A stretch of 64,000 nucleotides of DNA, taken from positions 64,001 through 128,000 of IMG/VR virus record IMGVR_UViG_3300027896_000014, one strand, 5' to 3'. A program made the translations under genes and the position numbers. The DNA is from a virus. Under the pieces are notes generated by a model that saw only the letters and a program-made list of their open reading frames with translations, made no database searches and had not been told where the DNA came from. This document shows positions 1 to 64,000 of this stretch, piece by piece. Every line of letters starts with the position of its first letter. Positions within the stretch are counted from its first letter, which is position 1.

Positions 1-1558
1 TTCTGGCCGCCGAATTTAAACCCGAGTTGTAGCCTACTCCTCCAACAGTAATTTCACAGCAGTCAGAAATTCCGCCATTTACTTGGACGTCAAATAATTT
101 GAATTTTGTAAACTCGAATTTTGTGTTGATGCGATCGGTGAGCATGGAGACTTTCGTTTTTATGAATTGGTCCATAAGATAAAGTTCGCTTTCCAGTTTC
201 TCGAACTCGGCAGAGAGTTTCTTTTCGGAATCTTTCAATTCCTCTATGCGCTTCTCCCCATGCTCTCTTTGGGTAAACATAGCAAGCATTGACTTTGCAT
301 CAGAAAGTTCACGCTGAAACATATCAAGTTCCTTTTTAATTTTCTCGATATCCTGCGCCTTCCCTTCTCTTTCGGTCTTGATTTGAGACTCTAAATCTTC
401 GATCTCGTCCAAGAGGTCGACGTGGTGGGGGAGGCCCGAAAACTCTTCGGAGGAGGCCTTGAGCGCATCGCGCTCCTCTTCAGCCTTGTGGAAATGGGTT
501 TCTGTATCGTGAAACACTCCTTCCAACTCAACCTGCTCCGTCGAAAAATGGGTTATGTCCTTTTCAATCTGCTCTTTCTGATCTTTTATTGAGTGGCCCC
601 TTCTGTCCACATCCCCCAACCGATCGGCCTTATTCTGGTTGAATGAAGCAAGGGCCTTTTCTCGCGCTTCTTGGACCCTTTCTGGAGGGAGAGCTTGACA
701 GCAGGCCGGACAGGTATCAACCGTGGTATCCTTGAATGTCTCTGCGTCAATCGCTGTCCATCTGTCCCGCAATTTGGCAAGGTCAGCATTCATGATCTGG
801 ATCTGACCGTCTTTCCGCTTAAGGTCTGCATGAATAGCGACAAGCCTGCGCTGGGAAGACTGAACTTTCTCGAATAACTCCGAAATCTGTTGATTAAGAC
901 GATTCAGGGTAGAGAGCGATCCGGACCGATGGGCATCCTCCATCTTTCGTAGATCGGCATTAAGGCCCGATAGCTTCTTTGTAAGGTCCGCGATATTACC
1001 TCCGGTATTGACCCCTTGGAGCCTTAATTTGGCATCGTTCAGGGCAGTTTCAAGCCTCTGAGCCTCCGTTTCTGATGCCTGTCGGTCAATGCCGGTGATA
1101 TCCGGGAGTCCACGGCGTACCTCGTCGATCCGGACGGGGATCTTCTCTATCTCCCTGTTGATCTCAGATCGTCTGGCAGCGACTATCTTACGGTGGTCAT
1201 CGAGAGTATGCTTCCCGAGGATAGCCGTGAGTGGGGTAAGCTTCTCGTTGGAGAGAATAACATCAATATCGGAAATATCGCCGCAGACCTCGAGGAGGAT
1301 TGAGCGTTGATTGCGCTTAGGGTCCTTAAGAGTGGGGAGTGGTGGTAGCGACGGGAAGACCATGGGCGAAGTCAATAGCCTAAACCTGGACTCGTCACCT
1401 GCAATATCGGCAATTCTGGAAATATAGTCCTTTTCCTGCACCGGAACACCATCAACAAAGTAAGAAGTTGTGTGCCCCGTAAACTCCCTGTTTGCGCTCC
1501 CGCGTTTTTTGGACCAGACTTCACGATATACTTTTTTTAGCGTTATCGTTCTCTTCAT
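1..1558 (-). CDS. Rad50/SbcC-like AAA ATPase, C-terminal part (split gene, runs off left edge; absent from ORF track)
   Basis: Manual translation from ATG 1558 (RBS AGGAGG): MKRTITLKKVYREVWSKKRG...FTGHTTSYFVDGVP...ILLEVCGDISD; the left edge reads CEITVGGVGYNSGLNSAAR. Both match phage Rad50-like ATPases. The middle section was not fully translated. Confidence 0.85.
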   Translation of the reverse strand, partial: MKRTITLKKVYREVWSKKRGSANREFTGHTTSYFVDGVPVQEKDYISRIADIAGDESRFRLLTSPMVFPSLPPLPTLKDPKRNQRSILLEVCGDISDIDVILSNEKLTPLTAILGKHTLDDHRKIVAARRSEINREIEKIPVRIDEVRRGLPDITGIDRQASETEAQRLETALNDAKLRLQGVNTGGNIADLTKKLSGLNADLRKMEDAHRSGSLSTLNRLNQQISELFEKVQSSQRRLVAIHADLKRKDGQIQIMNADLAKLRDRWTAIDAETFKDTTVDTCPACCQALPPERVQEAREKALASFNQNKADRLGDVDRRGHSIKDQKEQIEKDITHFSTEQVELEGVFHDTETHFHKAEEERDALKASSEEFSGLPHHVDLLDEIEDLESQIKTEREGKAQDIEKIKKELDMFQRELSDAKSMLAMFTQREHGEKRIEELKDSEKKLSAEFEKLESELYLMDQFIKTKVSMLTDRINTKFEFTKFKLFDVQVNGGISDCCEITVGGVGYNSGLNSAAR

Positions 1559-2175
1559 ACAGCTACCCTCCTTGTTAAGGTATCTTTTATACTCCATCCC
1601 ATTCTCAACCGCCCCCGGATAGTCTGCTTATTCATTCCAGTGAGGTTGCTCCACTCTCTCATACTGTGTGTTTCCCCGTTCAGCGTAAGATATTTCACCT
1701 TACAGGTATTACATGGCTGTTTTGACTGAGGGACCCATGTGCAGTTATCGGGGGAGTAACCGAAATCATTATTTATTCTTTCGATGGTAAACCCCTCTTT
1801 ATATCCATTTGAAATGGCCCACCTGTAAAAAGGTGGGTACTCTCCCCAAGCCTCACAAATAAATATTCCCCTGCCTCCATATCTCGAAAAGTGCTTATTT
1901 CGAGGGTTGTTGCAACGGTCTCGCATTGCTGACCAAACAGAATATAATTTTGTTTTGTTCCCACCTATCCTTGATAATCCATGGGTGAATTTTCCTTGGC
2001 CGCATCCGCAACTTTTAGTTTTTCCAGAAATAAGATCATTCCTCCTGACAAGGGTATGATTTCCGCAATCGCAGATACATAGGTATAGATACTGGTATTT
2101 TTTTGTACTCTCATGACGCTCGACACATATAAGCGACCCATACCTATTCCCATCTATATTTTTTCCTGGCGGCAT
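1555..2175 (-). CDS. free-standing HNH-type homing endonuclease
   Basis: CICDCG, KSCGC, HGLS...LYSVWSAMRDRC, YGGRGI, TIERINNDFGYSPDNCTW. Likely ATG 2175 (track starts at 2181). Confidence 0.85.
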   Translation of the reverse strand: MPPGKNIDGNRYGSLICVERHESTKKYQYLYLCICDCGNHTLVRRNDLISGKTKSCGCGQGKFTHGLSRIGGNKTKLYSVWSAMRDRCNNPRNKHFSRYGGRGIFICEAWGEYPPFYRWAISNGYKEGFTIERINNDFGYSPDNCTWVPQSKQPCNTCKVKYLTLNGETHSMREWSNLTGMNKQTIRGRLRMGWSIKDTLTRRVAV

Positions 2176-2177
2176 AA

Positions 2178-2444
2178 TCAATCCCCTTCTATTTCTAATT
2201 CGGCCTCGACAGTATGCTCCAATCCGTGGACGGCCTGGCCTGTGGCATCCAAATTCTTTAGTTCAAAGTCAGACCTTCCGAGAGCGTCCTTGTTAAAAAG
2301 TAACCAGGTAAAGGCACTCAGAAGACGGGTTTTCCCGCTTGTGTTCATACCGTATACATCCGCATCCTTCCCTTTCGGTTCAAATGTTACGGTCCCTCCC
2401 TGAAAATCTCTAAGCGATAATCGATTCAGTTTTATTTCGTTCAC
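2178..2444 (-). CDS. Rad50/SbcC-like AAA ATPase, N-terminal Walker A part (split gene)
   Basis: KLNRLSLRDFQG...VYGMNTSGKTRLLSAFTWLLF...DFELK...HGLEHTVEAELEIEG. Probable GTG start at 2444 with RBS AAAGGAG (track ORF begins at 2540). Confidence 0.85.
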   Translation of the reverse strand: MNEIKLNRLSLRDFQGGTVTFEPKGKDADVYGMNTSGKTRLLSAFTWLLFNKDALGRSDFELKNLDATGQAVHGLEHTVEAELEIEGD

Positions 2445-2536
2445 AGATAGACTCCTTTCTATGGGTTTTTTTGAATCTTTCCGCCTTTCCTCATCCCTCC
2501 TATCGAGATCGTCTAAGAACCTTGCCAGCGATCGAT

Positions 2537-2809
2537 TCATCGGGTTTCTCCTTCCCTCTTATTGTTTCCATTCTTCTTTGTATTAACCTTCTTGATTGAT
2601 TCAGGATGGAAGACAATCTTCCCAACCTTCTTCAACACTTTGACTGCACAATCCTCACCACATATCTCATAGAGAGTTGAATCCTCCACGGGGATGGATT
2701 GAACCTTATCTCCAACAGCAACCTTCTTAATGATCCTTGGTTGAAACTCAAATATCTTTGGAGTAAGTTCCGAACACACATCACATCTGAAAGTCTGAAT
2801 CTTAGCCAT
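2537..2809 (-). CDS. hypothetical Zn-finger protein
   Basis: CDVC...CGEDC; RBS GGAGG. Confidence 0.6.
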   Translation of the reverse strand: MAKIQTFRCDVCSELTPKIFEFQPRIIKKVAVGDKVQSIPVEDSTLYEICGEDCAVKVLKKVGKIVFHPESIKKVNTKKNGNNKREGETR

Positions 2810-2961
2810 CTTTATTCCCTCCTTTCATCTTTTTGGTTTCCTACTTTAAACTCTTCATCCAAAATAATTGAAAGATTGCTCCAACAAGCATCCCAAGAAT
2901 AAATATCAGAATGGCTATATAGATTCTTTCTACTTTTCTCATTTAATTTCCTCTTTTTGCA

Positions 2962-3231
2962 TTAGTAATCTATCCCCTTTCTTGGCGGAGGAGATTTTCT
3001 TATTTCTTCCTTCAGTTCATGGTTACTTTTTTCGAGATAGTTTAATTTATCCCGGAATACAGGATTTACCTGCCATGAGTAGAAGAGCTGTCCGGCAATG
3101 AAACCAATAATGATGCCAAGTAAAGCCCAAGCGAAAATATTCTTTAGGTCTGTCTTTTCGCTTCCGCCACAAACAGGGCACTTCGTCATCTTTGTTGCCT
3201 CTTTCCGATAGTTGCAATCGAATTGCAACAT
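2962..3231 (-). CDS. hypothetical membrane protein
   Basis: CPVC, one TM helix, short coiled coil. Confidence 0.5.
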   Translation of the reverse strand: MLQFDCNYRKEATKMTKCPVCGGSEKTDLKNIFAWALLGIIIGFIAGQLFYSWQVNPVFRDKLNYLEKSNHELKEEIRKSPPPRKGIDY

Positions 3232-3425
3232 TCGATTCCCTGCTGTTCAGTCTCTTTCCTCGAATACCCCCTGGCCGAATCAATGGCATCATAGACATCT
3301 ACTCCATGTAAAACATAGAGCAGGACGACCCTTAACTCTTGCTCATCCATGTCCTGGACTATGGGGTAAAGAGTTTTTCGAACATTAACCCTATCAAGTT
3401 CTGCTAAATAGTGTATGGCTGGCAT
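3186..3425 (-). CDS. hypothetical protein
   Basis: ORF with RBS GGAGG in the early operon. Confidence 0.5.
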   Translation of the reverse strand: MPAIHYLAELDRVNVRKTLYPIVQDMDEQELRVVLLYVLHGVDVYDAIDSARGYSRKETEQQGIECCNSIATIGKRQQR

Positions 3426-3480
3426 GTCATTACCCTCCCATAAAATTGGAAGGGAGCTACTGGCCCCCCTCCAGTAAACT

Positions 3481-4164
3481 TTATTTTGTCTCTACTTTAT
3501 TCCAGCCTTGTTCTTTATACTCCGACTCAGAAACCTTCTGATCGGCTGGCTTGATAAGATAGAATTTAATGATAACTTTTGGGTCTGCGGTATTCACAAC
3601 AGCCGCCGCCAAGCCGGTTCCGTTAGCCCCATAAGCCATTGGATTAGCACCACCACCGAAACCTGCTGTAGCCCCACCACCACCAAGGTTAGCACCGATA
3701 GTTTTAGAAGACATCTTAAACAAGACATCAACTCTTATATTTGAAGTGTCAGTCTGTTTAAAAATCTTCACTGCTTCGGGGATAAGATTGATCACGTCTG
3801 AATCATAGTCCTCAAGTCTTGAAAACCCCATAATCCTTCCACCTCTCGTGTAGTAAATAGTTTTTACAACCTTGTCGGCTTCCTGAATAACCACACCTGT
3901 ATTGGGATTAATCTTTTTCATTTTCAACCGTTGAATACCGACAAATTCAGGAACTGAATCTTCAGGCATTCTCCCAACTACTCCAGGGATCAATTGTAAG
4001 AGATATGGGTACATTGGCTGTGGCTGAAGATAGGAATTTTGACTTCCGCCCATCCCTATGCCATAGGCATTTACGGTGGAAGTAACGGTATTCTCTTCAG
4101 CAAAAGCTATTACTGGAAGAATCAAATTCACAATCATGGCTATAAACAACACCTTATTTTTCAT
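3481..4164 (-). CDS. secreted hypothetical protein
   Basis: Signal peptide ending AFA; Gly-rich C-terminal segment; RBS AGGAGG. Confidence 0.75.
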   Translation of the reverse strand: MKNKVLFIAMIVNLILPVIAFAEENTVTSTVNAYGIGMGGSQNSYLQPQPMYPYLLQLIPGVVGRMPEDSVPEFVGIQRLKMKKINPNTGVVIQEADKVVKTIYYTRGGRIMGFSRLEDYDSDVINLIPEAVKIFKQTDTSNIRVDVLFKMSSKTIGANLGGGGATAGFGGGANPMAYGANGTGLAAAVVNTADPKVIIKFYLIKPADQKVSESEYKEQGWNKVETK

Positions 4165-4264
4165 TGCCTTTTAACCTCCTTAATTAATTTTTAAGGTTAA
4201 AGGGGAGAAGATTTCTCTCCTCCCCATCACCTTTTTTAGAACCCACTCCATTGGCTTCTATCCC

Positions 4265-4657
4265 TTACTTTGGAAAGTGGAAGCCTTCGCAGAAGGAGCA
4301 CTGGAATTCAGTCCCGCTAAGATAAAAATTGCCACCACCGATTTGTCCAAAACCATAACCATCAATGGTGATACTGCCTTTCGTAACATATAACGTAGGA
4401 TCAATAGTTACTGACCCACCAGCCACATTTATATCACCAGAGATTTTTCCACCATTGGTCAAGTCAAGATTATAGCCGTAGAATCCCATTCCAGAAACAG
4501 CACCTGAAATGGAGCCAGTTCCACAGATAGTTCCCGTAATCACTGCTCCACCTGCAGCACCAGTCCCGTTAAAGTTGCCCCCGAGATTCCATGCAAATGC
4601 GGGAACTGCCATCGCTATAGCCAACACTACTAAACTAACAATCAACATCTTTTTCAT
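4265..4657 (-). CDS. secreted Gly-rich hypothetical protein
   Basis: MKK + hydrophobic core + PAFA signal peptide; RBS AGGAG. Confidence 0.75.
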   Translation of the reverse strand: MKKMLIVSLVVLAIAMAVPAFAWNLGGNFNGTGAAGGAVITGTICGTGSISGAVSGMGFYGYNLDLTNGGKISGDINVAGGSVTIDPTLYVTKGSITIDGYGFGQIGGGNFYLSGTEFQCSFCEGFHFPK

Positions 4658-4787
4658 AATTCATTTTCTCCTTGTTTAGATTTGTTAAATTGTTTAAAAG
4701 TTAGTAACCTTTAGCCTATACCAAATATTTATCTCCTTTCTCTAAATTTCACCCACACGACGGGGCTGATGTCTTTGTCGGAGCATT

Positions 4788-4997
4788 TCACTCCACTCCT
4801 GACCTTTTTAATGTTTGTCTTAACTCTCCGATTGAAGCTTTCCTTCGGAGAAATCGGTCAACGACTTCTGGAAGACCACTGTTAGTCTCAAACCGGATCG
4901 TACATTTTAGTCCAGGGGCCAGTTCAAACTCTTCCCATCGGTCATGACCGGAATTGGTTTTGTTGCATACCGTTCGCATTCTTGAGATGAAATTCAT
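4788..4997 (-). CDS. hypothetical protein
   Basis: Abuts the upstream ORF; RBS GGAGG. Confidence 0.5.
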   Translation of the reverse strand: MNFISRMRTVCNKTNSGHDRWEEFELAPGLKCTIRFETNSGLPEVVDRFLRRKASIGELRQTLKRSGVE

Positions 4998-5237
4998 TTA
5001 CCCTCCTTTTTTTCCCACATATATTCTAAAACCTATACATCCCGCGTTAGGGTTTCGCTCAAGTTCAACCTTTGAACACGCTATGATTCTTGAATCGGGG
5101 CACTGAAGACAGGGGAGATCCTTCTCGCCAGAAAAAAACCTTCGATACCAAGCAACAAAATCTTTTTGTCGTAGACTCGACTTTTCGAGTTGTTGTGTCA
5201 TGATTTTCTCTCTATCTCCCCATTTATCTTTCCCCAT
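4998..5237 (-). CDS. hypothetical protein
   Basis: Cys-containing ORF in a tight early operon. Confidence 0.5.
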   Translation of the reverse strand: MGKDKWGDREKIMTQQLEKSSLRQKDFVAWYRRFFSGEKDLPCLQCPDSRIIACSKVELERNPNAGCIGFRIYVGKKGG

Positions 5238-5386
5238 CCCGCATCTCTCAGCTTTTTCAGGGCACGCTGGATCTCGACAATCTCGAACTCAAAACAGGGA
5301 TCGCAGAGACCGTGCGTTTCGGATTTATCGTCCAGCGGTTCTTTCTCGCCCATCACGGTTTTACAGCGGTAACAGATGCGTATCAT
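5198..5386 (-). CDS. small Zn-binding phage protein
   Basis: ICYRC...THGLCDPC motif. Confidence 0.6.
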   Translation of the reverse strand: MIRICYRCKTVMGEKEPLDDKSETHGLCDPCFEFEIVEIQRALKKLRDAGWGKINGEIERKS

Positions 5387-5531
5387 TTTCGTTTACCCTC
5401 CCTACCCGATCCCTTAACCAGTGGATGAAAGTATTACGATTGCCAAAAATGTAAAACAAGCCAGTAGAAACAATAAATATAGAATGAAATCTCGGTATTC
5501 TTTTTTCATTTTACCCATCGTCTTTCTCCTA

Positions 5532-5720
5532 TTAGACTTTCAGCACCCCTTTGTTTGCTTGGGCCCTGATCCACTCATCTATTTGCCTCTCCGAAAATCT
5601 GATGATCCCCCCGACACGGAAACAAGGGATAATTTTGCACTTGGCTTTTTTCAACACCCAGGACGGGGAGACCCCAAGTTTATTGGCCACATCTTTTGCC
5701 TTCAACAAACTCTCTATCAT
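5532..5720 (-). CDS. excisionase-like HTH_17 DNA-binding protein
   Basis: LLKAKDVANKLGVSPSWV...IPCFRVGGIIRF...IDEWI. Confidence 0.85.
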   Translation of the reverse strand: MIESLLKAKDVANKLGVSPSWVLKKAKCKIIPCFRVGGIIRFSERQIDEWIRAQANKGVLKV

Positions 5721-5959
5721 TCGCCTACCCCTCCTGTTTTGTACTTATCCATTTCTACATAAGCGTTGGTTATTCTATCTCTTCATATTTTTTAGTCTGT
5801 AAATCTCTTTTTCCAGCAGGCGGACGATGGCACCGTTAGCCCGACACGCCAGCAGAAACCAAGCGTTGTTTTCCCGCAAAACAGCATTCTCCTCGATGAG
5901 TTGGTCATAGGTCTTTTGCTTTTTCATGACTGAACCTCCTTCTTGACTTTCGTTTCCCA

Positions 5960-6337
5960 TTATTTCCGCTTTCCAGTCTGTTCTTTTGTCCCCTTCAGAA
6001 TTTCCACCAACATTTCCAAGTCTGGAAGCTTTTCTCTCAGATCATTCAGAATCCTCTTTTCTCGTTCATCCTTCTTTTGGTCGAACTTCTTGTTCAAAAA
6101 ATCCTTCGGCCTGAGATCGCCGATCCGCTCCATGTAGACTTCCATGTCTGAGACCGTAAACCTGGGACTATTTTCCTGCGGGGAGAGATTCATTCTTTTG
6201 GAGAGACCTTCAGGCGAGTGACCCATCTCAGCGGCAACATACTTTAGGGGTTTCCCGCAAGTTTGAAGGCAATAGACAAAGAATGTGTAAAGGTCATCAG
6301 TTTCCATAGCCAACTCGTCCAGAACGTCGATTTCCAC
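5960..6337 (-). CDS. CII-like phage regulator
   Basis: KYVAAEMGHSPEGLSKRMN HTH; lies downstream of the cro-like gene. Confidence 0.6.
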   Translation of the reverse strand: MEIDVLDELAMETDDLYTFFVYCLQTCGKPLKYVAAEMGHSPEGLSKRMNLSPQENSPRFTVSDMEVYMERIGDLRPKDFLNKKFDQKKDEREKRILNDLREKLPDLEMLVEILKGTKEQTGKRK

Positions 6338-6432
6338 TATTTACCTCCCTTGGTGCATCCAATTGGTTGCAATTCTCTTTCCTTGAATTTCCCAAATCCA
6401 TAGGGTCTAATATTCCCATGGCATTACATTTT

Positions 6433-6714
6433 TTATCCAATTGTCTTTCCTCGTTTTTTCGCTTGCAGGGGTTTAGATTTTTTGGTATTATGGTGCAAAT
6501 CTTTATCATTATTAATAGGGGGTTTTTCGGGAGGCCAAATCTGGTGAACCGGTCGACCCACGGCGTCGGCGATAGCTTGTCGAATACGTGGGTTTTTACG
6601 GAGGCCTTTGATAACAGAGTTGACGGCGGGAACTGTCATCTTCAATTTGTTGGCAACCGACGTTTGGGTAACATCCAGAAGTTTCATAAGGATGAAAATT
6701 TCTTTAGGAGTCAT
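6433..6714 (-). CDS. Cro/Ner-like HTH regulator
   Basis: TQTSVANKLKMTVPAVNSVI...PRIRQAIADAVGRPVHQIWP; divergent from the repressor. Confidence 0.8.
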   Translation of the reverse strand: MTPKEIFILMKLLDVTQTSVANKLKMTVPAVNSVIKGLRKNPRIRQAIADAVGRPVHQIWPPEKPPINNDKDLHHNTKKSKPLQAKKRGKTIG

Positions 6715-6771
6715 AAGTTTTCCCCTCTGATAAACGGTTAATATTTAAAGCGGTGATATCCATGATTTAAG

Positions 6772-6820
6772 TATTTATCATTTTAGTTGTAATTTGTCAA
6801 GAAAAAAATGCAACTAAAAT
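6772..6820. promoter_or_regulatory. immunity switch: leftward sigma70-like promoter within an inverted repeat
   Basis: ATTTTAGTTG (6780-6789) / CAACTAAAAT (6811-6820) flank a minus-strand TTGACA (6795-6800). Confidence 0.6.
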
Positions 6821-6837
6821 CATTTTTCTTGTAATAT

Positions 6838-7299
6838 ATGAAAACTAAAGAAGAAATACGCTCACTTTTTTCAGCAAGATTACGTGAAATTGCCCAAAAA
6901 AGATTTGGTTATCAACCCGGAAAAGATCACGGAATGCGAACAGATATCGCAAATGAATTGAAGATTAGTGTCGGAACGGTACAGCAGTGGTTCGATGAGG
7001 AAAAAGAAACTATGCCCGATGTTATGCAATTCCTTAAAATTCATGATGCCTTTGGAATTACCCCGAATGAACTTTTGGGGATTGAAGAGATACAACCCAA
7101 AGAATTCATTCCTCCTGTAGAAATTACAGAGGATTTTGTATCATTCCCAATACAAATATTTGACTCAACCATTCAAACCGGTGGCCAATTCTTAGGGCAG
7201 GTCATCATTCACAAAAGGGTGTTTGGAAGAAGAAAAAACCTTGCTGCCGTTTACCTAAATGGGGGGAAAGAAATAAAAGTAGTGATTGTTGGAAAATGA
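6838..7299 (+). CDS. CI-like XRE-family repressor
   Basis: FSARLRE...DIANELKISVGTVQQW...MPDV...FGITPNELLG; divergent from cro; no obvious RBS. Confidence 0.8.
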   Translation: MKTKEEIRSLFSARLREIAQKRFGYQPGKDHGMRTDIANELKISVGTVQQWFDEEKETMPDVMQFLKIHDAFGITPNELLGIEEIQPKEFIPPVEITEDFVSFPIQIFDSTIQTGGQFLGQVIIHKRVFGRRKNLAAVYLNGGKEIKVVIVGK

Positions 7300-7320
7300 A
7301 ATCAATTAGGAGAATAATCC

Positions 7321-7599
7321 ATGAGAAAACCAAATGCTACTCAACGGATGTTCCAAGACAGGTTTATTGCGGAGGCAGAGCGGCGACTCAGCATGGGACG
7401 GTACTCCCGAGGGTTCATGACCGAAGTGACAAAATCCCTCCGATTGCGTCAGGTCTCCGTGGTCCAGCGATGGCTTGAGGGATGGATGCCACGGCTGCCC
7501 CATCTGTTAAAAATCTACAGGGAGTGGGGGGTCACACCCAATAAACTCCTGGGGATTGAAGACCCTCCATCACCTAAAAAGAGACCAAAGAAGAAATAA
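7321..7599 (+). CDS. second XRE HTH protein, paralogue of the CI N-terminal domain
   Basis: VVQRWLEGWMPRLPHLLKIYREWGVTPNKLLGIE resembles CI MPDVMQFLKIHDAFGITPNELLGIE. Confidence 0.75.
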   Translation: MRKPNATQRMFQDRFIAEAERRLSMGRYSRGFMTEVTKSLRLRQVSVVQRWLEGWMPRLPHLLKIYREWGVTPNKLLGIEDPPSPKKRPKKK

Positions 7600-7869
7600 A
7601 TGGAAACTACAATCTGGATCTGCACTGGAATTATAGTGATTTCAATTGTTGCTGGATTCCACGCAATCGGGAAAGATATTGTTAACTTACATATTATTCT
7701 CGACAACTATTTTAACCATATAGAGAAAATATTGGAAGAAATTCGTAAAAGCAAAAAGGAAGTATTAAACGTTCCCCCTGAAACGATTGGTGAAATTGTC
7801 CAAGAAGACTACAGAAGGGAAAAACTCCTTAAAGAGTCAGAAGAAATCCGTAAACAAGAGTTGAAGTAA
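7600..7869 (+). CDS. small membrane protein
   Basis: N-terminal TM helix plus coiled coil; paralogue at 52743. Confidence 0.65.
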   Translation: METTIWICTGIIVISIVAGFHAIGKDIVNLHIILDNYFNHIEKILEEIRKSKKEVLNVPPETIGEIVQEDYRREKLLKESEEIRKQELK

Positions 7870-7878
7870 AAGGGTTGA

Positions 7879-7941
7879 TGTAGACACTTGTAGACACCGT
7901 AGACACCATGTAGACGATTTGTGGACGTTTTGTAGACAAAA
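7879..7941 (+). repeat. six phased GTAGAC repeats
   Basis: GTAGAC at 7880, 7890, 7899, 7910, 7932 and GTGGAC at 7921. Confidence 0.85.
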
Positions 7942-8098
7942 CACCCCCTTTTTGACGTTTGAGAGCACATAAAGACTATAAGGTATTTAATAAAAAAGAA
8001 CCAATGCAAGATCTTTTAAAAACCAAAAAGCGCGCAGGGTGGTCCCATAATGGTGCTGGTGGGTCATGGGGGTGGGTGAGGATTAACTGCCGGAAATT

Positions 8099-8124
8099 AT
8101 GTCACTATATGACGTTTTTCGTCA
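8099..8124. promoter_or_regulatory. candidate enhancer-binding-protein sites (UAS)
   Basis: Overlapping palindromes GTCA-N5-TGAC (8101-8113) and TGACG-N5-CGTCA (8110-8124), 60-90 bp upstream of the sigma54 box. Confidence 0.5.
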
Positions 8125-8184
8125 TTTTATATAATATCCTTGTAAAAAATCCTAAATCATTCCAATGGCTTAAGTTTTGTAATT

Positions 8185-8201
8185 TTGGCACATATATTGC
8201 G
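8185..8201 (+). promoter_or_regulatory. sigma-54 (-24/-12) promoter
   Basis: TTGGCACATATATTGCG matches TGGCAC-N5-TTGC; GG at 8187-8188 and GC at 8199-8200. Confidence 0.75.
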
Positions 8202-8231
8202 TGATATTCTTCAGAAAAGGAGGTCCCTCAA

Positions 8232-8504
8232 ATGAAAACTTGTTTTTTGATATTGTTACTCGTTCTTTTCGCACAAATCGCAACTGCCGATGAACAGATC
8301 GTGATGACTAACGGCATGACCTGTTGGAGAAATGATAACGGAGTGATTTACGGTTGTTCTGGTGGGGTTTACATTGGCGGTTCAGGATTCAACGATGCTC
8401 GGACCGGGACAAGGTATGAGTACATAAATAATCACCAGGCGGTCAATACCGTAACCGGCCAAGTTGTCAACGCACCACGCAGACAGAGCCAAAACAAAGA
8501 ATAA
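8232..8504 (+). CDS. small secreted protein
   Basis: Signal peptide ending ATA; two Cys in the mature part; RBS AGGAGG. Confidence 0.75.
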   Translation: MKTCFLILLLVLFAQIATADEQIVMTNGMTCWRNDNGVIYGCSGGVYIGGSGFNDARTGTRYEYINNHQAVNTVTGQVVNAPRRQSQNKE

Positions 8505-8516
8505 TCATGTGTCCCT

Positions 8517-9632
8517 ATGGCCTCAATCCAAAAGATATCCAGGCTCGGCCACCGGATTTACTGGCGACTTTATTTTCTTGAGGGTGGATACAAGGAAAAA
8601 TATAAGGCATCCAAATCAAAGGCCTTCTTAAGAGAAATCCTTCCAGACGTGATGAAAATCGAATCTCTATCACGCCGCTGTGAGCTCACACGCCAAGATC
8701 TCATGAGGGCCTTAAACCTTGGCATCGTCAACAGGGAAGAAATCAGTCATTTCTCCGACCAGGTGGGGTCCGTCGAGGACCATTACCTCTCCGAATTGCG
8801 GATCGATTTTGAAACACAATCAAAAGCCCAATCTCCCTCGATGCACAGTCACATGATTAATCTTTATAAGGGTGATATCCTGGAGAAGCACTTCAAGGAT
8901 GTTCCCATATCCCGGATCACGCCGGAAACGATCAATGCCTTCCGGGCCGAGAGGAAAAGAACCGTTACCAGCACCACGATCAACCAGGACCTGAAGGCCC
9001 TAAGAAAATATCTCGACGCAGCGGTCAGTAAGAGTTGGATCAGGGAAAATCCGGCCCGCAAACTTAAACTCTTGAGAGAAGTAAAATCAAGGATCCCGAG
9101 GTGCCTTTATCCCGATGAATTGAAGGCTTTCTTTGAGGAAATGCCCAAGTACCGTCATTGGCTCTACGGGGAATTTGAATTCATCATACGCTGCCTAATC
9201 TATACCGGCCTGCGCCGCTCCGAATTGTGTAGCCTCAACCCCGAAAACATAAAACTCCATCTCCGTCAGATCCATCTGATGGGCAAGGGACAGAAACATA
9301 GAATCGTGGGGGTCCATCAATCCTTGGTCTCTGAGTTCAAGAATCGGGTCAAGCGGGGCCATATCATTGATCCGAGAATTAGGCCCGAATCTATTTCCCG
9401 GGCATTTAAAAAGGTCGTCCGTGCCCTGAAACTTTCGGAAGTGTTGACCCTCCATTCACTCCGCCACACCTACATTTCTTATATGCTCGAAAAAGGAATC
9501 CCCGCCAAACGGGTCAAGGAAAAGGCGGGTCATTTCAGCCTCGCCATTACCGACCGTTACACCCATGCTATTCCCAGCGATATCATTGAAGAGGATGCCC
9601 TCGACTTCGAGCAAACTATAGCCGAAGTATAG
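8517..9632 (+). CDS. int: tyrosine integrase
   Basis: YTGLRRSEL, GKGQKHR, LHSLRHTY, AGH, TDRY catalytic motifs. Confidence 0.95.
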   Translation: MASIQKISRLGHRIYWRLYFLEGGYKEKYKASKSKAFLREILPDVMKIESLSRRCELTRQDLMRALNLGIVNREEISHFSDQVGSVEDHYLSELRIDFETQSKAQSPSMHSHMINLYKGDILEKHFKDVPISRITPETINAFRAERKRTVTSTTINQDLKALRKYLDAAVSKSWIRENPARKLKLLREVKSRIPRCLYPDELKAFFEEMPKYRHWLYGEFEFIIRCLIYTGLRRSELCSLNPENIKLHLRQIHLMGKGQKHRIVGVHQSLVSEFKNRVKRGHIIDPRIRPESISRAFKKVVRALKLSEVLTLHSLRHTYISYMLEKGIPAKRVKEKAGHFSLAITDRYTHAIPSDIIEEDALDFEQTIAEV

Positions 9633-9858
9633 CCACGAATATCCTTTTCTGCCATTTTTCGACTAATTGTCCAGAATTTACCATTTCCAATTTTTGGGTT
9701 TAGGAAGTCTTCAGGCAGGCCACAGTATTGGAGTTTCTTGAGATTATTATGGTATTTTAGTTGGTGGTCCCAAGGGGATTCGAACCCCTGTTACCGACGT
9801 GAGAGGTCGGAAGATTCCACATGATTTCAAACAATTAAAACAACTGGTATAGCCAAAG
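9617..9858. other. attP region with arm-type repeats and an IHF-like site
   Basis: TATAGCCGAAG (9617), TATAGCCACG (9628) and TATAGCCAAAG (9848) flank the core; IHF-like TTTCAAACAATTA at 9825-9837. Confidence 0.75.
9762..9810 (-). other. attP core = 3' portion of tRNA-Glu(CTC)
   Basis: CCGACCTCTCACGTCGGTAACAGGGGTTCGAATCCCCTTGGGACCACCA gives anticodon arm, T arm and CCA; D arm and 5' acceptor strand are absent. Confidence 0.9.
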
Positions 9859-9866
9859 TTCCTATC

Positions 9867-10352
9867 TCATCCTCCTTTATGACCCTCATCAATGTGATGG
9901 TCTATCCTCGATACGACTGCTTCCTGCCTTTTAATTACGAGGTCGAGCTTCCCTGCATTTGCATCAATAGTGTCCCTAATTCCCTGAAGGTTTGCCTCAG
10001 ATCGCTTATCGTGTTCCGAAAATAACCGCTCAATTGATCCGAGAATGTCTTGGCTGATCTTGCTGAAACCATCATGGGCCTCATCTTTTGTCATAACACC
10101 ACCTTTTAAGAGAATGCTATCCCTCCAGTTCCCAATTCCAACTACAGCACAACCCGCACGAACCTTCCCGCAGAAATCAAAGAATCTATCTCTCGTAACA
10201 AGGTTTCCTTCCACGGCATAATCCGCTATGCGCTGATCATGTGCCTCTTCCCACTTTTCCCTCTTGGTTATCCATCTCTTAATCCAAAAAATATTATCGG
10301 CAACCAAAAGTGTTAAACCAGCCCTCCAGATCCAGTCTAAAATTGAGTTCAT
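9867..10352 (-). CDS. hypothetical protein with N-terminal TM helix
   Basis: Hydrophobic N-terminus and C-terminal coiled coil ending RIDHHID. Confidence 0.6.
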   Translation of the reverse strand: MNSILDWIWRAGLTLLVADNIFWIKRWITKREKWEEAHDQRIADYAVEGNLVTRDRFFDFCGKVRAGCAVVGIGNWRDSILLKGGVMTKDEAHDGFSKISQDILGSIERLFSEHDKRSEANLQGIRDTIDANAGKLDLVIKRQEAVVSRIDHHIDEGHKGG

Positions 10353-10367
10353 TGGAAAATCCTTTCA

Positions 10368-10637
10368 TCACAGACCCACCATTTTGAGAAAAGCTAAAGC
10401 CTTCTCAATCTCTTTATGGAAATGCGAAAGCTCTGTAATTGTTTCGACCAATCTCTTAAAAGATAACTTGGTGTTAATTGTTTTAAAGGAATACTCCATG
10501 GCCGTAGAAGCTTCCCTTATGCTGGCTATACATTCATAAATCAGCCCGAGGGAACGATAGAACTTAAACGGGAAGGTGATTTTTAAATAAATTATTTTTA
10601 ATGCTTTCCCAAGTTGTTTACGATTCATCAGTTTCAT
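10368..10637 (-). CDS. hypothetical protein
   Basis: Fills the gap after the giant gene; RBS present. Confidence 0.45.
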   Translation of the reverse strand: MKLMNRKQLGKALKIIYLKITFPFKFYRSLGLIYECIASIREASTAMEYSFKTINTKLSFKRLVETITELSHFHKEIEKALAFLKMVGL

Positions 10638-10641
10638 CTTC

Positions 10642-13600
10642 CTACCTTCCCAATCCCGGAGGGAGATAGGATGGTGCCTCCGGCCTTAAAGGATACTTCC
10701 TCTGTTTATTTTCTTCGCCTTTACCCATCAAAAACGGGAGAGCCAAAGGGATGGCAGAATAAAGAGCCTTACCACCTTCTCCCTTCGTTTTTAAAGATTC
10801 CTTCCACTTCTTGAAGGCATTATTTATCGCAACCCTGTCCTTCCCCTGCGGATATATTGCTCCCCATGGAGACGTAGGGCTTTCATGGGTGGAATGGACA
10901 AGGTAGTCACTTTTGTTCCCGGTTTCATTGATCATATCTTCTACGAAGCTCTCAAAGGCCCTGGCAAACAGTTCATGTTTTCGCTGCCAATAATTGTCGC
11001 CCTTTCCCTTCCCCTTGGCGAGAGCATTCTTTAGGAAATCCGTCTTTTCGGTACGAACAAGTTCTCCGGCTTCTGCCTTCGCAAGATTAACTTGAGCCTT
11101 TTCAAGATGCCATGCGTTGTTTCCAATATGTCCAGCATCTTCTTTAGACATCTTATAGCCTGTCCCAGCCAATTCCTTTCTCAGGACTTCGGCCAGTTCC
11201 CGGGGTCCCACGTTCTCACCATTCCATTGCTTCGGTTTTGAACCCTTGAGCATGGAAAGAATGTCCTTAATGGTGTCGGTATTGGCTTTGGGATTCTCCT
11301 TCATGAAGGCATCGACCGGTTTGAGCCACGAGTTGATATATGAAGTTATCTGCTTGACCCCTTTTTCTTCCGTGGCAATATTTGCTTCCTTATCGGCAAC
11401 TCGGTCTGAAATGGACTTCATCACTTCGCCCCAGGCATCAACCATCTCTTTTCGGGCCTCCCCCGCCTTAGAGACGCCATGCGAAACGTACTTTCCGGGG
11501 AGTCCACCCGTAACCTGTCTTCCAAAGTAATCATCAACGGCATGAGCCCATTCATGGGCCAAGGAGCCTGCCCCACGGGTCTTGGTCAGGTTGATAACTA
11601 CTCTCCCCGGTTCATAATGGGCCGATGCAGATCCACCACCCCGAGCTCCAAAAGCTATTTCAAGTTCTCCGTTTAAAGAAAGTGCCTTGGGAGGAACTTT
11701 CAGGGTATCTGCAAGGTCCATCAGACCATCGTAGGCCTCATTCAGGGATTGCTGCCGATCACCTTGGTTGGTCCAGTTTCCAAACTCTCCCCCGCGGAAT
11801 CCAAATTCAGAAAGAATCTCATCACCGGTCTTGTTCTTACCCTTCCGGTAGTCCGGTCCGGTGCGTTCTATGTTCTCTCGGTATGGCCTTATTAATATTT
11901 CTCCCTTAGATTTAGTTTGGTCCTTTGCCCATGCCTCGGCTTCTTCTCGGGAAGGAAAACCAGACTGTTCAACGTGATATTTTCCTTTCTTCGTAACAAA
12001 CCATTCCCCCTTGTCAAGAACGATTTCTTTGCCTTCACGTGTGATTTTAGCTCCCTGTTCAATCATCCAAATATCGTACTGCTTCTGCCAAGCCTCCTGT
12101 TTTACTGGGAATCCGGTCTGTTCGGCCTTCTGTTCGGCCCTTGAAAGATCGTATGTCCGGGGTTGGAAAGCAGAGGAAAGAGTCCTGCCCCCAAGAAGTA
12201 ATAGGTCTTTATTGGCCTGATCGGTATAGTGGGAAGAATATTCGCTCACCTTGTCTGCCGGGAAAAGCTCTTTCCCTAAATTTCTGATATCCTCAAGGGT
12301 TCTGACTTTCGGCAATTTCTCTCGGATCGCAGAAACCAGTTCGATGTACCGCTTGAAGTTCTCTTCTCTGAGTTTAGGGTCTGTGCTTGCAATACGTGAG
12401 ATTTCAGGTAATACCGAGATTGAATCCTTGATCTTTTTGACAAGGAGTGCCATTCCTGGCGACATTCCTTCTTCTACAAACTTCTCGTAGGGGGTATTCG
12501 GCCAAACATGGGCCTTCTTGGTATAGGTCTCCCGTTCCTGTAGGGTCATGCCTTTGACATCTTCCAGGGAAAGTCCACGTTCTTTCCAGAGATCCTTACG
12601 TGCCCCTCCAATCTTCTTCCCGAAGTCCGAGATGGGAACTTCTCCCTCTTTTGCCTTAACATCCTGGTAAAGTTCCTTTAAATTGGAAAATTCTGTTGAT
12701 TTTCTCAAGTGTTCATTAAAAATATCAACGGGACTCCGTGCCCTTGTTGCCTCATTGGTTTGTAACTCACGGGCCAAATTTGATACTCTTGTGTCAACTC
12801 CCTTAAATGGTTCCTTTCCTTCCAAAACGAACCATTGCTTAAATTCGTCATAAGTATTAAAATTTTTCGCCTTCTCCCTTAAAGTACGGAGCATTTCTGG
12901 TTCTTTAGTCTTTTCTATCCCCCTTTTTGGTGCGACTTCCTCTATAGCTCCTTCGGTCTTCGGTTTACCCCCAAAGAATTCAAATCTTCCCTTATTCTCT
13001 TCCCACCACTGAATTGCCTTATCTTCGGGCATTACAGACTTGTCAAATCGGATCGCCTGTACAACTTCCTTCCCACTGGCCTTGTCCTTGCCCATTAGGT
13101 AGGCAACCCCAGGAGTAGAGGATTTCCGTCTAAAGTAAGAGTCCTTTTTGACACTCTCTATAGGTAGGAGTCTGAATCGGCCTTCGTTTGCCGTGGAGTT
13201 CGGATCAAAAGCAAAGGGACGGGATTCGCCTTTAGACCAGTTACCGGGGGTTTCAGGAGAGGGTTCTTTTGCGGAGAGGGCAGGCTTCTCCGCAGGGGCG
13301 GAAAGCTCTGCTTGTCTTGCTCGAATAGACCATGCCTTATCAATGGGAACCCAATTCCCTTCAGGATCAAGCCATCCATTCTCTACCTTTTTATTCCACC
13401 AGCCTTCGGGTAATTTTTGTTCCAACTGAAAGTGTGCTTCATTTGGCTCTCCACTGTAAATTTTCCCTTCCAATTTCAATGCTGGTCTAAAAAAGACCTT
13501 CTGAGATTCCGGCTGCTCACCCTTTGGCCCTGTTTCGGCAGGGGTAGATTCTTGCAGGTTCTTTTGAAAAAGTCCTCTTATCTCTTCTGGACTGAATTCT

Positions 13601-16600
13601 AAAAATTTTTCTTGACCGTAATCAACAACTGGTAATCTCTTTTCGATGGCTTTTTGCCAAAGAGTTTTTGATGTTCCAGGAATTATTCTGCTTCTGATAT
13701 TATTCCAAACATCAGCCTGTTTTACTGCTATATCATTTGCCTTATCAATTGCCGTTCCGAAAGTTGGATATGGCTGACCCAATGGCTGTATTTGAGCTAT
13801 GCTATCTGCTTCATCAAGGTACTTTTTCTTTTCAATGGCTAATTTCTCTATTCTTTGGATGCTTTTTTCAATATCTTTAGGAATTAAAATGGCAGAAGTA
13901 GGAGTCTCTAATTTTACCCCCTCATACTTCTTGCTGGCCTCAAACTTGGCGGGATCTTCCCGGTATTCGTGCTCAAATTCACTGGCTAAGGTATGCGCTT
14001 TATCATAAGGCATACCCGTTGACATCTTATCCCGTTCATGTAATTCGTGAGCAATGACGAATTTCTGTCCTTCCGGGGCTATTTGGTCGTCAACGATAAC
14101 GGTATTCTTAGGAACCCACTTGTAGATTTGATCATTTCCCCCCTCGGTGAAGCTTGAGTCAATATTCTCCCGAATCATATCTCCGTCAACAAGAAAAACT
14201 TGAATCTTCTCATTTTCAGCAGTTCCGAGTAATCCTTTCTTTGAATCTTCGACAATCTGTGATTTGGGTTCACCTTTCTTCGGCGGTTCATTCCTTACCC
14301 GTTCTCGCTGTTCGGTTAAGTTACCTCTTTTGAGGGCTTCGGCAAAGGGTCTTCCTTGAGACATTATACGCCTTTGCGTAAGAGCATTATCAAAAAGGTA
14401 TGGATACTCGTTCTTTCCATACTCTTTATCAAGCCAGATTTCGTTTTCGGGGACGTAGGGTTTATCGAAATGTTGACCGAAATTCGTAAACTCCTCATCA
14501 ATGTTCTTTCGGATTAAATCACCGTCCACGATGAAGGCCGTAACGGGACCCCGAGTTTCGTATGGTTTGGCGGAGATTTGGGTGTGGAGGTCAGGGGAAG
14601 TAAGTTCTTTTACGACGGGGGTAGTTTCGGATTTGGTGAGAGCTTTCTTGATTCCTTCAAGATCTGGAGGTCTCGCTTCAGTCTCAATAGTTTTTTGAGC
14701 CTCTCCAAGTCTTCTGGTAATATCTTCTTCGGGGATTCCTTTTCCACGTTGTTCCTCCTTCCAACCCATTATCTCATCATCGATATTATTTGTCAAGGAA
14801 TCAAAAGTTTCATCTTTTAGAAAATTGGGATCAGAATCGAAGATGGCTTTTCTATCTTCCCAATATGCCACTTCTTGCTCTCTACGAAATTCTTCTCGTT
14901 CCGTAGCATTCATCTTTTCCCAAGAGAGAGGCTTGCCTTTTCCTTCCGTTAATCTAACTTCTAATTGTGCAAGGGCATCATCAATTGTTCCCGTATATCC
15001 TTCTCCCTGCAATTCCTGAAACAGATTATCAAAAGTTTGACCTTTACCTGATCCGGCCTTTGCAAATGGATTATATTTCCCCCAAGCCTTAGTTGCACCT
15101 TCCCTTCGAGAAAGAGCTTGCATGTCAATCCCGGGAGACTCCAATCTACCAGTTTTGGGATTCTTCCTTGTTAGTATCTTTCCGTGTTCGTTAAACCAGA
15201 GAGCAATATCAAATTCTGGAGTTTCTGGAATATTCTCTTTCTTCCCCATCGGGAGTTTCGGTTGTCCCTTCTCAATTTCTACTTTTCTTGCAGCTTCACC
15301 TAATGGAGTCCCTTCGAGGGTAGGTGCAGCTCCCTCTTTGGCTCCCTTCATTTCGAGACCTTGCTTAATTCCAGGAAGAGCATATTGATCTTTAGCGGTG
15401 GGGGAGAGGGACGGCTCCGGAGCTTCGGCTAATTTTTTCTCAATTTCTTCTGGAGTAAACGCACCTGAAAATTTATCTTCACCAAGATGGCCGGCCACCG
15501 TTTCTCGATACAGTTGATCTATAAAACTCTTGTCTCCCCATTTCTGAAGCTCTTCTCCGCTAAGATCTTCTGGCTGTGGCCCCTTTGTCCTCTCCTTATA
15601 TTCTTTCCATATGTTTTTAGCCTGATCTCTTGTCAGAGTTTTTCCGATATCGTAAGCCTGGGTTGTTGCATTTTTCTCAGGAGTACCTTTTATTGATTCT
15701 ATTTTTTTAAGAATGTCTTCTTGAGACTTGGGATATTGCTCTACAAACTTCCCCTCTTTCGTCACAAAACCTGGGATAGCCTTTTTAGGATCTAAATTAT
15801 TGGTGGCAATAATTTCTCCATGGACATGATCAGTATAGATCTTCCCATCTTGCTTAACCGCTACAGACTCTATGTTGGGATACTCTTCAGGCATGAGCTC
15901 AAGGTGCTGAGCGGTGGGGGGAATCGCCTGAGTTGCAGACATCTGCAAACCGGGGGGTTCAATTACCCTTTTCCCCTTGGGTTTATTAACTTTAATAAAA
16001 GACTTTTCACCAACAGTAATATTTGCTTCCTCTCCATTTGGAAGCCTGACTTTATATGCAGGACTGAAACCCCCTTTGGGAATCCCTAAATCTTCGATAA
16101 TTGGAACTGTCGTATTGGAAGGTAATTCAAATCTTCTTAATCCCTTTTCAAATGTTAAAGTACCCAATCCTACCCCTTCCTCCTTCACTGGTATGGCCTC
16201 TGGCACGACTTTCTGCTCTGGCGGTATCACAGCCCCTACCTTCCCCTCTAAAATCGGGAACTCTTCGGGCGGTAACTTGGCCGCTTCCTCCATATCTTTA
16301 CGGGCTATTTCAGTAATAATATTCTCTTTTGTTTTTGCAATGCCCCTTTGCGCTGGTTTTGCGGGTTCAGGCGCTGCCGCTGGCATCTCCTGACCTATCC
16401 CCATCATCTGGGGAATCGGAGTCGTGGGAGCTTCAGCCAGTGTCGGCTGTGAAGGTGGAGCAATTGGTCCAACTCCCATCGGTGGAATTGGCTGAGGTGT
16501 TTCAACCGGAGGTGCCTCAACTGGTGGTGCCTGTGGCCGTGGAGCGATAGGCGATATTCCCGCCGGCATGGTCGTTCCGATGGGTTCAGGTGCTTCGGTC

Positions 16601-17871
16601 CCAATTCCAGGAGGTCTTACCAGTTCTGGTTCTCCCGTAATGGGGTTAATTTTAAACTCTATTCCAACGGGAGCTTTTGGCCGCAAGATCGTCTTGGGTT
16701 TGGGTTCCATTAGCTGAAAACCTTGGCCTGGAGGCAATGCCAATTGAGCTCCTGCCTTTATTTCTGTAGCCGGTTGAACTGCTGGAGTCCCGGGGGCCGG
16801 AATCGTCGAGCCGACAACTTCTGGAACTTCCGGCGCCATCCCAGGAGGAGTAATTTTCGGACCCGTGGGCTCTGCGGGCTTGCCTGCCTCTGCAAAGGGA
16901 GGATATTCTTCCCCCTTGTTCCTTCGTCTCAGAGCTTCTTCCCTCCACGATGGATTGTTCCAACGCCTTAGAACATCGCCTTCGAAATATCCCTTGTTCA
17001 TCATGTCCTCAAGAGACTGTGTAACAAGAGCACGTTCCTTATTTGTAAGGCTTCTAAGCCAAGGACCTATTGGCGTTTTTAAAAATCTGGTTAATACCGC
17101 TGGTAGCACTTCCTCCGCAATGGTACCAGCCGCCCTCATAGCAGTTGGGAAAGCTGCCCATTCCGCAGCACTCATTGTTTCCTTTGCCAAGGATTCATAG
17201 GGAGAAATCTTCTTTTTCCCAGTAACCAATTCCTTCTCGATCTCTTTCAATTTCTCTGGATCAGTTGTTGTTCCAGGAGGGAAAAAGTCTCCCTTCAATT
17301 CTTTTCGGCCTTCCTCACCTATATATTTTCCGAACGGAAGCTGAGATTCTACCATTTCCAATGCGGTAGCTGGAATAGCAGCCAGATAGGGATGACGAGC
17401 AGCAAATGGAGAAGTGACAACTTTGGGTTCAACAACGGGAGGCACCTTGAGAGTCGGCCTTACTGGCTCATGAGAAGGGATGGGTTCCTCTTTCGGAAAC
17501 CCCGACAAATCAACTCCTGGTTGTGCAGGTGTTTCACGTGCCACTTCAGCTGGCACTGGAGAAGGCTTCGGTCTCTCCATCGGTCTCATGAGATTCGGGT
17601 TAATCAGACCGGGAGGGGTGATGGGTGACACTGTTCGTTCCGGGACAAGAGGGGTAGGGGACTTCTCAACAATCGGTTTAGGCAAGGCTTCCTGTACGGT
17701 AGGCTTTGCTTCGACACTCTTTTGAGGAGCGAGGTAGTTAATGATATCCTTGTGTGAGAATCCTGCTTTTATATGTTTTTGGAGGTCAAAATTTCTCGTC
17801 GAAGCAAGGTATTCTGCTATCTGCTCATCGGTTGCACCTTTATCTCGTGCCCACTGTATATCGTATGGCAT
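10642..17871 (-). CDS. large polyvalent ejection-type protein (LPD5/LPD1-like and zincin-like domains)
   Basis: 2409 aa; ISDFGKKIGGARKD; FGFRGGEFGNW...AFGARG...AHYEP...INLTKTRGAGSLAHEWAH; HELFARAFE; Pro-rich N-terminal region. Confidence 0.85.
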   Translation of the reverse strand: MPYDIQWARDKGATDEQIAEYLASTRNFDLQKHIKAGFSHKDIINYLAPQKSVEAKPTVQEALPKPIVEKSPTPLVPERTVSPITPPGLINPNLMRPMERPKPSPVPAEVARETPAQPGVDLSGFPKEEPIPSHEPVRPTLKVPPVVEPKVVTSPFAARHPYLAAIPATALEMVESQLPFGKYIGEEGRKELKGDFFPPGTTTDPEKLKEIEKELVTGKKKISPYESLAKETMSAAEWAAFPTAMRAAGTIAEEVLPAVLTRFLKTPIGPWLRSLTNKERALVTQSLEDMMNKGYFEGDVLRRWNNPSWREEALRRRNKGEEYPPFAEAGKPAEPTGPKITPPGMAPEVPEVVGSTIPAPGTPAVQPATEIKAGAQLALPPGQGFQLMEPKPKTILRPKAPVGIEFKINPITGEPELVRPPGIGTEAPEPIGTTMPAGISPIAPRPQAPPVEAPPVETPQPIPPMGVGPIAPPSQPTLAEAPTTPIPQMMGIGQEMPAAAPEPAKPAQRGIAKTKENIITEIARKDMEEAAKLPPEEFPILEGKVGAVIPPEQKVVPEAIPVKEEGVGLGTLTFEKGLRRFELPSNTTVPIIEDLGIPKGGFSPAYKVRLPNGEEANITVGEKSFIKVNKPKGKRVIEPPGLQMSATQAIPPTAQHLELMPEEYPNIESVAVKQDGKIYTDHVHGEIIATNNLDPKKAIPGFVTKEGKFVEQYPKSQEDILKKIESIKGTPEKNATTQAYDIGKTLTRDQAKNIWKEYKERTKGPQPEDLSGEELQKWGDKSFIDQLYRETVAGHLGEDKFSGAFTPEEIEKKLAEAPEPSLSPTAKDQYALPGIKQGLEMKGAKEGAAPTLEGTPLGEAARKVEIEKGQPKLPMGKKENIPETPEFDIALWFNEHGKILTRKNPKTGRLESPGIDMQALSRREGATKAWGKYNPFAKAGSGKGQTFDNLFQELQGEGYTGTIDDALAQLEVRLTEGKGKPLSWEKMNATEREEFRREQEVAYWEDRKAIFDSDPNFLKDETFDSLTNNIDDEIMGWKEEQRGKGIPEEDITRRLGEAQKTIETEARPPDLEGIKKALTKSETTPVVKELTSPDLHTQISAKPYETRGPVTAFIVDGDLIRKNIDEEFTNFGQHFDKPYVPENEIWLDKEYGKNEYPYLFDNALTQRRIMSQGRPFAEALKRGNLTEQRERVRNEPPKKGEPKSQIVEDSKKGLLGTAENEKIQVFLVDGDMIRENIDSSFTEGGNDQIYKWVPKNTVIVDDQIAPEGQKFVIAHELHERDKMSTGMPYDKAHTLASEFEHEYREDPAKFEASKKYEGVKLETPTSAILIPKDIEKSIQRIEKLAIEKKKYLDEADSIAQIQPLGQPYPTFGTAIDKANDIAVKQADVWNNIRSRIIPGTSKTLWQKAIEKRLPVVDYGQEKFLEFSPEEIRGLFQKNLQESTPAETGPKGEQPESQKVFFRPALKLEGKIYSGEPNEAHFQLEQKLPEGWWNKKVENGWLDPEGNWVPIDKAWSIRARQAELSAPAEKPALSAKEPSPETPGNWSKGESRPFAFDPNSTANEGRFRLLPIESVKKDSYFRRKSSTPGVAYLMGKDKASGKEVVQAIRFDKSVMPEDKAIQWWEENKGRFEFFGGKPKTEGAIEEVAPKRGIEKTKEPEMLRTLREKAKNFNTYDEFKQWFVLEGKEPFKGVDTRVSNLARELQTNEATRARSPVDIFNEHLRKSTEFSNLKELYQDVKAKEGEVPISDFGKKIGGARKDLWKERGLSLEDVKGMTLQERETYTKKAHVWPNTPYEKFVEEGMSPGMALLVKKIKDSISVLPEISRIASTDPKLREENFKRYIELVSAIREKLPKVRTLEDIRNLGKELFPADKVSEYSSHYTDQANKDLLLLGGRTLSSAFQPRTYDLSRAEQKAEQTGFPVKQEAWQKQYDIWMIEQGAKITREGKEIVLDKGEWFVTKKGKYHVEQSGFPSREEAEAWAKDQTKSKGEILIRPYRENIERTGPDYRKGKNKTGDEILSEFGFRGGEFGNWTNQGDRQQSLNEAYDGLMDLADTLKVPPKALSLNGELEIAFGARGGGSASAHYEPGRVVINLTKTRGAGSLAHEWAHAVDDYFGRQVTGGLPGKYVSHGVSKAGEARKEMVDAWGEVMKSISDRVADKEANIATEEKGVKQITSYINSWLKPVDAFMKENPKANTDTIKDILSMLKGSKPKQWNGENVGPRELAEVLRKELAGTGYKMSKEDAGHIGNNAWHLEKAQVNLAKAEAGELVRTEKTDFLKNALAKGKGKGDNYWQRKHELFARAFESFVEDMINETGNKSDYLVHSTHESPTSPWGAIYPQGKDRVAINNAFKKWKESLKTKGEGGKALYSAIPLALPFLMGKGEENKQRKYPLRPEAPSYLPPGLGR

Positions 17872-19958
17872 TACCGTTCTCCACCAGAAAGATCGAGCGA
17901 AGACCGTTCCCGCTGTATTGCTCCAGGCATCGTGGGTTCAGTCGTTCCTAACCCAAGACCAGGAGGCAATATCTTTCTTGTTTCGGTTGGGACATTGCCT
18001 TTCCTATTTAGTAAATCTACATTTGCATGTGTTCCCGCTATAGCGGCAGATTTTATGGCATTGGTAAGAATATCCTTAATCAGAGGAGATTTTTGAATTC
18101 CCGTTGTCATATATCTGAATCCAGAAGGAGAAGTCATAAATTTAGCAACGGCATAAGGACCTCCAAACAAAAAAACAACCCCCATTGCCGTAGAAGCAGG
18201 ACGGTTCTTCCATGCTCCATAACTGACCAGCCCTCCTCCGGTAATTATTTGGATCGTATGAAGTGTTTGAGCTGTGCCGGATGGATTCCCTGCTATCTTC
18301 TCAGCCATTCCAATATGTCGAGATAACTTTCTAAAGTCATCAATCATTTTAAATTCTTTTTCATTAAATAAAGTTTTTAGGTATTTATCCCCAAATTTGT
18401 CTAACTCTATTCCCGTGGATGGGGCATCAAGAATTTTTACGATACCCGCCGGTGTTGTTAAATTTCTTTGGTGGCGGCTAAATAAATCAGTCAACCAAGC
18501 CTGCTTAACGCTCTGGAGTGTCGATTCCGGCAATACCTTTTTGATGTCTTGTAATTCCGTAAGATTGCCCTTTGATATGATGTTTAAAAAATCCTCATTT
18601 TGAACCGTTGAAATTCTGCTACCTATGGAAGGTTTGCCTAAAGGTGTTTTCCCTTTAAATACCCCGAATATCTCTTCCCTCTGCCATTTCCGTGCATCAT
18701 CAAGTGCAGATTTGGCAAGTGTTCCCGCTTGAGTGGCCGCTAAGTCCATATCTTTATCTATTGCTTTAAGCACTTGAGCAGCAATCCTATTCCCTACATC
18801 CCCAGATATTTCTTTATGGAAAGATAATTTAGATATAGCCCTTCTGATAGACTCAAGCTCAGAGAAATCCATTGTTTTTGCTATGCCCTGGCCTTGTAAT
18901 TTGGCCAGAACATCTATGGGCATTCCTCCATATCTCGTGCCTGCCGTAACATTTGGAATCGGGCTAATATCTGAGAAAATCTTTTTCAGGACTGACTTTA
19001 TTGGGGCTGGCAAATATTGAAAGTCTTTAGAATTTCTAATTTCATTTACCAACTTGCTGGTGCTGGTTACCGTTGTCGGAGTCCCCGTCGCTTCCTTAGC
19101 GGCAATGTCATAGAGGTTATTTCCAAACTTTTCTATTGGGTCAAATTTTACTGCCATTCCTTCTCTCGCCACCTCACCCATAACGGTCTTGTCAAATGGA
19201 CCTCCAAGACCAGCCAAAACTCTTTCACTATAAGCATTCATGTCTTGAATAGTTTTTGCTGCGGCTTTTTGGGTCACTCCTGCCCCCCCTATTGCCTTAT
19301 CAGCCGCATTAAAAAGTAGAGCCTGTGTCTTATTCCCCGTGATATCTGGAGCAAGAACCGATACGTTCTCTCTCTTCGCCAAATCAATGATTCCTTGCAT
19401 CTCCTTGGTCGTAGCTTTTGCGGTTCCAGGCAAAAGCTTATTAATAAAACTTTGTCCAGCCTCTATTGCCATAGGAGCTGCTTTTTCTACAGGGATAGTT
19501 TTTTCTAAGGTCTTGGCTCCAAAACCAGGAATTATATTTGAAACGCCCTTGTAAACACTTTTGGCAAGAGTAGGGACATTATAAGTTGCCCAATCCAATG
19601 CTTCTTTCCCTACGGCGGGTGTCAATTTACCTCCCGTTTTCAATAATCCAAGAGTTCCCCCGGTCAAAACATTTTGTGCTGTTTCTACTGGATTAAATAA
19701 ATATCCTTGAGGAAACCCTGGAGGTTCAAGACCAGGTTCCTTCTTTGGCCCCTCTACCGGAGGAGGAGTGATATATTGTTTCTCTTTGACTCCTAATTTT
19801 CCAAGGAGACCGAAAATACCACCAGCGGGTTCCTCTCCAACCTGAATAGGTGCTTCGGTGGCGGATGTTTTCTTCTCCTCTATCGCTCCACCGGATTTAA
19901 TATGCTGAGATATCTCGTCCTCAGAAAATCCCGCTTGTCTTAGCTGTTCAGCATTCAT
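17871..19958 (-). CDS. putative DNA ejection/transfer protein
   Basis: 695 aa, helical; NPSGTA motif followed by hydrophobic helices; podoviral position. Confidence 0.7.
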   Translation of the reverse strand: MNAEQLRQAGFSEDEISQHIKSGGAIEEKKTSATEAPIQVGEEPAGGIFGLLGKLGVKEKQYITPPPVEGPKKEPGLEPPGFPQGYLFNPVETAQNVLTGGTLGLLKTGGKLTPAVGKEALDWATYNVPTLAKSVYKGVSNIIPGFGAKTLEKTIPVEKAAPMAIEAGQSFINKLLPGTAKATTKEMQGIIDLAKRENVSVLAPDITGNKTQALLFNAADKAIGGAGVTQKAAAKTIQDMNAYSERVLAGLGGPFDKTVMGEVAREGMAVKFDPIEKFGNNLYDIAAKEATGTPTTVTSTSKLVNEIRNSKDFQYLPAPIKSVLKKIFSDISPIPNVTAGTRYGGMPIDVLAKLQGQGIAKTMDFSELESIRRAISKLSFHKEISGDVGNRIAAQVLKAIDKDMDLAATQAGTLAKSALDDARKWQREEIFGVFKGKTPLGKPSIGSRISTVQNEDFLNIISKGNLTELQDIKKVLPESTLQSVKQAWLTDLFSRHQRNLTTPAGIVKILDAPSTGIELDKFGDKYLKTLFNEKEFKMIDDFRKLSRHIGMAEKIAGNPSGTAQTLHTIQIITGGGLVSYGAWKNRPASTAMGVVFLFGGPYAVAKFMTSPSGFRYMTTGIQKSPLIKDILTNAIKSAAIAGTHANVDLLNRKGNVPTETRKILPPGLGLGTTEPTMPGAIQRERSSLDLSGGER

Positions 19959-19961
19959 TTT

Positions 19962-22832
19962 TTACCCTCCAGTCCTTTTCAGATACTGCTGGATGGTTTC
20001 TCCGGGTAAACGTGACGCAACTTCTCCCGCCTGCCCTTGCTCTCCCACTGGATCAATTTTGTTCGCATCAATTCCAATGCCTTTGAGAATTTCACGGGAT
20101 TTTTGGGATAAAAGTCTAAAATCTTTTGGCTTTCCCATTCCTGTCTCATATTGTGACTGTAAGGCTCCCAATCTTGATCCCATAAGTTCAATCGAACCGT
20201 CAATAAAAGCCTTCCACATTGTAGGAGTTGCAGTCGAGGGGTCGGTAATGGTATCGGCCCACGCCTTTATTGCCGGATCTGTAGCTCCACTTCTTTTGAA
20301 TATACCTGCCATTTCATCCTTAACTGCATTAAACTTTGTCTTCACACCCGCCACTGTTCCTTGTCTTGCAACCAATCCAGGGGTTACAGGAAAATATTTA
20401 GCCAATAAATTTACTGCAGCATTGCCTGTTACCCAATTACTATTGGCAAGATCTTTCTGGGCATTAACTAAAGAATTAATATGTCCAACCGCAGTATTTA
20501 GGCCCAATATATTTTTTGCAGCAGTCCCAGAAGTAAAATCAATCCTCAATCTCTGACGGACCGGATATTGAGTAGAATCGAAACTTGGATCATACAAGGC
20601 CGCCCTTGCAATAATATTTTTCCATTGTGGCGACCGTAAGGCGAACGAACTTGGATATGGGATTTTATAATCCACTAAATTTTTAATCACTGCTGCATCA
20701 CTGGAGCTAAGCCCTTCCAATGCTGCTTCATTCCTTTGTCCGGGAAGACCAGGCGGAATTTCTCCAATTTCTGGTACTGCTACTCCTCCGCTTTGAATAT
20801 CTATCTTCCTTTTTTTCTCGGCATCCAGTGTTCTCTGCGCCACAATGGCCTCCGCAGTTGGTTTTCCATCCGGCCCCTTCTCTCCAGCTTTTGCAATAAG
20901 ACCTAATTCGGTAGGAGATGGAACTGGCCTTTCTGCTCTCTTTATTTCTGCTTGTTTGTCTAAAATTTCCTGATAGGTAGGTCTTCTATCAATCCCCTGC
21001 CTTTTAAGATCTTCCACGACTGCTCCTTTTGCTAATTCAAATTCGGTTGGAGATACCGCTCTTCCTTGACCTCTAGCCTCAACCGCAGCAACTCTCTCTT
21101 CTGATCCAAAGATTTTTTCTGGTATTCCCGCACTAATCCCGGTTAGGCGTGCTAACTGTTCCGTGAGCATTGGAATGTTTTTTAATGCCTCATCTCGCTG
21201 TATCCTTGCTGTCTTGGGGTTCTGAGACAACCCAAACCCCTGGGCTATATTTTTGTATTGGTCAAGCGATTTCTGGATTGCATCTATCGAAGGTTTAGTC
21301 TCTTCTCTGGCAACATCCATGATGCGCTCTTCAGGATGGACATCGTAGTAGGTTGGTTTTGGACCCAATGAAGCCAGAGCTTGCTCTCGTCTGGTTTTTG
21401 CCCCCCCCTCTAACGTTGGCCTTAATGTCTCCAATGCCTCTTCCTGGGTAGGACGAACCCATCCTTTAGGAGTTGTAATTCCACCTTGACCTTCTGCACC
21501 GCGTATGGAATAACGGGTTTCTCCAGAGGGAAGAACTTCTTTATTAATATCAGAAAGATTTCCCGATATACCGCCCTCTACCGGTTTGGTGGGTTCAGTC
21601 CCTGCGATCGGTGTCTGTTCCACCTTTTGAGCCTTGGGAACAGTCACAGTTGGCACACGAGAAGAAGCAAGAGATTCTATCGGAAACGCTGTTTTTAGCA
21701 GTTCCGCACGTCTTTTGCGCTCCTCTTCCGAAAGACCTTCAAGAGGATCAGGAGAAACTGCTCCTCCCTCTTGCCTTGACAATAGTGGTGTCATGCCAGG
21801 AGCCCCCGATGCCGCTTTTAAACGCTCGTATAAATCTGGCTCCTGAGCAATTCCATACTTCTTATTGTAAGCAGCCAACTGATCGGAACGAAACACGGGG
21901 GATCTCGTATTCTCCCTAAATGGAGGAGGATTTAATCCCTCCGTAACAGCAGGGGGTGGCGGAGGTGGTGGCGTTGCCGTATCGGTATCCGCCTGATCCG
22001 CATTACGCTGAGGAGCGTATGAGGCTAAAGAAAGTGTGGATGTCAGTGGTAGAGGCTTCGGTTCTAACGACTCCAAATTAGAAACCCATGGCGAGACATG
22101 GATAGGAGTAGACTTTAATAATGATGTGTTACGTCCCGCTTCAATTCCTTGTTGGGTGGAAGCTCCCAAATTTTCATAAGAGGTCTCTTTAAAAAGGCTT
22201 GGATTAACTTCTCCACCCTCTTGCTTCGGGACAAGTGGAATTGTTGATCCAGCTTCCGTAGGGGTTGTCGTTAATGTTTGCTTCCCTTCCGGGGCAAAAG
22301 AACTCAACCCTCCCTCCGATGGGATATATTTACCCCCCTCCCACCTACCAGCTTTCATTCCGGGTCTATAGTATATTGATTGATCGCTGAAAGACGGGTG
22401 CCCTGGTAACTTATAGGTATCTGGTAAATGTTCCGTTATACTCCTATGCCCTTTTAGCCAAGCTCCTCGGGTGTCATAAAAGTGTCTCGGATCATCTGGG
22501 TTTGGATTAAGTCCCATATTCTTTGCACGCTCTGCATACCATCCCTGGAAATTCTGCTCCATTTCAGGTGTAAACAAAGATTTCCAGTCCGGGGGTTGCC
22601 CTCCAGGGCTTACTTCTCCCCCGTCTTGTCTTGATTCCAACGGTATGACATTACCTTTTTTTGCAGGGAAGTATACTCCAGGGGCCGTCACTACTTCCGG
22701 CGCCCTCTCGGCTATCGTATAACCATGTGTCGGCTTCTGCACTTTCGGAGATCTTGGCTCCTTCAGGATATCCGAGAGGATATCAACCAGCCTCACATTC
22801 GTCCGTTTGTGCCAATCCTGTGATAGTTCCAT
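19962..22832 (-). CDS. putative ejection / internal virion protein
   Basis: 956 aa; repeated RQ[DE]GG[EA]V; NPDDPRHFYD...HLPDTYKLPGHPSFS domain; position. Confidence 0.65.
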   Translation of the reverse strand: MELSQDWHKRTNVRLVDILSDILKEPRSPKVQKPTHGYTIAERAPEVVTAPGVYFPAKKGNVIPLESRQDGGEVSPGGQPPDWKSLFTPEMEQNFQGWYAERAKNMGLNPNPDDPRHFYDTRGAWLKGHRSITEHLPDTYKLPGHPSFSDQSIYYRPGMKAGRWEGGKYIPSEGGLSSFAPEGKQTLTTTPTEAGSTIPLVPKQEGGEVNPSLFKETSYENLGASTQQGIEAGRNTSLLKSTPIHVSPWVSNLESLEPKPLPLTSTLSLASYAPQRNADQADTDTATPPPPPPPAVTEGLNPPPFRENTRSPVFRSDQLAAYNKKYGIAQEPDLYERLKAASGAPGMTPLLSRQEGGAVSPDPLEGLSEEERKRRAELLKTAFPIESLASSRVPTVTVPKAQKVEQTPIAGTEPTKPVEGGISGNLSDINKEVLPSGETRYSIRGAEGQGGITTPKGWVRPTQEEALETLRPTLEGGAKTRREQALASLGPKPTYYDVHPEERIMDVAREETKPSIDAIQKSLDQYKNIAQGFGLSQNPKTARIQRDEALKNIPMLTEQLARLTGISAGIPEKIFGSEERVAAVEARGQGRAVSPTEFELAKGAVVEDLKRQGIDRRPTYQEILDKQAEIKRAERPVPSPTELGLIAKAGEKGPDGKPTAEAIVAQRTLDAEKKRKIDIQSGGVAVPEIGEIPPGLPGQRNEAALEGLSSSDAAVIKNLVDYKIPYPSSFALRSPQWKNIIARAALYDPSFDSTQYPVRQRLRIDFTSGTAAKNILGLNTAVGHINSLVNAQKDLANSNWVTGNAAVNLLAKYFPVTPGLVARQGTVAGVKTKFNAVKDEMAGIFKRSGATDPAIKAWADTITDPSTATPTMWKAFIDGSIELMGSRLGALQSQYETGMGKPKDFRLLSQKSREILKGIGIDANKIDPVGEQGQAGEVASRLPGETIQQYLKRTGG

Positions 22833-22849
22833 GATTTTCTCCTTTAACC

Positions 22850-24571
22850 CTATGTGCTGGATATGGTCTCAGTCGCACTCGCACTGTCGCTACGGCTCAT
22901 TGATGCAGCCGCATGGATACTCGACAATGCACCGGCCACTTCTTGGGCAACGATGGCTCCCATAGCCTTGACAACCTCAATCCTTAATCCGGTGAGAGCT
23001 TCGTACTCGTTGATCTGGATTTCAGCATTTTTTTGATAGAGCCCTGCCCTCGAAATGGCAAGATTCGTTTGCGTCTTCAAGATCTCAATCGCAACGCTAC
23101 TTAATGCCTGATATGCCTGAATATTAGCCCTGTATGCATCAACTTCCGCATTAAAGGTCTTAACCAAGGCATCAATTCTGGCCGATTCTGCCTCAACCCC
23201 TACTCTAAACGCCGTTACTTCAGCCACATATGAATCCACAAGGGTTCTGGCTTCAGCTATCTTTACGTTTGAAACGGCTTGATACACTTTTATGGGAGCG
23301 TCTACCCTCGCTATCTCTGCATCGACCCCTACTCTGTACGCTCCCACCTCAGCTACGTATGTATCCACAAGGGTTCTGGCTTCAGCTATCTTTACGTTTG
23401 AAACGGCTTGATACACTTTTATGGGAGCGTCTACCCTCGCTATCTCTGCATCGACCCCTACTCTGTACGCTCCCACCTCAGCTGTATAAATATCGACAGA
23501 ATTCTTTGCTTCAGCTATCTTCACGTTTGAAACCACTTGATAAATATCGGTCATAATTCGATATTTTCCGATTTCAATATTATAAACTTGAATTTTGGCC
23601 TCAACGGTCGCTCTCGAGGCCTCAAAAAGTCTCTGCTGAGTCGTTTGAAGGAAGTTCATCAAAATGCTTTCGAGTTGGGTAGCCTGAGCGATTGCTGACT
23701 GCCGAACCTGGATGGCAAGGTTTGACTCTTCAATTGCAATTTGGCCGCTTCTGTCATCATACGCATTTGCATATCTGATGTCCTCAGATTCAACTGCTGC
23801 CGATAAAGCTCCATCCGGCAAAGGTAAACCGCTCTTGGACCACTCGGCACGTTTCTGGGCCAACATATCCTGATGGAGCAGTAAATCCCTTGCTCTCGCC
23901 CTATTCCACTTTGCGGTTTCGACAGATGGTCTATCTATGTCCGTCTGGACATCAGCTAATAAACGTGCCTTGAGAGCTGTCAGCAATGGTGATTCATACG
24001 TTACCGCAGCAGGATTGATGGGATCGGTTTGAACAACAAGGCCACTGATGTCTGGAATGGCTAAGCCGCTGAGATCAATGGTTTTAAGATTACCTTTATC
24101 CGGGGGCAATCCAATGTTAAAAGTTATATCAGGAGCAGGCAGATCAAGACTAAAAGTTTGTCTGACCGGAGGCGATCCAAAATTCATCGTGCTGTCAGGA
24201 ACAGACAGATCAAGACTAATGGCTTGTCTGACCGGAGGCGATCCAATGTTCATCGCGCTATCAGGAACAGGCAGATCAAGACTAAAGGTTTGTATGACCG
24301 GAGGCGATCCAATGTTCATTGAGGTATCAGGTTTTGTAGGTGTCGTCTCGGTGAATGGAGTAATGGAATAATCGGCACCCTCAAGCGCGACGTTTGTATC
24401 AATTTGCTTGATTTGACCGGAGATGGTCGCAAGATTATTCAAGAGTCCTTCAGCCAAATTTCTTGCCTGCGTCACATAGTCTCGGGCCAGATCGAATTGT
24501 TTTTCAACCTCGACCATCGCCACTTCATAAATAGGGACACCGCCAACGGTGCCAGGGGTGCCATTAGACAT
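22850..24571 (-). CDS. virion structural/ejection protein with internal repeats
   Basis: 573 aa, coiled-coil-rich, with 22-aa and 43-aa repeats. Confidence 0.65.
   Translation of the reverse strand: MSNGTPGTVGGVPIYEVAMVEVEKQFDLARDYVTQARNLAEGLLNNLATISGQIKQIDTNVALEGADYSITPFTETTPTKPDTSMNIGSPPVIQTFSLDLPVPDSAMNIGSPPVRQAISLDLSVPDSTMNFGSPPVRQTFSLDLPAPDITFNIGLPPDKGNLKTIDLSGLAIPDISGLVVQTDPINPAAVTYESPLLTALKARLLADVQTDIDRPSVETAKWNRARARDLLLHQDMLAQKRAEWSKSGLPLPDGALSAAVESEDIRYANAYDDRSGQIAIEESNLAIQVRQSAIAQATQLESILMNFLQTTQQRLFEASRATVEAKIQVYNIEIGKYRIMTDIYQVVSNVKIAEAKNSVDIYTAEVGAYRVGVDAEIARVDAPIKVYQAVSNVKIAEARTLVDTYVAEVGAYRVGVDAEIARVDAPIKVYQAVSNVKIAEARTLVDSYVAEVTAFRVGVEAESARIDALVKTFNAEVDAYRANIQAYQALSSVAIEILKTQTNLAISRAGLYQKNAEIQINEYEALTGLRIEVVKAMGAIVAQEVAGALSSIHAAASMSRSDSASATETISST
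23234..23483. repeat. 121-bp identical direct repeat, period 129 bp
   Basis: 23234-23354 = 23363-23483. Confidence 0.9.
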
Positions 24572-24581
24572 TGTAGCCTCC

Positions 24582-25082
24582 TTATTTTAAACCCGTATCG
24601 GTTATTGTTTTTATTCCCATATCGGCCTTCATTCCACCTTGCCAATCTGGATTCGCTTCAGACATTCGCTGTACCATAAACATTTCTGATTTCTCCGTTT
24701 TAAACCCACATCCCATCGGTTTTCCTGTAAAAGGCCCAAATTCTTCGCATGAATACATCGTATGATACTTTCCTCCTTCTGAATCAGTACAAGATGGACA
24801 TATAGATTTAAGTGATAATCCACCCTTACGTCCACATTGAGGACAGTCCTTACGAGGGATAATAAATTCCCCAGTCTTTTCGTTCACCATTTCATGAGGT
24901 GCCGGCAATCTGGCCGTTTGCGCAGAATTTATCTGTTTTACGAAAACACCCAAAATCGGTGCGGTTTCATTAAAAAGAATCGTAATATTCTTTTCCTCTG
25001 GCAGTCCCTTAGCCTTTCGGATTTCTTTCGCCGCTTCAATCACAATCTGTCTAATTTGATGATCACAAGCATCAAAAACCAT
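24582..25082 (-). CDS. hypothetical Zn-finger protein
   Basis: CPQC, CPSC and further Cys residues. Confidence 0.65.
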   Translation of the reverse strand: MVFDACDHQIRQIVIEAAKEIRKAKGLPEEKNITILFNETAPILGVFVKQINSAQTARLPAPHEMVNEKTGEFIIPRKDCPQCGRKGGLSLKSICPSCTDSEGGKYHTMYSCEEFGPFTGKPMGCGFKTEKSEMFMVQRMSEANPDWQGGMKADMGIKTITDTGLK

Positions 25083-25093
25083 TTCTTCTTCCT

Positions 25094-27061
25094 TTAAGAA
25101 TAGGGTAATCCAGTTAACGGATTAAGTGGACAGCACCCGTTTTGTTTCATAGCATCCGTCCGTGCATCAACTATTGAACCGCATGGAATTGCACAGTCTG
25201 AACCTGAATTACAACCCCCTCCCTCCGCCCTGCAACCAATCCAAGGGCTACTCCCAGTTCCAGGCTCATCACACAACTTGCACGGACATCCAGAATCACA
25301 TCCCTGACCATCACCAGAATAGAAACAAGTCATCTGTTTTGTTCCACAATCTTGGTTAAAGCTGGAAAGAAGTGTTCCATCACAACTCCACTCTTTTCCG
25401 TTATATATTATTTTACAATAATTTGCATAACCACACTCAGGAACCCATCCAGTGCTTACAGTACATGGTATACATAAGGTCCAATCACCCCACCCAAGAG
25501 CATATGCGGTTGAAGGAGGATAACAATTAATCGCCAAACTTATTGAGGCGCTATTTCCGCAACAATCTGTAACCGTAATGGTCGGGTTATCTACACAATT
25601 TACATTTGTGGCTGGAGCCGTATATATTACCGGATTACCACGTGCGTTTTCTACCGTTAATGTACCTCCCCCACTGGTTATTGCCCATGTATAGGGACCA
25701 CATCCTTGTTCCGCCATTAATTCCTGGCTTGTGCCACACCCCATAAGAAGGGAGGTATATAGAATATACATTCCCGATACTATCCCGCAACATGGGGCAG
25801 CATGAACCGTAGCAACTGTCCCACACCGATCCGTAACGTCGATAGTAATCTCACTGTGACAGTCCGCCTCCGCACAGTTATAATACCCAATTTCAGAAAA
25901 ATTTCCCCCAGTTGTCCACCTTCCAGGACCAATTAGCTCCCACTTATACGGAAGACAGCTTCCGTTAATTTGGGGAAGAACATAAAATCCAACTGGCTTC
26001 ACTGGAGTACACGCCATTGTGAGCAAGTCGTCAAGTGATATTTCAGACGGAACCTCACACATCTTCATGGCTCCGTAATTCATAAAAGGCTGATTAAAAC
26101 AATTTTGAGGAAAAGAACCTGATTCTGATTCCCACCACAATCCAGACATACCTGGTCTATCTGGTTGCTTTATACTTCTTCGACTTATATCCTTTTTACA
26201 GCAATCTACCTTTACAATAGATTCAAACTTACAAAGGTCTCTTCCTTGAAATTGAACGAATGCCTTTAAAAAAAGATATCCTAATCCAGTCCTTGAAAAG
26301 GTGATAGATGTAGGAGGATATACCCCCCACTCTGTATAGGCTTTCCATAGAAAATACGAACCTTGGGAATCTGAACCAAACCTTATAATCTCCGCCTGAC
26401 CAGAATCATATAAACTATAGATAAGATGATTCTTGGGATCAGGGAGTACCGGAGGAACCTTTAATGGAAATCCCTGAAAATAGGGAACAGGCTCGCCCAG
26501 GTAAAGAAGTTTCGTAGCATCGTAGGTATACGGATGGCATATAGGTAAGGCTAATTCATCTGATTTACAAATTGAAAAATCAATAGGGGCACAATCATTG
26601 CAATCCCTTAAATTCAATCTATAATAAGTCTTGATATAGTCAACACCCTCTACCTCAGGTTTCCCATCGGGTGCCGTTATTACCCATCCACCTCCAACTT
26701 TTGTAAACGTTTCTTTTCCGAGAGCGTACCATTTCATTGGTGGAATAGCATCAGGAAGATCAAGGATTGTAATCGAACAGGAAGGGAGTCCTGCCCTACC
26801 TGCATCAATTTCAATAAAGTCCTGACCAAATATTGAACTCACAATGATAGTTGTTCCAGGTACGGGCGAACGTTTGTCTTGAAGCGATTTCAATTTTGGA
26901 ACAGCTATGTTCATCCTGTTTTTCAACTGATAGAGCATATTCTTGGCTTCCCCAACAAACTGTTGGCAATAGGCCGGATCTCCGGTAAGGTTCCACGAGA
27001 CTTCTGCGGAAGGGTATCTGTATCTCCAATCATCTAACTGCGTATCGTCTTTCTTTGCCAT
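25094..27061 (-). CDS. Cys-rich putative tail / receptor-binding protein
   Basis: 655 aa; Ig-like GPYTWAITSGGGTL...YTAP segment; Cys-dense C-terminus. Confidence 0.6.
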   Translation of the reverse strand: MAKKDDTQLDDWRYRYPSAEVSWNLTGDPAYCQQFVGEAKNMLYQLKNRMNIAVPKLKSLQDKRSPVPGTTIIVSSIFGQDFIEIDAGRAGLPSCSITILDLPDAIPPMKWYALGKETFTKVGGGWVITAPDGKPEVEGVDYIKTYYRLNLRDCNDCAPIDFSICKSDELALPICHPYTYDATKLLYLGEPVPYFQGFPLKVPPVLPDPKNHLIYSLYDSGQAEIIRFGSDSQGSYFLWKAYTEWGVYPPTSITFSRTGLGYLFLKAFVQFQGRDLCKFESIVKVDCCKKDISRRSIKQPDRPGMSGLWWESESGSFPQNCFNQPFMNYGAMKMCEVPSEISLDDLLTMACTPVKPVGFYVLPQINGSCLPYKWELIGPGRWTTGGNFSEIGYYNCAEADCHSEITIDVTDRCGTVATVHAAPCCGIVSGMYILYTSLLMGCGTSQELMAEQGCGPYTWAITSGGGTLTVENARGNPVIYTAPATNVNCVDNPTITVTDCCGNSASISLAINCYPPSTAYALGWGDWTLCIPCTVSTGWVPECGYANYCKIIYNGKEWSCDGTLLSSFNQDCGTKQMTCFYSGDGQGCDSGCPCKLCDEPGTGSSPWIGCRAEGGGCNSGSDCAIPCGSIVDARTDAMKQNGCCPLNPLTGLPYS

Positions 27062-27939
27062 TACGATTCCTCTGTCACATTCTTAAGGCGGACCCTTTGA
27101 TAAGCAAAACTTCCCTCTGGCGCTTGATCTGGCATCTTTAAGGAGGTTTTCTCATAAGCAAAATCTCCTTCTTTTCCAGGTTCACCAGGTCTCAATTTTA
27201 AAAATTGATATCCGAATTTCTCTAGAACTTTCGCTTTGACCTGAAATACGCTAATTGCATCAATTCTATGAAGGTGTTGAAGTGCCTGGACGATAAGAAA
27301 ATGGTTTTGAGATAAATCTACTGTCCCCAAAGAATGGCTATGGATTAGATCCTCTACCACCAAAATGAATGAAATAAGAAGAGCAACATTCCCTATCCCG
27401 TGAGCGTGTGCTAAACTATCCACAAGAAGGTTATGAACCTGGGAAAGGCTAACTCCACCCAAGGCGTGTGAATGATTTATGGCTTGGACGACAAGCTGAT
27501 GGATCTGTGTCAGCGTAGGTGCATCGATAGAGTGGGTGTGGGAGAGAACTTGGACAATCAGATTATGGATCTGCGTAAGCGCAATATTATCGATCGTATT
27601 CGCGTGGGCAAGGTTCGCCACCGCAAGGTTATGAACCTGGGAAAGGCTAACTCCACCCAAGGCGTGTGAATGATTTATGGCTTGGACGACAAGCTGATGG
27701 ATCTGAAATAAGGTCAGTCCACCATCAATGGCATGCGCATGGGAAAGAGCCTCCACTACCAAGAGATGAATCTGGGTTAGAACAATATTGTCAATGGCGT
27801 TGGCGTGGCTTAGAGCATCAACCGTAAGATTATGGACCTGCGTGAGCGCAACACCATCAATAGCGTTGGCATGGGCTAAATTGTCCACGGCCAACTGAAA
27901 CTCTCCGCAAATAATAGGAACTATCCAATTAGGAAGCAT
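27061..27939 (-). CDS. His-rich 22-aa repeat fibre-like protein
   Basis: About ten HxLxVxxLxHxHxIxxxxLxQx repeats; probable ATG 27939 overlapping the upstream stop. Confidence 0.7.
   Translation of the reverse strand: MLPNWIVPIICGEFQLAVDNLAHANAIDGVALTQVHNLTVDALSHANAIDNIVLTQIHLLVVEALSHAHAIDGGLTLFQIHQLVVQAINHSHALGGVSLSQVHNLAVANLAHANTIDNIALTQIHNLIVQVLSHTHSIDAPTLTQIHQLVVQAINHSHALGGVSLSQVHNLLVDSLAHAHGIGNVALLISFILVVEDLIHSHSLGTVDLSQNHFLIVQALQHLHRIDAISVFQVKAKVLEKFGYQFLKLRPGEPGKEGDFAYEKTSLKMPDQAPEGSFAYQRVRLKNVTEES
27427..27705. repeat. 81-bp identical direct repeat
   Basis: 27427-27507 = 27625-27705 (198 bp apart, three protein repeats). Confidence 0.9.
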
Positions 27940-28424
27940 CAGATTGGCTCCACATATATCGTAACGGTTCCAGAAGAAATACTTTGTACCAGAGGCCAAA
28001 CCCAGTTCGCCTTGCCGCAGTCAAAAATGTATCGGGCCGAATAATATCGAGTTCCGTCTGTAAGTGCTGAATCTCCAATAAATGTAATTGATTCAGTTAA
28101 GCCAAGGGCAATCGGAGTACCAGCCGCATCATGCATAACCAAGCAGATTTTAGCATTTGCTGAGGCCACCGAGAAGGTCGCATAAACCTCAACTAAACTT
28201 GAATTTCCGAGAGCCTTTGCCGAACCATTTTTGGTATGAACGTCTCCACTATCTGCCGAAGCAACAGCGGATCGGAGGGCAGCACCATAATTGGCCTTCT
28301 TGCTAACCATGTACCCTGCGGGGGAAATATTGGCAGTCGCTGATACCAGATTATTTTGGATTGCCAAAATATCTACCCCAGCATCAGCCGCAAGCGTGTG
28401 AAGTACCTCATCTCCTACTGCCAT
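27939..28424 (-). CDS. putative virion structural protein
   Basis: 161 aa, beta-rich, in the tail operon. Confidence 0.6.
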   Translation of the reverse strand: MAVGDEVLHTLAADAGVDILAIQNNLVSATANISPAGYMVSKKANYGAALRSAVASADSGDVHTKNGSAKALGNSSLVEVYATFSVASANAKICLVMHDAAGTPIALGLTESITFIGDSALTDGTRYYSARYIFDCGKANWVWPLVQSISSGTVTIYVEPI

Positions 28425-28426
28425 AA

Positions 28427-30253
28427 CTACCTCCTTCTGCCATACGCATGAACAGGTTGTGTTCTTGCAAGAACTCCCCTCCTATTCATTGCCGAAATGT
28501 TTGGATAGTGAATCAGCTTAAAGTTTTCAGATGAATATTTATCCTCATATGCCCCAAGGCCCAGTGGGAGTGATTTCGTAGGGTCCCATGACGCACTCAA
28601 GGCTGCTCCAGGCTTATAGGCCCAAGCCCCCGTATATTCCCAACGAGTAGCAAATTCCGTCTGGAGAGTTGTATCAAGGAATGCACTGATATAAGCCACA
28701 TTCCCAGAAACTCCCCCACCCGATATCGCTCCATAGAGCGGAGTCCTAACTGTCGGGGTTGTATACGCAAAGGCAGTCGGATAGACCAAATTTATATGAG
28801 TACCATCTGGAATGGAGAAAATTCTGTTTAGCTCCCTATGGGCGGCATCTCCGATGCAAACTATTTCCCATTGTACAAATGGAGCACTGCTTGTTACCGG
28901 AATTGATGTTACTCCGGCGGCAACGCTGCTCGCCGCAGTCGTCTTGGTTGCATCATTTGCAATTATTGGGTTGGATGGATCTGGCGTAAAATTTTTCCAA
29001 TCTCTTGATCTATATATTCCCGTTTGATAAACCCCTCCAGATTTCTCCCCTTGACCATAGAGGGTAATTTCTCCTCTCTGAACAAAAATATCTCCTGGTG
29101 CTACTACTGTATCGTTCCACGATCCACCTGCACCAACTAAAATTATCGGGTTAGCTGGATCTGCAACCCAGGGACCAGAGACAGAGCCCGATGTAAAATG
29201 TCCAATTTGCCATACCGATGATACATTGACCCCCCCAACATACATATGCCATGTTCTTGAGGCCAAATCATAGGTAACGGCAGAAAATCCATGTCCATTA
29301 ACATCCCATGTCCCCGCAGCTCCCGGGGTATCCATATAGCCCACATCGGTAAATGTCGCCCCAAGATCTGCCGAGTAAGCAAGGCGAATTCTATATTTTG
29401 CATCACCGTTCCGGTAGGCTGTGTAAAAAAGATAAATCTTTCCATTGAACCAAATAGGATTAGGAGCATAGACCGTATTTTCTCCACTCAGGGCAGCAAT
29501 CGAAGCATTATATCCATCCCATCGGTGAAATTTAACTCCGCTATCATAAGAAAGCGCTCTAAAAATATATTGAGTTGTGCTCACCTGCCCGTTGTAAAAA
29601 GCAATCATCACGGGGTCATTCGAAAATTTGCAAAAGTCGGTTTTCATTGAAGTAATATAATAATAATCCGTCCATGGTTCACCCCAGTAAAGATAAAGGG
29701 TTGTATAGGCTTTTATACCTGAAAAGGCAACGGGGAGAGTTTCAGCTATTGACATGGTATCCCCAAATGCCCTAATAGAAATTCTAAAGGAGCCTCCCTT
29801 GACAATTAATGAAATGTCTATCCAATAAGCCTGTCCTATGGAAAAACCGGTAGAAGATGTGCTCCAAGTACTACCGGTCCAATAATAAACCGTACCGGTA
29901 GTTACCTGTTTATATTCTATGTAAACTTTCCCAGCGCTCTGAACGTAGTAAACCACAACGGGAGTTTTTGCGTTTTGATTAGTAAATGTGTCACATGCCG
30001 GGGTTCCATCTTCGAGACAGAGCAAATGGACATAGCCATTAACCGTGCCATCCATCAAATGCCGCATCGTGTAGACAAAATCCTTTGTCGTGTCTATGGC
30101 GGACTTGACATAAACCAATGCCCCGTTAGCTGCTGCAGCGGACATTGTAATATTACACGAACCCCCAGCATTGGAGACAGCTCCATCTCCGGCTACGGAT
30201 GTTCCGAAGACATTGGTATCGAGTGTGCTATCAAAATTATCAAGCCAACTCAT
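28427..30253 (-). CDS. tail-associated protein with a five-bladed beta-propeller glycosidase-like domain
   Basis: VYAPNPI..IYLFYT..IRLAYSAD; WHMYVGG..IGHFTS..W..DPANPII; WND..APG; GIYRSRD..F..DPSNPII. Confidence 0.7.
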   Translation of the reverse strand: MSWLDNFDSTLDTNVFGTSVAGDGAVSNAGGSCNITMSAAAANGALVYVKSAIDTTKDFVYTMRHLMDGTVNGYVHLLCLEDGTPACDTFTNQNAKTPVVVYYVQSAGKVYIEYKQVTTGTVYYWTGSTWSTSSTGFSIGQAYWIDISLIVKGGSFRISIRAFGDTMSIAETLPVAFSGIKAYTTLYLYWGEPWTDYYYITSMKTDFCKFSNDPVMIAFYNGQVSTTQYIFRALSYDSGVKFHRWDGYNASIAALSGENTVYAPNPIWFNGKIYLFYTAYRNGDAKYRIRLAYSADLGATFTDVGYMDTPGAAGTWDVNGHGFSAVTYDLASRTWHMYVGGVNVSSVWQIGHFTSGSVSGPWVADPANPIILVGAGGSWNDTVVAPGDIFVQRGEITLYGQGEKSGGVYQTGIYRSRDWKNFTPDPSNPIIANDATKTTAASSVAAGVTSIPVTSSAPFVQWEIVCIGDAAHRELNRIFSIPDGTHINLVYPTAFAYTTPTVRTPLYGAISGGGVSGNVAYISAFLDTTLQTEFATRWEYTGAWAYKPGAALSASWDPTKSLPLGLGAYEDKYSSENFKLIHYPNISAMNRRGVLARTQPVHAYGRRR

Positions 30254-30606
30254 GTCGGGTCCGCTATTTCTTCTTTAAAGGCCGGGATTGTGACGGTATT
30301 GCCGGCTGTTAAGACTTGGGATGTGCAGGTGGTTGTAAGTTTGATCACACCGCCCAAACTTAAAACAATGTGCAGAGCAGTTCCGCTCCCCGTCACAGAT
30401 ACGCCAGCCTTTTGTGCCGTAGTTATTTTACGGCCAGATGAATCCCCTTCTGCGATTGCATAATCCCCAGGGGCCATCGCAACATAAGCGAGGGTATTAG
30501 TTAAGTCGGTTGGAGTAGTTACATCACTGGTTACATCCACACGAGTGCAGGCTTGGACTACGCCAAGAGCTGCATCCAATACAGCATCTGCTACCGATTT
30601 ACCCAT
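30250..30606 (-). CDS. tail-fibre base/adapter-type structural protein
   Basis: DAVLDAAL...SGRKIT...GTALH...TAGNTVTIPAF..EIADPT. Confidence 0.65.
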   Translation of the reverse strand: MGKSVADAVLDAALGVVQACTRVDVTSDVTTPTDLTNTLAYVAMAPGDYAIAEGDSSGRKITTAQKAGVSVTGSGTALHIVLSLGGVIKLTTTCTSQVLTAGNTVTIPAFKEEIADPT

Positions 30607-30709
30607 TTTCTTCCTCCTCAATTTTTATTCCGTGACTGATGATTACGTCCTGGACCTCAAGGACGATATCCTTTTTCTCCTCTTTCTTTTCCTCTTCCAT
30701 CGAATCCTC

Positions 30710-31852
30710 CTATCGTTTTCTATGTGTTATTGGATCAACCATTGCCCTGAATGATTCTAGGTCAAAGTCGGCTCCATCAAGGTTTCTTATCACGAAGGAC
30801 ATAAATCTGTTCTTCAATCCCCGTGGAAATTTGACCCTTTCTTCCCCGGAAAAAGTCCCATTTGTATTCAGGACCCTTGTTATCGGATCTATTCTTCCCT
30901 CATCAAGGATAAGTTGTATGGAAATTGGCCCCCCTCTTTTTACGATCCATCCTTCTCGAAGTCGCTTTATGACATCCCTCCACAAATCCTCAGTCCCAGT
31001 TTGGATTGCGCTATCAATCCTGACCCCAGCATCATCATCTCCATCTAAAAGAAAAATCCCTTGCTCAGAGGCTCCAATGTACATACCGAGTCCATGATAG
31101 TCGCAAAAGGAGTTAAAAGAATATCCAGAGTAGTCTGTAACCCCAAAATGGCTCAAATTCATCACAAATCCCTTTCGAGTCGAAACAAATGCCGGGATGT
31201 CAAGTGCGACATTGAATGCCTGAAACTCCTTTATTTCAAGCCATGGGTCAATAAATGGGATATCCAGGGCAAATACCAGTTGATTCTGGTGAACAAAGGT
31301 AGCAGAAAGCGTTAGGGCAGGAATTTCAATCGCCCCACTGAGAATACCACCAGATATTAAGGTTCCTGATAATTCTAAAGTTGGAACCTTAATCGCTCCA
31401 CTGACTAAACTCCCCGATATAACGGTTCCAGATAATTTCAGGGCCGGGATGTCAATCTCTCCCCTGAATATATTTCCAGATTTAATGCCCCCAGATAATC
31501 TCAGGGCTGGAATGACAAGTGCGGCATCAATCTTAGTATGAATAATCTGAAGAGAAACCTCTATTGCCGGAATGTCAAGCGAGGCATCCATCTCGTTACG
31601 AGGAGCAATCCTAAAAGAAAGCTTTACTGCCGGCATGGGGAGAGAAGCAGATAGCTTCTCCCCGCTTTTTATGGTAGCAGAGACTTCCAGAACAGGGACT
31701 TCAAGTGGAAAGTTGAGTACCGCTCCCTGCGAGATACTGGCACCCAATTCTATGGCAGGGATATCTAGATTAACCGAAATGACACTCCCACTAATATCAA
31801 GTTCGGTCTCTATGGCAGGTAAATTAAGTGCAAACCACAGGGTATTGGCCAT
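30710..31852 (-). CDS. tail structural protein with ~22-aa LxIPALxLSG repeats
   Basis: Repeats plus a C-terminal VMNL...TDYSGYSFNSF...GDDDAG domain. Confidence 0.65.
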   Translation of the reverse strand: MANTLWFALNLPAIETELDISGSVISVNLDIPAIELGASISQGAVLNFPLEVPVLEVSATIKSGEKLSASLPMPAVKLSFRIAPRNEMDASLDIPAIEVSLQIIHTKIDAALVIPALRLSGGIKSGNIFRGEIDIPALKLSGTVISGSLVSGAIKVPTLELSGTLISGGILSGAIEIPALTLSATFVHQNQLVFALDIPFIDPWLEIKEFQAFNVALDIPAFVSTRKGFVMNLSHFGVTDYSGYSFNSFCDYHGLGMYIGASEQGIFLLDGDDDAGVRIDSAIQTGTEDLWRDVIKRLREGWIVKRGGPISIQLILDEGRIDPITRVLNTNGTFSGEERVKFPRGLKNRFMSFVIRNLDGADFDLESFRAMVDPITHRKR

Positions 31853-31861
31853 TCACCCACC

Positions 31862-32653
31862 TTATGTCTTGGAAGTGGGTAACGTCAGTGAGAACGTATT
31901 GACGGTTGAGACGGCCGCAGCGGTAATCGTCGATGGATCAATCGTTGCGTCTCCACCCACGGTAGCAAGTGTTCCCTGAACCCGTTTGAGAACGTAGGTT
32001 GAGTCAAGAGCTCCGGTATCGTCTGGCGTACAGACGGTGAAGTAGCCAGCGACGCCAGTGGCCAGATTGCTTGAGCACTGCCAGGTATCTCCGGTAGGTT
32101 TGGAAATCACGCCCGCAACCGGTGCGCCGAACTGAAGAGTATTCACTCTTGCGGCACTGACCTTCGCTGTCACGGTGATGGCGTAACTGTTACCTCCCAA
32201 TGTTGCATCAGCAATCGTTAGGGCAAGTCCAGCGATCCGACATTGTGCCCAGATATTTACGGAGTCACCTTCACAAATAGCTTGAATCTGAGGAATGTCG
32301 TTGAGCATTCGAGCAACCCCGACTGCAACTGTCTGATCCGATTCAGCTGCCCCACATGTGTAGGTGTGAAGCGTAAGCACACTCTCCACCGTTACGTTGA
32401 TATTGATGGTATAGCCTACCGCGTGACCAGTCGCAGGAACAAGCTTGTAGACTCTTGGGGTACTTCGGTCAGTTACGGCAACAGTACCCCCCGAGAGGGT
32501 GTATCGTGCCAGTTTTGTCCCGGTCCGTGCGTCCTCGGGATTCGTTGGACAAACCCCCTCATAAGCATCAAGCACGAAGTCCTCGAGGTTCCCTCTTACC
32601 CCTCTTCCTCCCATGATTGCATTCAAAAAAGCCTGCGAATATTTTACTGTCAT
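31862..32653 (-). CDS. putative tail structural protein
   Basis: YEGVCP..PED..TGT.L, GVAGYF, RVQG motifs typical of phage tail proteins. Confidence 0.65.
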   Translation of the reverse strand: MTVKYSQAFLNAIMGGRGVRGNLEDFVLDAYEGVCPTNPEDARTGTKLARYTLSGGTVAVTDRSTPRVYKLVPATGHAVGYTININVTVESVLTLHTYTCGAAESDQTVAVGVARMLNDIPQIQAICEGDSVNIWAQCRIAGLALTIADATLGGNSYAITVTAKVSAARVNTLQFGAPVAGVISKPTGDTWQCSSNLATGVAGYFTVCTPDDTGALDSTYVLKRVQGTLATVGGDATIDPSTITAAAVSTVNTFSLTLPTSKT

Positions 32654-32684
32654 CTTCCTGTCCTCCTTTACGCAAATGCGTGAT

Positions 32685-33686
32685 TTAAGTTGTGGTTATA
32701 CGCCCACTGACCTCTATTGCCGGAATTTCTAATGCTATCTCTGTTCCACCATAGCCAGGTATTAGGTCATAGGTCCCTAGAAATTGCCGGATCTTTACCT
32801 GATTCTTAAGGATCCGGTAAAGAACTATCGCTCTTCCTCTAGCCGCTCCATCTATCCAGAAATGATCTCCCGTAACTCGATTGACTTGCCCACCCGGAAG
32901 TCCCATGTAGCAACCGTCTTGCGTAGCCCAGAGCACGATCTTCTCTGTCCGCCCACCGACGAGGGCCGTTCCAGATGTCTGGTGTACGATTGAGATGGCC
33001 ATTCCCTCGATGGCCGGAAAATCGCACACTTCGGTATAATTGAATTTAGGTGGATCTCCCGCACCTCCCTGAAGGAATCCGCATCGCTTGGTATCACTTA
33101 CATAAAGGCCATCTTTAACCGCCTTCAACATCCTTCCCCTTCCTACGAACGAGACAAAATTATGCCTTTCGTCCCTGACCCATGGTTCCGTAGCATCGGA
33201 ATAAATAAGAAGACCGTTCTGAAACACCCAGAGTCGGGAATCCCAATATTCCATCAGGTGTCCGGCTACCATTCTTTTTTTGAATTCCTGATCAACTTCT
33301 GGAATACCATGAGCCACGTGTTCTCTGATGTATCCAAATTTCTCGACGTTTGAGAAAAATACCATGTCCCCAACATCCTGGAAGATCATCTCTGTATCAC
33401 CCACATTTGAAAGAATGGTGGTGTAGGTGAAGGTCATGGTGTTAAAATTTAGAGTCGCTTCTTTAAGATCTCCCGCCTGTACGCAAAGGCAAATGGAGGC
33501 GTTTGACCACATGCTGTGGGTGCTTTCGTCATCAAGTAGCGTCCTTCCTCTGCGCCGATGCAATTTCTTGTCATTATCGGAATCGATGTTCATGGCATAA
33601 GGCACATAGCCAGCTGGGATCCTGGTTGGATCCCGCTTCTTCGAAACACCCACAATATTTTTATATTCAAAATTTGGCTGAGGCAT
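32685..33686 (-). CDS. putative tail nozzle/stabilisation protein
   Basis: AMNID...LHRRRG N-terminus, beta-propeller-like; follows the adaptor. Confidence 0.55.
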   Translation of the reverse strand: MPQPNFEYKNIVGVSKKRDPTRIPAGYVPYAMNIDSDNDKKLHRRRGRTLLDDESTHSMWSNASICLCVQAGDLKEATLNFNTMTFTYTTILSNVGDTEMIFQDVGDMVFFSNVEKFGYIREHVAHGIPEVDQEFKKRMVAGHLMEYWDSRLWVFQNGLLIYSDATEPWVRDERHNFVSFVGRGRMLKAVKDGLYVSDTKRCGFLQGGAGDPPKFNYTEVCDFPAIEGMAISIVHQTSGTALVGGRTEKIVLWATQDGCYMGLPGGQVNRVTGDHFWIDGAARGRAIVLYRILKNQVKIRQFLGTYDLIPGYGGTEIALEIPAIEVSGRITTT

Positions 33687-33695
33687 CGTTTATCC

Positions 33696-34676
33696 CTAAT
33701 AACTCTTCCAGATTCCAGATCTACCGGATCGAACCTGCCTTTCCGATCGATCCAAGAAGATCAGGTCTTTCTTGACCTTCGCCTTAAGCAATTCGAACCG
33801 TTTCCCGTTTTTATCTGACGATGCTGGGTCGAGAGTCTGTGTATCTTCTTTCAGAAAGGCCTCCCTGCCTATTCCATAGATCAATTCCCGGTGATATATT
33901 GTCTTGATTTCCGGGGCTACAGGAGGATTCGCAGTGATATCAGCAGTGGTGAATGGAGCCAGGGGTAAGCGATTGACCACCGTAATGAGAGTGTTACAGA
34001 CCTTCCGAAGCGTAGCGCTCGTCAGGAATTCATCGAACAAAGTTTGGTTGATGGTGATCTCGGATGCGGTGAGCGAAGCGACCGTTACATAACCATTGTT
34101 TTTGACCGTCCCGGAAATATTGATCTCGTCCCCTACATCATAGTGGGTCGTGAAGTTCCATGGATTTCCGTCTTCATCCACTCCAGTTATTGAAATCTGA
34201 CTCGTTGCTGCCGTAAATGAAATACTCAAAACCCCTACTACCTCTCCCTTTCTGTGGTATTTTGGGTATATGTAGAAGTACCCCCTACCACATTCCGGGA
34301 TATACCGTTCCGGGGTGTGCCATTCCCCTCCATGATGATGCTCTTCTCTCCAACCCCTTCGGAGTTGATCCATATAAGCCTCAGATGTTCTTATCAAAGT
34401 TCTATGACGATGATTTTCATGATGATGCAAGAGGTAGGCACCTTCTTTGATGTTGAGTATTCGATCATCAATGGTGTACAGGCCCATATTACTGAGCAAT
34501 TTAAACTGAGTAAGAGAAACCGTAGATCGATCTTCTACCAGTAATGTTTCCCGGTAGAGTTCTTCGGTAATAATATTCAGATAATGGATAATCTCATCGT
34601 TTCCCCACAAAAAGGGCTCAATTGTATCGTCAAGGACCGTGCTTCGCGTAAGGTTAATTATTTCACCGACATTCAT
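33696..34676 (-). CDS. head-tail adaptor protein
   Basis: MNVGEII..TR..LDD..EPFLW...EIIHYLN...PEI..IYH..LIY...AFLKED. Confidence 0.75.
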   Translation of the reverse strand: MNVGEIINLTRSTVLDDTIEPFLWGNDEIIHYLNIITEELYRETLLVEDRSTVSLTQFKLLSNMGLYTIDDRILNIKEGAYLLHHHENHRHRTLIRTSEAYMDQLRRGWREEHHHGGEWHTPERYIPECGRGYFYIYPKYHRKGEVVGVLSISFTAATSQISITGVDEDGNPWNFTTHYDVGDEINISGTVKNNGYVTVASLTASEITINQTLFDEFLTSATLRKVCNTLITVVNRLPLAPFTTADITANPPVAPEIKTIYHRELIYGIGREAFLKEDTQTLDPASSDKNGKRFELLKAKVKKDLIFLDRSERQVRSGRSGIWKSY

Positions 34677-34685
34677 GACTTTCCC

Positions 34686-35036
34686 CTACTTCAGACCCTT
34701 TTTTGACTTCTCGATCACGCCAATGAGAGTATCTTTTTTGCCCGAAGGTTCCTGAATCCCAACTTTCTTCAATTGAAACTCCACCGTGTACCTCTTCTTG
34801 CCTTCCTTCTGTTCGTTCATCCGAATTTCGGTAACTTCCCCTACTCCCTGAATGGTGAGCTCTTCACCGATTTTCACCTTTTCAAGCTGAGGTAGCTTCG
34901 CAACCTGTTCGGATTCAAACCGAATTTGAAGGCCATACGGATATTTCGGGCCTTCGCCTCCAATAGGGGTAGGCATCGTTTCGGCCTTTAGTTCCTTTTT
35001 CGTTTTCTTTGGAAGTTCGAGACTGACCATTTCCAT
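34686..35036 (-). CDS. conserved phage head-associated protein
   Basis: MVSLEL...YPYGLQIRFESEQVAKL motif. Confidence 0.6.
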   Translation of the reverse strand: MEMVSLELPKKTKKELKAETMPTPIGGEGPKYPYGLQIRFESEQVAKLPQLEKVKIGEELTIQGVGEVTEIRMNEQKEGKKRYTVEFQLKKVGIQEPSGKKDTLIGVIEKSKKGLK

Positions 35037-35057
35037 TTGATTTATCTCCTTTCTTTC

Positions 35058-35086
35058 TTGACAATCAAATTACGCAAATGTATACT
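35058..35086 (+). promoter_or_regulatory. near-consensus sigma70 promoter, antisense to the late operon
   Basis: TTGACA-17 bp-TATACT; ATG at 35094 suggests a leaderless mRNA. Confidence 0.85.
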
Positions 35087-35093
35087 TATAAGT

Positions 35094-35240
35094 ATGAAAA
35101 TCAAACTACCTCCTCGGCTAAAGTGCAAACGTTGCGGATACACATGGACTCCGCGACAAACCGACGTAAGAATCTGCCCACGGTGCAAATCGGCTTTGTG
35201 GGACAAAGTGAAGAAGGAGAAGCATGAAAACATGGACTGA
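35094..35240 (+). CDS. small Zn-ribbon protein
   Basis: CKRCGYTW.PR...ICPRCKS..W. Confidence 0.75.
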   Translation: MKIKLPPRLKCKRCGYTWTPRQTDVRICPRCKSALWDKVKKEKHENMD

Positions 35241-35988
35241 ATCTGAGTTGGAGATTCTTCGCAAATATTTCCCCACCGATTCCAAGGAGTCCCTTTCTGC
35301 TATGTTCAACAGAACCTTTGACACAATCCGCACCAAAGCCACAAGGATGGGGATTCGTAGAATTCTCGGGGCTCAGTGGACGAAGGAAGAATTTGACATT
35401 CTTCGCAAATTTTATCCAACTGGTTCCGAGGATGAACTTGTTACATTGCTTCACAGATCGTTCAACACAATCAGTTGTCAGGCTCAGAGATTGGGTATTC
35501 GTAGGCTTGGAATCTGGTGCAGACAAAAACTTGAGGATAGATTTGAAAATTTTGTTATACCCGAACCTAACAGTGGGTGTTGGCTCTGGATGGGAGGAGA
35601 AAATAGACAAGGGTATGGACAAATTGGGAATGGTAACGGAAAAGATGTTCGTGCCCATCGTGTTTCTTGGGAAATTCATAATGGTCCTATTCCACAGGGC
35701 TTTTGGGTACTTCATTCCTGTGACAACCCATCTTGCGTAAATCCTCAGCACCTCTTTCTTGGAACACCTCAGGATAATATGGACGACTGTTGCAAGAAAA
35801 AGAGGCAAACTTATGGATCTCGCAATTGTAAGGCCAAACTTACTGATGCTGACGTAATCAAAATCAGGCAAGATCCTCGATCCCCAAAAGAAATAGGTAT
35901 ATCCTTTGGTATATCCAGGGCTACGATATACAACATTAAAGACAGTAGAACTTGGAAACATATTCCAAGTAACTCCACAATCTCCTAG
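35224..35988 (+). CDS. HNH homing endonuclease with N-terminal Myb-like repeats
   Basis: Two WTxxExxILRKxYP repeats; GCWLW..GYG..AHRVSW..VLHSCDNPSCVNPQHLFLGT..DN. Confidence 0.9.
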   Translation: MKTWTESELEILRKYFPTDSKESLSAMFNRTFDTIRTKATRMGIRRILGAQWTKEEFDILRKFYPTGSEDELVTLLHRSFNTISCQAQRLGIRRLGIWCRQKLEDRFENFVIPEPNSGCWLWMGGENRQGYGQIGNGNGKDVRAHRVSWEIHNGPIPQGFWVLHSCDNPSCVNPQHLFLGTPQDNMDDCCKKKRQTYGSRNCKAKLTDADVIKIRQDPRSPKEIGISFGISRATIYNIKDSRTWKHIPSNSTIS

Positions 35989-35998
35989 GCTCTTCCTT

Positions 35999-36154
35999 CT
36001 AATTCTCATCTTCCCACCTAAATCCACAAAAGGGGCAGCATCCCGCCCAATCTGGGTCATCGAGGAAGATCTGTCCACACTTTTTACAGTGAATTACATA
36101 AGTATTTCCTGGGTTGGGATCAATAGACCCTTCGCTTACGGTTTGATCGGCCAT
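35999..36154 (-). CDS. small Zn-ribbon protein (51 aa, not in track)
   Basis: MADQTV...HCKKCGQIF...CCPFCG; RBS GGAGG. Confidence 0.6.
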   Translation of the reverse strand: MADQTVSEGSIDPNPGNTYVIHCKKCGQIFLDDPDWAGCCPFCGFRWEDEN

Positions 36155-36269
36155 ACCTAATCCTCCTTAATGTGCCCACAGACCTTACACACCTTAAAGG
36201 TTCTCCGGCCCTTCTTCACCTTTTTCCAACTGCATTCTCCACAGGATGGGCATTTATCTGGGGACCCCA

Positions 36270-36752
36270 TTAAACGTTAATACCCATCTCTTTTAGCACG
36301 CTTGGTCCCTTGTCTATTTTAGGTCTCCCAGAGGTGCGTTTCGACTCCTTAATATCCTTCGGCTTCTCTGCCTTTCCGGTTACCGCCTCAGCCGCTTCCT
36401 CTGGCCCCGTGGGCTCCTCATCTTCCATCAATTCGGCTTGTGCCTGCAGGAACTGAATCTGGACCAGCAATTCCGCCTTTGTCATCTTCTTGCCAGCGGG
36501 CGGTGCTTCTTCCTCTTTCCCCACCCCTCCGAATTTCTGATCCCACCACGCCAGCGCCTTCTGCTTGTGGTAGTCAGGAATAAGCTCAAGAAGTGATCTG
36601 TCCTCTACCAGTTCACCGTTCAGAAGAATGTAGTCCCCACCCGTCGTCTCGAGGACATTGCCTTGTTCCGTCGTGAAATTGTGAATCGTCCAAAACTCCT
36701 TTCCGTTCAACACCATTCTCGATCCTTCCGGTACTGCTGGTTTTGGTAACAT
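36270..36752 (-). CDS. hypothetical protein
   Basis: RBS AAAGGAG; 160 aa. Confidence 0.65.
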   Translation of the reverse strand: MLPKPAVPEGSRMVLNGKEFWTIHNFTTEQGNVLETTGGDYILLNGELVEDRSLLELIPDYHKQKALAWWDQKFGGVGKEEEAPPAGKKMTKAELLVQIQFLQAQAELMEDEEPTGPEEAAEAVTGKAEKPKDIKESKRTSGRPKIDKGPSVLKEMGINV

Positions 36753-36796
36753 AAAGACTCTCCTTTCTAATTTAGTTTTGTGTAAATCCTTCTGCT

Positions 36797-37174
36797 CTAT
36801 CTAAACATAGCAATGAGAGCCGCCCTGGTTTTGCTGCCATCAGCAAAAATTCCCCAAAGAGATACTCTCGCCCATTCTCCCTGCCCCATGTCAACAAAAC
36901 CACATGACATAATTCTGTTAACACCGGCCACTTGGTCGGCAGTCAAAGCCCCCCATTCTCCCCCATCAATACAATTTCCTATTTTACAGGTTGGGATGAG
37001 GTTGGCGAATACGGCATCATACGCTTTAATCGAATCCGCCACTATCTTGTTTTGAGCCGCATAATACTGAATCACTTCTAATATGTCTGAAGTAACCTTT
37101 TTCCCCTCACATAAAGTACAGATTTTTTCTCCAATCAGTCCGCTTCCTCCACACAATGGGCAAGTTATTTCCAT
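36797..37174 (-). CDS. hypothetical protein with DnaJ-like Zn finger
   Basis: CPLCGGSG...CTLCEG. Confidence 0.65.
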   Translation of the reverse strand: MEITCPLCGGSGLIGEKICTLCEGKKVTSDILEVIQYYAAQNKIVADSIKAYDAVFANLIPTCKIGNCIDGGEWGALTADQVAGVNRIMSCGFVDMGQGEWARVSLWGIFADGSKTRAALIAMFR

Positions 37175-37195
37175 CTAATCCTCCCTACAAAAATA

Positions 37196-37223
37196 AAACG
37201 GAGGGGACAAAGCCCCCCCGTTA
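37196..37223 (-). terminator. rho-independent terminator
   Basis: AACGGGGGG...CCCCTCCGTT hairpin followed by a T-tract on the minus strand. Confidence 0.6.
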
Positions 37224-37227
37224 GACG

Positions 37228-38244
37228 TTAACTGCCAACTGCAGCCGTAGGTATCCTTCCCAATCCACCGCCAGTAGCAGTAATTGGCATGGCAGTAACT
37301 ACACACTCCCCAGTACCTGCTGCTTGCCAATAAGTATAGCCAACTCCAGTACAATTTTCGAGAACGTGACTTTGGGTGGCAATAGAGCTACCCCATTTAA
37401 AAACTGATGTGCACTTGTTTCCCCAGTTTGTCCAGAAATTGTAGAACAGACAATCTTTATATCTTTCCAAATGGTCCGCTCCCCATGTATTGGGTATATA
37501 AATCATTGGTACACCAGCCGTTTCAGCCCAGGACTTAAAAATACAGTTGCGGAACTCAACCTCTGAAGGACCATTGCCCCCAGCGCCACTGTACAATAAG
37601 TGTCCCTGTGTAATAGATGTCCTTGCCCCCCACGCCATCTGTCCGATTGTGCAATCCTCGAAGATAGAGTAAGCACCATTGGCACCAATTTCGAGTGAAG
37701 AACAACCAGCAGTAGCAATCTGGGTAGAGTTCATAATTCCGAGGAAAGCAGTTTTAAAGAAACTGTTCCCATAGCTGTTTACCTTGACTGGCGATAAACA
37801 GGCTGCATTGGCCCCATAATTATTGATACAGAGATTATGGAACGTGTTGCGCTTGCCCGTCAGGTTAATGACATAATCAATGGCTATTCCCGTGGTATAG
37901 ATTGTAGTCCCTAACAGACTCCAATCGCTGAAGAAATTTGATCCACCAACCCCAACAAGATGGACAAAATTCTTTGTCCAGAGGAGTGTAGCTGTTTCAA
38001 GATAATTTCCAGGGAACACACAAATCACATCATTCCTGTAATCGGTCACGGCAGCATAGGCATCTGCCAAAGTAGCAAAGATGTGAGCCCCATCAACTCC
38101 CTGGTTTACCAACCACTGCCGATAATTGCTCGTAGCCGAGGCAGCCGGGCAGAGATAGAACACATCTCCTATTCCCGGTCCCAACTGAAGGGTACTCATG
38201 AGCCACATTTTAAGATCCCTTGCAAGATTTCCTCTTTTTATCAT
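37228..38244 (-). CDS. beta-helix (pectin-lyase-like) capsid-associated protein
   Basis: ATLADAY...DVICVFPGNY...VHLVGVG and F.nC.F repeats. Confidence 0.7.
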   Translation of the reverse strand: MIKRGNLARDLKMWLMSTLQLGPGIGDVFYLCPAASATSNYRQWLVNQGVDGAHIFATLADAYAAVTDYRNDVICVFPGNYLETATLLWTKNFVHLVGVGGSNFFSDWSLLGTTIYTTGIAIDYVINLTGKRNTFHNLCINNYGANAACLSPVKVNSYGNSFFKTAFLGIMNSTQIATAGCSSLEIGANGAYSIFEDCTIGQMAWGARTSITQGHLLYSGAGGNGPSEVEFRNCIFKSWAETAGVPMIYIPNTWGADHLERYKDCLFYNFWTNWGNKCTSVFKWGSSIATQSHVLENCTGVGYTYWQAAGTGECVVTAMPITATGGGLGRIPTAAVGS

Positions 38245-38419
38245 GGTTTTTTCCTCCCATAGTTTTCCCCTACAGAAGTAGGATACTGGTTAAATTGTTA
38301 AAGGAATGAAGCGTGTTGCTTCGCCAATTAGCCTCCTTTCTCGACCACCCTAAGAGGACACAATTGTCCCGATGAGCATCGGAGATATGGGGAGAGGAAA
38401 ATCCCCTCCCCAGTTTAGT

Positions 38420-38878
38420 TTATGCACTCTGGAGGAAGTTGCTGTTGTTAGCCTTGACTTCCGGCCTTGGATATGCCTCGAACCAGGGTCTCCACATCAT
38501 GGAGCCTCCACCACTATTAGCGGTGAACACCAATTCATCGCCAGCATTGAGCTTTACGGGAGCAACGACTACTACTCCGGCAACTGTGGAGTGACAATTC
38601 TTCCAGACAATCTTCCCTAATGGAGTCAGGGTCGGAATGGTGATTACAGCCACCGCCGTTGCCGTTGCATCACCACCGGTGCCTGGAATCAATCTCCTGG
38701 TGACGGTAATGATAGCAGCAGCTGTATCAAGTGTAACCAGGATCTTGGCCCCGACTGCAAAAAGATCGCAGGCCTGATTTACCCTGCAAAGAACCACTGC
38801 GCTTGCGGCAAAAGTGCCAACATCAGCTGATACCACTGCTTCGTTAATCGCCTGAATTTTTGAATCGGTATAAGCCAT
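38420..38878 (-). CDS. putative capsid decoration protein
   Basis: Beta-rich, 152 aa, directly after the MCP. Confidence 0.6.
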   Translation of the reverse strand: MAYTDSKIQAINEAVVSADVGTFAASAVVLCRVNQACDLFAVGAKILVTLDTAAAIITVTRRLIPGTGGDATATAVAVITIPTLTPLGKIVWKNCHSTVAGVVVVAPVKLNAGDELVFTANSGGGSMMWRPWFEAYPRPEVKANNSNFLQSA

Positions 38879-38981
38879 TTTTTGTTACCTCCTTGTTTTT
38901 GAACTACATTAAATTCATGTTGGGAAATAGGATGGGCCATATTCGACCCATCCCTATAACTAATCGCTACGCAGATGCGTA

Positions 38982-39941
38982 TTACGAGCTGGAAATATAG
39001 CAACCTTTTACCTTACCAGCTGTCGCTGTAAGGGGCCAAACGAGTCCGAGGCCAATGACTCCGTACCAGGCCGCTGAATTTAATCGCCCATGATCCTGTC
39101 CGAAGTTGACCTGCACTCTGACCTCCGGCGTTTCCGCCTCGATCATGGCTGCGAAGTCGTCTCCGAAGATGATCCCCTCACCAAGAACCGATCCTGTCCC
39201 CTTGTTGTTGGCGAGACAGATCGTATCCTTGATCTCGATACACCGGATGCTCTCAATCTTTCCAACCTCGGAGTTGTGGAAGACATCCCCTTCACGGAGA
39301 TATTGCTTCCAGGTTTCAAAGTTATCGTCATTCTTGACCCCCCTCATCGCCTTTGTGGCGAGCAACCCAATATAGTCATCACCCTCATAGGGATCGACGA
39401 TATAGGTGTCAGAAAAGGCATCCCTAATTGCTCCCAGGTGAGCGATGTTTACGTTCACAAGAGCCGGTGTGTCGGGTGCTGCAACTGCCGAGAAGGCTCC
39501 ACCAGTCAGAGATGTCGGTTGATAGACGAGGTAGGTGGTCTTCATAACGGTTGCCGCAAGTCGGTCCAGAGCCTTTGTCATCTGCTTTCTGAGGGCCTTC
39601 TGAATCGGGTCCTGCGGGTCGAATTTTCCAAGTAACTGGCTCATGTGGCTAAACGTCACCGCACGGCCATACTCTGCCACGGTAATCGCCGTGGTGGACA
39701 AAGCAAAGTCATCCACGGGGATCCGATCGTGCTCCGAAAGAGCAGCACTTGTGGGCTGGGTCAAAAGATCAGCCCGGGTAAGGGTTTGTGACTCGCCGCG
39801 TTTCTTCCCGAAGCCAGGTTCGGTCCTGACGAAATCCATGAACTTGGACTCGACAATAGACTGTTCCCGAAGCTTCGCGCTCAAAGCATTATTCTTGTAG
39901 ACGCCTGTGGGAGCACTGAACTCCCAGGTGAAGTCTGCCAT
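38982..39941 (-). CDS. major capsid protein (HK97 fold, N4 gp56-like)
   Basis: GKKRGES, ITVAEYGRAV, SEVGKIESIRCIE, QDHGR...AWYG; follows the scaffold. Confidence 0.9.
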   Translation of the reverse strand: MADFTWEFSAPTGVYKNNALSAKLREQSIVESKFMDFVRTEPGFGKKRGESQTLTRADLLTQPTSAALSEHDRIPVDDFALSTTAITVAEYGRAVTFSHMSQLLGKFDPQDPIQKALRKQMTKALDRLAATVMKTTYLVYQPTSLTGGAFSAVAAPDTPALVNVNIAHLGAIRDAFSDTYIVDPYEGDDYIGLLATKAMRGVKNDDNFETWKQYLREGDVFHNSEVGKIESIRCIEIKDTICLANNKGTGSVLGEGIIFGDDFAAMIEAETPEVRVQVNFGQDHGRLNSAAWYGVIGLGLVWPLTATAGKVKGCYISSS

Positions 39942-39954
39942 GGTTTATTCCTCC

Positions 39955-40989
39955 TTATGGTGAGTGACGGAGTTTCCTCCTTTCCAGAGCTGCTCGTTGA
40001 GCATCGCCCATCGTATGAGAGGCCTCCGGTTCTTTTTTGGTTGTTACCTTCGCACCGCGCCCGATAACTTCGAGATTCTCTTGATTCTCCTTTTCCTTAC
40101 GGGCACGTTCCCTTTCCTCGCCTCTGAGTTCATCAACGAAGTCTTTGCATAACTTGGCGGTTTCTTTGATCTGGTCTTCCATAGGAAGTGATTTTGAGAC
40201 GTCCGTCGAGAAGTCCCAGAACAGTCGAAGAATACGTTCCTTCTCCTTCGGACTGGTCTTGTCAGAAATCAATCCAGCCTCTTCCAGGGCAGTGTCAACA
40301 GCGGATATAACGGCCTCCTTGTTTCTCTTGGCTTCTTCACGCTCCTCGAATGCGAGATTGGCAATCTCGGTTTGTGCATCGGCCCAAACAAGGGCTACCT
40401 TTCCGTTATATTCCCCCATCTTCTTCTGGTAGTCGGCCCACTTGGTATCAAACTCCGGATCCTCTCGATCCTGTGGCGGTACGGGAGATGGTATGGCTGC
40501 GGCCTTGGCAATGGTATCATCGGCAATCTTCTGACGTTTCACATCCCATGGGTTTTCGGCAGCGGCTGTGACCGGGGCTTTACTGGCGGCTTCGTCCACG
40601 CGCTTTTGAAGATCTGAAACAACGGTTTCCAGCTTCTTAGCCTTTGTGGTAGCCTCCGTCATCTTCTTTTTGGCTTCTTTGACAGCCTTCTCGGCGGCTG
40701 CTTGGTCCTTGTACTCGAGCTGGGTTTCTTCGTCTGTCTTTCCCTTGTCTTCACCTTCCACCTTCGCCAGCTCTTCAGCCGCTCGATCCTCCTCAGCCTT
40801 TTTCTGCCTTGCCTTTTTTTCCTCCACTTCCTTTTCGACCGCTTCTGCGCCTATTTCTCCGTGTTCGGGAGATCCCTTAAACTTGGCTTCGGACGAATCC
40901 TCACCGGGGCCCTTGCCAGTCGTGATCTCCTCCTCTTCCTCGTACCCGTCGTCCAGATTCAAATCTTTTGCCGTCAATTGCTTTCCCAT
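39955..40989 (-). CDS. capsid scaffolding protein
   Basis: Acidic N-terminus and coiled coil upstream of the MCP; likely ATG 40989 (RBS GAGGG). Confidence 0.75.
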   Translation of the reverse strand: MGKQLTAKDLNLDDGYEEEEEITTGKGPGEDSSEAKFKGSPEHGEIGAEAVEKEVEEKKARQKKAEEDRAAEELAKVEGEDKGKTDEETQLEYKDQAAAEKAVKEAKKKMTEATTKAKKLETVVSDLQKRVDEAASKAPVTAAAENPWDVKRQKIADDTIAKAAAIPSPVPPQDREDPEFDTKWADYQKKMGEYNGKVALVWADAQTEIANLAFEEREEAKRNKEAVISAVDTALEEAGLISDKTSPKEKERILRLFWDFSTDVSKSLPMEDQIKETAKLCKDFVDELRGEERERARKEKENQENLEVIGRGAKVTTKKEPEASHTMGDAQRAALERRKLRHSP

Positions 40990-41106
40990 CGTTTTCACCC
41001 TCTCCAAGAATCCCTTTAAGGGGTTGGAGCCTTTCTTGTATTTCCAAGTGCGAATCCTTATACGCATTTGCGTATTCAGGGGCACTGTGGATGCTGTGTG
41101 GGCAAC

Positions 41107-41195
41107 AAAAAAGGCGGTCAAACATGAGTGTCGTGGCACCCACGAATGCCGCCTTTTTCCAGTATGTCTGCCCGCTAAGTGATCAGCTTAGGGGG
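41107..41195 (-). promoter_or_regulatory. structured leader / attenuator upstream of scaffold-MCP
   Basis: Hairpin CTAAG-CTGATCA-CTTAG, then AAAAAGGCGG...CCGCCTTTTTT terminator-like stem. Confidence 0.6.
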
Positions 41196-41227
41196 TTGCC
41201 TTTTTATTTCCTATCCAAATCTATATA

Positions 41228-41306
41228 TGGTAGCGGGGGTTAGATTTGAACTAACGAATTTTCTGGGTATGAGCCAGACGCCCTAACCAGACTGGGCCAC
41301 CCCGCA
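41228..41306 (-). tRNA. tRNA-Met(CAT), initiator-like
   Basis: Full cloverleaf TGCGGGG...TCTGG CTCATAC CCAGA...GTTAG TTCAAAT CTAAC CCCCGCT ACCA; 1:72 mismatch. Confidence 0.9.
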
Positions 41307-41323
41307 TTTTTCTAAATACTTTG

Positions 41324-41352
41324 TTGACACGTCCCTTCATTACTGATATATT
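41324..41352 (+). promoter_or_regulatory. sigma70 promoter for the antisense HNH gene
   Basis: TTGACA-17 bp-TATATT with an extended TG. Confidence 0.75.
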
Positions 41353-41379
41353 TAATAAAATCCATAACAAGGAGAATTT

Positions 41380-41973
41380 ATGCTTACACTTAAAGGAAGG
41401 CAGCTCGGCGGCAGGGCCGCCAATAAAGTTTGTTACGAACGTGCCAAAGTACTGTATTACGCCTCTCCAAATCACTGCCAATACTGCGGTAAAATAATTC
41501 AAATAGTGAGAGTAATTCAAGAAGCTCGAAGAAAGAAATTTTGTAATAAGTCTTGTGTGGCTTCCTTTCAGCATGAGAAGTTTAGGAACCGCCCGATTGC
41601 CCCTAACCGCATTTGTCCAGATTGCGGAGGTAAAAAGGAAAAAGCGAGTAACAAAAGATGCTTGGCTTGTTACCGTCTCAGCCACCGTATGAGTCCAGAA
41701 AGAACCAAGGCATCTTTGATTTCTGGAAGGAAGACTTGGCAATCCTTTAGAAACGCCATCTCCAAACACGCCCGATTGGTATTTCTTGAAGCCAATATTA
41801 AAAAGTCTTGCTATGTGTGCGACTATGACAAACATACGGACGTTGCCCATAATAAACGTGTCTCGGAGTTTCCGGACAGTGCTACGATAGCCGAAATAAA
41901 TTCCTTGGATAACCTTTTTGCACTTTGCCCGAACCACCATTTCGAACATGATCATGGTCTCCTAAAACTTTAA
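41380..41973 (+). CDS. HNH endonuclease with Zn fingers
   Basis: CQYCG..KFCNKSC; CPDC..CLAC; CYVC...DVAH...N...NL..LCPNHH. Confidence 0.85.
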   Translation: MLTLKGRQLGGRAANKVCYERAKVLYYASPNHCQYCGKIIQIVRVIQEARRKKFCNKSCVASFQHEKFRNRPIAPNRICPDCGGKKEKASNKRCLACYRLSHRMSPERTKASLISGRKTWQSFRNAISKHARLVFLEANIKKSCYVCDYDKHTDVAHNKRVSEFPDSATIAEINSLDNLFALCPNHHFEHDHGLLKL

Positions 41974-41982
41974 TCCCGCAAT

Positions 41983-42339
41983 CTATTCTATATTTGGTAT
42001 TTCCCTTGCCTGCCTTCCCAATCTTATCCGCGTCAACCTTTTGGCTGCCGCCTCTCCAATCTGGATATCTCGTCCAAGTTTATCAAGCATTCGAATGCAT
42101 GTCTGAGTTCGAGGATTAGTATTCACAAATTCCTCTATTAGTTGCTGGAGTTCCTCTTCGACCATAGCCACAAAAAACTTTCCGGCCCTCGTCTTTAGCT
42201 TCTGTTCGGCCTCTATGCCAGCAGAGGCATCCGCTTCAAGCTGGCCCTCCAATAGTTTTTCTCTCTCTGTAGGACTACGATCTCTTGGCCTTCCACTTCT
42301 AATATCAACCGCCATCCCGCCAATGATGATATCGCTCAT
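41983..42339 (-). CDS. hypothetical head-region protein
   Basis: Helical, 118 aa, between portal and scaffold. Confidence 0.65.
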   Translation of the reverse strand: MSDIIIGGMAVDIRSGRPRDRSPTEREKLLEGQLEADASAGIEAEQKLKTRAGKFFVAMVEEELQQLIEEFVNTNPRTQTCIRMLDKLGRDIQIGEAAAKRLTRIRLGRQAREIPNIE

Positions 42340-42581
42340 TTCTTCCTCTTCTTGGTCGGTGCATACGAACTCAGAGACGATCCCTGACCGATTGATGGAA
42401 ATTTGGCCTTTACCGCAGCTCTAACCCTACCCGCAACCGGTTTACCAGAGGCGCGAGCCAATGCGTTCTTACCATGTGCAATATCAGGAATCGGATAGGA
42501 CCCTGCCCCTGGAGCCTTGCTCGGTATTGCGAATTGACTCTTGGAAAGTCTTTTTCTTTCGGAATAACTTAGCTTTGCCAT
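42336..42581 (-). CDS. small basic phage protein
   Basis: RKRLSKSQFAIP...YPIPDIAHGKNALAR; C-terminal SLSSYAP. Confidence 0.75.
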   Translation of the reverse strand: MAKLSYSERKRLSKSQFAIPSKAPGAGSYPIPDIAHGKNALARASGKPVAGRVRAAVKAKFPSIGQGSSLSSYAPTKKRKK

Positions 42582-42607
42582 TTCATTCCTCCTGAGGAAT
42601 ATTGAAA

Positions 42608-42901
42608 TTAAACAGGAACTCGCCTCATCCTTTTTTTCGCCCTCTTTGCCTTCTTGCCTCCCGCCGGCATAAATCCCGCCAAAGGCGTACCCTTCATTTT
42701 CATAACCTTTGATCTCCCGGGAGAGACAGGCCCCCCTTTAGCCCTTGGAGTTAATGGAACATCTCTCCACGGACGTGGACCTATCCATGGACGAGCAACC
42801 CCGCCTTGTGCAACACGTTCTCCCTTGCCGTAGGGCACCTTTGGCTTAGGAGCGGTAATGCCTGCGGCCTCTTCCATTTTTTCAATATAGCTTTTCGCCA
42901 T
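42608..42901 (-). CDS. small basic protein
   Basis: K/R/P-rich; RAKGGPV and PLAGFMP motifs. Confidence 0.65.
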   Translation of the reverse strand: MAKSYIEKMEEAAGITAPKPKVPYGKGERVAQGGVARPWIGPRPWRDVPLTPRAKGGPVSPGRSKVMKMKGTPLAGFMPAGGKKAKRAKKRMRRVPV

Positions 42902-42923
42902 CGTCTTTTCCCTTCACTTAAAA

Positions 42924-43172
42924 TTAGACTGCAAGCCTCTTCTGGCCCTTCTTCCCCCGCTTAGACTTGGGTGAAGGCATGAACGCAGAAAGCGGCCTTC
43001 CCTTCATCTTCAATGGAGACGTGGTTGCTCTCCTGGTTCCGGGTGGAGGTCCCATCCCGGGTGCCACAGGTGCCACGGGTGGAATTCCAGTCCTCGGTCC
43101 AGGTCCAACCATCTGTTTTGGCATTGACTTCATTTTCTTAGTATCAAAAGGATCTCCTTTTCCTCTAGCCAT
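42924..43172 (-). CDS. small basic protein
   Basis: Likely ATG 43172 (RBS GGAGG); PLSAFMP motif. Confidence 0.65.
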   Translation of the reverse strand: MARGKGDPFDTKKMKSMPKQMVGPGPRTGIPPVAPVAPGMGPPPGTRRATTSPLKMKGRPLSAFMPSPKSKRGKKGQKRLAV

Positions 43173-43174
43173 AA

Positions 43175-43387
43175 TTACCTCCCTTTCTTTTTTTTTGGTG
43201 TGAACGAGCTTAATGGAACTCCCCTTTGTTTTCGCCATCCACCTTTGGGAGTAATTCCATGCTCCTTCATGTTTAAAAGTCTCTCTTGTGCAAGAGCTTT
43301 TTTCTTGGTTGTACTCTTGCTTTTTACGCCCGAAGGCGTACTGACTCTATACCCATCAATCTTTTTGACTCTAACTGGGCTCATCAA
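43175..43387 (-). CDS. small basic protein
   Basis: TTKKKALAQERLL..KEHG; PLSSFTP motif. Confidence 0.65.
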   Translation of the reverse strand: MMSPVRVKKIDGYRVSTPSGVKSKSTTKKKALAQERLLNMKEHGITPKGGWRKQRGVPLSSFTPKKKKGR

Positions 43388-43879
43388 AAATCCTCCCTGT
43401 TTGATTTAGTTCCTTTACTTGTTGCCATAATTTTTCTTCAATGCCAGTATAGGTATTTTTGCTACTACCCTTCATAAATTTACCCTGACCATCTTTTAAA
43501 ATAACTTTATTTTCAATCGCTTTTTTTCTAATATCGCAAAATTCTATAACCAATTGTGCCTGCTTTTTCTTTATCTTTAAATGGGGTTGTATCACTCTTA
43601 AAAAGTTCGATACTGTTTTATTCCCGTAAAATCCCCATCTATATACAGGCTTATGATTATTATTTTGTGCTTACTTATTCCGTTACTTCCACCGAAAAAA
43701 ATTCTAATAAAATCAACCGCCTCTGGTTGGGCTTGGGTAACTACGACCATCGGCTTATAATTTTCAGTTATACTACCTCTACGTCTATTCTCTTTTTGCC
43801 TTCCCAATCCAACATATCCATCACTATCAATAACCCCAGCGATGTATCCTAAGTCTTCAGGATTGATCTTTACTGGCAT
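43371..43879 (-). pseudogene. LAGLIDADG homing endonuclease, frameshifted
   Basis: YIAGVIDSDG in the first ORF; a -1 shift at CACAAAATAATAAT continues as HKPVYRWGFYG...FLRVIQPHLKIKKKQAQLVIEFC. Confidence 0.8.
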
Positions 43880-43882
43880 ATC

Positions 43883-44206
43883 TCACCTCGCTTGAAAATT
43901 CCTCACTCCAATATTTCCACGACTCACCAACCTCATCGGTCTCCAGATAGGTAATGACCGCACTTGCCCATCGGTGTTTCGCATCTTCATCACCCGGTCA
44001 AATTTTGGTTTCTCTTTGGACAGATTAGATAAATCCTCTTTTTCCTTTTCCCTTTGGAGCTGAGTAAGAGTAAGAAGCAAACGGTCCAGTTGATTATTGT
44101 TCGCCCCGTCCGTGCTTGTCGTGGAGCCGGCGCTCGGCAAATAAGTGGCCGTGGTCCGGTCCGATGTTACTATGTATAGAGGCACCATCTTCTTCCTCCC
44201 CTCCAT
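43883..44206 (-). CDS. hypothetical protein
   Basis: ORF fills the operon gap. Confidence 0.5.
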   Translation of the reverse strand: MEGRKKMVPLYIVTSDRTTATYLPSAGSTTSTDGANNNQLDRLLLTLTQLQREKEKEDLSNLSKEKPKFDRVMKMRNTDGQVRSLPIWRPMRLVSRGNIGVRNFQAR

Positions 44207-44229
44207 TGGAGTATATTACTTGAAATACC

Positions 44230-44994
44230 TCACTTATAATAAATCGTGACGTAGGCCGTGCCACCAATTGGGTAATAATGTGCTGTCACACCCCCGTCGT
44301 TCAAATTGGATGTGCCTTCTACAAACCCTCCAGATACCGTTGACATCACGGTGACGTATCCCATGTCTGCCGATGATGCCGGGAGAGCTGATAGGGCTGC
44401 GATAGCAAGAGCTTCGGAGTCATAACCGGTCCCGTTGGCCGATCCAGGGGTTACAGTTATTGTTCCGGCAGCAACGATTGAAAATCTGTAGATACCCCAT
44501 TTGTTTTGAGGGATAGTCCCTACTGCCAGAGCAGTTCCGGCTGCCGCACCTTTCGAATATCCCGTTCCTGCAATATTGAAGTTAAAAGCACCATTCGCTA
44601 CAGTCGTTGTCGGGCTCCCGATAGCCAGAGCGGTCCCTCCTGGTGCCCCAGCCAAGGTTAGAGTAACCACGCACCCCTCGAAGATTGGATAGTCAGCATC
44701 ATTCGTCTCACCAGCTTCCCTATCCTTTAGCAAAGCAGGAGGTGAAATCTGATTTTGCGTTAAAGATGACTTAACATACATCGTGTTACCGTTTGGGTCG
44801 GCAACTTTGAATTCTGTCGCAACCGTATTTGCCCAGTTTGGGATCTCGATCAGAGTTACGACCGCTTTCCCAGGAGATACCGAATAACTGGGAGGACCGA
44901 CTCCCCCTTTGATGATAAAGTTTTTTGTGGTGTCAGTCGGAACAAACACCAATGCGTGCCTTGGAATATCCCGAAGTCTTTTATTGGCGCCCAT
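44230..44994 (-). CDS. putative virion structural protein
   Basis: G/T/A-rich beta protein; RBS GGAGG. Confidence 0.6.
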   Translation of the reverse strand: MGANKRLRDIPRHALVFVPTDTTKNFIIKGGVGPPSYSVSPGKAVVTLIEIPNWANTVATEFKVADPNGNTMYVKSSLTQNQISPPALLKDREAGETNDADYPIFEGCVVTLTLAGAPGGTALAIGSPTTTVANGAFNFNIAGTGYSKGAAAGTALAVGTIPQNKWGIYRFSIVAAGTITVTPGSANGTGYDSEALAIAALSALPASSADMGYVTVMSTVSGGFVEGTSNLNDGGVTAHYYPIGGTAYVTIYYK

Positions 44995-45003
44995 TTTTGC
45001 CTC

Positions 45004-45363
45004 CTATTTTATTGAAGCCATACCCTGATTCTTCCCACCATACCAATCTTGTTTTCCCCAAAATTGGTCGGCCCTTCCGCAACTAACTATGAACTCTAAA
45101 ACGTTGGCGATATTGTGAGTAGCATCGGAGAGAAATTTAAACAGGATACAATGTGTTTTCTTCAAGTCTCCGAGAATCCTACAGATAATAAACCACTCGA
45201 ACATCTCGTGGACCGCCACACCAATCTGTTTCAATTTCTCCTGGCCAGGAGTCCATATGTAAATGTCGCCTCCGGATGTCCACCAGCCCATTTCCTCACT
45301 GAGCCATGCCTCCTGATATTCGTCCTTGAAGTATTGATCTTGATCGGTAAAGATGAATTTCAA
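45004..45363 (-). CDS. small zincin-like (HExxE...H) protein
   Basis: GVAVHEMFEW...ATHNIA. Confidence 0.55.
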   Translation of the reverse strand: MKFIFTDQDQYFKDEYQEAWLSEEMGWWTSGGDIYIWTPGQEKLKQIGVAVHEMFEWFIICRILGDLKKTHCILFKFLSDATHNIANVLEFIVSCGRADQFWGKQDWYGGKNQGMASIK

Positions 45364-45372
45364 GTTTCCCCC

Positions 45373-46791
45373 CTAAAACCTAAAGTCGTCTCCCTTCATG
45401 GCATTCACTTCTTTGATAATTTGAAGCACGTCCGTCTCGAACTTTGCAGGAAAGGAGCTATTGGCCATTTCGATCTGGGAAGCAATCTTACTGGCCGCAT
45501 CTACTGCGGCTTTCGGAGTTTTCCCGTATCCCATCGCCGTCGCTACGACGTGATCACCCGGATCGAACCAATGGTCTCCTGCCTTTTGTACGATACGCCT
45601 GAATCCCATGTCTTTTCTTATTTCTTTCGGGAAATGAATCACTTCCCACGTCTTAATGTCATCGGTATAAACTCCGACCTGGGTGACATAGCCGGGCTCC
45701 ACTTCCGCTCGGACGTTCTGACCGGCCGCAATCTTATAGGTATATTCTGGAAAGTTCTTTATGTATCTTGACTGAATCGCACCGCAGGGCCAGGCATCAC
45801 GAGACGTTGGATCGTGGACTCTAACTTTCTTTCCGTCCCAAAAGAACTCAAAGCTGATATTGCCGTGATAACCGGATTTGATGAGAGAAGGCTTTATTTT
45901 GTTTAGGATATGCTCATCGATCCCATTCTCCTCCACCCAAACTCCGATTGTTCCCTCTCCTTTCACTTCTATCGTGTAGAGGAAAGGCCGGATATAATCC
46001 CTTCCATTGAAACCGACATCGACACCCAATTCTTTGCCTGGGCATGATCGCTGAATCAAAATCTCAAGGTCCTCACGGAATGGCCCAAAACCGGCCTGTT
46101 CGAGCGCCACGGCCATCTGTACTCGATTTTTCACGCCCTTCCCTGTCTCTTTATTGCCTCTATACTCTCCAACTTTTGGGAAGAAGAGAGTCTTGCCATC
46201 GGTGTGTTTATCCATGTACTCAAAAGCCTCATCAAAACCATGGACAACATCTCCATCGGGGACGCCGACGCCCATCTCTTGAAGCCGCTGCCATCCCTTC
46301 ACACGGTTATTTTCATTCTCGGTCCACCAGAAGGAAGGACCATAAACGATTTTCCCCTCATCACGCCAGATATCGGCATCCTTCCCGAAACAACAATCCG
46401 AGATATAAATAAAATCCTTTTGGGCAGCTTCCATCATGCTGTGGATCTTGTGAAGCCCCTTAAAGCCATATCCCGAGATTTGGTTCTCGATCGACGGGTA
46501 GGCTGCGGCACCGGCAATAAAGTAATACACTTCAAACTCCCTCATGAGTGCCAGGGCGTGATCAATCCCTAAATTGGTGTCGATGAAGCCAACGGTCCGT
46601 GGCATTCCATGTTCCCGCTTAGGCATAGAAATAGCCTTGGTCGCTTTTGCCGTCTGATAATTGGCGATTTCTGCATAGGAATATCCCTCTTTGTGTGCCT
46701 CTTCGACCTTAAAACCCGTAAATCCAGCGAGATAAAAGGCTATCTCCCGGTATGAATGACCCTCTTTTCTTTGGGCCTCGACATCGTACAT
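45373..46791 (-). CDS. PurD-like ATP-grasp ligase with an ejection-protein-like N-terminal tag
   Basis: VYGPS...ENNR...GVGVP, FFPK, LIQR..PGKELGV, GYHGNISFE...VHDPTSR. Confidence 0.75.
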   Translation of the reverse strand: MYDVEAQRKEGHSYREIAFYLAGFTGFKVEEAHKEGYSYAEIANYQTAKATKAISMPKREHGMPRTVGFIDTNLGIDHALALMREFEVYYFIAGAAAYPSIENQISGYGFKGLHKIHSMMEAAQKDFIYISDCCFGKDADIWRDEGKIVYGPSFWWTENENNRVKGWQRLQEMGVGVPDGDVVHGFDEAFEYMDKHTDGKTLFFPKVGEYRGNKETGKGVKNRVQMAVALEQAGFGPFREDLEILIQRSCPGKELGVDVGFNGRDYIRPFLYTIEVKGEGTIGVWVEENGIDEHILNKIKPSLIKSGYHGNISFEFFWDGKKVRVHDPTSRDAWPCGAIQSRYIKNFPEYTYKIAAGQNVRAEVEPGYVTQVGVYTDDIKTWEVIHFPKEIRKDMGFRRIVQKAGDHWFDPGDHVVATAMGYGKTPKAAVDAASKIASQIEMANSSFPAKFETDVLQIIKEVNAMKGDDFRF

Positions 46792-48599
46792 TATTGTCCC
46801 TCAAATGCGGAAAGGGGTCTACGCGTAGGTTCCCCTTCACCGGGGGCCAAAGCCCCGGGAACCAAACCAGCTCCACCGGCAGTCGGCGGAGGCGCCTGAT
46901 CAAGTGCCTCTGCCTGGTCATCCGTCATAATGAAGTCCGGGTCATGAAACCCGAACGCATTAACTTCGTGTTTTAGAAGCTTATACGGCTTAAAATACTT
47001 ACCGAATGTGGAGCTTTCTGCCTGCTTAAGAAAGGCTTGATACATTTGAATAAGCTGACTATTCTTGATTGCGGCAGATATCCCCATGATCTTAATATCG
47101 CAATTGGCCTTCAACATCTCCTTGCGTTGTTCAATGGACATCTGAGCGAACTTTTGAGCATTCGGATTGTTTTTCATAACACGGGAAATACTGGGATCTG
47201 AGTATTCATTCCAGTTCAGGACCACTACCTCTAAAGCAGCTCTAATCGTATTGACCGCACCTTCTTCTATATCCTCACCTATTGAATCGAAGACTGTCAT
47301 GGACTGACCGAGCAATATCTCAGCCTCTCCCTTTGTTTTTTGGCTTTTAGTTCCACGTTGGCCAGCTGCTAATTGAGTAAGCATTGAGGAAGCTTCCCGG
47401 CGTTGGTCCCAGTGTTGAAGCGTGGCCAGCGTTTCGTTGCTTGAGGGACTCGTGTAAACCTCCTTAACCACCGGTTGGCCAGGTGGCGCATCTTGCCTAC
47501 GAAAGACCGTCTTACCAGGAAACATGGCAACATCCGTAGGGTCCTCGAGATCCATCCGGTTTAGTTCTCGAAGTTTATTGACCCGCCACGAGAGATCGTC
47601 GATATGGAGGCTCATTAAGTTGCAGCTATTAAGCCACAGAAGAAGAGAGGTCTCAATAACTCCGTGTCCCTCAAACGTAAATAAATCTGGAAGGGGGGAA
47701 AAAGATATGCCTGGCCATCGCATCGTCACGAAAGGATTTGGTTCAGGATTTCGGATCAAAACATCTCCTGCCACGGTAAACCTGGCATTATCGAGGAGAA
47801 GTTCTCCCGATTTATCCAAAATAACGCCCCAATGCTCGATCAACCTCACGGCTTTTCTAAAACTGCTTCGTTGATAATATTGACCTTTCCTGCGGGCCCG
47901 TTTTTCCGCAGTTTCCTGGCCCCAGCTCGATTCATTGGCCGTGACCTCATTCAACCTCACATACCGTCCACCGAGTTTTTTGACCTTCCATAAATCAAGC
48001 CACTCCACATGATCCCAGTAATCTCCCGACCATGGCTCCCGTGGCGATGCATCCGAATCCCGATAGATCTGCCATGGAGGAACGAGAGAAAAAACCAACC
48101 CCTTTCCTGGAACCCACCTCGGAATCATCTCATGGGATTGACCGATCGCAAAACCGAGTTCTGTTCCATCAGAAAACGCAGTATCTAGGTGGGCGTGTTG
48201 AGGATTGAACCAAAACTCAGAAGCATCTCTAAGGAAAGAGGCAATCCATTTTTCATTCTCATCATCTGGATTCACCGCCTCGATTTTATACCAATCTGGC
48301 TGGCGAAGTGCTTTTCGGATAATCGCCACTCCCTGTTTAACCGTGGAGGTCATATCCCCAGTTGTCATTTTGGCCTGCCAATCTTCTTTCTCCGAATAAT
48401 CAATATCTGCCTTGTAAGCCCTATAGCACTGATCCCAGAGATATCTAACTTCTAAGTTGGCTTGCTCTGACTCCGTAATGCAGCTATGAGCGAAGTCAAC
48501 AAATGTGTCAGGATCTTCGACACCATAAGCCGATGCTGCCTCTTCACGTTCCGCCAGCTCTTGATCATCCCACCCCTGGGTCCCTGCATCATTCGCCAT
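46791..48599 (-). CDS. portal protein
   Basis: 602 aa; R..WDQCYRAY, VPPWQIYRD, G.GVIE, G...KTKGE motifs; position. Confidence 0.85.
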   Translation of the reverse strand: MANDAGTQGWDDQELAEREEAASAYGVEDPDTFVDFAHSCITESEQANLEVRYLWDQCYRAYKADIDYSEKEDWQAKMTTGDMTSTVKQGVAIIRKALRQPDWYKIEAVNPDDENEKWIASFLRDASEFWFNPQHAHLDTAFSDGTELGFAIGQSHEMIPRWVPGKGLVFSLVPPWQIYRDSDASPREPWSGDYWDHVEWLDLWKVKKLGGRYVRLNEVTANESSWGQETAEKRARRKGQYYQRSSFRKAVRLIEHWGVILDKSGELLLDNARFTVAGDVLIRNPEPNPFVTMRWPGISFSPLPDLFTFEGHGVIETSLLLWLNSCNLMSLHIDDLSWRVNKLRELNRMDLEDPTDVAMFPGKTVFRRQDAPPGQPVVKEVYTSPSSNETLATLQHWDQRREASSMLTQLAAGQRGTKSQKTKGEAEILLGQSMTVFDSIGEDIEEGAVNTIRAALEVVVLNWNEYSDPSISRVMKNNPNAQKFAQMSIEQRKEMLKANCDIKIMGISAAIKNSQLIQMYQAFLKQAESSTFGKYFKPYKLLKHEVNAFGFHDPDFIMTDDQAEALDQAPPPTAGGAGLVPGALAPGEGEPTRRPLSAFEGQ

Positions 48600-48634
48600 A
48601 AATCGTCCCTACGCATTTGCGTATGTTCAGAAAT

Positions 48635-48679
48635 AAAAAAACCCCTTGCTCAAGGACTTTCGATCCTCAAACAAGGGGT
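48635..48679 (-). terminator. long-stem rho-independent terminator upstream of the portal
   Basis: ACCCCTTGTTTGAGGAT-CGAAA-GTCCTTGAGCAAGGGGT followed by a T-tract. Confidence 0.8.
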
Positions 48680-48710
48680 CTCAAATATCTCATTGAAATG
48701 AGGTTGGAGA

Positions 48711-48953
48711 CTATCCTTTCAGATTAATTCTCTTCCTCAGTCCCTTTTCGTTTTTCTCGTAATCACTGATCCCTCCCTGATTTAGGTGAATGGTTACTGA
48801 TCCCGTAAAACTACTTCCGATGATTCCGAGCATTGAGAGAGAATTTACGATGTTCTGTTCGTATTCATCTCTCCCATTTTGAATTCTGTGATTTGTATAC
48901 TCTAAACCAATTGGTTTGTCAAGCCTTTTTTTAATTGGGGTGGATTTTACCAT
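48711..48953 (-). CDS. small protein, DUF2292-like
   Basis: FTGSVTIHLNQGGI motif; true start uncertain. Confidence 0.45.
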   Translation of the reverse strand: MVKSTPIKKRLDKPIGLEYTNHRIQNGRDEYEQNIVNSLSMLGIIGSSFTGSVTIHLNQGGISDYEKNEKGLRKRINLKG

Positions 48954-48960
48954 CGGGGTT

Positions 48961-49164
48961 CTATCCTATTTCAATGGATCTAATTGATTCTATCCTTCCA
49001 ACTTCGCCATTAAAAGGTGACATGCTTCTTAAATATTTAGCATCGGCAGTCTGTTCATATCTTCGCTTTGACTGCTCATAATAATATTTCACTTTAGCAT
49101 AGCTTTGTCCTTTCGTAGCTCTCCAAATCTTTCTCGATACCACCCATAGCTTGATCCAGCTCAT
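48961..49164 (-). CDS. hypothetical protein
   Basis: MSWIKLW... with RBS GGGGG. Confidence 0.45.
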   Translation of the reverse strand: MSWIKLWVVSRKIWRATKGQSYAKVKYYYEQSKRRYEQTADAKYLRSMSPFNGEVGRIESIRSIEIG

Positions 49165-49413
49165 GTTACCCCCTTTCAAACAGCATCCCTTCATCACCGG
49201 CATCCGGTTCATGGTTTGAAAGCTGAAAGTCTTTTCGTAACGTTTAATCCGATCTGCGAGTGACATCTTTGTGCCTAAACCTCCTGCCCTTGTAGGCCTT
49301 GCGGTCCCGTAACCGTCTCTCACGCATTAACTTCGTGAATGTTTTGGCCTCGGAGAGGCAACGACCCACATACTTTTCAGTCTCTCTTTGATTAGACATT
49401 TTGCCTCACTCTT

Positions 49414-49620
49414 TTACAACTTTACAATATTCATTGCGATAAAGGTCAACCCCGTGAACCGAAAAGTCAAGGTATTCGGATCAACCTGGAAGTTCGGAAC
49501 GTAGGCACACGAATATTTCTTAACCATAGCTTCAAATTCTTCCTTACAGGCTTGAGACCGCTGCATATCCGAGAGCGCCCCTTCCACTCCCCGGCCTTCG
49601 ACATTGATAATACCTTCCAT
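49414..49620 (-). CDS. hypothetical protein
   Basis: MEGIINV... with RBS AGGAGG. Confidence 0.55.
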   Translation of the reverse strand: MEGIINVEGRGVEGALSDMQRSQACKEEFEAMVKKYSCAYVPNFQVDPNTLTFRFTGLTFIAMNIVKL

Positions 49621-49636
49621 GTTCTTACCCTCCTTT

Positions 49637-49942
49637 TTAATTAATTTTAGATGCTTTTTCATTCTCGCATGTTTTCGCCTCTGCGCATTCCTTCCCATTT
49701 TCCTTTGCCTCTCCAAAAATGTAAGCCCCACCGGTGGGACAGTCAGGATCAATTCTAACCACCATTCCATGTACTTCGAGCACCATTTTGTGGTTCCTTC
49801 CTTCGGCTCGGTTGACCTCGTTCAATAGGGTCTCATTAGCCAGAGGAGACAGATATACCCATTTGGGCGTAAGGCCCAAATCTTCCAGCTTTCGTTTCGC
49901 TGTTAGGATCGTGTCACGAATTGAAGTTGTCACCTTATGCAC
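49637..49942 (-). CDS. possible HK97 A-domain-only protein
   Basis: L...GLTPKWVYLSP...VHGMVVRIDPDCPTGGAYIFGE. Confidence 0.4.
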   Translation of the reverse strand: MHKVTTSIRDTILTAKRKLEDLGLTPKWVYLSPLANETLLNEVNRAEGRNHKMVLEVHGMVVRIDPDCPTGGAYIFGEAKENGKECAEAKTCENEKASKIN

Positions 49943-50172
49943 CGATCACACCTTTTCATGCGTCCTCCATTTTTAGTCGGCCGTTAATGGAATAATTACT
50001 TTCATATGACTCGGCCATCCAAAAATAAGCCTCTTCCTAGAATTGTACTCCCAAATACAGTCAGAATCTTCTATACGCTCCCATCCTTCAATCCTACGGG
50101 CATCTGCGTAAACCTCATCGAGGGAGCGCTTTCTCCTGCATAGACGACCAAAGGAAATTCCGAGTCCGAAAC

Positions 50173-50955
50173 TCATTCTTTCCTCTCCGGGATGTGAAGG
50201 ACGTTCTGGCCACCAAATGCCAGTACGCCAAACCAGGCGATCATCGGCATCAATAATCGGAGCTTCGGAGTTTGGACCTCCCTGAATATCAAGCCCTGAT
50301 CACCGAAAACCACGCCATCACCTGAGAAACAACTTGGATCGGTACACTTGATCCAACGAATATTATTATTGGTCTGTCCAACCTCTCCTTGGTACAAAAC
50401 ATCCCCTTCTTTTAGATATTTGCTCCAATTGAAAATCTTGGCAAACTGCTTGATCCTGCGTATCAGTCTTGAGCCACCGATACCGATGTAACTCATCCCA
50501 TCGTAGGGTTCTGTTACGGAGTCCATATATCCGGAGACGATAGCCAGAGTCGCTTCCATCTCGGACCATTTAGCTCGAGGAATCAATCTCTTTATTAAAA
50601 CTCTGGATCTGGTAATGTCCACGGAACCTAATCTCAAGGCATGGGCGCAACAACGGTCAAGAACAGTTCTTAGTTGTCGGATCAAGCGCTTTTGTATTGG
50701 ATTTGCTGAATCAAATACTATAAACGGTGTGAAATTGGCCGGCAGGTTAAGGCCACGCCCTACCTCAGCTACTTTAATAGGAATCTTTCTTATCCTTCTC
50801 GTCGTCTTGTCAAATCGCTTTACCACTTCCTTTTTAGGATCGACGGCGGCCGCAAACTGGACTATTTCGGCCTGCCTAATAGCCGCATACCTTAACGCTG
50901 AAGATGCAGGATTACACTCAAAATAGCCTTCTCCATATTCCCATCTCCAAGTCAT
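50173..50955 (-). CDS. major capsid protein paralogue (260 aa)
   Basis: Colinear motifs with the MCP: IKVAEVGRG, EPYDGMSYIG, WSKYLKEGDVLYQGEVG, IRWI, GVVFGD, TPKLR, AWFGV. Confidence 0.85.
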   Translation of the reverse strand: MTWRWEYGEGYFECNPASSALRYAAIRQAEIVQFAAAVDPKKEVVKRFDKTTRRIRKIPIKVAEVGRGLNLPANFTPFIVFDSANPIQKRLIRQLRTVLDRCCAHALRLGSVDITRSRVLIKRLIPRAKWSEMEATLAIVSGYMDSVTEPYDGMSYIGIGGSRLIRRIKQFAKIFNWSKYLKEGDVLYQGEVGQTNNNIRWIKCTDPSCFSGDGVVFGDQGLIFREVQTPKLRLLMPMIAWFGVLAFGGQNVLHIPERKE

Positions 50956-50982
50956 TTCTTCACCCTCCTCGCACTCCCATCC

Positions 50983-51372
50983 TCAGCTATGCGATCCCTG
51001 CGCCCGATATCCAAAGATAAAATTTGGCTTCTCATCAGCACGATCACAAAAGGTCTTCCAAAAAGTTATTCTCCAAATCTTTTCGCCCGGAACACCACTT
51101 TTATTAACTTGCCAAAGCAATGACACATCACGAACCGGAAGACCATAATCATGCAAAGCTGCCAGTGCCCCAAATCCATTCGCATCGTCAGCCGTTGCGA
51201 TAAGGTCTATCGTCGGCCTATCATAGCTGTGTCCCTTACCTCCCTGACAAGATTGACATGTCTCAAAACACTTTGCATGGAGAACCCGCACGGCAAATCT
51301 AATCCCTTGATCAAGCTCCTGATACCAAGCCTCTGACGCCATATGGTCTCTAATCGGAACCTTATTTTCCAT
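50983..51372 (-). CDS. conserved phage protein
   Basis: LDQGIRFAVRVL...ETCQSCQGG.GH motif. Confidence 0.65.
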   Translation of the reverse strand: MENKVPIRDHMASEAWYQELDQGIRFAVRVLHAKCFETCQSCQGGKGHSYDRPTIDLIATADDANGFGALAALHDYGLPVRDVSLLWQVNKSGVPGEKIWRITFWKTFCDRADEKPNFIFGYRAQGSHS

Positions 51373-51509
51373 CTTTCACTCTTCTTAAGCTCCCATCCTC
51401 AGCCACATAGTATTCCTGACCGTTCATATCAGTCCAGGTTTCTCCCGGCTTTAAGAACTTACATTTATCCCTGAAGTCCAAGGTGCAACCCTTCTCATGT
51501 GGGTCGTGG

Positions 51510-51770
51510 CTATGGGGATGGAATGGCTTTTTGTCCCGTGGTAGCATGGTTATCCTTCCCTTCGTCCTCTTGTTTAACGATCCTCAGTATTTTTTCTTCG
51601 GCAATTCGCATAAATAGGTGAAATTTGGATTCGAAGTCATCTGCCGGCACTCTCATTTCAAAGTTGTGTTCTATCTTCCCACCAACCTTGGCTTTAACAG
51701 AGCAACGTATGTGCCCTGCAGGAAATTCTTCCGGTCTGACTCTCACGATAATATCATCAAGAATTCTCAT
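51510..51770 (-). CDS. hypothetical protein
   Basis: Tightly coupled ORF with RBS. Confidence 0.55.
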   Translation of the reverse strand: MRILDDIIVRVRPEEFPAGHIRCSVKAKVGGKIEHNFEMRVPADDFESKFHLFMRIAEEKILRIVKQEDEGKDNHATTGQKAIPSP

Positions 51771-51779
51771 TTCATCTCC

Positions 51780-52097
51780 TTATAGTAAGACGTTCGCCAA
51801 ATAGACCAGAATGCTAAGATGGATCGCCTGATCAAAGCCAATGAGAACAAAGAACCAATGCATCTCTCCTTTTTGCCAGAGGTATGCAGTTCCCCTGGAA
51901 GTAATTCCGTCCACGATGAGATGCGTGGCTCCAATGATGATTGCAAAGAGGACCCCACACCACACAAAGCACGAGGTGTAGACCAACGCATGAAAGCTCA
52001 ACCACTTAAGGCTCTTGCTTTTGTTCATAGCCATTGTGTGGCTTTGGAACAGTAGATCTCCCACGAAATGTACCCAAATGAATAGAAGAATAATCAT
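51780..52097 (-). CDS. DUF3307-like membrane protein
   Basis: HFVGDLLFQ..MA..K..L..H..VY..THLIVD..IGFDQAIH. Confidence 0.8.
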   Translation of the reverse strand: MIILLFIWVHFVGDLLFQSHTMAMNKSKSLKWLSFHALVYTSCFVWCGVLFAIIIGATHLIVDGITSRGTAYLWQKGEMHWFFVLIGFDQAIHLSILVYLANVLL

Positions 52098-52742
52098 GTT
52101 ATTGCCTCCTGGCATTCACGATCTCTTCAAGCGTCCCGATCGGTGGACCGAGCCTTTCTGATACAACCTTGGAAATGTGCTCTACGAACCTAGCATACCA
52201 CTTATCCCCAAACTTCTCCTTGAATCGTTTAATCATTTTACGCCTTTGCGTATTACTGTATGACAAACTACTCCTCCAAATATTTTAATGCTCTATCAAT
52301 TTTATTTCTTTGATTTTCAACATATCCAACAATCCTATTGCATTGTGCATGTAAAAGCCCCCTGACTCTTCCAGTTATATGGTCATGATCTATGTGAGTC
52401 GAACGGTCTGTCGTAAGTTCTTTATCGCAGATAGGACATAAATTCTTTCAGAAATCCATCGATGCCCTTGCCAAAGCGATAAGAGATTTGAGAAGTATCT
52501 TAGAGGTTATTTCAACCAACCTCCAGCACGTCTCTGGGGCTATCGATCGCTCTTCTGGTTCAAAGAAAGAGTAAGGCGCAAAAAAACCGCATCTATCAGA
52601 TCTAATGTCCCATGAAGGATCTCATATGCATCTTTGGCGTTCATCCCATCGAAAAGGGGGGCCAGCTTGTTCTTGATGAAAGCAATTCTTTGTTTGTCTG
52701 TCATAATTTTTCTCCTTTCAGAAGATTGAGAAGGTGTAAAAC

Positions 52743-52901
52743 ATAGAAACTACAATCTGGATCTGCACGGCAATTATTTGCACTGTCATTGGCTTTTTAG
52801 CTTACGCAGTAGTCGGTGATATCACTAAAGCCCTGCGTCGTATCGAAATAGTGTTGGACGAAATCCTCAAAAATATGATGGATAAGAGATCTCGCATATG
52901 A
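52743..52901 (+). pseudogene. paralogue of the 7600..7869 membrane protein with ATA at the start position
   Basis: 23 bp identical to 7603-7625; (I)ETTIWICT; in-frame stop just upstream. Confidence 0.6.
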
Positions 52902-52917
52902 AGATCCTACACACTTT

Positions 52918-53655
52918 CTATCTCCTTTTTTTAAGTCTGGCTATAAATTGATTTAAAAATTTTCGATCAATTTCAAGAGTTCTTGATTTAATGTTTGAGA
53001 GATAAATGTCCGCCGCATTCCACATCTGAATTCTGGAAGAGGCTCCACGGCGAATCCATGAAGCATACATATCGGCGGCTTGTAACGGAGGAAATTGTTT
53101 GTCATCCCAATGATCACATTTTCCAAGTCTTGGGAGGTCTGGTAGTTGCGATTTTATATAGTCATCAAAGATAATCCTAAACCGTCTTCCAACTTTTCCC
53201 TGTTCATCGAAAATAAAATCTATCGGATTGGCTCTCTTACCTATTCCTGGAAATAAAAACACACATTGAAAACACACCCAAGCAACAACCAAAGCTGCAC
53301 ATATAAAATAAGGATCATTGGACGGGAAGAGAGAATTAAAAGAGTAAAATTCCTTGATTATCTTAAGATCACTTTTTGAGAGATATGCCGCAATACCATA
53401 GCAGTTTTCAGTTGGAATAACGCTTGCCAGCTTAGCAATTTTTTGATTTCTAACATCCCGGTCAAAATTTGAAAAGCATCGTTTTAGTCCAATCGCATCA
53501 TTGGTTCTATAGTATCCAATAACTGGAGGCTCCTTACATACATTAACCCAATCAGAAGAAAACTTGTCCCATACTATAATCGGTGCTATGAAACCACCCA
53601 AGACGAAGGTGCTTTCGTCTCCGCTATCATCTATGACAGCTTTGAGGGTTATCAT
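52918..53655 (-). CDS. DUF3800-like RNase H-fold protein
   Basis: AVIDDSG..FVLGG, FIFDEQG, PLQAADMYA; own ATG 53655 with RBS, also in frame with the EndoVII N-half. Confidence 0.8.
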   Translation of the reverse strand: MITLKAVIDDSGDESTFVLGGFIAPIIVWDKFSSDWVNVCKEPPVIGYYRTNDAIGLKRCFSNFDRDVRNQKIAKLASVIPTENCYGIAAYLSKSDLKIIKEFYSFNSLFPSNDPYFICAALVVAWVCFQCVFLFPGIGKRANPIDFIFDEQGKVGRRFRIIFDDYIKSQLPDLPRLGKCDHWDDKQFPPLQAADMYASWIRRGASSRIQMWNAADIYLSNIKSRTLEIDRKFLNQFIARLKKRR

Positions 53656-53988
53656 TAATCTCCCATTTTTATATTCGGGAGCCAGTCCGCAATAATACCG
53701 TTGTATGCAGATCGCAGCAAGCTCTAACTGATCGAGTATACTCCTTTTCTTGCTGCTTTGTAAAGTTAATAATTCCGAATTCTTTTGTGAAAGTCTAAGC
53801 TCTCCCAAACTTTCGAAGGTCAGCCCATATCTTTTTTTGAGTATATGTCTTCTCCGTAAAAGACGCCATCGGTCTGGATTCTTTTCTCTCCACTTTTTCT
53901 CCGCTAAGTACGCTTGAGCTTTATGGTTTTGTTTATACTTACGAGATGCTCTGCGAGCTGATTCCTTGCTCATTCCAAAAGTCGCCTC

Positions 53989-54192
53989 TCAATCATGCCC
54001 AAAAATAGCTCGATAATTCTCCCGATACGCCTCGGAGGCGGTCTTCCCTGTGCAGGCTGGACACTTACAGAGAGAGTTGGGAGGGCCTTCACTATGGCTG
54101 CCGTCGTATTGTGCTCCACAGCCAGTACAGGCAAAAGCCTCAGATTCTTTGGTCCGTCTCTTACTTCGGTAAACCGCTTTCCACTTGGACAT
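53989..54192 (-). CDS. small Zn-ribbon protein
   Basis: CTGC...CPAC...YRENYRAIFG. Confidence 0.6.
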   Translation of the reverse strand: MSKWKAVYRSKRRTKESEAFACTGCGAQYDGSHSEGPPNSLCKCPACTGKTASEAYRENYRAIFGHD

Positions 54193-54202
54193 CTCGTACT
54201 CC

Positions 54203-54517
54203 TTAGACTATTAAGCCTGTTTTCCGATATACCCACTCTGAAAACTTATGCAACCAGTTATTAAGTGGACAATCCCGACCCCCAATTTCGTAAGCTATCC
54301 AATGAATGAGTTCATGTAGTACACCATACCAGCAACTTCTCTGAAGCCAAATCTCCTTTTTCGGATAATAGTAAAGACCGCGATAACGGCCCCTGATCTC
54401 CATAGGTGTACTATAATTAAGTTCTGGAAATTCCCAAACATGGTCTGGGAACTTGTCACAAAAGAATATTTTAGGGAAAAACCTTCTCCGATAAACTGCC
54501 TTCCACCCCTCGCTCAC
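54203..54517 (-). CDS. small HExxH metallopeptidase-like protein
   Basis: GLYYY..KEIWL...VLHELIHW. Confidence 0.6.
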   Translation of the reverse strand: MSEGWKAVYRRRFFPKIFFCDKFPDHVWEFPELNYSTPMEIRGRYRGLYYYPKKEIWLQRSCWYGVLHELIHWIAYEIGGRDCPLNNWLHKFSEWVYRKTGLIV

Positions 54518-54731
54518 TTGTTATCCCCTTTCACGTCCGATACCCATTCCCATACCTTCTTTGCCTCGTTCAGAATATCTTTCGTGGTCGGTCTCGGTCG
54601 TTTCTCCCTCATAATGTTAACAGCTACGTAGAAACAGTTAAGTCTCTGCTCTGCCCTTTCCTTTGCCGTCATCATTGGTTATCACCTCCTCCCCTCACCT
54701 CTGGCCTATAATTCCAACCCGCCCCATACCT

Positions 54732-55028
54732 CTAAACTTTGACACTTACGTTAACCGTATGAAGTGTTACCATGCCCGGTTCAGAGGGATTTGGCACTAC
54801 GAACTGTCCGCCGGCGACCATTTCGGCCTCTTTCAGGGTCATTTTCCGGTAGGCTCGCTCAAAGGTCTCCTTGGGGGACCAAGAGACATATCCGTCTTCG
54901 TACCGAACCCGATAACCGACTCGGTTTGGCTGAGTTTCATCCCAAGCTTGGCCTTTCGAGAATACGAAATCTCTCTCGTCCAGAGGCTCAGCTGCTATGA
55001 TCTTGGTGCCAATATAGATTTCTTCCAT
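54732..55028 (-). CDS. conserved phage protein (YIGTK...DGYxSWSPK family)
   Basis: YIGTKIIAAEP...GYRVRYEDGYVSWSPKETFERAYR. Confidence 0.8.
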   Translation of the reverse strand: MEEIYIGTKIIAAEPLDERDFVFSKGQAWDETQPNRVGYRVRYEDGYVSWSPKETFERAYRKMTLKEAEMVAGGQFVVPNPSEPGMVTLHTVNVSVKV

Positions 55029-55040
55029 CAGATCCTCCTT

Positions 55041-55301
55041 TCACAATTTTTTCACGGTTCGTTCACAGTCAAAGCAATAAGACCTCTTCTTTCCATTATC
55101 GTCATCAATTACCTGCACATTCCCATGCCTCCCAAGCCGGCAACCTGTCTGTCTATACCAATATTTACCAAACGAATCATGCCAGAGGTAGGAATTCTTC
55201 CAAAATCTTCGATGGAAGAGCCTCCAGCCACACCAATTACCCGCGGGGTAACGATGAAACAAACTCCACCAGATATCAGCATTTTCACGACAAGCACCCA
55301 T
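55041..55301 (-). CDS. hypothetical protein
   Basis: CRLGRH...YCFDC. Confidence 0.5.
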   Translation of the reverse strand: MGACRENADIWWSLFHRYPAGNWCGWRLFHRRFWKNSYLWHDSFGKYWYRQTGCRLGRHGNVQVIDDDNGKKRSYCFDCERTVKKL

Positions 55302-55512
55302 GGCCTATCCTCCTCTTGATCCATTCCTTCACCCGGATCAAAGCAACCCCAACTTTCCTTGTCCAGAATAGCCTAAAAAGCTGCCGATAGGTCGGAGTTG
55401 GTCTCTGCATCTGGTAAAGCCGAATCTCATTCTTAATCTTATTAAACTCCTGCTTTTTTAGTTTGACCCTGACCCGCCTTCCACTCGGGAGAACCAGCTC
55501 CATTGATAACAT
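55285..55512 (-). CDS. hypothetical protein
   Basis: RBS GGAGG; coupled ORF. Confidence 0.5.
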   Translation of the reverse strand: MLSMELVLPSGRRVRVKLKKQEFNKIKNEIRLYQMQRPTPTYRQLFRLFWTRKVGVALIRVKEWIKRRIGHGCLS

Positions 55513-55686
55513 CTTCCCTCCTCAATTATTTTTCAAACCTACAATTCTCGAATTTAATGACCTTTATATCCGAGCCAATCCAAAATCCACATTCGCTAAA
55601 ACAATGTGGACATCTCATAATCTGAGAAATCAATGTATCGAATTCCCAACTTTTATTGCAATAACGACAAATCATATGTTGCATTT

Positions 55687-55959
55687 TTACCATTTTGGAA
55701 GTTTCGCCCTCCTCTTCGCCTCCGGTACGACCCGATGCACCAGTAGGCACTCTATGTCAAGGATCGACCAACCAGAAAGCATCTTCAGGATGCGTACCTC
55801 CATCTTGTCGAGTTTGGTAGGTGCCAACCGTTTCTGTTCACTTGCCGTTGAAATGCTCCGCAAAGCCCCTGCTGTCAATTCGGCTGAGACAGATCCAAGA
55901 TGTTTCAATGTTCCAGCATTTAGCCTTTTCACTTCACGAGCATATTTAGTAAGCTTCAT
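55687..55959 (-). CDS. hypothetical protein
   Basis: MKLTKYARE...; ATGA overlap with the upstream ORF. Confidence 0.55.
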   Translation of the reverse strand: MKLTKYAREVKRLNAGTLKHLGSVSAELTAGALRSISTASEQKRLAPTKLDKMEVRILKMLSGWSILDIECLLVHRVVPEAKRRAKLPKW

Positions 55960-56150
55960 TTTCTTCTCCCCTGGTAATCCAGATTCACCACATACGACTT
56001 TGCCAAATTCTGGGGTTCTACTCGGTCCACCGAGGATGGTACTTGCCCACACTTCGAACACTTGTAGGGGAATGGATTCTTCTTATCCACCACCAGAGCC
56101 TCGAGCTGACCGCCACAATAATTACAGAAGGCTTGAACCTCATCGTCCAC
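55956..56150 (-). CDS. Zn-ribbon protein carrying a copy of the TerL C-terminal tail
   Basis: GTG start with RBS AGGAG; CNYC..CSKC; PQNLAKSYVVN...QGRR. Confidence 0.65.
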   Translation of the reverse strand: MDDEVQAFCNYCGGQLEALVVDKKNPFPYKCSKCGQVPSSVDRVEPQNLAKSYVVNLDYQGRRK

Positions 56151-56392
56151 TCTCAAACTCCTATTTCTCTCCCACAACGCTTGCAGACTAAATAATAATT
56201 TTCTGTATCCAACATAGCTTAGATCACAGAGCTACACTTACACTTCTTAAGCTCCTTCTCTTTAAAAGCATGGCAGTCTTCGATGGGGAGCGCTATAAAA
56301 GTTTTTCCAATCTCTGGATTCCATTCACGAATATGTCCTTGAGCACAATTCACTCTGTTTTTGTCAAACTTGCATGTCGTGCAATCTCTCAT

Positions 56393-56608
56393 TTAACCCC
56401 CCGCTATCTTTCGCCACCTCTTGACCATTTCTAAAACTTTCAAAACTTCATCATTCCATTCCTTTCTAATGGCTTCTTCACGCCCCCACATTTTAAAGAG
56501 CCAGGTAAAGCTAAGATAGTCTTCCTGGTCCTGAATTGGTATTAATCTCCCAAATAATTGATTGAACCATCGATACGGTGTTCTCCATTTTTTAACGAGA
56601 ATAACCAT
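56393..56608 (-). CDS. hypothetical protein
   Basis: Directly after terL. Confidence 0.5.
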   Translation of the reverse strand: MVILVKKWRTPYRWFNQLFGRLIPIQDQEDYLSFTWLFKMWGREEAIRKEWNDEVLKVLEMVKRWRKIAGG

Positions 56609-56609
56609 C

Positions 56610-58220
56610 TCATCGTCTCCCTTGGCTTTTATGCAATCCGATATTGACAGCGTAGGATTGAGCTAATTTTTGGGGCGGCGGCATATCCGCGGGCTTTGTA
56701 CGCCTTTGCGTAACCATTGAACAATAAACGACCGCCTCACCTTTGTCGGGGGATCTTCCCAGCCTCCTCTTGAGTCCGGCAATCTTCACCCCATCAGCCC
56801 CGATCTTATCCTCTTTTGACTCGATCAGAATCCCCCCAGGAGTCAACATCCAGAGTGGAGCACATAGATCAGCTTTCAGTTCAGGGTCTGAAGGTAGAGC
56901 CACTTTGTCACCCATCAAAGGGTCCAAACTCTCCCGAAATCTCCACCACATATAGGACCGCATATTACGGAAACGATACTTCTGGGTGGCCTTGTCGGTC
57001 TTTCCCTCGAGTCCCTTTGTCCCGCCAGAATCTATTGCAATTACTTGTACTTTAACGTTTGTCTTTAGAAAGTCTACCACGGCTCCGCCTACTCCAATTC
57101 CATCAACATGGATCGGTGCCCCATCACGCATAGCTTCAATAACCTTACCGGCCGCTGATTGGCCATCGGGCGTCTGTACTCCGGGATAGCAGATTAAAGG
57201 AGAGTACCAAGTGCCATATCTCGTGGAGATCACGGTTCGGTCAGTCCCACCTCGAGCCACATCAACCCCTATAGAATCCATGGCCCCCTTCTTCCCATCC
57301 TCTTTCCAGCGAGCCTGGGCTGCCTCAACCCATAATGTGGGGATGACCTGCCACTCTGAGTCTTTAATACCGGCCTGAAAGTTCCCCTCACGCATTTGGG
57401 AACGGAGGGGCTCAGGAGATGCATTGAGCACCACTTCATAGTTCGTGCCCAGCAAGAAAGGATTATCTTCTAACTTTGAGGGGATAAAGGTTCGAGACAT
57501 CGGCTTAACCATGACGCCTTTGACCCGGATCGGATTCCCACTTGGAAGCTCTACGTCCTTCCCATCGATGGTGGTATACCAACGGAGCTCGCCAGGTTTG
57601 GCAGGGTGTGGATGCTTTGAATCGATCCAGGGACCCCAAAACTGGATAACCCACCTTCCTTGTTCGTCCACAGGAGGGTTACCCGTACAAACGATTCGGC
57701 AGCGTTGGCCCTGGACGGTTGTTCTAAGCCAAAGGGAAAGGAAGCGGAACTGATGCTCAATGAAGTTACAAATTTCGTCAAAGCCGAGGAAGTCATGAGG
57801 GCGCCCTTGCCATCGTGTCTCATCACCAGGGTCCTTACAGCTACCAAATTCTATCTGCCGGTCCGGAAGTCTCCAGATCAGTTGCTGAGAATTCCAACCA
57901 TCCCGGGTGGCCAAGATCTCTGCCAATCGATCAACCAGTGCCACCGTCTGCGTTGCCTCACGCCTAAAGATAATCGACCGCCTATGTTCGGTGAGGCTAA
58001 GGCCAAGAAGAAGATCGCTCTTGGACCCGCCGGCAGCTCCCCCAAAGAATAGGATATCTGCGGGGTTCTCCAGAGCATCCATCTGCGTCCCAGGAATCGG
58101 CGTCCACAATGGATGCTTCAGGCTTACCAAAACCTCCCGTTGCAGATCCTGGAGTTCGTCGGAATTCAACCGCTCTAAAATATGCGAGAGTTCAATTATT
58201 TGTTTGGCTGAGGATTGCAA
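56610..58220 (-). CDS. terL: terminase large subunit
   Basis: FGGAAGGSKS Walker A, GFDE Walker B, TGNPP, GVDVARGG.D, RSPDKGEA. Confidence 0.95.
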   Translation of the reverse strand: MQSSAKQIIELSHILERLNSDELQDLQREVLVSLKHPLWTPIPGTQMDALENPADILFFGGAAGGSKSDLLLGLSLTEHRRSIIFRREATQTVALVDRLAEILATRDGWNSQQLIWRLPDRQIEFGSCKDPGDETRWQGRPHDFLGFDEICNFIEHQFRFLSLWLRTTVQGQRCRIVCTGNPPVDEQGRWVIQFWGPWIDSKHPHPAKPGELRWYTTIDGKDVELPSGNPIRVKGVMVKPMSRTFIPSKLEDNPFLLGTNYEVVLNASPEPLRSQMREGNFQAGIKDSEWQVIPTLWVEAAQARWKEDGKKGAMDSIGVDVARGGTDRTVISTRYGTWYSPLICYPGVQTPDGQSAAGKVIEAMRDGAPIHVDGIGVGGAVVDFLKTNVKVQVIAIDSGGTKGLEGKTDKATQKYRFRNMRSYMWWRFRESLDPLMGDKVALPSDPELKADLCAPLWMLTPGGILIESKEDKIGADGVKIAGLKRRLGRSPDKGEAVVYCSMVTQRRTKPADMPPPQKLAQSYAVNIGLHKSQGRR

Positions 58221-58418
58221 TAGATATCCCCTATAAGTTGACGGCCAACAGGAACGATCTCAGAACTCATCTCACTTTGGGTACTATGTCCGGCTTGCAT
58301 CAGCAGAGGCTATATTTCCCTACTCGGTAATTGATCATTCTTATCGACCACTCGACCATTGGCCACCCTACGCATTTGCGTAATACTTGTCTAAAATTAT
58401 TTTATTTTTAGTTTTACG

Positions 58419-58631
58419 TTAGGCCACTTCCACATTCCAAGCCCAACCTTCAATTTCGCCAAAATCAAATTTTGCTCGGTGATAAGTGAGTGAATCATCT
58501 TTACCGCTCAACTCTTTATCCCATCCGAGGAATGTCCCTGTCATTTCTCCACTCACGCAACAGTCTTCAAATTTGATTAAATATCTTATCCCTATTTGCA
58601 AATCTTTAAGTTCCATGATGGTTCTACCCAT
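58419..58631 (-). CDS. hypothetical protein
   Basis: Between terS and terL; FEDCC motif. Confidence 0.5.
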   Translation of the reverse strand: MGRTIMELKDLQIGIRYLIKFEDCCVSGEMTGTFLGWDKELSGKDDSLTYHRAKFDFGEIEGWAWNVEVA

Positions 58632-59250
58632 CTTCCCCCTTTTCCCCCTCAATTTCCTTCTTCCTCTCAACCGCCAGTTTTACCAAATACACTATTTTTG
58701 CAGAAAGTTCAAGCGTTGTTAGTACCCTGCCGATCCCCTCCTCCTCCTCATCCTCGTCCCGGTGCTTCCCGTTGCCGATGATCCCGAGGTGTTTACTGAG
58801 AAGTTCGAGGGCTCTAACCTTATCATAGGTACGGACCTTCTTGGTGTGCCCAATGAGAGTCCGTTTCTTCCCCTTGCCAGTATATTCCTCAAGAACCTCC
58901 ACACCTGCAACTGCGGCAGCTGCTTCATCTGACCACTCATGAGGAAGCTTCAAGCTTCCATCTTCATTGTAAAGATTCCGAAGGTCTGAGAGAGCAACTC
59001 TGGCAACTTCAGTTAAAACTCTTTCAGAATGGACGCCAATTTTCTGAAGATGGTGCTCAGTAAGTCTTTCAACCGCAGCCTTCACTTGAGGAACCTTGAG
59101 AAGCTGTGACGCCATTTCCCATGCGCTTTGGTCGTCCTTGACACGATAGCCAGCTCCCTTTACGGCTTCACCGGCAACCCATCTAACTTTTGGAAGTAAA
59201 GCCACAAAAGTCTTCTGTTTTATCGTGAGTTTACGAACTTTGGTTTTCAT
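58624..59250 (-). CDS. terS: terminase small subunit
   Basis: LTIKQKTFV..A..AGY..ASQLL..PQV..ERVLTEVARVA..DKVRALELL.KHLG. Confidence 0.9.
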   Translation of the reverse strand: MKTKVRKLTIKQKTFVALLPKVRWVAGEAVKGAGYRVKDDQSAWEMASQLLKVPQVKAAVERLTEHHLQKIGVHSERVLTEVARVALSDLRNLYNEDGSLKLPHEWSDEAAAAVAGVEVLEEYTGKGKKRTLIGHTKKVRTYDKVRALELLSKHLGIIGNGKHRDEDEEEEGIGRVLTTLELSAKIVYLVKLAVERKKEIEGEKGEDG

Positions 59251-59379
59251 ATAAGATATCCTTGTAATCACAATTGGGGAAACAGGGAGTTCTGGTCGGT
59301 GAGGTATCGTTGGTAGAACCGCCAGTTGCTTTGCTTCCCTTAAATAATATCAATATACTCCAAATTGTTTTACTTTAAG

Positions 59380-60003
59380 CTAAATCTGTATCTTCCACTC
59401 TTTATCATATCCTGCAATCTTAAAAACCAAAGTGCCAAATTGTTTATTCACTTTTGCCTGTAAAAGCTCGATGTCACTAAGTTCTTTGTTCGGGCAAATC
59501 CAACTACGAAAGATCTGATCCTTATCAACGTGGATCTGAGTAGATTCGTCTGACCACTTTTTCGATTTAACCTCTTGAGTTCGCCATTTTAATTCAGTTG
59601 GATGGCCTTGCTGCAAGGGAATGCCTGGTTCTATTATAGCGGTGGATTGTATATCAAGGTTTTGTTGCGTGTCATTTCGAAAGATAATTCTGATTTTAGG
59701 CTTGAATGTAACATCTTGTCTTGTAGTATACTCTGGGCGTATCTCCAATATTGTTAAAAGGATTTTAAACAACGGCTCAGGAATATGCCTTTTGAAAATG
59801 TCGTGTAGATATCTTATAAATCCATAAAGAGTGATTCCAAATGAAACAATAAAAATAACCTGTATTGAGTTCGAGATATAATTCATAATGCTCCCAATTT
59901 TAAATTTTTCAATTAGAGTTATTATTCCCGATATCAAATCCCTGCTCCATAGAAAATCAACCAGTTGCAGTTGATTGCAACTCCACGAGATCTCCGACTG
60001 CAT
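59380..60003 (-). CDS. AT-rich hypothetical membrane protein (moron-like)
   Basis: TM segment; visibly AT-rich; follows a terminator. Confidence 0.55.
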   Translation of the reverse strand: MQSEISWSCNQLQLVDFLWSRDLISGIITLIEKFKIGSIMNYISNSIQVIFIVSFGITLYGFIRYLHDIFKRHIPEPLFKILLTILEIRPEYTTRQDVTFKPKIRIIFRNDTQQNLDIQSTAIIEPGIPLQQGHPTELKWRTQEVKSKKWSDESTQIHVDKDQIFRSWICPNKELSDIELLQAKVNKQFGTLVFKIAGYDKEWKIQI

Positions 60004-60014
60004 TATTTAAAGGA

Positions 60015-60045
60015 GAAGGCAGGGATTTTTAGCCCTGCCCTTTTT
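60015..60045. terminator. terminator hairpin
   Basis: GGCAGGG-ATTTTTAG-CCCTGCC with flanking tracts. Confidence 0.65.
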
Positions 60046-60168
60046 GTTAATGGTCTTGCTGAACAAATCAGTGTGGACGATTAAGCACCCCCTTAAACGT
60101 CCATTACAAGTTAGAAAAAAAATAATTAGAATTGACCTCTTCCCCTCTGATTGCTTTTGCCCCATTTG

Positions 60169-60612
60169 TTACAAACCCAAAGCCGTAACATATGGCAATA
60201 TCTTAGCCATTACAGCAGGGAAGAACGTTTGCATGATCTGAGACACCCCACTCTTTACCATGCTACCCCAAATCCATCCCCACAGAATAACTGTTTGTCC
60301 CATGTCTTGATCTGTAAGCTCCTCGCAAGTAGGAATCCCATTCACATCCTTTTTGATACATTTAGCCGCAATGGTGTCAAGAGTTTTAATGTCCGTATCA
60401 CAGTCACACGGCAGAAGACCCTTAAACTTAACCAGTACGACCGAAAGAGCACTTGAATTAAGTGGCCATGTAGAGGCAATCTCTCTGGCCGCAATGCGGG
60501 TCGTGGCAGCATTTTGCTGATCCATTTGTGCGACATCAATGACGGTTTTCTGCCATGCCGCACAGCCCACCAAAAGAAACAGAGCGAGTAAAGAAATCAG
60601 GAATAGTTTCAT
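60169..60612 (-). CDS. lipoprotein
   Basis: MKLFLISLLALFLLVG-C lipobox; RBS AGGAGG. Confidence 0.75.
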   Translation of the reverse strand: MKLFLISLLALFLLVGCAAWQKTVIDVAQMDQQNAATTRIAAREIASTWPLNSSALSVVLVKFKGLLPCDCDTDIKTLDTIAAKCIKKDVNGIPTCEELTDQDMGQTVILWGWIWGSMVKSGVSQIMQTFFPAVMAKILPYVTALGL

Positions 60613-60616
60613 ATTT

Positions 60617-61321
60617 TCACCTCCTTTCAAATGGAATGATGTTCCCCTCCTCAATCAAAAATCCCTTCAATGGAGATTCATAACCTGCACCGGAATTGTG
60701 ATTATTTCCAACGTCTTTGAAAGCGTGGGTGTGTCCGTAGAGAAAATCCCATCCTGGATTTGCGTCTGCAAGTTCCTGTCGCATCTGTTTAACTGCCAGA
60801 TGTCTATTTGGATTTGAAGGATGAGGAGAGGTTTCTGGGTCAATTCCAAGTTTGTCGGCTGCCCTGACAGCGAATCTTCCTATCTTCCAACCCTCGCAAT
60901 TTGGCCAATCGTAAAGCCAACCATGATCCAGAAATATCTTTTTACCAAAACCCTCAAAGACGTAGGCAACCGGACGATCAATTTCTGGAAGATCAAGTCC
61001 ATCCTTTTCATGGTTTCCAAGAACCCAACAAAGCTCTCCATAAGAACAGATTGCACTTACTAAATTGGGATGAGCCTTTTCTATGGCTATGGCATCAAAG
61101 CCTCTCCAAAGATCGTAGAACTCGCTTCCCAAGAGTGCATATCCTCTATCCCGATGATCTCTTAAAGTGTCAATAAGTAGTTTTTCATTACCGCTCGACT
61201 TGAGAGGGTCATGGTCGTCCCCAGCAGCAGCGTGAAGATCGGAGAGATTAAGGCATTTCGGAGGTAATGGGAGATGTGGAAGCGTTTTGATTAGATACTC
61301 AAACTTTTCTTGAAGGCTCAT
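60617..61321 (-). CDS. calcineurin-like metallophosphoesterase (LpxH-like)
   Basis: SDLH, GNHE, DHG, GHTH. Confidence 0.8.
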   Translation of the reverse strand: MSLQEKFEYLIKTLPHLPLPPKCLNLSDLHAAAGDDHDPLKSSGNEKLLIDTLRDHRDRGYALLGSEFYDLWRGFDAIAIEKAHPNLVSAICSYGELCWVLGNHEKDGLDLPEIDRPVAYVFEGFGKKIFLDHGWLYDWPNCEGWKIGRFAVRAADKLGIDPETSPHPSNPNRHLAVKQMRQELADANPGWDFLYGHTHAFKDVGNNHNSGAGYESPLKGFLIEEGNIIPFERR

Positions 61322-62100
61322 GATGTCACCTCCTTTAAATATTGCTCCAACTTGGGGATATCAAGCGGAGAATTACTCCCAAGCCACTTATCCTTATTGT
61401 CTACAACAGCATAAATTTCGTCACAATATTTTTCCAAGAAATACCAGCTCATCCACCACTTCATTCCCCATGTCACACATTGAACACCCTCTTTGAAGTA
61501 AGCACACAAATAAACGCAGTGTCCACCCCAAGTACCTGGAACGCCATCTGCCCCACCAATATCATACCAATGGCTCGCAGATTGTAATTGAGAGTAAGCT
61601 GAGAGGGGAAGCTGAAGACCGATATAAAGGCCGTTCAGGAGATACATTGCAGCCTTTACCATTTTCAGGTCTTGAACATTTATTGAACCATAGGCATCAA
61701 TCGTATAGTTCTTTCTGGCCGCCGTCCATCCCTTTTGTCTCCACTCATTCAAAGAATCGAGCATGACAAGACCATTATCCTGCCCGCCACTTTCCTTGAA
61801 GTATTCGGCCTCAACTTCTTTATCAGAAATCGGGATCACTTTTCCCTGTTCGTATCCCTCAAATCTCAAGGTCTGATGGGCTCTTCCTGCCATTACACAA
61901 TCCCCATAAACATCATTCCCAAATATAGGCGTAGGAATTTTCAGAGACATCAAAGGTTTATTTGTGTCGATAAACCATTTATCGGGTATTGGAGGAAGTA
62001 CCCTCATAATATCTCTCAACATCAGTGTTCTTGGATCTACCTTGGCTGGAGCTTTCCCAAGACAAAATTTTGGGTTAGTGTGAATACCTTTTGCCTTCAT
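61318..62100 (-). CDS. papain-like cysteine peptidase
   Basis: GNDVYGDCVMA, WGGHCV, VTWG. Confidence 0.75.
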   Translation of the reverse strand: MKAKGIHTNPKFCLGKAPAKVDPRTLMLRDIMRVLPPIPDKWFIDTNKPLMSLKIPTPIFGNDVYGDCVMAGRAHQTLRFEGYEQGKVIPISDKEVEAEYFKESGGQDNGLVMLDSLNEWRQKGWTAARKNYTIDAYGSINVQDLKMVKAAMYLLNGLYIGLQLPLSAYSQLQSASHWYDIGGADGVPGTWGGHCVYLCAYFKEGVQCVTWGMKWWMSWYFLEKYCDEIYAVVDNKDKWLGSNSPLDIPKLEQYLKEVTS

Positions 62101-63113
62101 AATGCATCCTCCTTTCTCTCAAGGAAATACCTTTGGACATCTCTTCGTAACTGAGGACTTCTGTCGCTTAGGACATAAAGTCCCTGCCAATCCCTCTTTA
62201 AATCCGTATCAGGGTTAAACTGACACTTTACCAAAATGTTTTCTCTGGTTGAATAGTGTCTTTCAGCTTTTGACCCATGCCAGTGATGAAGGCAAACACC
62301 CTTTACAACCCCCACATTCCCGCAAATAGCTCTCTCCTGCCATAAGCTTTGCTTTGCACGATTCTCCCATTCAAAGAGTCGAGCCGTGAAGCGGGGATGA
62401 TATTTTCTTTGTAAATAATAATCGAGATGACCAATCAATGCATAGGCCATATAACTGTCTCCGGCTCCAAGGATACAGTAGTCAATCAACCCCCCCAACT
62501 GATCCCAGGCTTCTCTTCGCATGGCCCACGCAAGACCTGGTGCTCCAGGATAGAAAGGCTTTCTCTCGATGCCTGGATACGGATAGGGATAAGGATAACC
62601 CGTTTTTATGGTATGGATTGTCTTCTCTGGATTTCCGTTCACCCACCAATCAATAAAGCTCCTAATCGTTCCTTTCAAATTGTAGTCCGAATCAAGATCA
62701 TGCATTTGAGTCCACATCTGCACAACGGGCCAATGTTGGAGAGCATGAATCGTCTCATCTGCCCAGTCGGAACGGACGAAGTGAGTATCTGCATCCACCC
62801 AGGCCACATAGCTCCAGTCCTGCGGGAGCCTCTGGACTCCAAGATTGATAGCATTCTCCTTATACCAAAGCTCATGATGCGTCCTCAGTTGCAGGTGTCG
62901 CGGATTGTCGGGTTGCGTGACAGCAAATTCTCTTTCTCCGAATGCGATCTCTACCGTGTAGAGGATCGCACCTGTGTTCTCACAGGATAGGCAAAAATCT
63001 TCATATAATTTCCAACGAGATCTGTACCTGGGAGAGTTGAATACGGTGGTGATAACGTAGAGAGGCTTGCTAATTTTATCTGGTCTTTGGAATAACGTAT
63101 TGATATGTGCCAT
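62097..63113 (-). CDS. GT-A-like glycosyltransferase
   Basis: WYKENAINLG, YVAWVDAD (DxD), GAGD, HHWHG. Confidence 0.7.
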   Translation of the reverse strand: MAHINTLFQRPDKISKPLYVITTVFNSPRYRSRWKLYEDFCLSCENTGAILYTVEIAFGEREFAVTQPDNPRHLQLRTHHELWYKENAINLGVQRLPQDWSYVAWVDADTHFVRSDWADETIHALQHWPVVQMWTQMHDLDSDYNLKGTIRSFIDWWVNGNPEKTIHTIKTGYPYPYPYPGIERKPFYPGAPGLAWAMRREAWDQLGGLIDYCILGAGDSYMAYALIGHLDYYLQRKYHPRFTARLFEWENRAKQSLWQERAICGNVGVVKGVCLHHWHGSKAERHYSTRENILVKCQFNPDTDLKRDWQGLYVLSDRSPQLRRDVQRYFLERKEDAL

Positions 63114-63114
63114 T

Positions 63115-63693
63115 TTAACCCCCAAATTTATTCTTAATTCGATTCTCATACTTCCATAAAGGCTGTAAATTGCTGTAATGAAAACAAGTTCTCTGTTGTT
63201 CTATCTCTTTCAAATTAAAGTGGTAGCATGGAATGACATGATCTATTTCCCATTCCCCGTAATTTCTCCAAGACATTCCAGTCTTAAACAATTCTTGAAA
63301 ATGTTGTTTAAGAGCAAATACAGAACAGCCAACCAACTTAAAAGTTGATTCCGATTTTTGTGTTTTCTGCTGTTGCAACGCTCTCCAAAGCCTTCTTCGC
63401 AAATTGTTTTTAATTCTACTGTTTATTTCTTTTCTTTTTTCTCTCGCAGTTTTAGTATTCCAATACCTTCCTTTCTTCATAAGTTTGTTGGCTCGTTCCA
63501 TCTCTTTGGCACGTTCTTCTTTTGTAAGTCTTAAACGTCTGTCTCGTGCCCATTTAGCTTTCCGTAATTTAACTACTTCATCTTTATTCTTTTTTAGAGT
63601 ACAACATACGCAGTTTCGGCTGGATTTATAGCGTTTGCCGTTACCGCACTTTGGGCATTGTTTTCCTATATAAAATAAATTTTGCTTTACCAT
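63115..63693 (-). CDS. HNH/EndoVII-like homing endonuclease
   Basis: LVGCS..L..H...GMSWRNYGEWEIDHVIPC...CFHYSNLQPLW..EN. Confidence 0.85.
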   Translation of the reverse strand: MVKQNLFYIGKQCPKCGNGKRYKSSRNCVCCTLKKNKDEVVKLRKAKWARDRRLRLTKEERAKEMERANKLMKKGRYWNTKTAREKRKEINSRIKNNLRRRLWRALQQQKTQKSESTFKLVGCSVFALKQHFQELFKTGMSWRNYGEWEIDHVIPCYHFNLKEIEQQRTCFHYSNLQPLWKYENRIKNKFGG

Positions 63694-63708
63694 ATAGGAT
63701 TGATTCTA

Positions 63709-64000
63709 TCAGCCCTCAAAGCTATAAATATGCCAAGACTGTTCGGGCTTTCCTCCCATGGCCGTCCATTGGGTATGCCAGTAATCCCATCCCTTTACGG
63801 GATCACAACGGTTCCCACTTACATCCCAAAAGAAGATGTATGCAGCCAGACCCAACTGATAGGGGGATAGGGCACTAATACCATCATACGCAGTCAGACC
63901 CAACTCAAACAGGATTCTTACGGCCAGTCGTGACTGCCGGACGAAATCGAGTACAGGTCTTTCCCCTTCGGTGACCATTTGTTGAACTAATGCAGAAATC
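63709..64000 (-). CDS. partial M15-peptidase-like protein with degenerate metal ligands
   Basis: LFELGLTAYDG..LSPYQLGLAAYI...W..MGG resembles M15 SxHxxGxAxD; truncated by the window edge. Confidence 0.4.
   Translation of the reverse strand, partial: ISALVQQMVTEGERPVLDFVRQSRLAVRILFELGLTAYDGISALSPYQLGLAAYIFFWDVSGNRCDPVKGWDYWHTQWTAMGGKPEQSWHIYSFEG

Follow-up and report, generated by a model that had tools for sequence, protein, structure and literature searches.

The window analysed here is a stretch of 64,000 nucleotides (positions 64,001 to 128,000) of record IMGVR_UViG_3300027896_000014, an uncultured freshwater phage. An earlier note on this DNA described terL and portal as normally adjacent genes that are split here by about 8 kb of small open reading frames (ORFs), and both parts of that description hold. 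The two genes lie 8,010 bp apart, with about 22 small ORFs between them, all co-oriented and, like every gene here, on the minus strand, whereas the median gap across 51 loci of the same portal family is 554 bp and 39 of these loci have a gap of at most 1 kb. The features are as follows, with relatives given by their locus handles (L003 and so on).

58624..59271, minus strand: terS, small terminase, in the upstream flank (phrog_51, 3.5e-18)
56610..58220, minus strand: terL, large terminase, 536 aa (phrog_979, 6e-37)
roughly 56613-56687, minus strand: TerL C-terminal tail with the PPQKLAQSYAVNI motif, kept in relatives and enriched across the portal family
56219..56608, minus strand: variable slot from terL to the Zn-ribbon gene, holding two small ORFs
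56393-56608, minus strand: 71-aa ORF in the variable slot
56219-56392, minus strand: Cys-rich 57-aa ORF in the variable slot, recurring only in L005
55956..56177, minus strand: Zn73, 73-aa four-Cys Zn-ribbon protein with a C-terminal TerL-tail motif and weak Zn-ribbon Pfam matches
roughly 55959-56027, minus strand: Zn73 tail, PQNLAKSYVVNL plus basic residues
55687..56061, minus strand: 124-aa ORF overlapping the end of Zn73, with full-length conservation in L003 only
55285..55512, minus strand: 75-aa backbone gene, in L003, L004, L005, L006 and L012
54732..55028, minus strand: 98-aa protein (phrog_9467, 1.6e-16)
54203..54517, minus strand: 104-aa protein with an HExxH motif, window-only, with a weak Tox-MPTase3 match (E 0.057)
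53989..54192, minus strand: Zn67, 67-aa Zn-ribbon protein, the ancestral terL-portal gene across the whole portal family
52918..53973, minus strand: 351-aa chimera joining the N-terminal 65 aa of an endonuclease VII gene to DUF3800 (PF12686, 1.7e-6)
51780..52115, minus strand: DUF3307 membrane protein, 111 aa (PF11750, 6e-9; phrog_2470, 2e-14)
51362..51547, minus strand: 61-aa backbone gene, flanking the paralogue slot on the left
50983..51372, minus strand: 129-aa protein, window-only among relatives, member of a widespread unnamed phage protein family
50173..50955, minus strand: MCPshort, 260-aa HK97-fold paralogue of the capsid protein MCP (AF2 pLDDT 90.6; Foldseek capsid-protein matches)
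49973..50176, minus strand: 67-aa backbone gene, flanking the paralogue slot on the right
48961..49323, minus strand: chimeric remnant ORF with a Thg1-like N-terminus, an unrelated middle and a 25-aa MCP-like end (48967-49038)
48638..48682, minus strand: terminator-like hairpin and T-run at the close of the island, 38 nt before the portal start
46791..48599, minus strand: portal, 602 aa (weak PHROG matches; homologues with PF23899; AF2 model)
47442-47579, minus strand: predicted portal clip domain, about residues 341-386
38982..39941, minus strand: resident MCP, 319 aa (phrog_1357, 3e-6; TIGR04387 N4-gp56 family, 3e-9)

The terminator that had been proposed between the island and the portal is present as a 20-bp stem followed by a T-run (48682-48638). 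Among five close relatives examined, a comparable hairpin and T-run precedes the portal in three (L005, L012 and L013) and was not found in L003 or L006. The island is co-oriented with terS and terL and no terminator-like site was found between them, so it is probably co-transcribed with the terminase genes. The AF2 model of the portal matches podophage portals, including those of SU10, N4 and T7.

Synteny in relatives, which the earlier note had put forward as a check, reveals a hypervariable island in which a common backbone of small genes (Zn73, the 75-aa gene, Zn67 and the 61-, 67- and 51-aa genes) is shared and cassettes are exchanged. The variable slot differs in content in each relative, the 57-aa ORF being the sole recurring one, and family searches with its ORFs gave no match. 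The 104-aa HExxH protein has no counterpart in the relatives' islands compared, and the 129-aa protein has no similarity to MCP. In L003 and L021, both of which are without the MCP paralogue, the 61-aa gene adjoins the 67-aa gene.

Signs of mobile elements are found in the islands of relatives, which carry endonuclease VII, NUMOD3-motif and HNH-like genes, and the terL ORFs of L006, L007 and L013 span 890-1,275 aa, indicating in-frame inserts (inteins). The window's island itself holds two chimeras. The first, EndoVII-N::DUF3800, has an N-terminal 65 aa that is 92% identical to L003 ORF 16314-16688, an intact PF02945 endonuclease. The second, Thg1-N::MCP fragment, had been taken for a possible capsid A-domain-only protein; its C-terminal 25 residues are indeed MCP-like (64% identity to MCP 213-237, E 4e-6), but the remainder is unrelated, and the Thg1-like gene that supplied its N-terminus is intact in L012. 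The A-domain-only reading is rejected in favour of a chimeric recombination remnant. Homing endonucleases and illegitimate recombination would churn the content of the island and leave chimeric ORFs and scraps of structural genes behind, and the setting of the short fragments amid such endonucleases and chimeras suggests that they are scars.

All the structural-gene pieces might be by-products of this kind, copied in a hot spot through homing-endonuclease repair and illegitimate recombination and without a function of their own. The MCP fragment, which terminates a chimeric ORF that is not conserved, the EndoVII-N::DUF3800 chimera, the exact 136-nt duplication by L012 of its own portal clip region and the nearby homing endonucleases and in-frame terL inserts speak for this explanation, which accounts for the short fragments but fails for Zn73 and MCPshort, the two genes that are intact. 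As an account of the mimics it is highly improbable, as the conservation of both genes illustrates.

Zn73 was described from the outset as a Zn-ribbon protein ending in a copy of the TerL tail, and the alignment confirms this: its final 23 aa are 52% identical to TerL 512-536 (E 2e-4), with NLAKSY[AV]VN as the common motif. The motif is kept in 12 homologues of Zn73 and in the TerL of relatives, and N57, L58, K60, Y62 and V64 are invariant in 13 diverged sequences. The Zn73 and TerL tails are alike in protein while their synonymous sites differ; five invariant positions together with scrambled synonymous sites argue against a by-product. The gene is intact and under purifying selection (dN/dS 0.14-0.39). 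It occurs in seven of the eight loci of this TerL type; L013 is without Zn73, yet its TerL retains the tail. A comparison by hhalign shows no relationship between Zn73 and the other Zn-ribbon protein, Zn67. To our knowledge, no free-standing 73-aa Zn-ribbon carrying a TerL tail without the ATPase or nuclease has been described.

An S-Y motif is present in 35 of 41 distinct TerL tails, against an average of 5.4 in shuffled tails and 4.2% of TerL-body windows, and it follows this portal family through three types of TerL. The record's second TerL, 59% identical and paired with a phrog_156 portal, has an unrelated tail without the motif. The portal clip binds TerL and afterwards adaptor tails (PMC10359639, PMC12407722), and docking of the TerL tail on capsid hexons has been proposed (PMC12407722). 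The tail described here resembles those TerL and adaptor tails at the portal vertex, being a short, flexible C-terminal docking peptide that behaves as a portal-docking tail would in following the portal family, and differs from them in that it also sits on a free-standing Zn-ribbon. Zn73 would display this docking motif on a small Zn-ribbon and would most likely take the TerL-tail site at the portal vertex, so that docking of the motor is modulated or blocked. Instead of the portal clip, the docking site of the tail could also be a capsid hexon, TerS or TerL itself.

The second intact gene, MCPshort, was likewise recognised correctly as a shortened MCP paralogue: it aligns with MCP at 25% identity across its full length (E 1e-25), and structure prediction, another proposed check, gives an HK97 fold. 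It lacks the E-loop, the P-domain loop and the C-terminal extension, and retains the N-arm and capsomer-core motifs common to MCP. The E-loop and P-loop deletions are common to 19 of 19 short forms, which one branch separates from full-length MCPs (100/99 support). An Acb2_Tad1_hairpin gene is followed, 16 bp downstream, by a divergent member of the family.

MCPshort is only 45-49% identical between genomes whose resident MCPs are 90-94% identical, and diverges about five times faster than MCP. It is nevertheless intact and under purifying selection, with pN of 0.21-0.37 against pS of 0.61-0.93 and a dN/dS of 0.20 for one unsaturated pair. With these values and those of Zn73, the mimics are not the neutral decaying duplicates that the earlier note had considered, and pN well below pS in both genes already contradicts a by-product origin for them. 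The same is true of the age of MCPshort, whose family is old and counts about 19 cluster representatives, every one with an intact ORF and a confident fold.

MCPshort is absent from L003, L013 and L021, and L003 (G001) is 94% complete with an MCP 94% identical to the resident one. This bears on the view that both proteins are ordinary assembly parts, which had been raised as stoichiometric virion parts and is kept here as an unlikely rival. MCPshort would then be a minor capsid subunit, penton or portal-proximal like T4 gp24, and Zn73 a packaging cofactor docking beside TerL. The retained N-arm and core motifs are compatible with capsid co-assembly, the T4 gp24 vertex protein is among the Foldseek matches of MCPshort, both genes are under purifying selection and probably belong to the same transcription unit as terS and terL, which shows no terminator before 48682, and the near-universal presence of Zn73 in its sub-clade, directly after terL, is as compatible with a routine cofactor of packaging as with a competitor. 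T4 gp24 is also an HK97-fold MCP paralogue inside one phage genome, but it is a conserved structural component whose gene adjoins gp23, whereas MCPshort has a patchy distribution and its gene stands in an accessory island, 10 kb away from that of MCP. The E-loop, missing in MCPshort, is a part that subunits of the lattice normally retain, even in pentons. The absence of MCPshort from these relatives, its rapid divergence from the MCP to which it would have to be fitted and the loss of Zn73 from L013 with a retained TerL tail argue against the assembly-part view, as does SU10, with the same portal type, in which a single MCP builds both pentamers and hexamers (PMC9509320).

Satellites offer a different precedent. 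Ccm of cos-type SaPIs such as SaPIbov5 is, like MCPshort, an additional protein of HK97 fold that is homologous to, but diverged from, the resident or helper MCP, encoded outside the head operon and dispensable for normal capsids; it occupies penton positions as pentamers and alters head shape (PMC8569155). By analogy, but run by the phage, MCPshort may poison or redirect capsid assembly and, in related phages or satellites infecting the same cell, Zn73 may block the packaging motor. The patchy occurrence and rapid evolution of the mimics favour such weapons, a protein without an E-loop would be predicted to cap a growing lattice, and with the tail motif common to many phages of the portal family, the effect of Zn73 could extend to other strains. 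However, Ccm is satellite-encoded, keeps its E-loop and is built into capsids, whereas MCPshort is phage-encoded and lacks both E-loop and P-loop, a design that suggests otherwise. Neither mimic resembles the proteins of others more than it does the phage's own, so self-poisoning must be avoided, and no mechanism for this is visible. No satellite or second related phage was seen in the context, and in the record's second phage-like module the portal is unrelated and no MCP homologue was detected. We consider this explanation quite unlikely.

The earlier note further suggested that the whole island is one decoy or counter-defence kit, with a domain often fused to nucleotide sponges among its members. 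That domain belongs to the 98-aa protein, whose structural neighbours in the Atlas (TM 0.56-0.63 across some 70 residues) carry Tad2-like, Acb2_Tad1_hairpin or Sequestin domains (PF11195, PF24729, PF21825), while a Pfam search with the protein gave no match; a predicted N-terminal domain found elsewhere fused to sponge-type anti-defence domains is a lead only. This predicted fold, the Acb2_Tad1_hairpin gene beside a distant MCPshort and the clustering of the TerL tail, MCP paralogue, MCP fragment and portal clip copy at one locus across relatives would suit cooperating members. Against this, each component comes and goes independently of the others, two of the four mimics have the look of scars, the slot's ancestral occupant Zn67 is a conserved core-like gene, and a search of the window's island for known defence and anti-defence families found none. 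L003 has Zn73 and no MCPshort; with their presence unlinked, there is no co-inherited kit, and one coordinated system is very unlikely.

We favour, tentatively and at somewhat less than an even chance, that Zn73 and MCPshort both act by competitive mimicry. As the two are not co-inherited, a single logic shared by them is an assumption. MCPshort keeps the HK97 core and N-arm but not the E-loop and P-loop, which link capsomers to one another, and would most likely be a non-lattice-forming stand-in for free MCP. Avs7 and Dsr1 sense MCP, apparently in monomeric form (bioRxiv 10.64898/2026.01.04.697583), and titration of host sensors of unassembled MCP would be its favoured role, although a fold-preserving copy could trigger fold-sensing Avs-type receptors just as well as block them. 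A functional parallel is DSAD1 of SPbeta-like phages, which imitates the tail tube protein and traps DSR2 (PMC10973363). It too is an accessory protein that imitates a virion protein of its own phage and occupies the partner site, as proposed for the mimics here; the imitated protein is the tail tube for DSAD1 and MCP or the TerL tail here, and the DSR2 target and inhibition are experimental, whereas we infer the partners (portal vertex, host MCP sensors) and the effect of the mimics.

The island is best explained as a hypervariable hot spot of accessory genes that arose by lineage-specific expansion of a short terL-Zn67-portal spacer. It shares with other accessory and anti-defence hot spots its conserved flanks, homing endonucleases and cassette gain and loss of small, fast-evolving genes, and differs in lying between terL and portal, inside the packaging unit, and in carrying assembly-protein mimics, this copy being without a recognised anti-defence gene. 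Amid the churn, the two mimic genes are retained by selection, and each would keep one binding surface of an assembly protein without the parts needed to build or run the machine.

The window covers bases 64001-128000 of an IMG/VR virus record of 145,243 bp that originates from freshwater metagenomic DNA. Its packaging, portal and capsid genes are the following:

58624-59271, minus strand, terS (phrog_51)
56610-58220, minus strand, terL (phrog_979, 6e-37)
46791-48599, minus strand, portal gene (weak PHROG matches; homologues with PF23899)
38982-39941, minus strand, gene for the resident 319-aa MCP (phrog_1357; N4-gp56 family model)

The AF2 model of the portal (pLDDT 83) matches podophage portals, including those of SU10, N4 and T7. 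The wide spacing of terL and portal reported in an earlier note on this DNA was borne out, as 8,010 bp separate the terL stop from the portal start and contain about 22 small ORFs, all co-oriented. Its statement that the two genes are normally adjacent also holds. Eighty loci of the window's portal family were fetched and TerL was located upstream in 51 of them, where terL and portal are a median of 554 bp apart, and no more than 1 kb apart in 39 loci. A gap larger than 5 kb occurs in only 3/51 loci, two of which are the window's nearest relatives. The ancestral order in the portal family is terL, a gene for a Zn-ribbon protein of about 67 aa (a homologue of Zn67, 53989-54192 in the window) and portal, and the island therefore represents a lineage-specific expansion of this short slot. 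Island size is 8.0-9.6 kb in the window and in the related loci L003, L005, L006 and L012, and 1.5 kb in L013, a locus with a 71% identical portal. A megablast of the region against GenBank phages gave no match, and tRNA and Rfam scans of the island returned nothing. Throughout the portal family, including its phages with other TerL types, Zn67 is the only gene always retained in the terL-portal interval. A SEAYRxNY motif is conserved at its C-terminus, and it probably encodes a packaging or portal accessory protein not described before.

The synteny comparison suggested in the earlier note revealed that the core genes on either side are conserved and the gene content between them varies, as in a hot spot. 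A backbone consisting of Zn73 (a 73-aa four-cysteine Zn-ribbon protein, 55956-56177), a 75-aa gene, Zn67 and 61-, 67- and 51-aa genes is common to the relatives, among which the cassettes vary. Mobile DNA is represented in L003 by a NUMOD3-motif gene and by an endonuclease VII gene that is intact (PF02945, 1.6e-18), and in L004 by two HNH-like genes. Three relatives have terL as a single long ORF, of 1,254 aa in L006 (3596-7360), 1,275 aa in L007 (392-4219) and 890 aa in L013 (5826-8498), and their inserts, located after residues ~68 and ~378, are thus in-frame. These are probably inteins, and the one in L013 has a LAGLIDADG match; the window's own terL has no insert.

Several island ORFs are chimeric. 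The 351-aa DUF3800 protein (52918-53973) begins with 65 residues of an endonuclease VII start (92% identity to the gene that is intact in L003) and continues as DUF3800, of which a separate gene is found elsewhere in the L003 island. The opening 25 codons of ORF 48961-49323 are those that begin a Thg1-like gene (92% identity; intact in L012); unrelated sequence follows, and the last 25 residues are 64% identical to MCP 213-237. This is likely the ORF previously labeled an A-domain-only capsid protein. The MCP-like end stands, but the rest is unrelated to MCP, no conservation of the ORF was found among the relatives and no other MCP pieces lie around it, and in our reading the ORF is a scar. 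The alternative of a longer MCP pseudogene in decay was rejected, as tblastn in any frame found no further pieces and there is no DNA-level repeat. L012 contains an exact 136-nt direct repeat (4114-4249 and 14522-14657), by which a copy of a segment of its own portal gene starts a 255-aa island ORF. Judged by the AF2 model of the window's portal, in which the clip lies between stem helices 316-340 and 387-404, the duplicated segment would correspond to the end of the first stem helix and most of the clip. Near the repeat point in L012 there is a break in a second contig, which comes from another sample, and no relatives of the portal-clip chimera were found in IMG/VR. Recombination scarring, in a locus where homing endonucleases abound, is the best explanation of the short fragments. 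The island had been proposed to be one kit; its components are gained and lost independently, and we therefore do not see it as one system.

The terminator claimed between island and portal is present at 48682-48638, with a 20-bp stem and a T-run, and comparable hairpins with T-runs precede the portal in L005, L012 and L013. Between terminator and portal start lies a conserved leader of ~35 nt (48600-48637) with a small hairpin (ACGCAAATGCGT) and a purine-rich stretch, which has equivalents in L003, L005 and L012; no sigma-70-like promoter was found between the terminator and this leader. On the other side, a 472-aa gene (45373-46791) abuts the portal stop, and a 471-aa gene occupies the same place on another contig. 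PHROGs and NCBIfam gave no match for the 472-aa gene.

The 98-aa protein (54732-55028), described in the earlier note as a domain often fused to nucleotide sponges, matches PHROGs with function unassigned. In its Atlas model it is similar (TM ~0.6 over ~70 residues) to the domain that accompanies Tad2-like, Acb2_Tad1_hairpin or Sequestin domains in other proteins. This structural likeness agrees with the description as a lead only, and a sequence search of solved structures with the protein found nothing significant. Defense and anti-defense models (PADLOC, Pfam and NCBIfam) had no match in the island. The island resembles accessory or anti-defense hot spots in its variable content between core flanks. 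These models found no recognized anti-defense gene in the window, and the only leads are the structural neighbors of the 98-aa protein and an Acb2_Tad1_hairpin gene beside a distant relative of the MCP paralogue described below.

Two intact genes of the island, Zn73 and an MCP paralogue, resemble the phage's own assembly proteins. The C-terminal 23 residues of Zn73 align with the 25 that end TerL (E 2e-4), in agreement with the TerL-tail copy noticed earlier, and this tail and the four cysteines are kept in 12 database homologues, with N, L, K, Y and V invariant. As codons differ at most synonymous positions, the similarity does not stem from recent DNA duplication; the same differences rule out a DNA-level element, e.g., a recombination site, as its cause. 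Zn73 is present in 7/8 loci with the window's TerL type, L013 being the one that lacks it, and evolves with a dN/dS of 0.14-0.39. Its 73 aa contain no ATPase or nuclease domain and are matched, weakly, by Zn-ribbon profiles and no other. With TerL it shares the S-Y motif of the C-terminal tail found on the TerLs of the window's portal family. An origin of Zn73 as a duplicate of the ancestral Zn67 was rejected (hhalign probability 2.6%). In a different frame, a 124-aa ORF (55687-56061) runs into the 3' end of Zn73; L003 is the only relative in which all of it is conserved, and elsewhere only the overlapping part matches.

The S/T/N-Y-small motif occurs within the last 30 residues of 35 of the 41 distinct TerL tails in the window's portal family, which comprise three TerL types, compared with a mean of 5.4 for shuffled tails and 4.2% for TerL-body windows. 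Tails near-identical to that of Zn73 are found on other TerL types (e.g., NLAKSYVVG in L055 and NLAKTYGVG in L038). The 145-kb record holds two packaging modules, the second of which lies outside the window:

G000:C1:17709-19193 and L098:4770-7058 (both in the window's own record), second terL (515 aa, 59% identical), then ~2 kb of small ORFs and a phrog_156 portal

The identity of the second TerL extends up to the end of the nuclease domain, after which its tail is different, and its portal is unrelated (phrog_156, 1e-139). The motif across three TerL types and the different tail on this second TerL indicate that the tail follows the portal family and not the TerL family. Relatives of the window's phage are 88-94 kb in size, and the 145-kb record may be two phage genomes joined. 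In published work, the C-terminal region of TerL is what docks it to the portal, at the clip or vertex (PMC10359639; PMC12407722). Because of this published docking and of the way the tail tracks the portal family, we infer that the portal vertex is the most likely partner of the S-Y motif and hence of Zn73.

The second gene encodes a 260-aa protein (MCPshort, 50173-50955) that is colinear with the resident MCP over its full length (E 1e-25). Its AF2 model has a pLDDT of 90.6, with low confidence only at residues ~41-60, and matches HK97-fold capsid proteins and encapsulins in Foldseek, in agreement with the shortened MCP paralogue of the earlier note. The top BFVD match is an N4-gp56 family MCP. 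Exhaustive searching found 40 relatives, of which ~19 are short forms (239-284 aa) and the rest mostly MCPs of ~312-328 aa; a broader search with a 9-sequence alignment recovered already known contigs only. In a joint alignment, all 19 short forms lack ~30 residues between N-arm and spine helix (the E-loop region) as well as a P-domain loop and the C-terminal segment. MCPshort thus has the fold and homology of N4-gp56-type MCPs but not their complete lattice elements. In a maximum-likelihood tree, short forms and full-length MCPs lie on opposite sides of a single branch (support 100/99), and the family is therefore old and not a recent copy of the resident gene. A neighboring 129-aa protein was rejected as capsid-like. 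A divergent MCPshort, P0030, is encoded 16 bp downstream of an Acb2_Tad1_hairpin gene.

MCPshort is dispensable. It is absent from L013, L021 and L003, the last belonging to a genome that is 94% complete and has a 94% identical MCP, and in L003 and L021 the two backbone genes that flank its slot adjoin each other. Where present, it occupies the same position in the phage's own terL-portal region, with an identity of 45-49% between genomes in which the MCPs are 90-94% and TerL 76-84% identical. Its pN is 0.21-0.37 against a pS of 0.61-0.93, with a dN/dS of 0.20 in the one unsaturated pair. The absence from relatives, the speed of evolution and the pN/pS values make it unlikely either that MCPshort is a neutral decaying duplicate or that it is an ordinary stoichiometric virion part, the two outcomes against which the earlier note had set its proposal. 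A required second capsid subunit is also argued against by SU10, a phage with the window's portal type that builds its prolate head from one MCP (PMC9509320). T4 gp24 is a conserved structural paralogue encoded beside the MCP gene, whereas MCPshort is patchy and lies 10 kb from it. Ccm, the capsid-protein homologue of satellite SaPIbov5, enters capsids as pentamers and alters their size or shape, and so shows that extra capsid homologues are able to act inside capsids (PMC8569155); MCPshort might do likewise. Ccm is encoded by a satellite that exploits a helper, and MCPshort belongs to the phage's own region.

For these two intact genes, we favor competitive mimicry. Zn73 would offer a TerL docking peptide without the motor and so occupy the tail's site at the portal vertex, with possible effects such as gating docking, displacing terminase after packaging or blocking rival motors. 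MCPshort keeps the HK97 core and has lost the capsomer-locking loops, which would suit imitation of free MCP better than shell building. MCP-sensing immunity is common and appears to recognize monomers (bioRxiv 10.64898/2026.01.04.697583), and DSAD1, an SPbeta-like phage mimic of the tail tube protein that traps DSR2, is a proven anti-defense device (PMC10973363). Titration of a host sensor of MCP is for these reasons our leading guess for MCPshort, although a protein that preserves the fold could equally activate such sensors instead. Both MCPshort (of MCP) and Zn73 (of the TerL tail) share with DSAD1 the structural imitation of a virion protein. Put together, the lineage would be evolving free-standing imitations of its own assembly contact surfaces in a hot spot: a docking-tail mimic gating or sabotaging terminase-portal engagement, and a loop-less capsid subunit that immune sensors of the host or rival assemblies would meet in place of unassembled MCP. 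We consider this combined reading tentative and rather unlikely to hold as a whole. The earlier note is confirmed in its observation and partly supported in its interpretation.

Most of the core proteins of virion and packaging, among them MCP, portal and terminase, are known to be sensed by bacterial immune receptors. Mimics of virion proteins have precedents in the accessory regions of phages, and the most original elements here are the free-standing TerL-tail mimic and the linkage of its motif to a portal family. The locus provides two compact, synthesizable candidates, an HK97 core without lattice loops and a 20-residue terminase docking tail on a Zn-ribbon. The S-Y motif at the TerL C-terminus is a testable handle on terminase docking to SU10/N4-type portals, for which Zn73 may be a natural competitor peptide. 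One experimentally shown phage answer to fold-level sensing is a mimic, DSAD1 (PMC10973363). If the reading is true, mimicry of virion and packaging proteins would be a general, evolvable phage strategy and not a single case.
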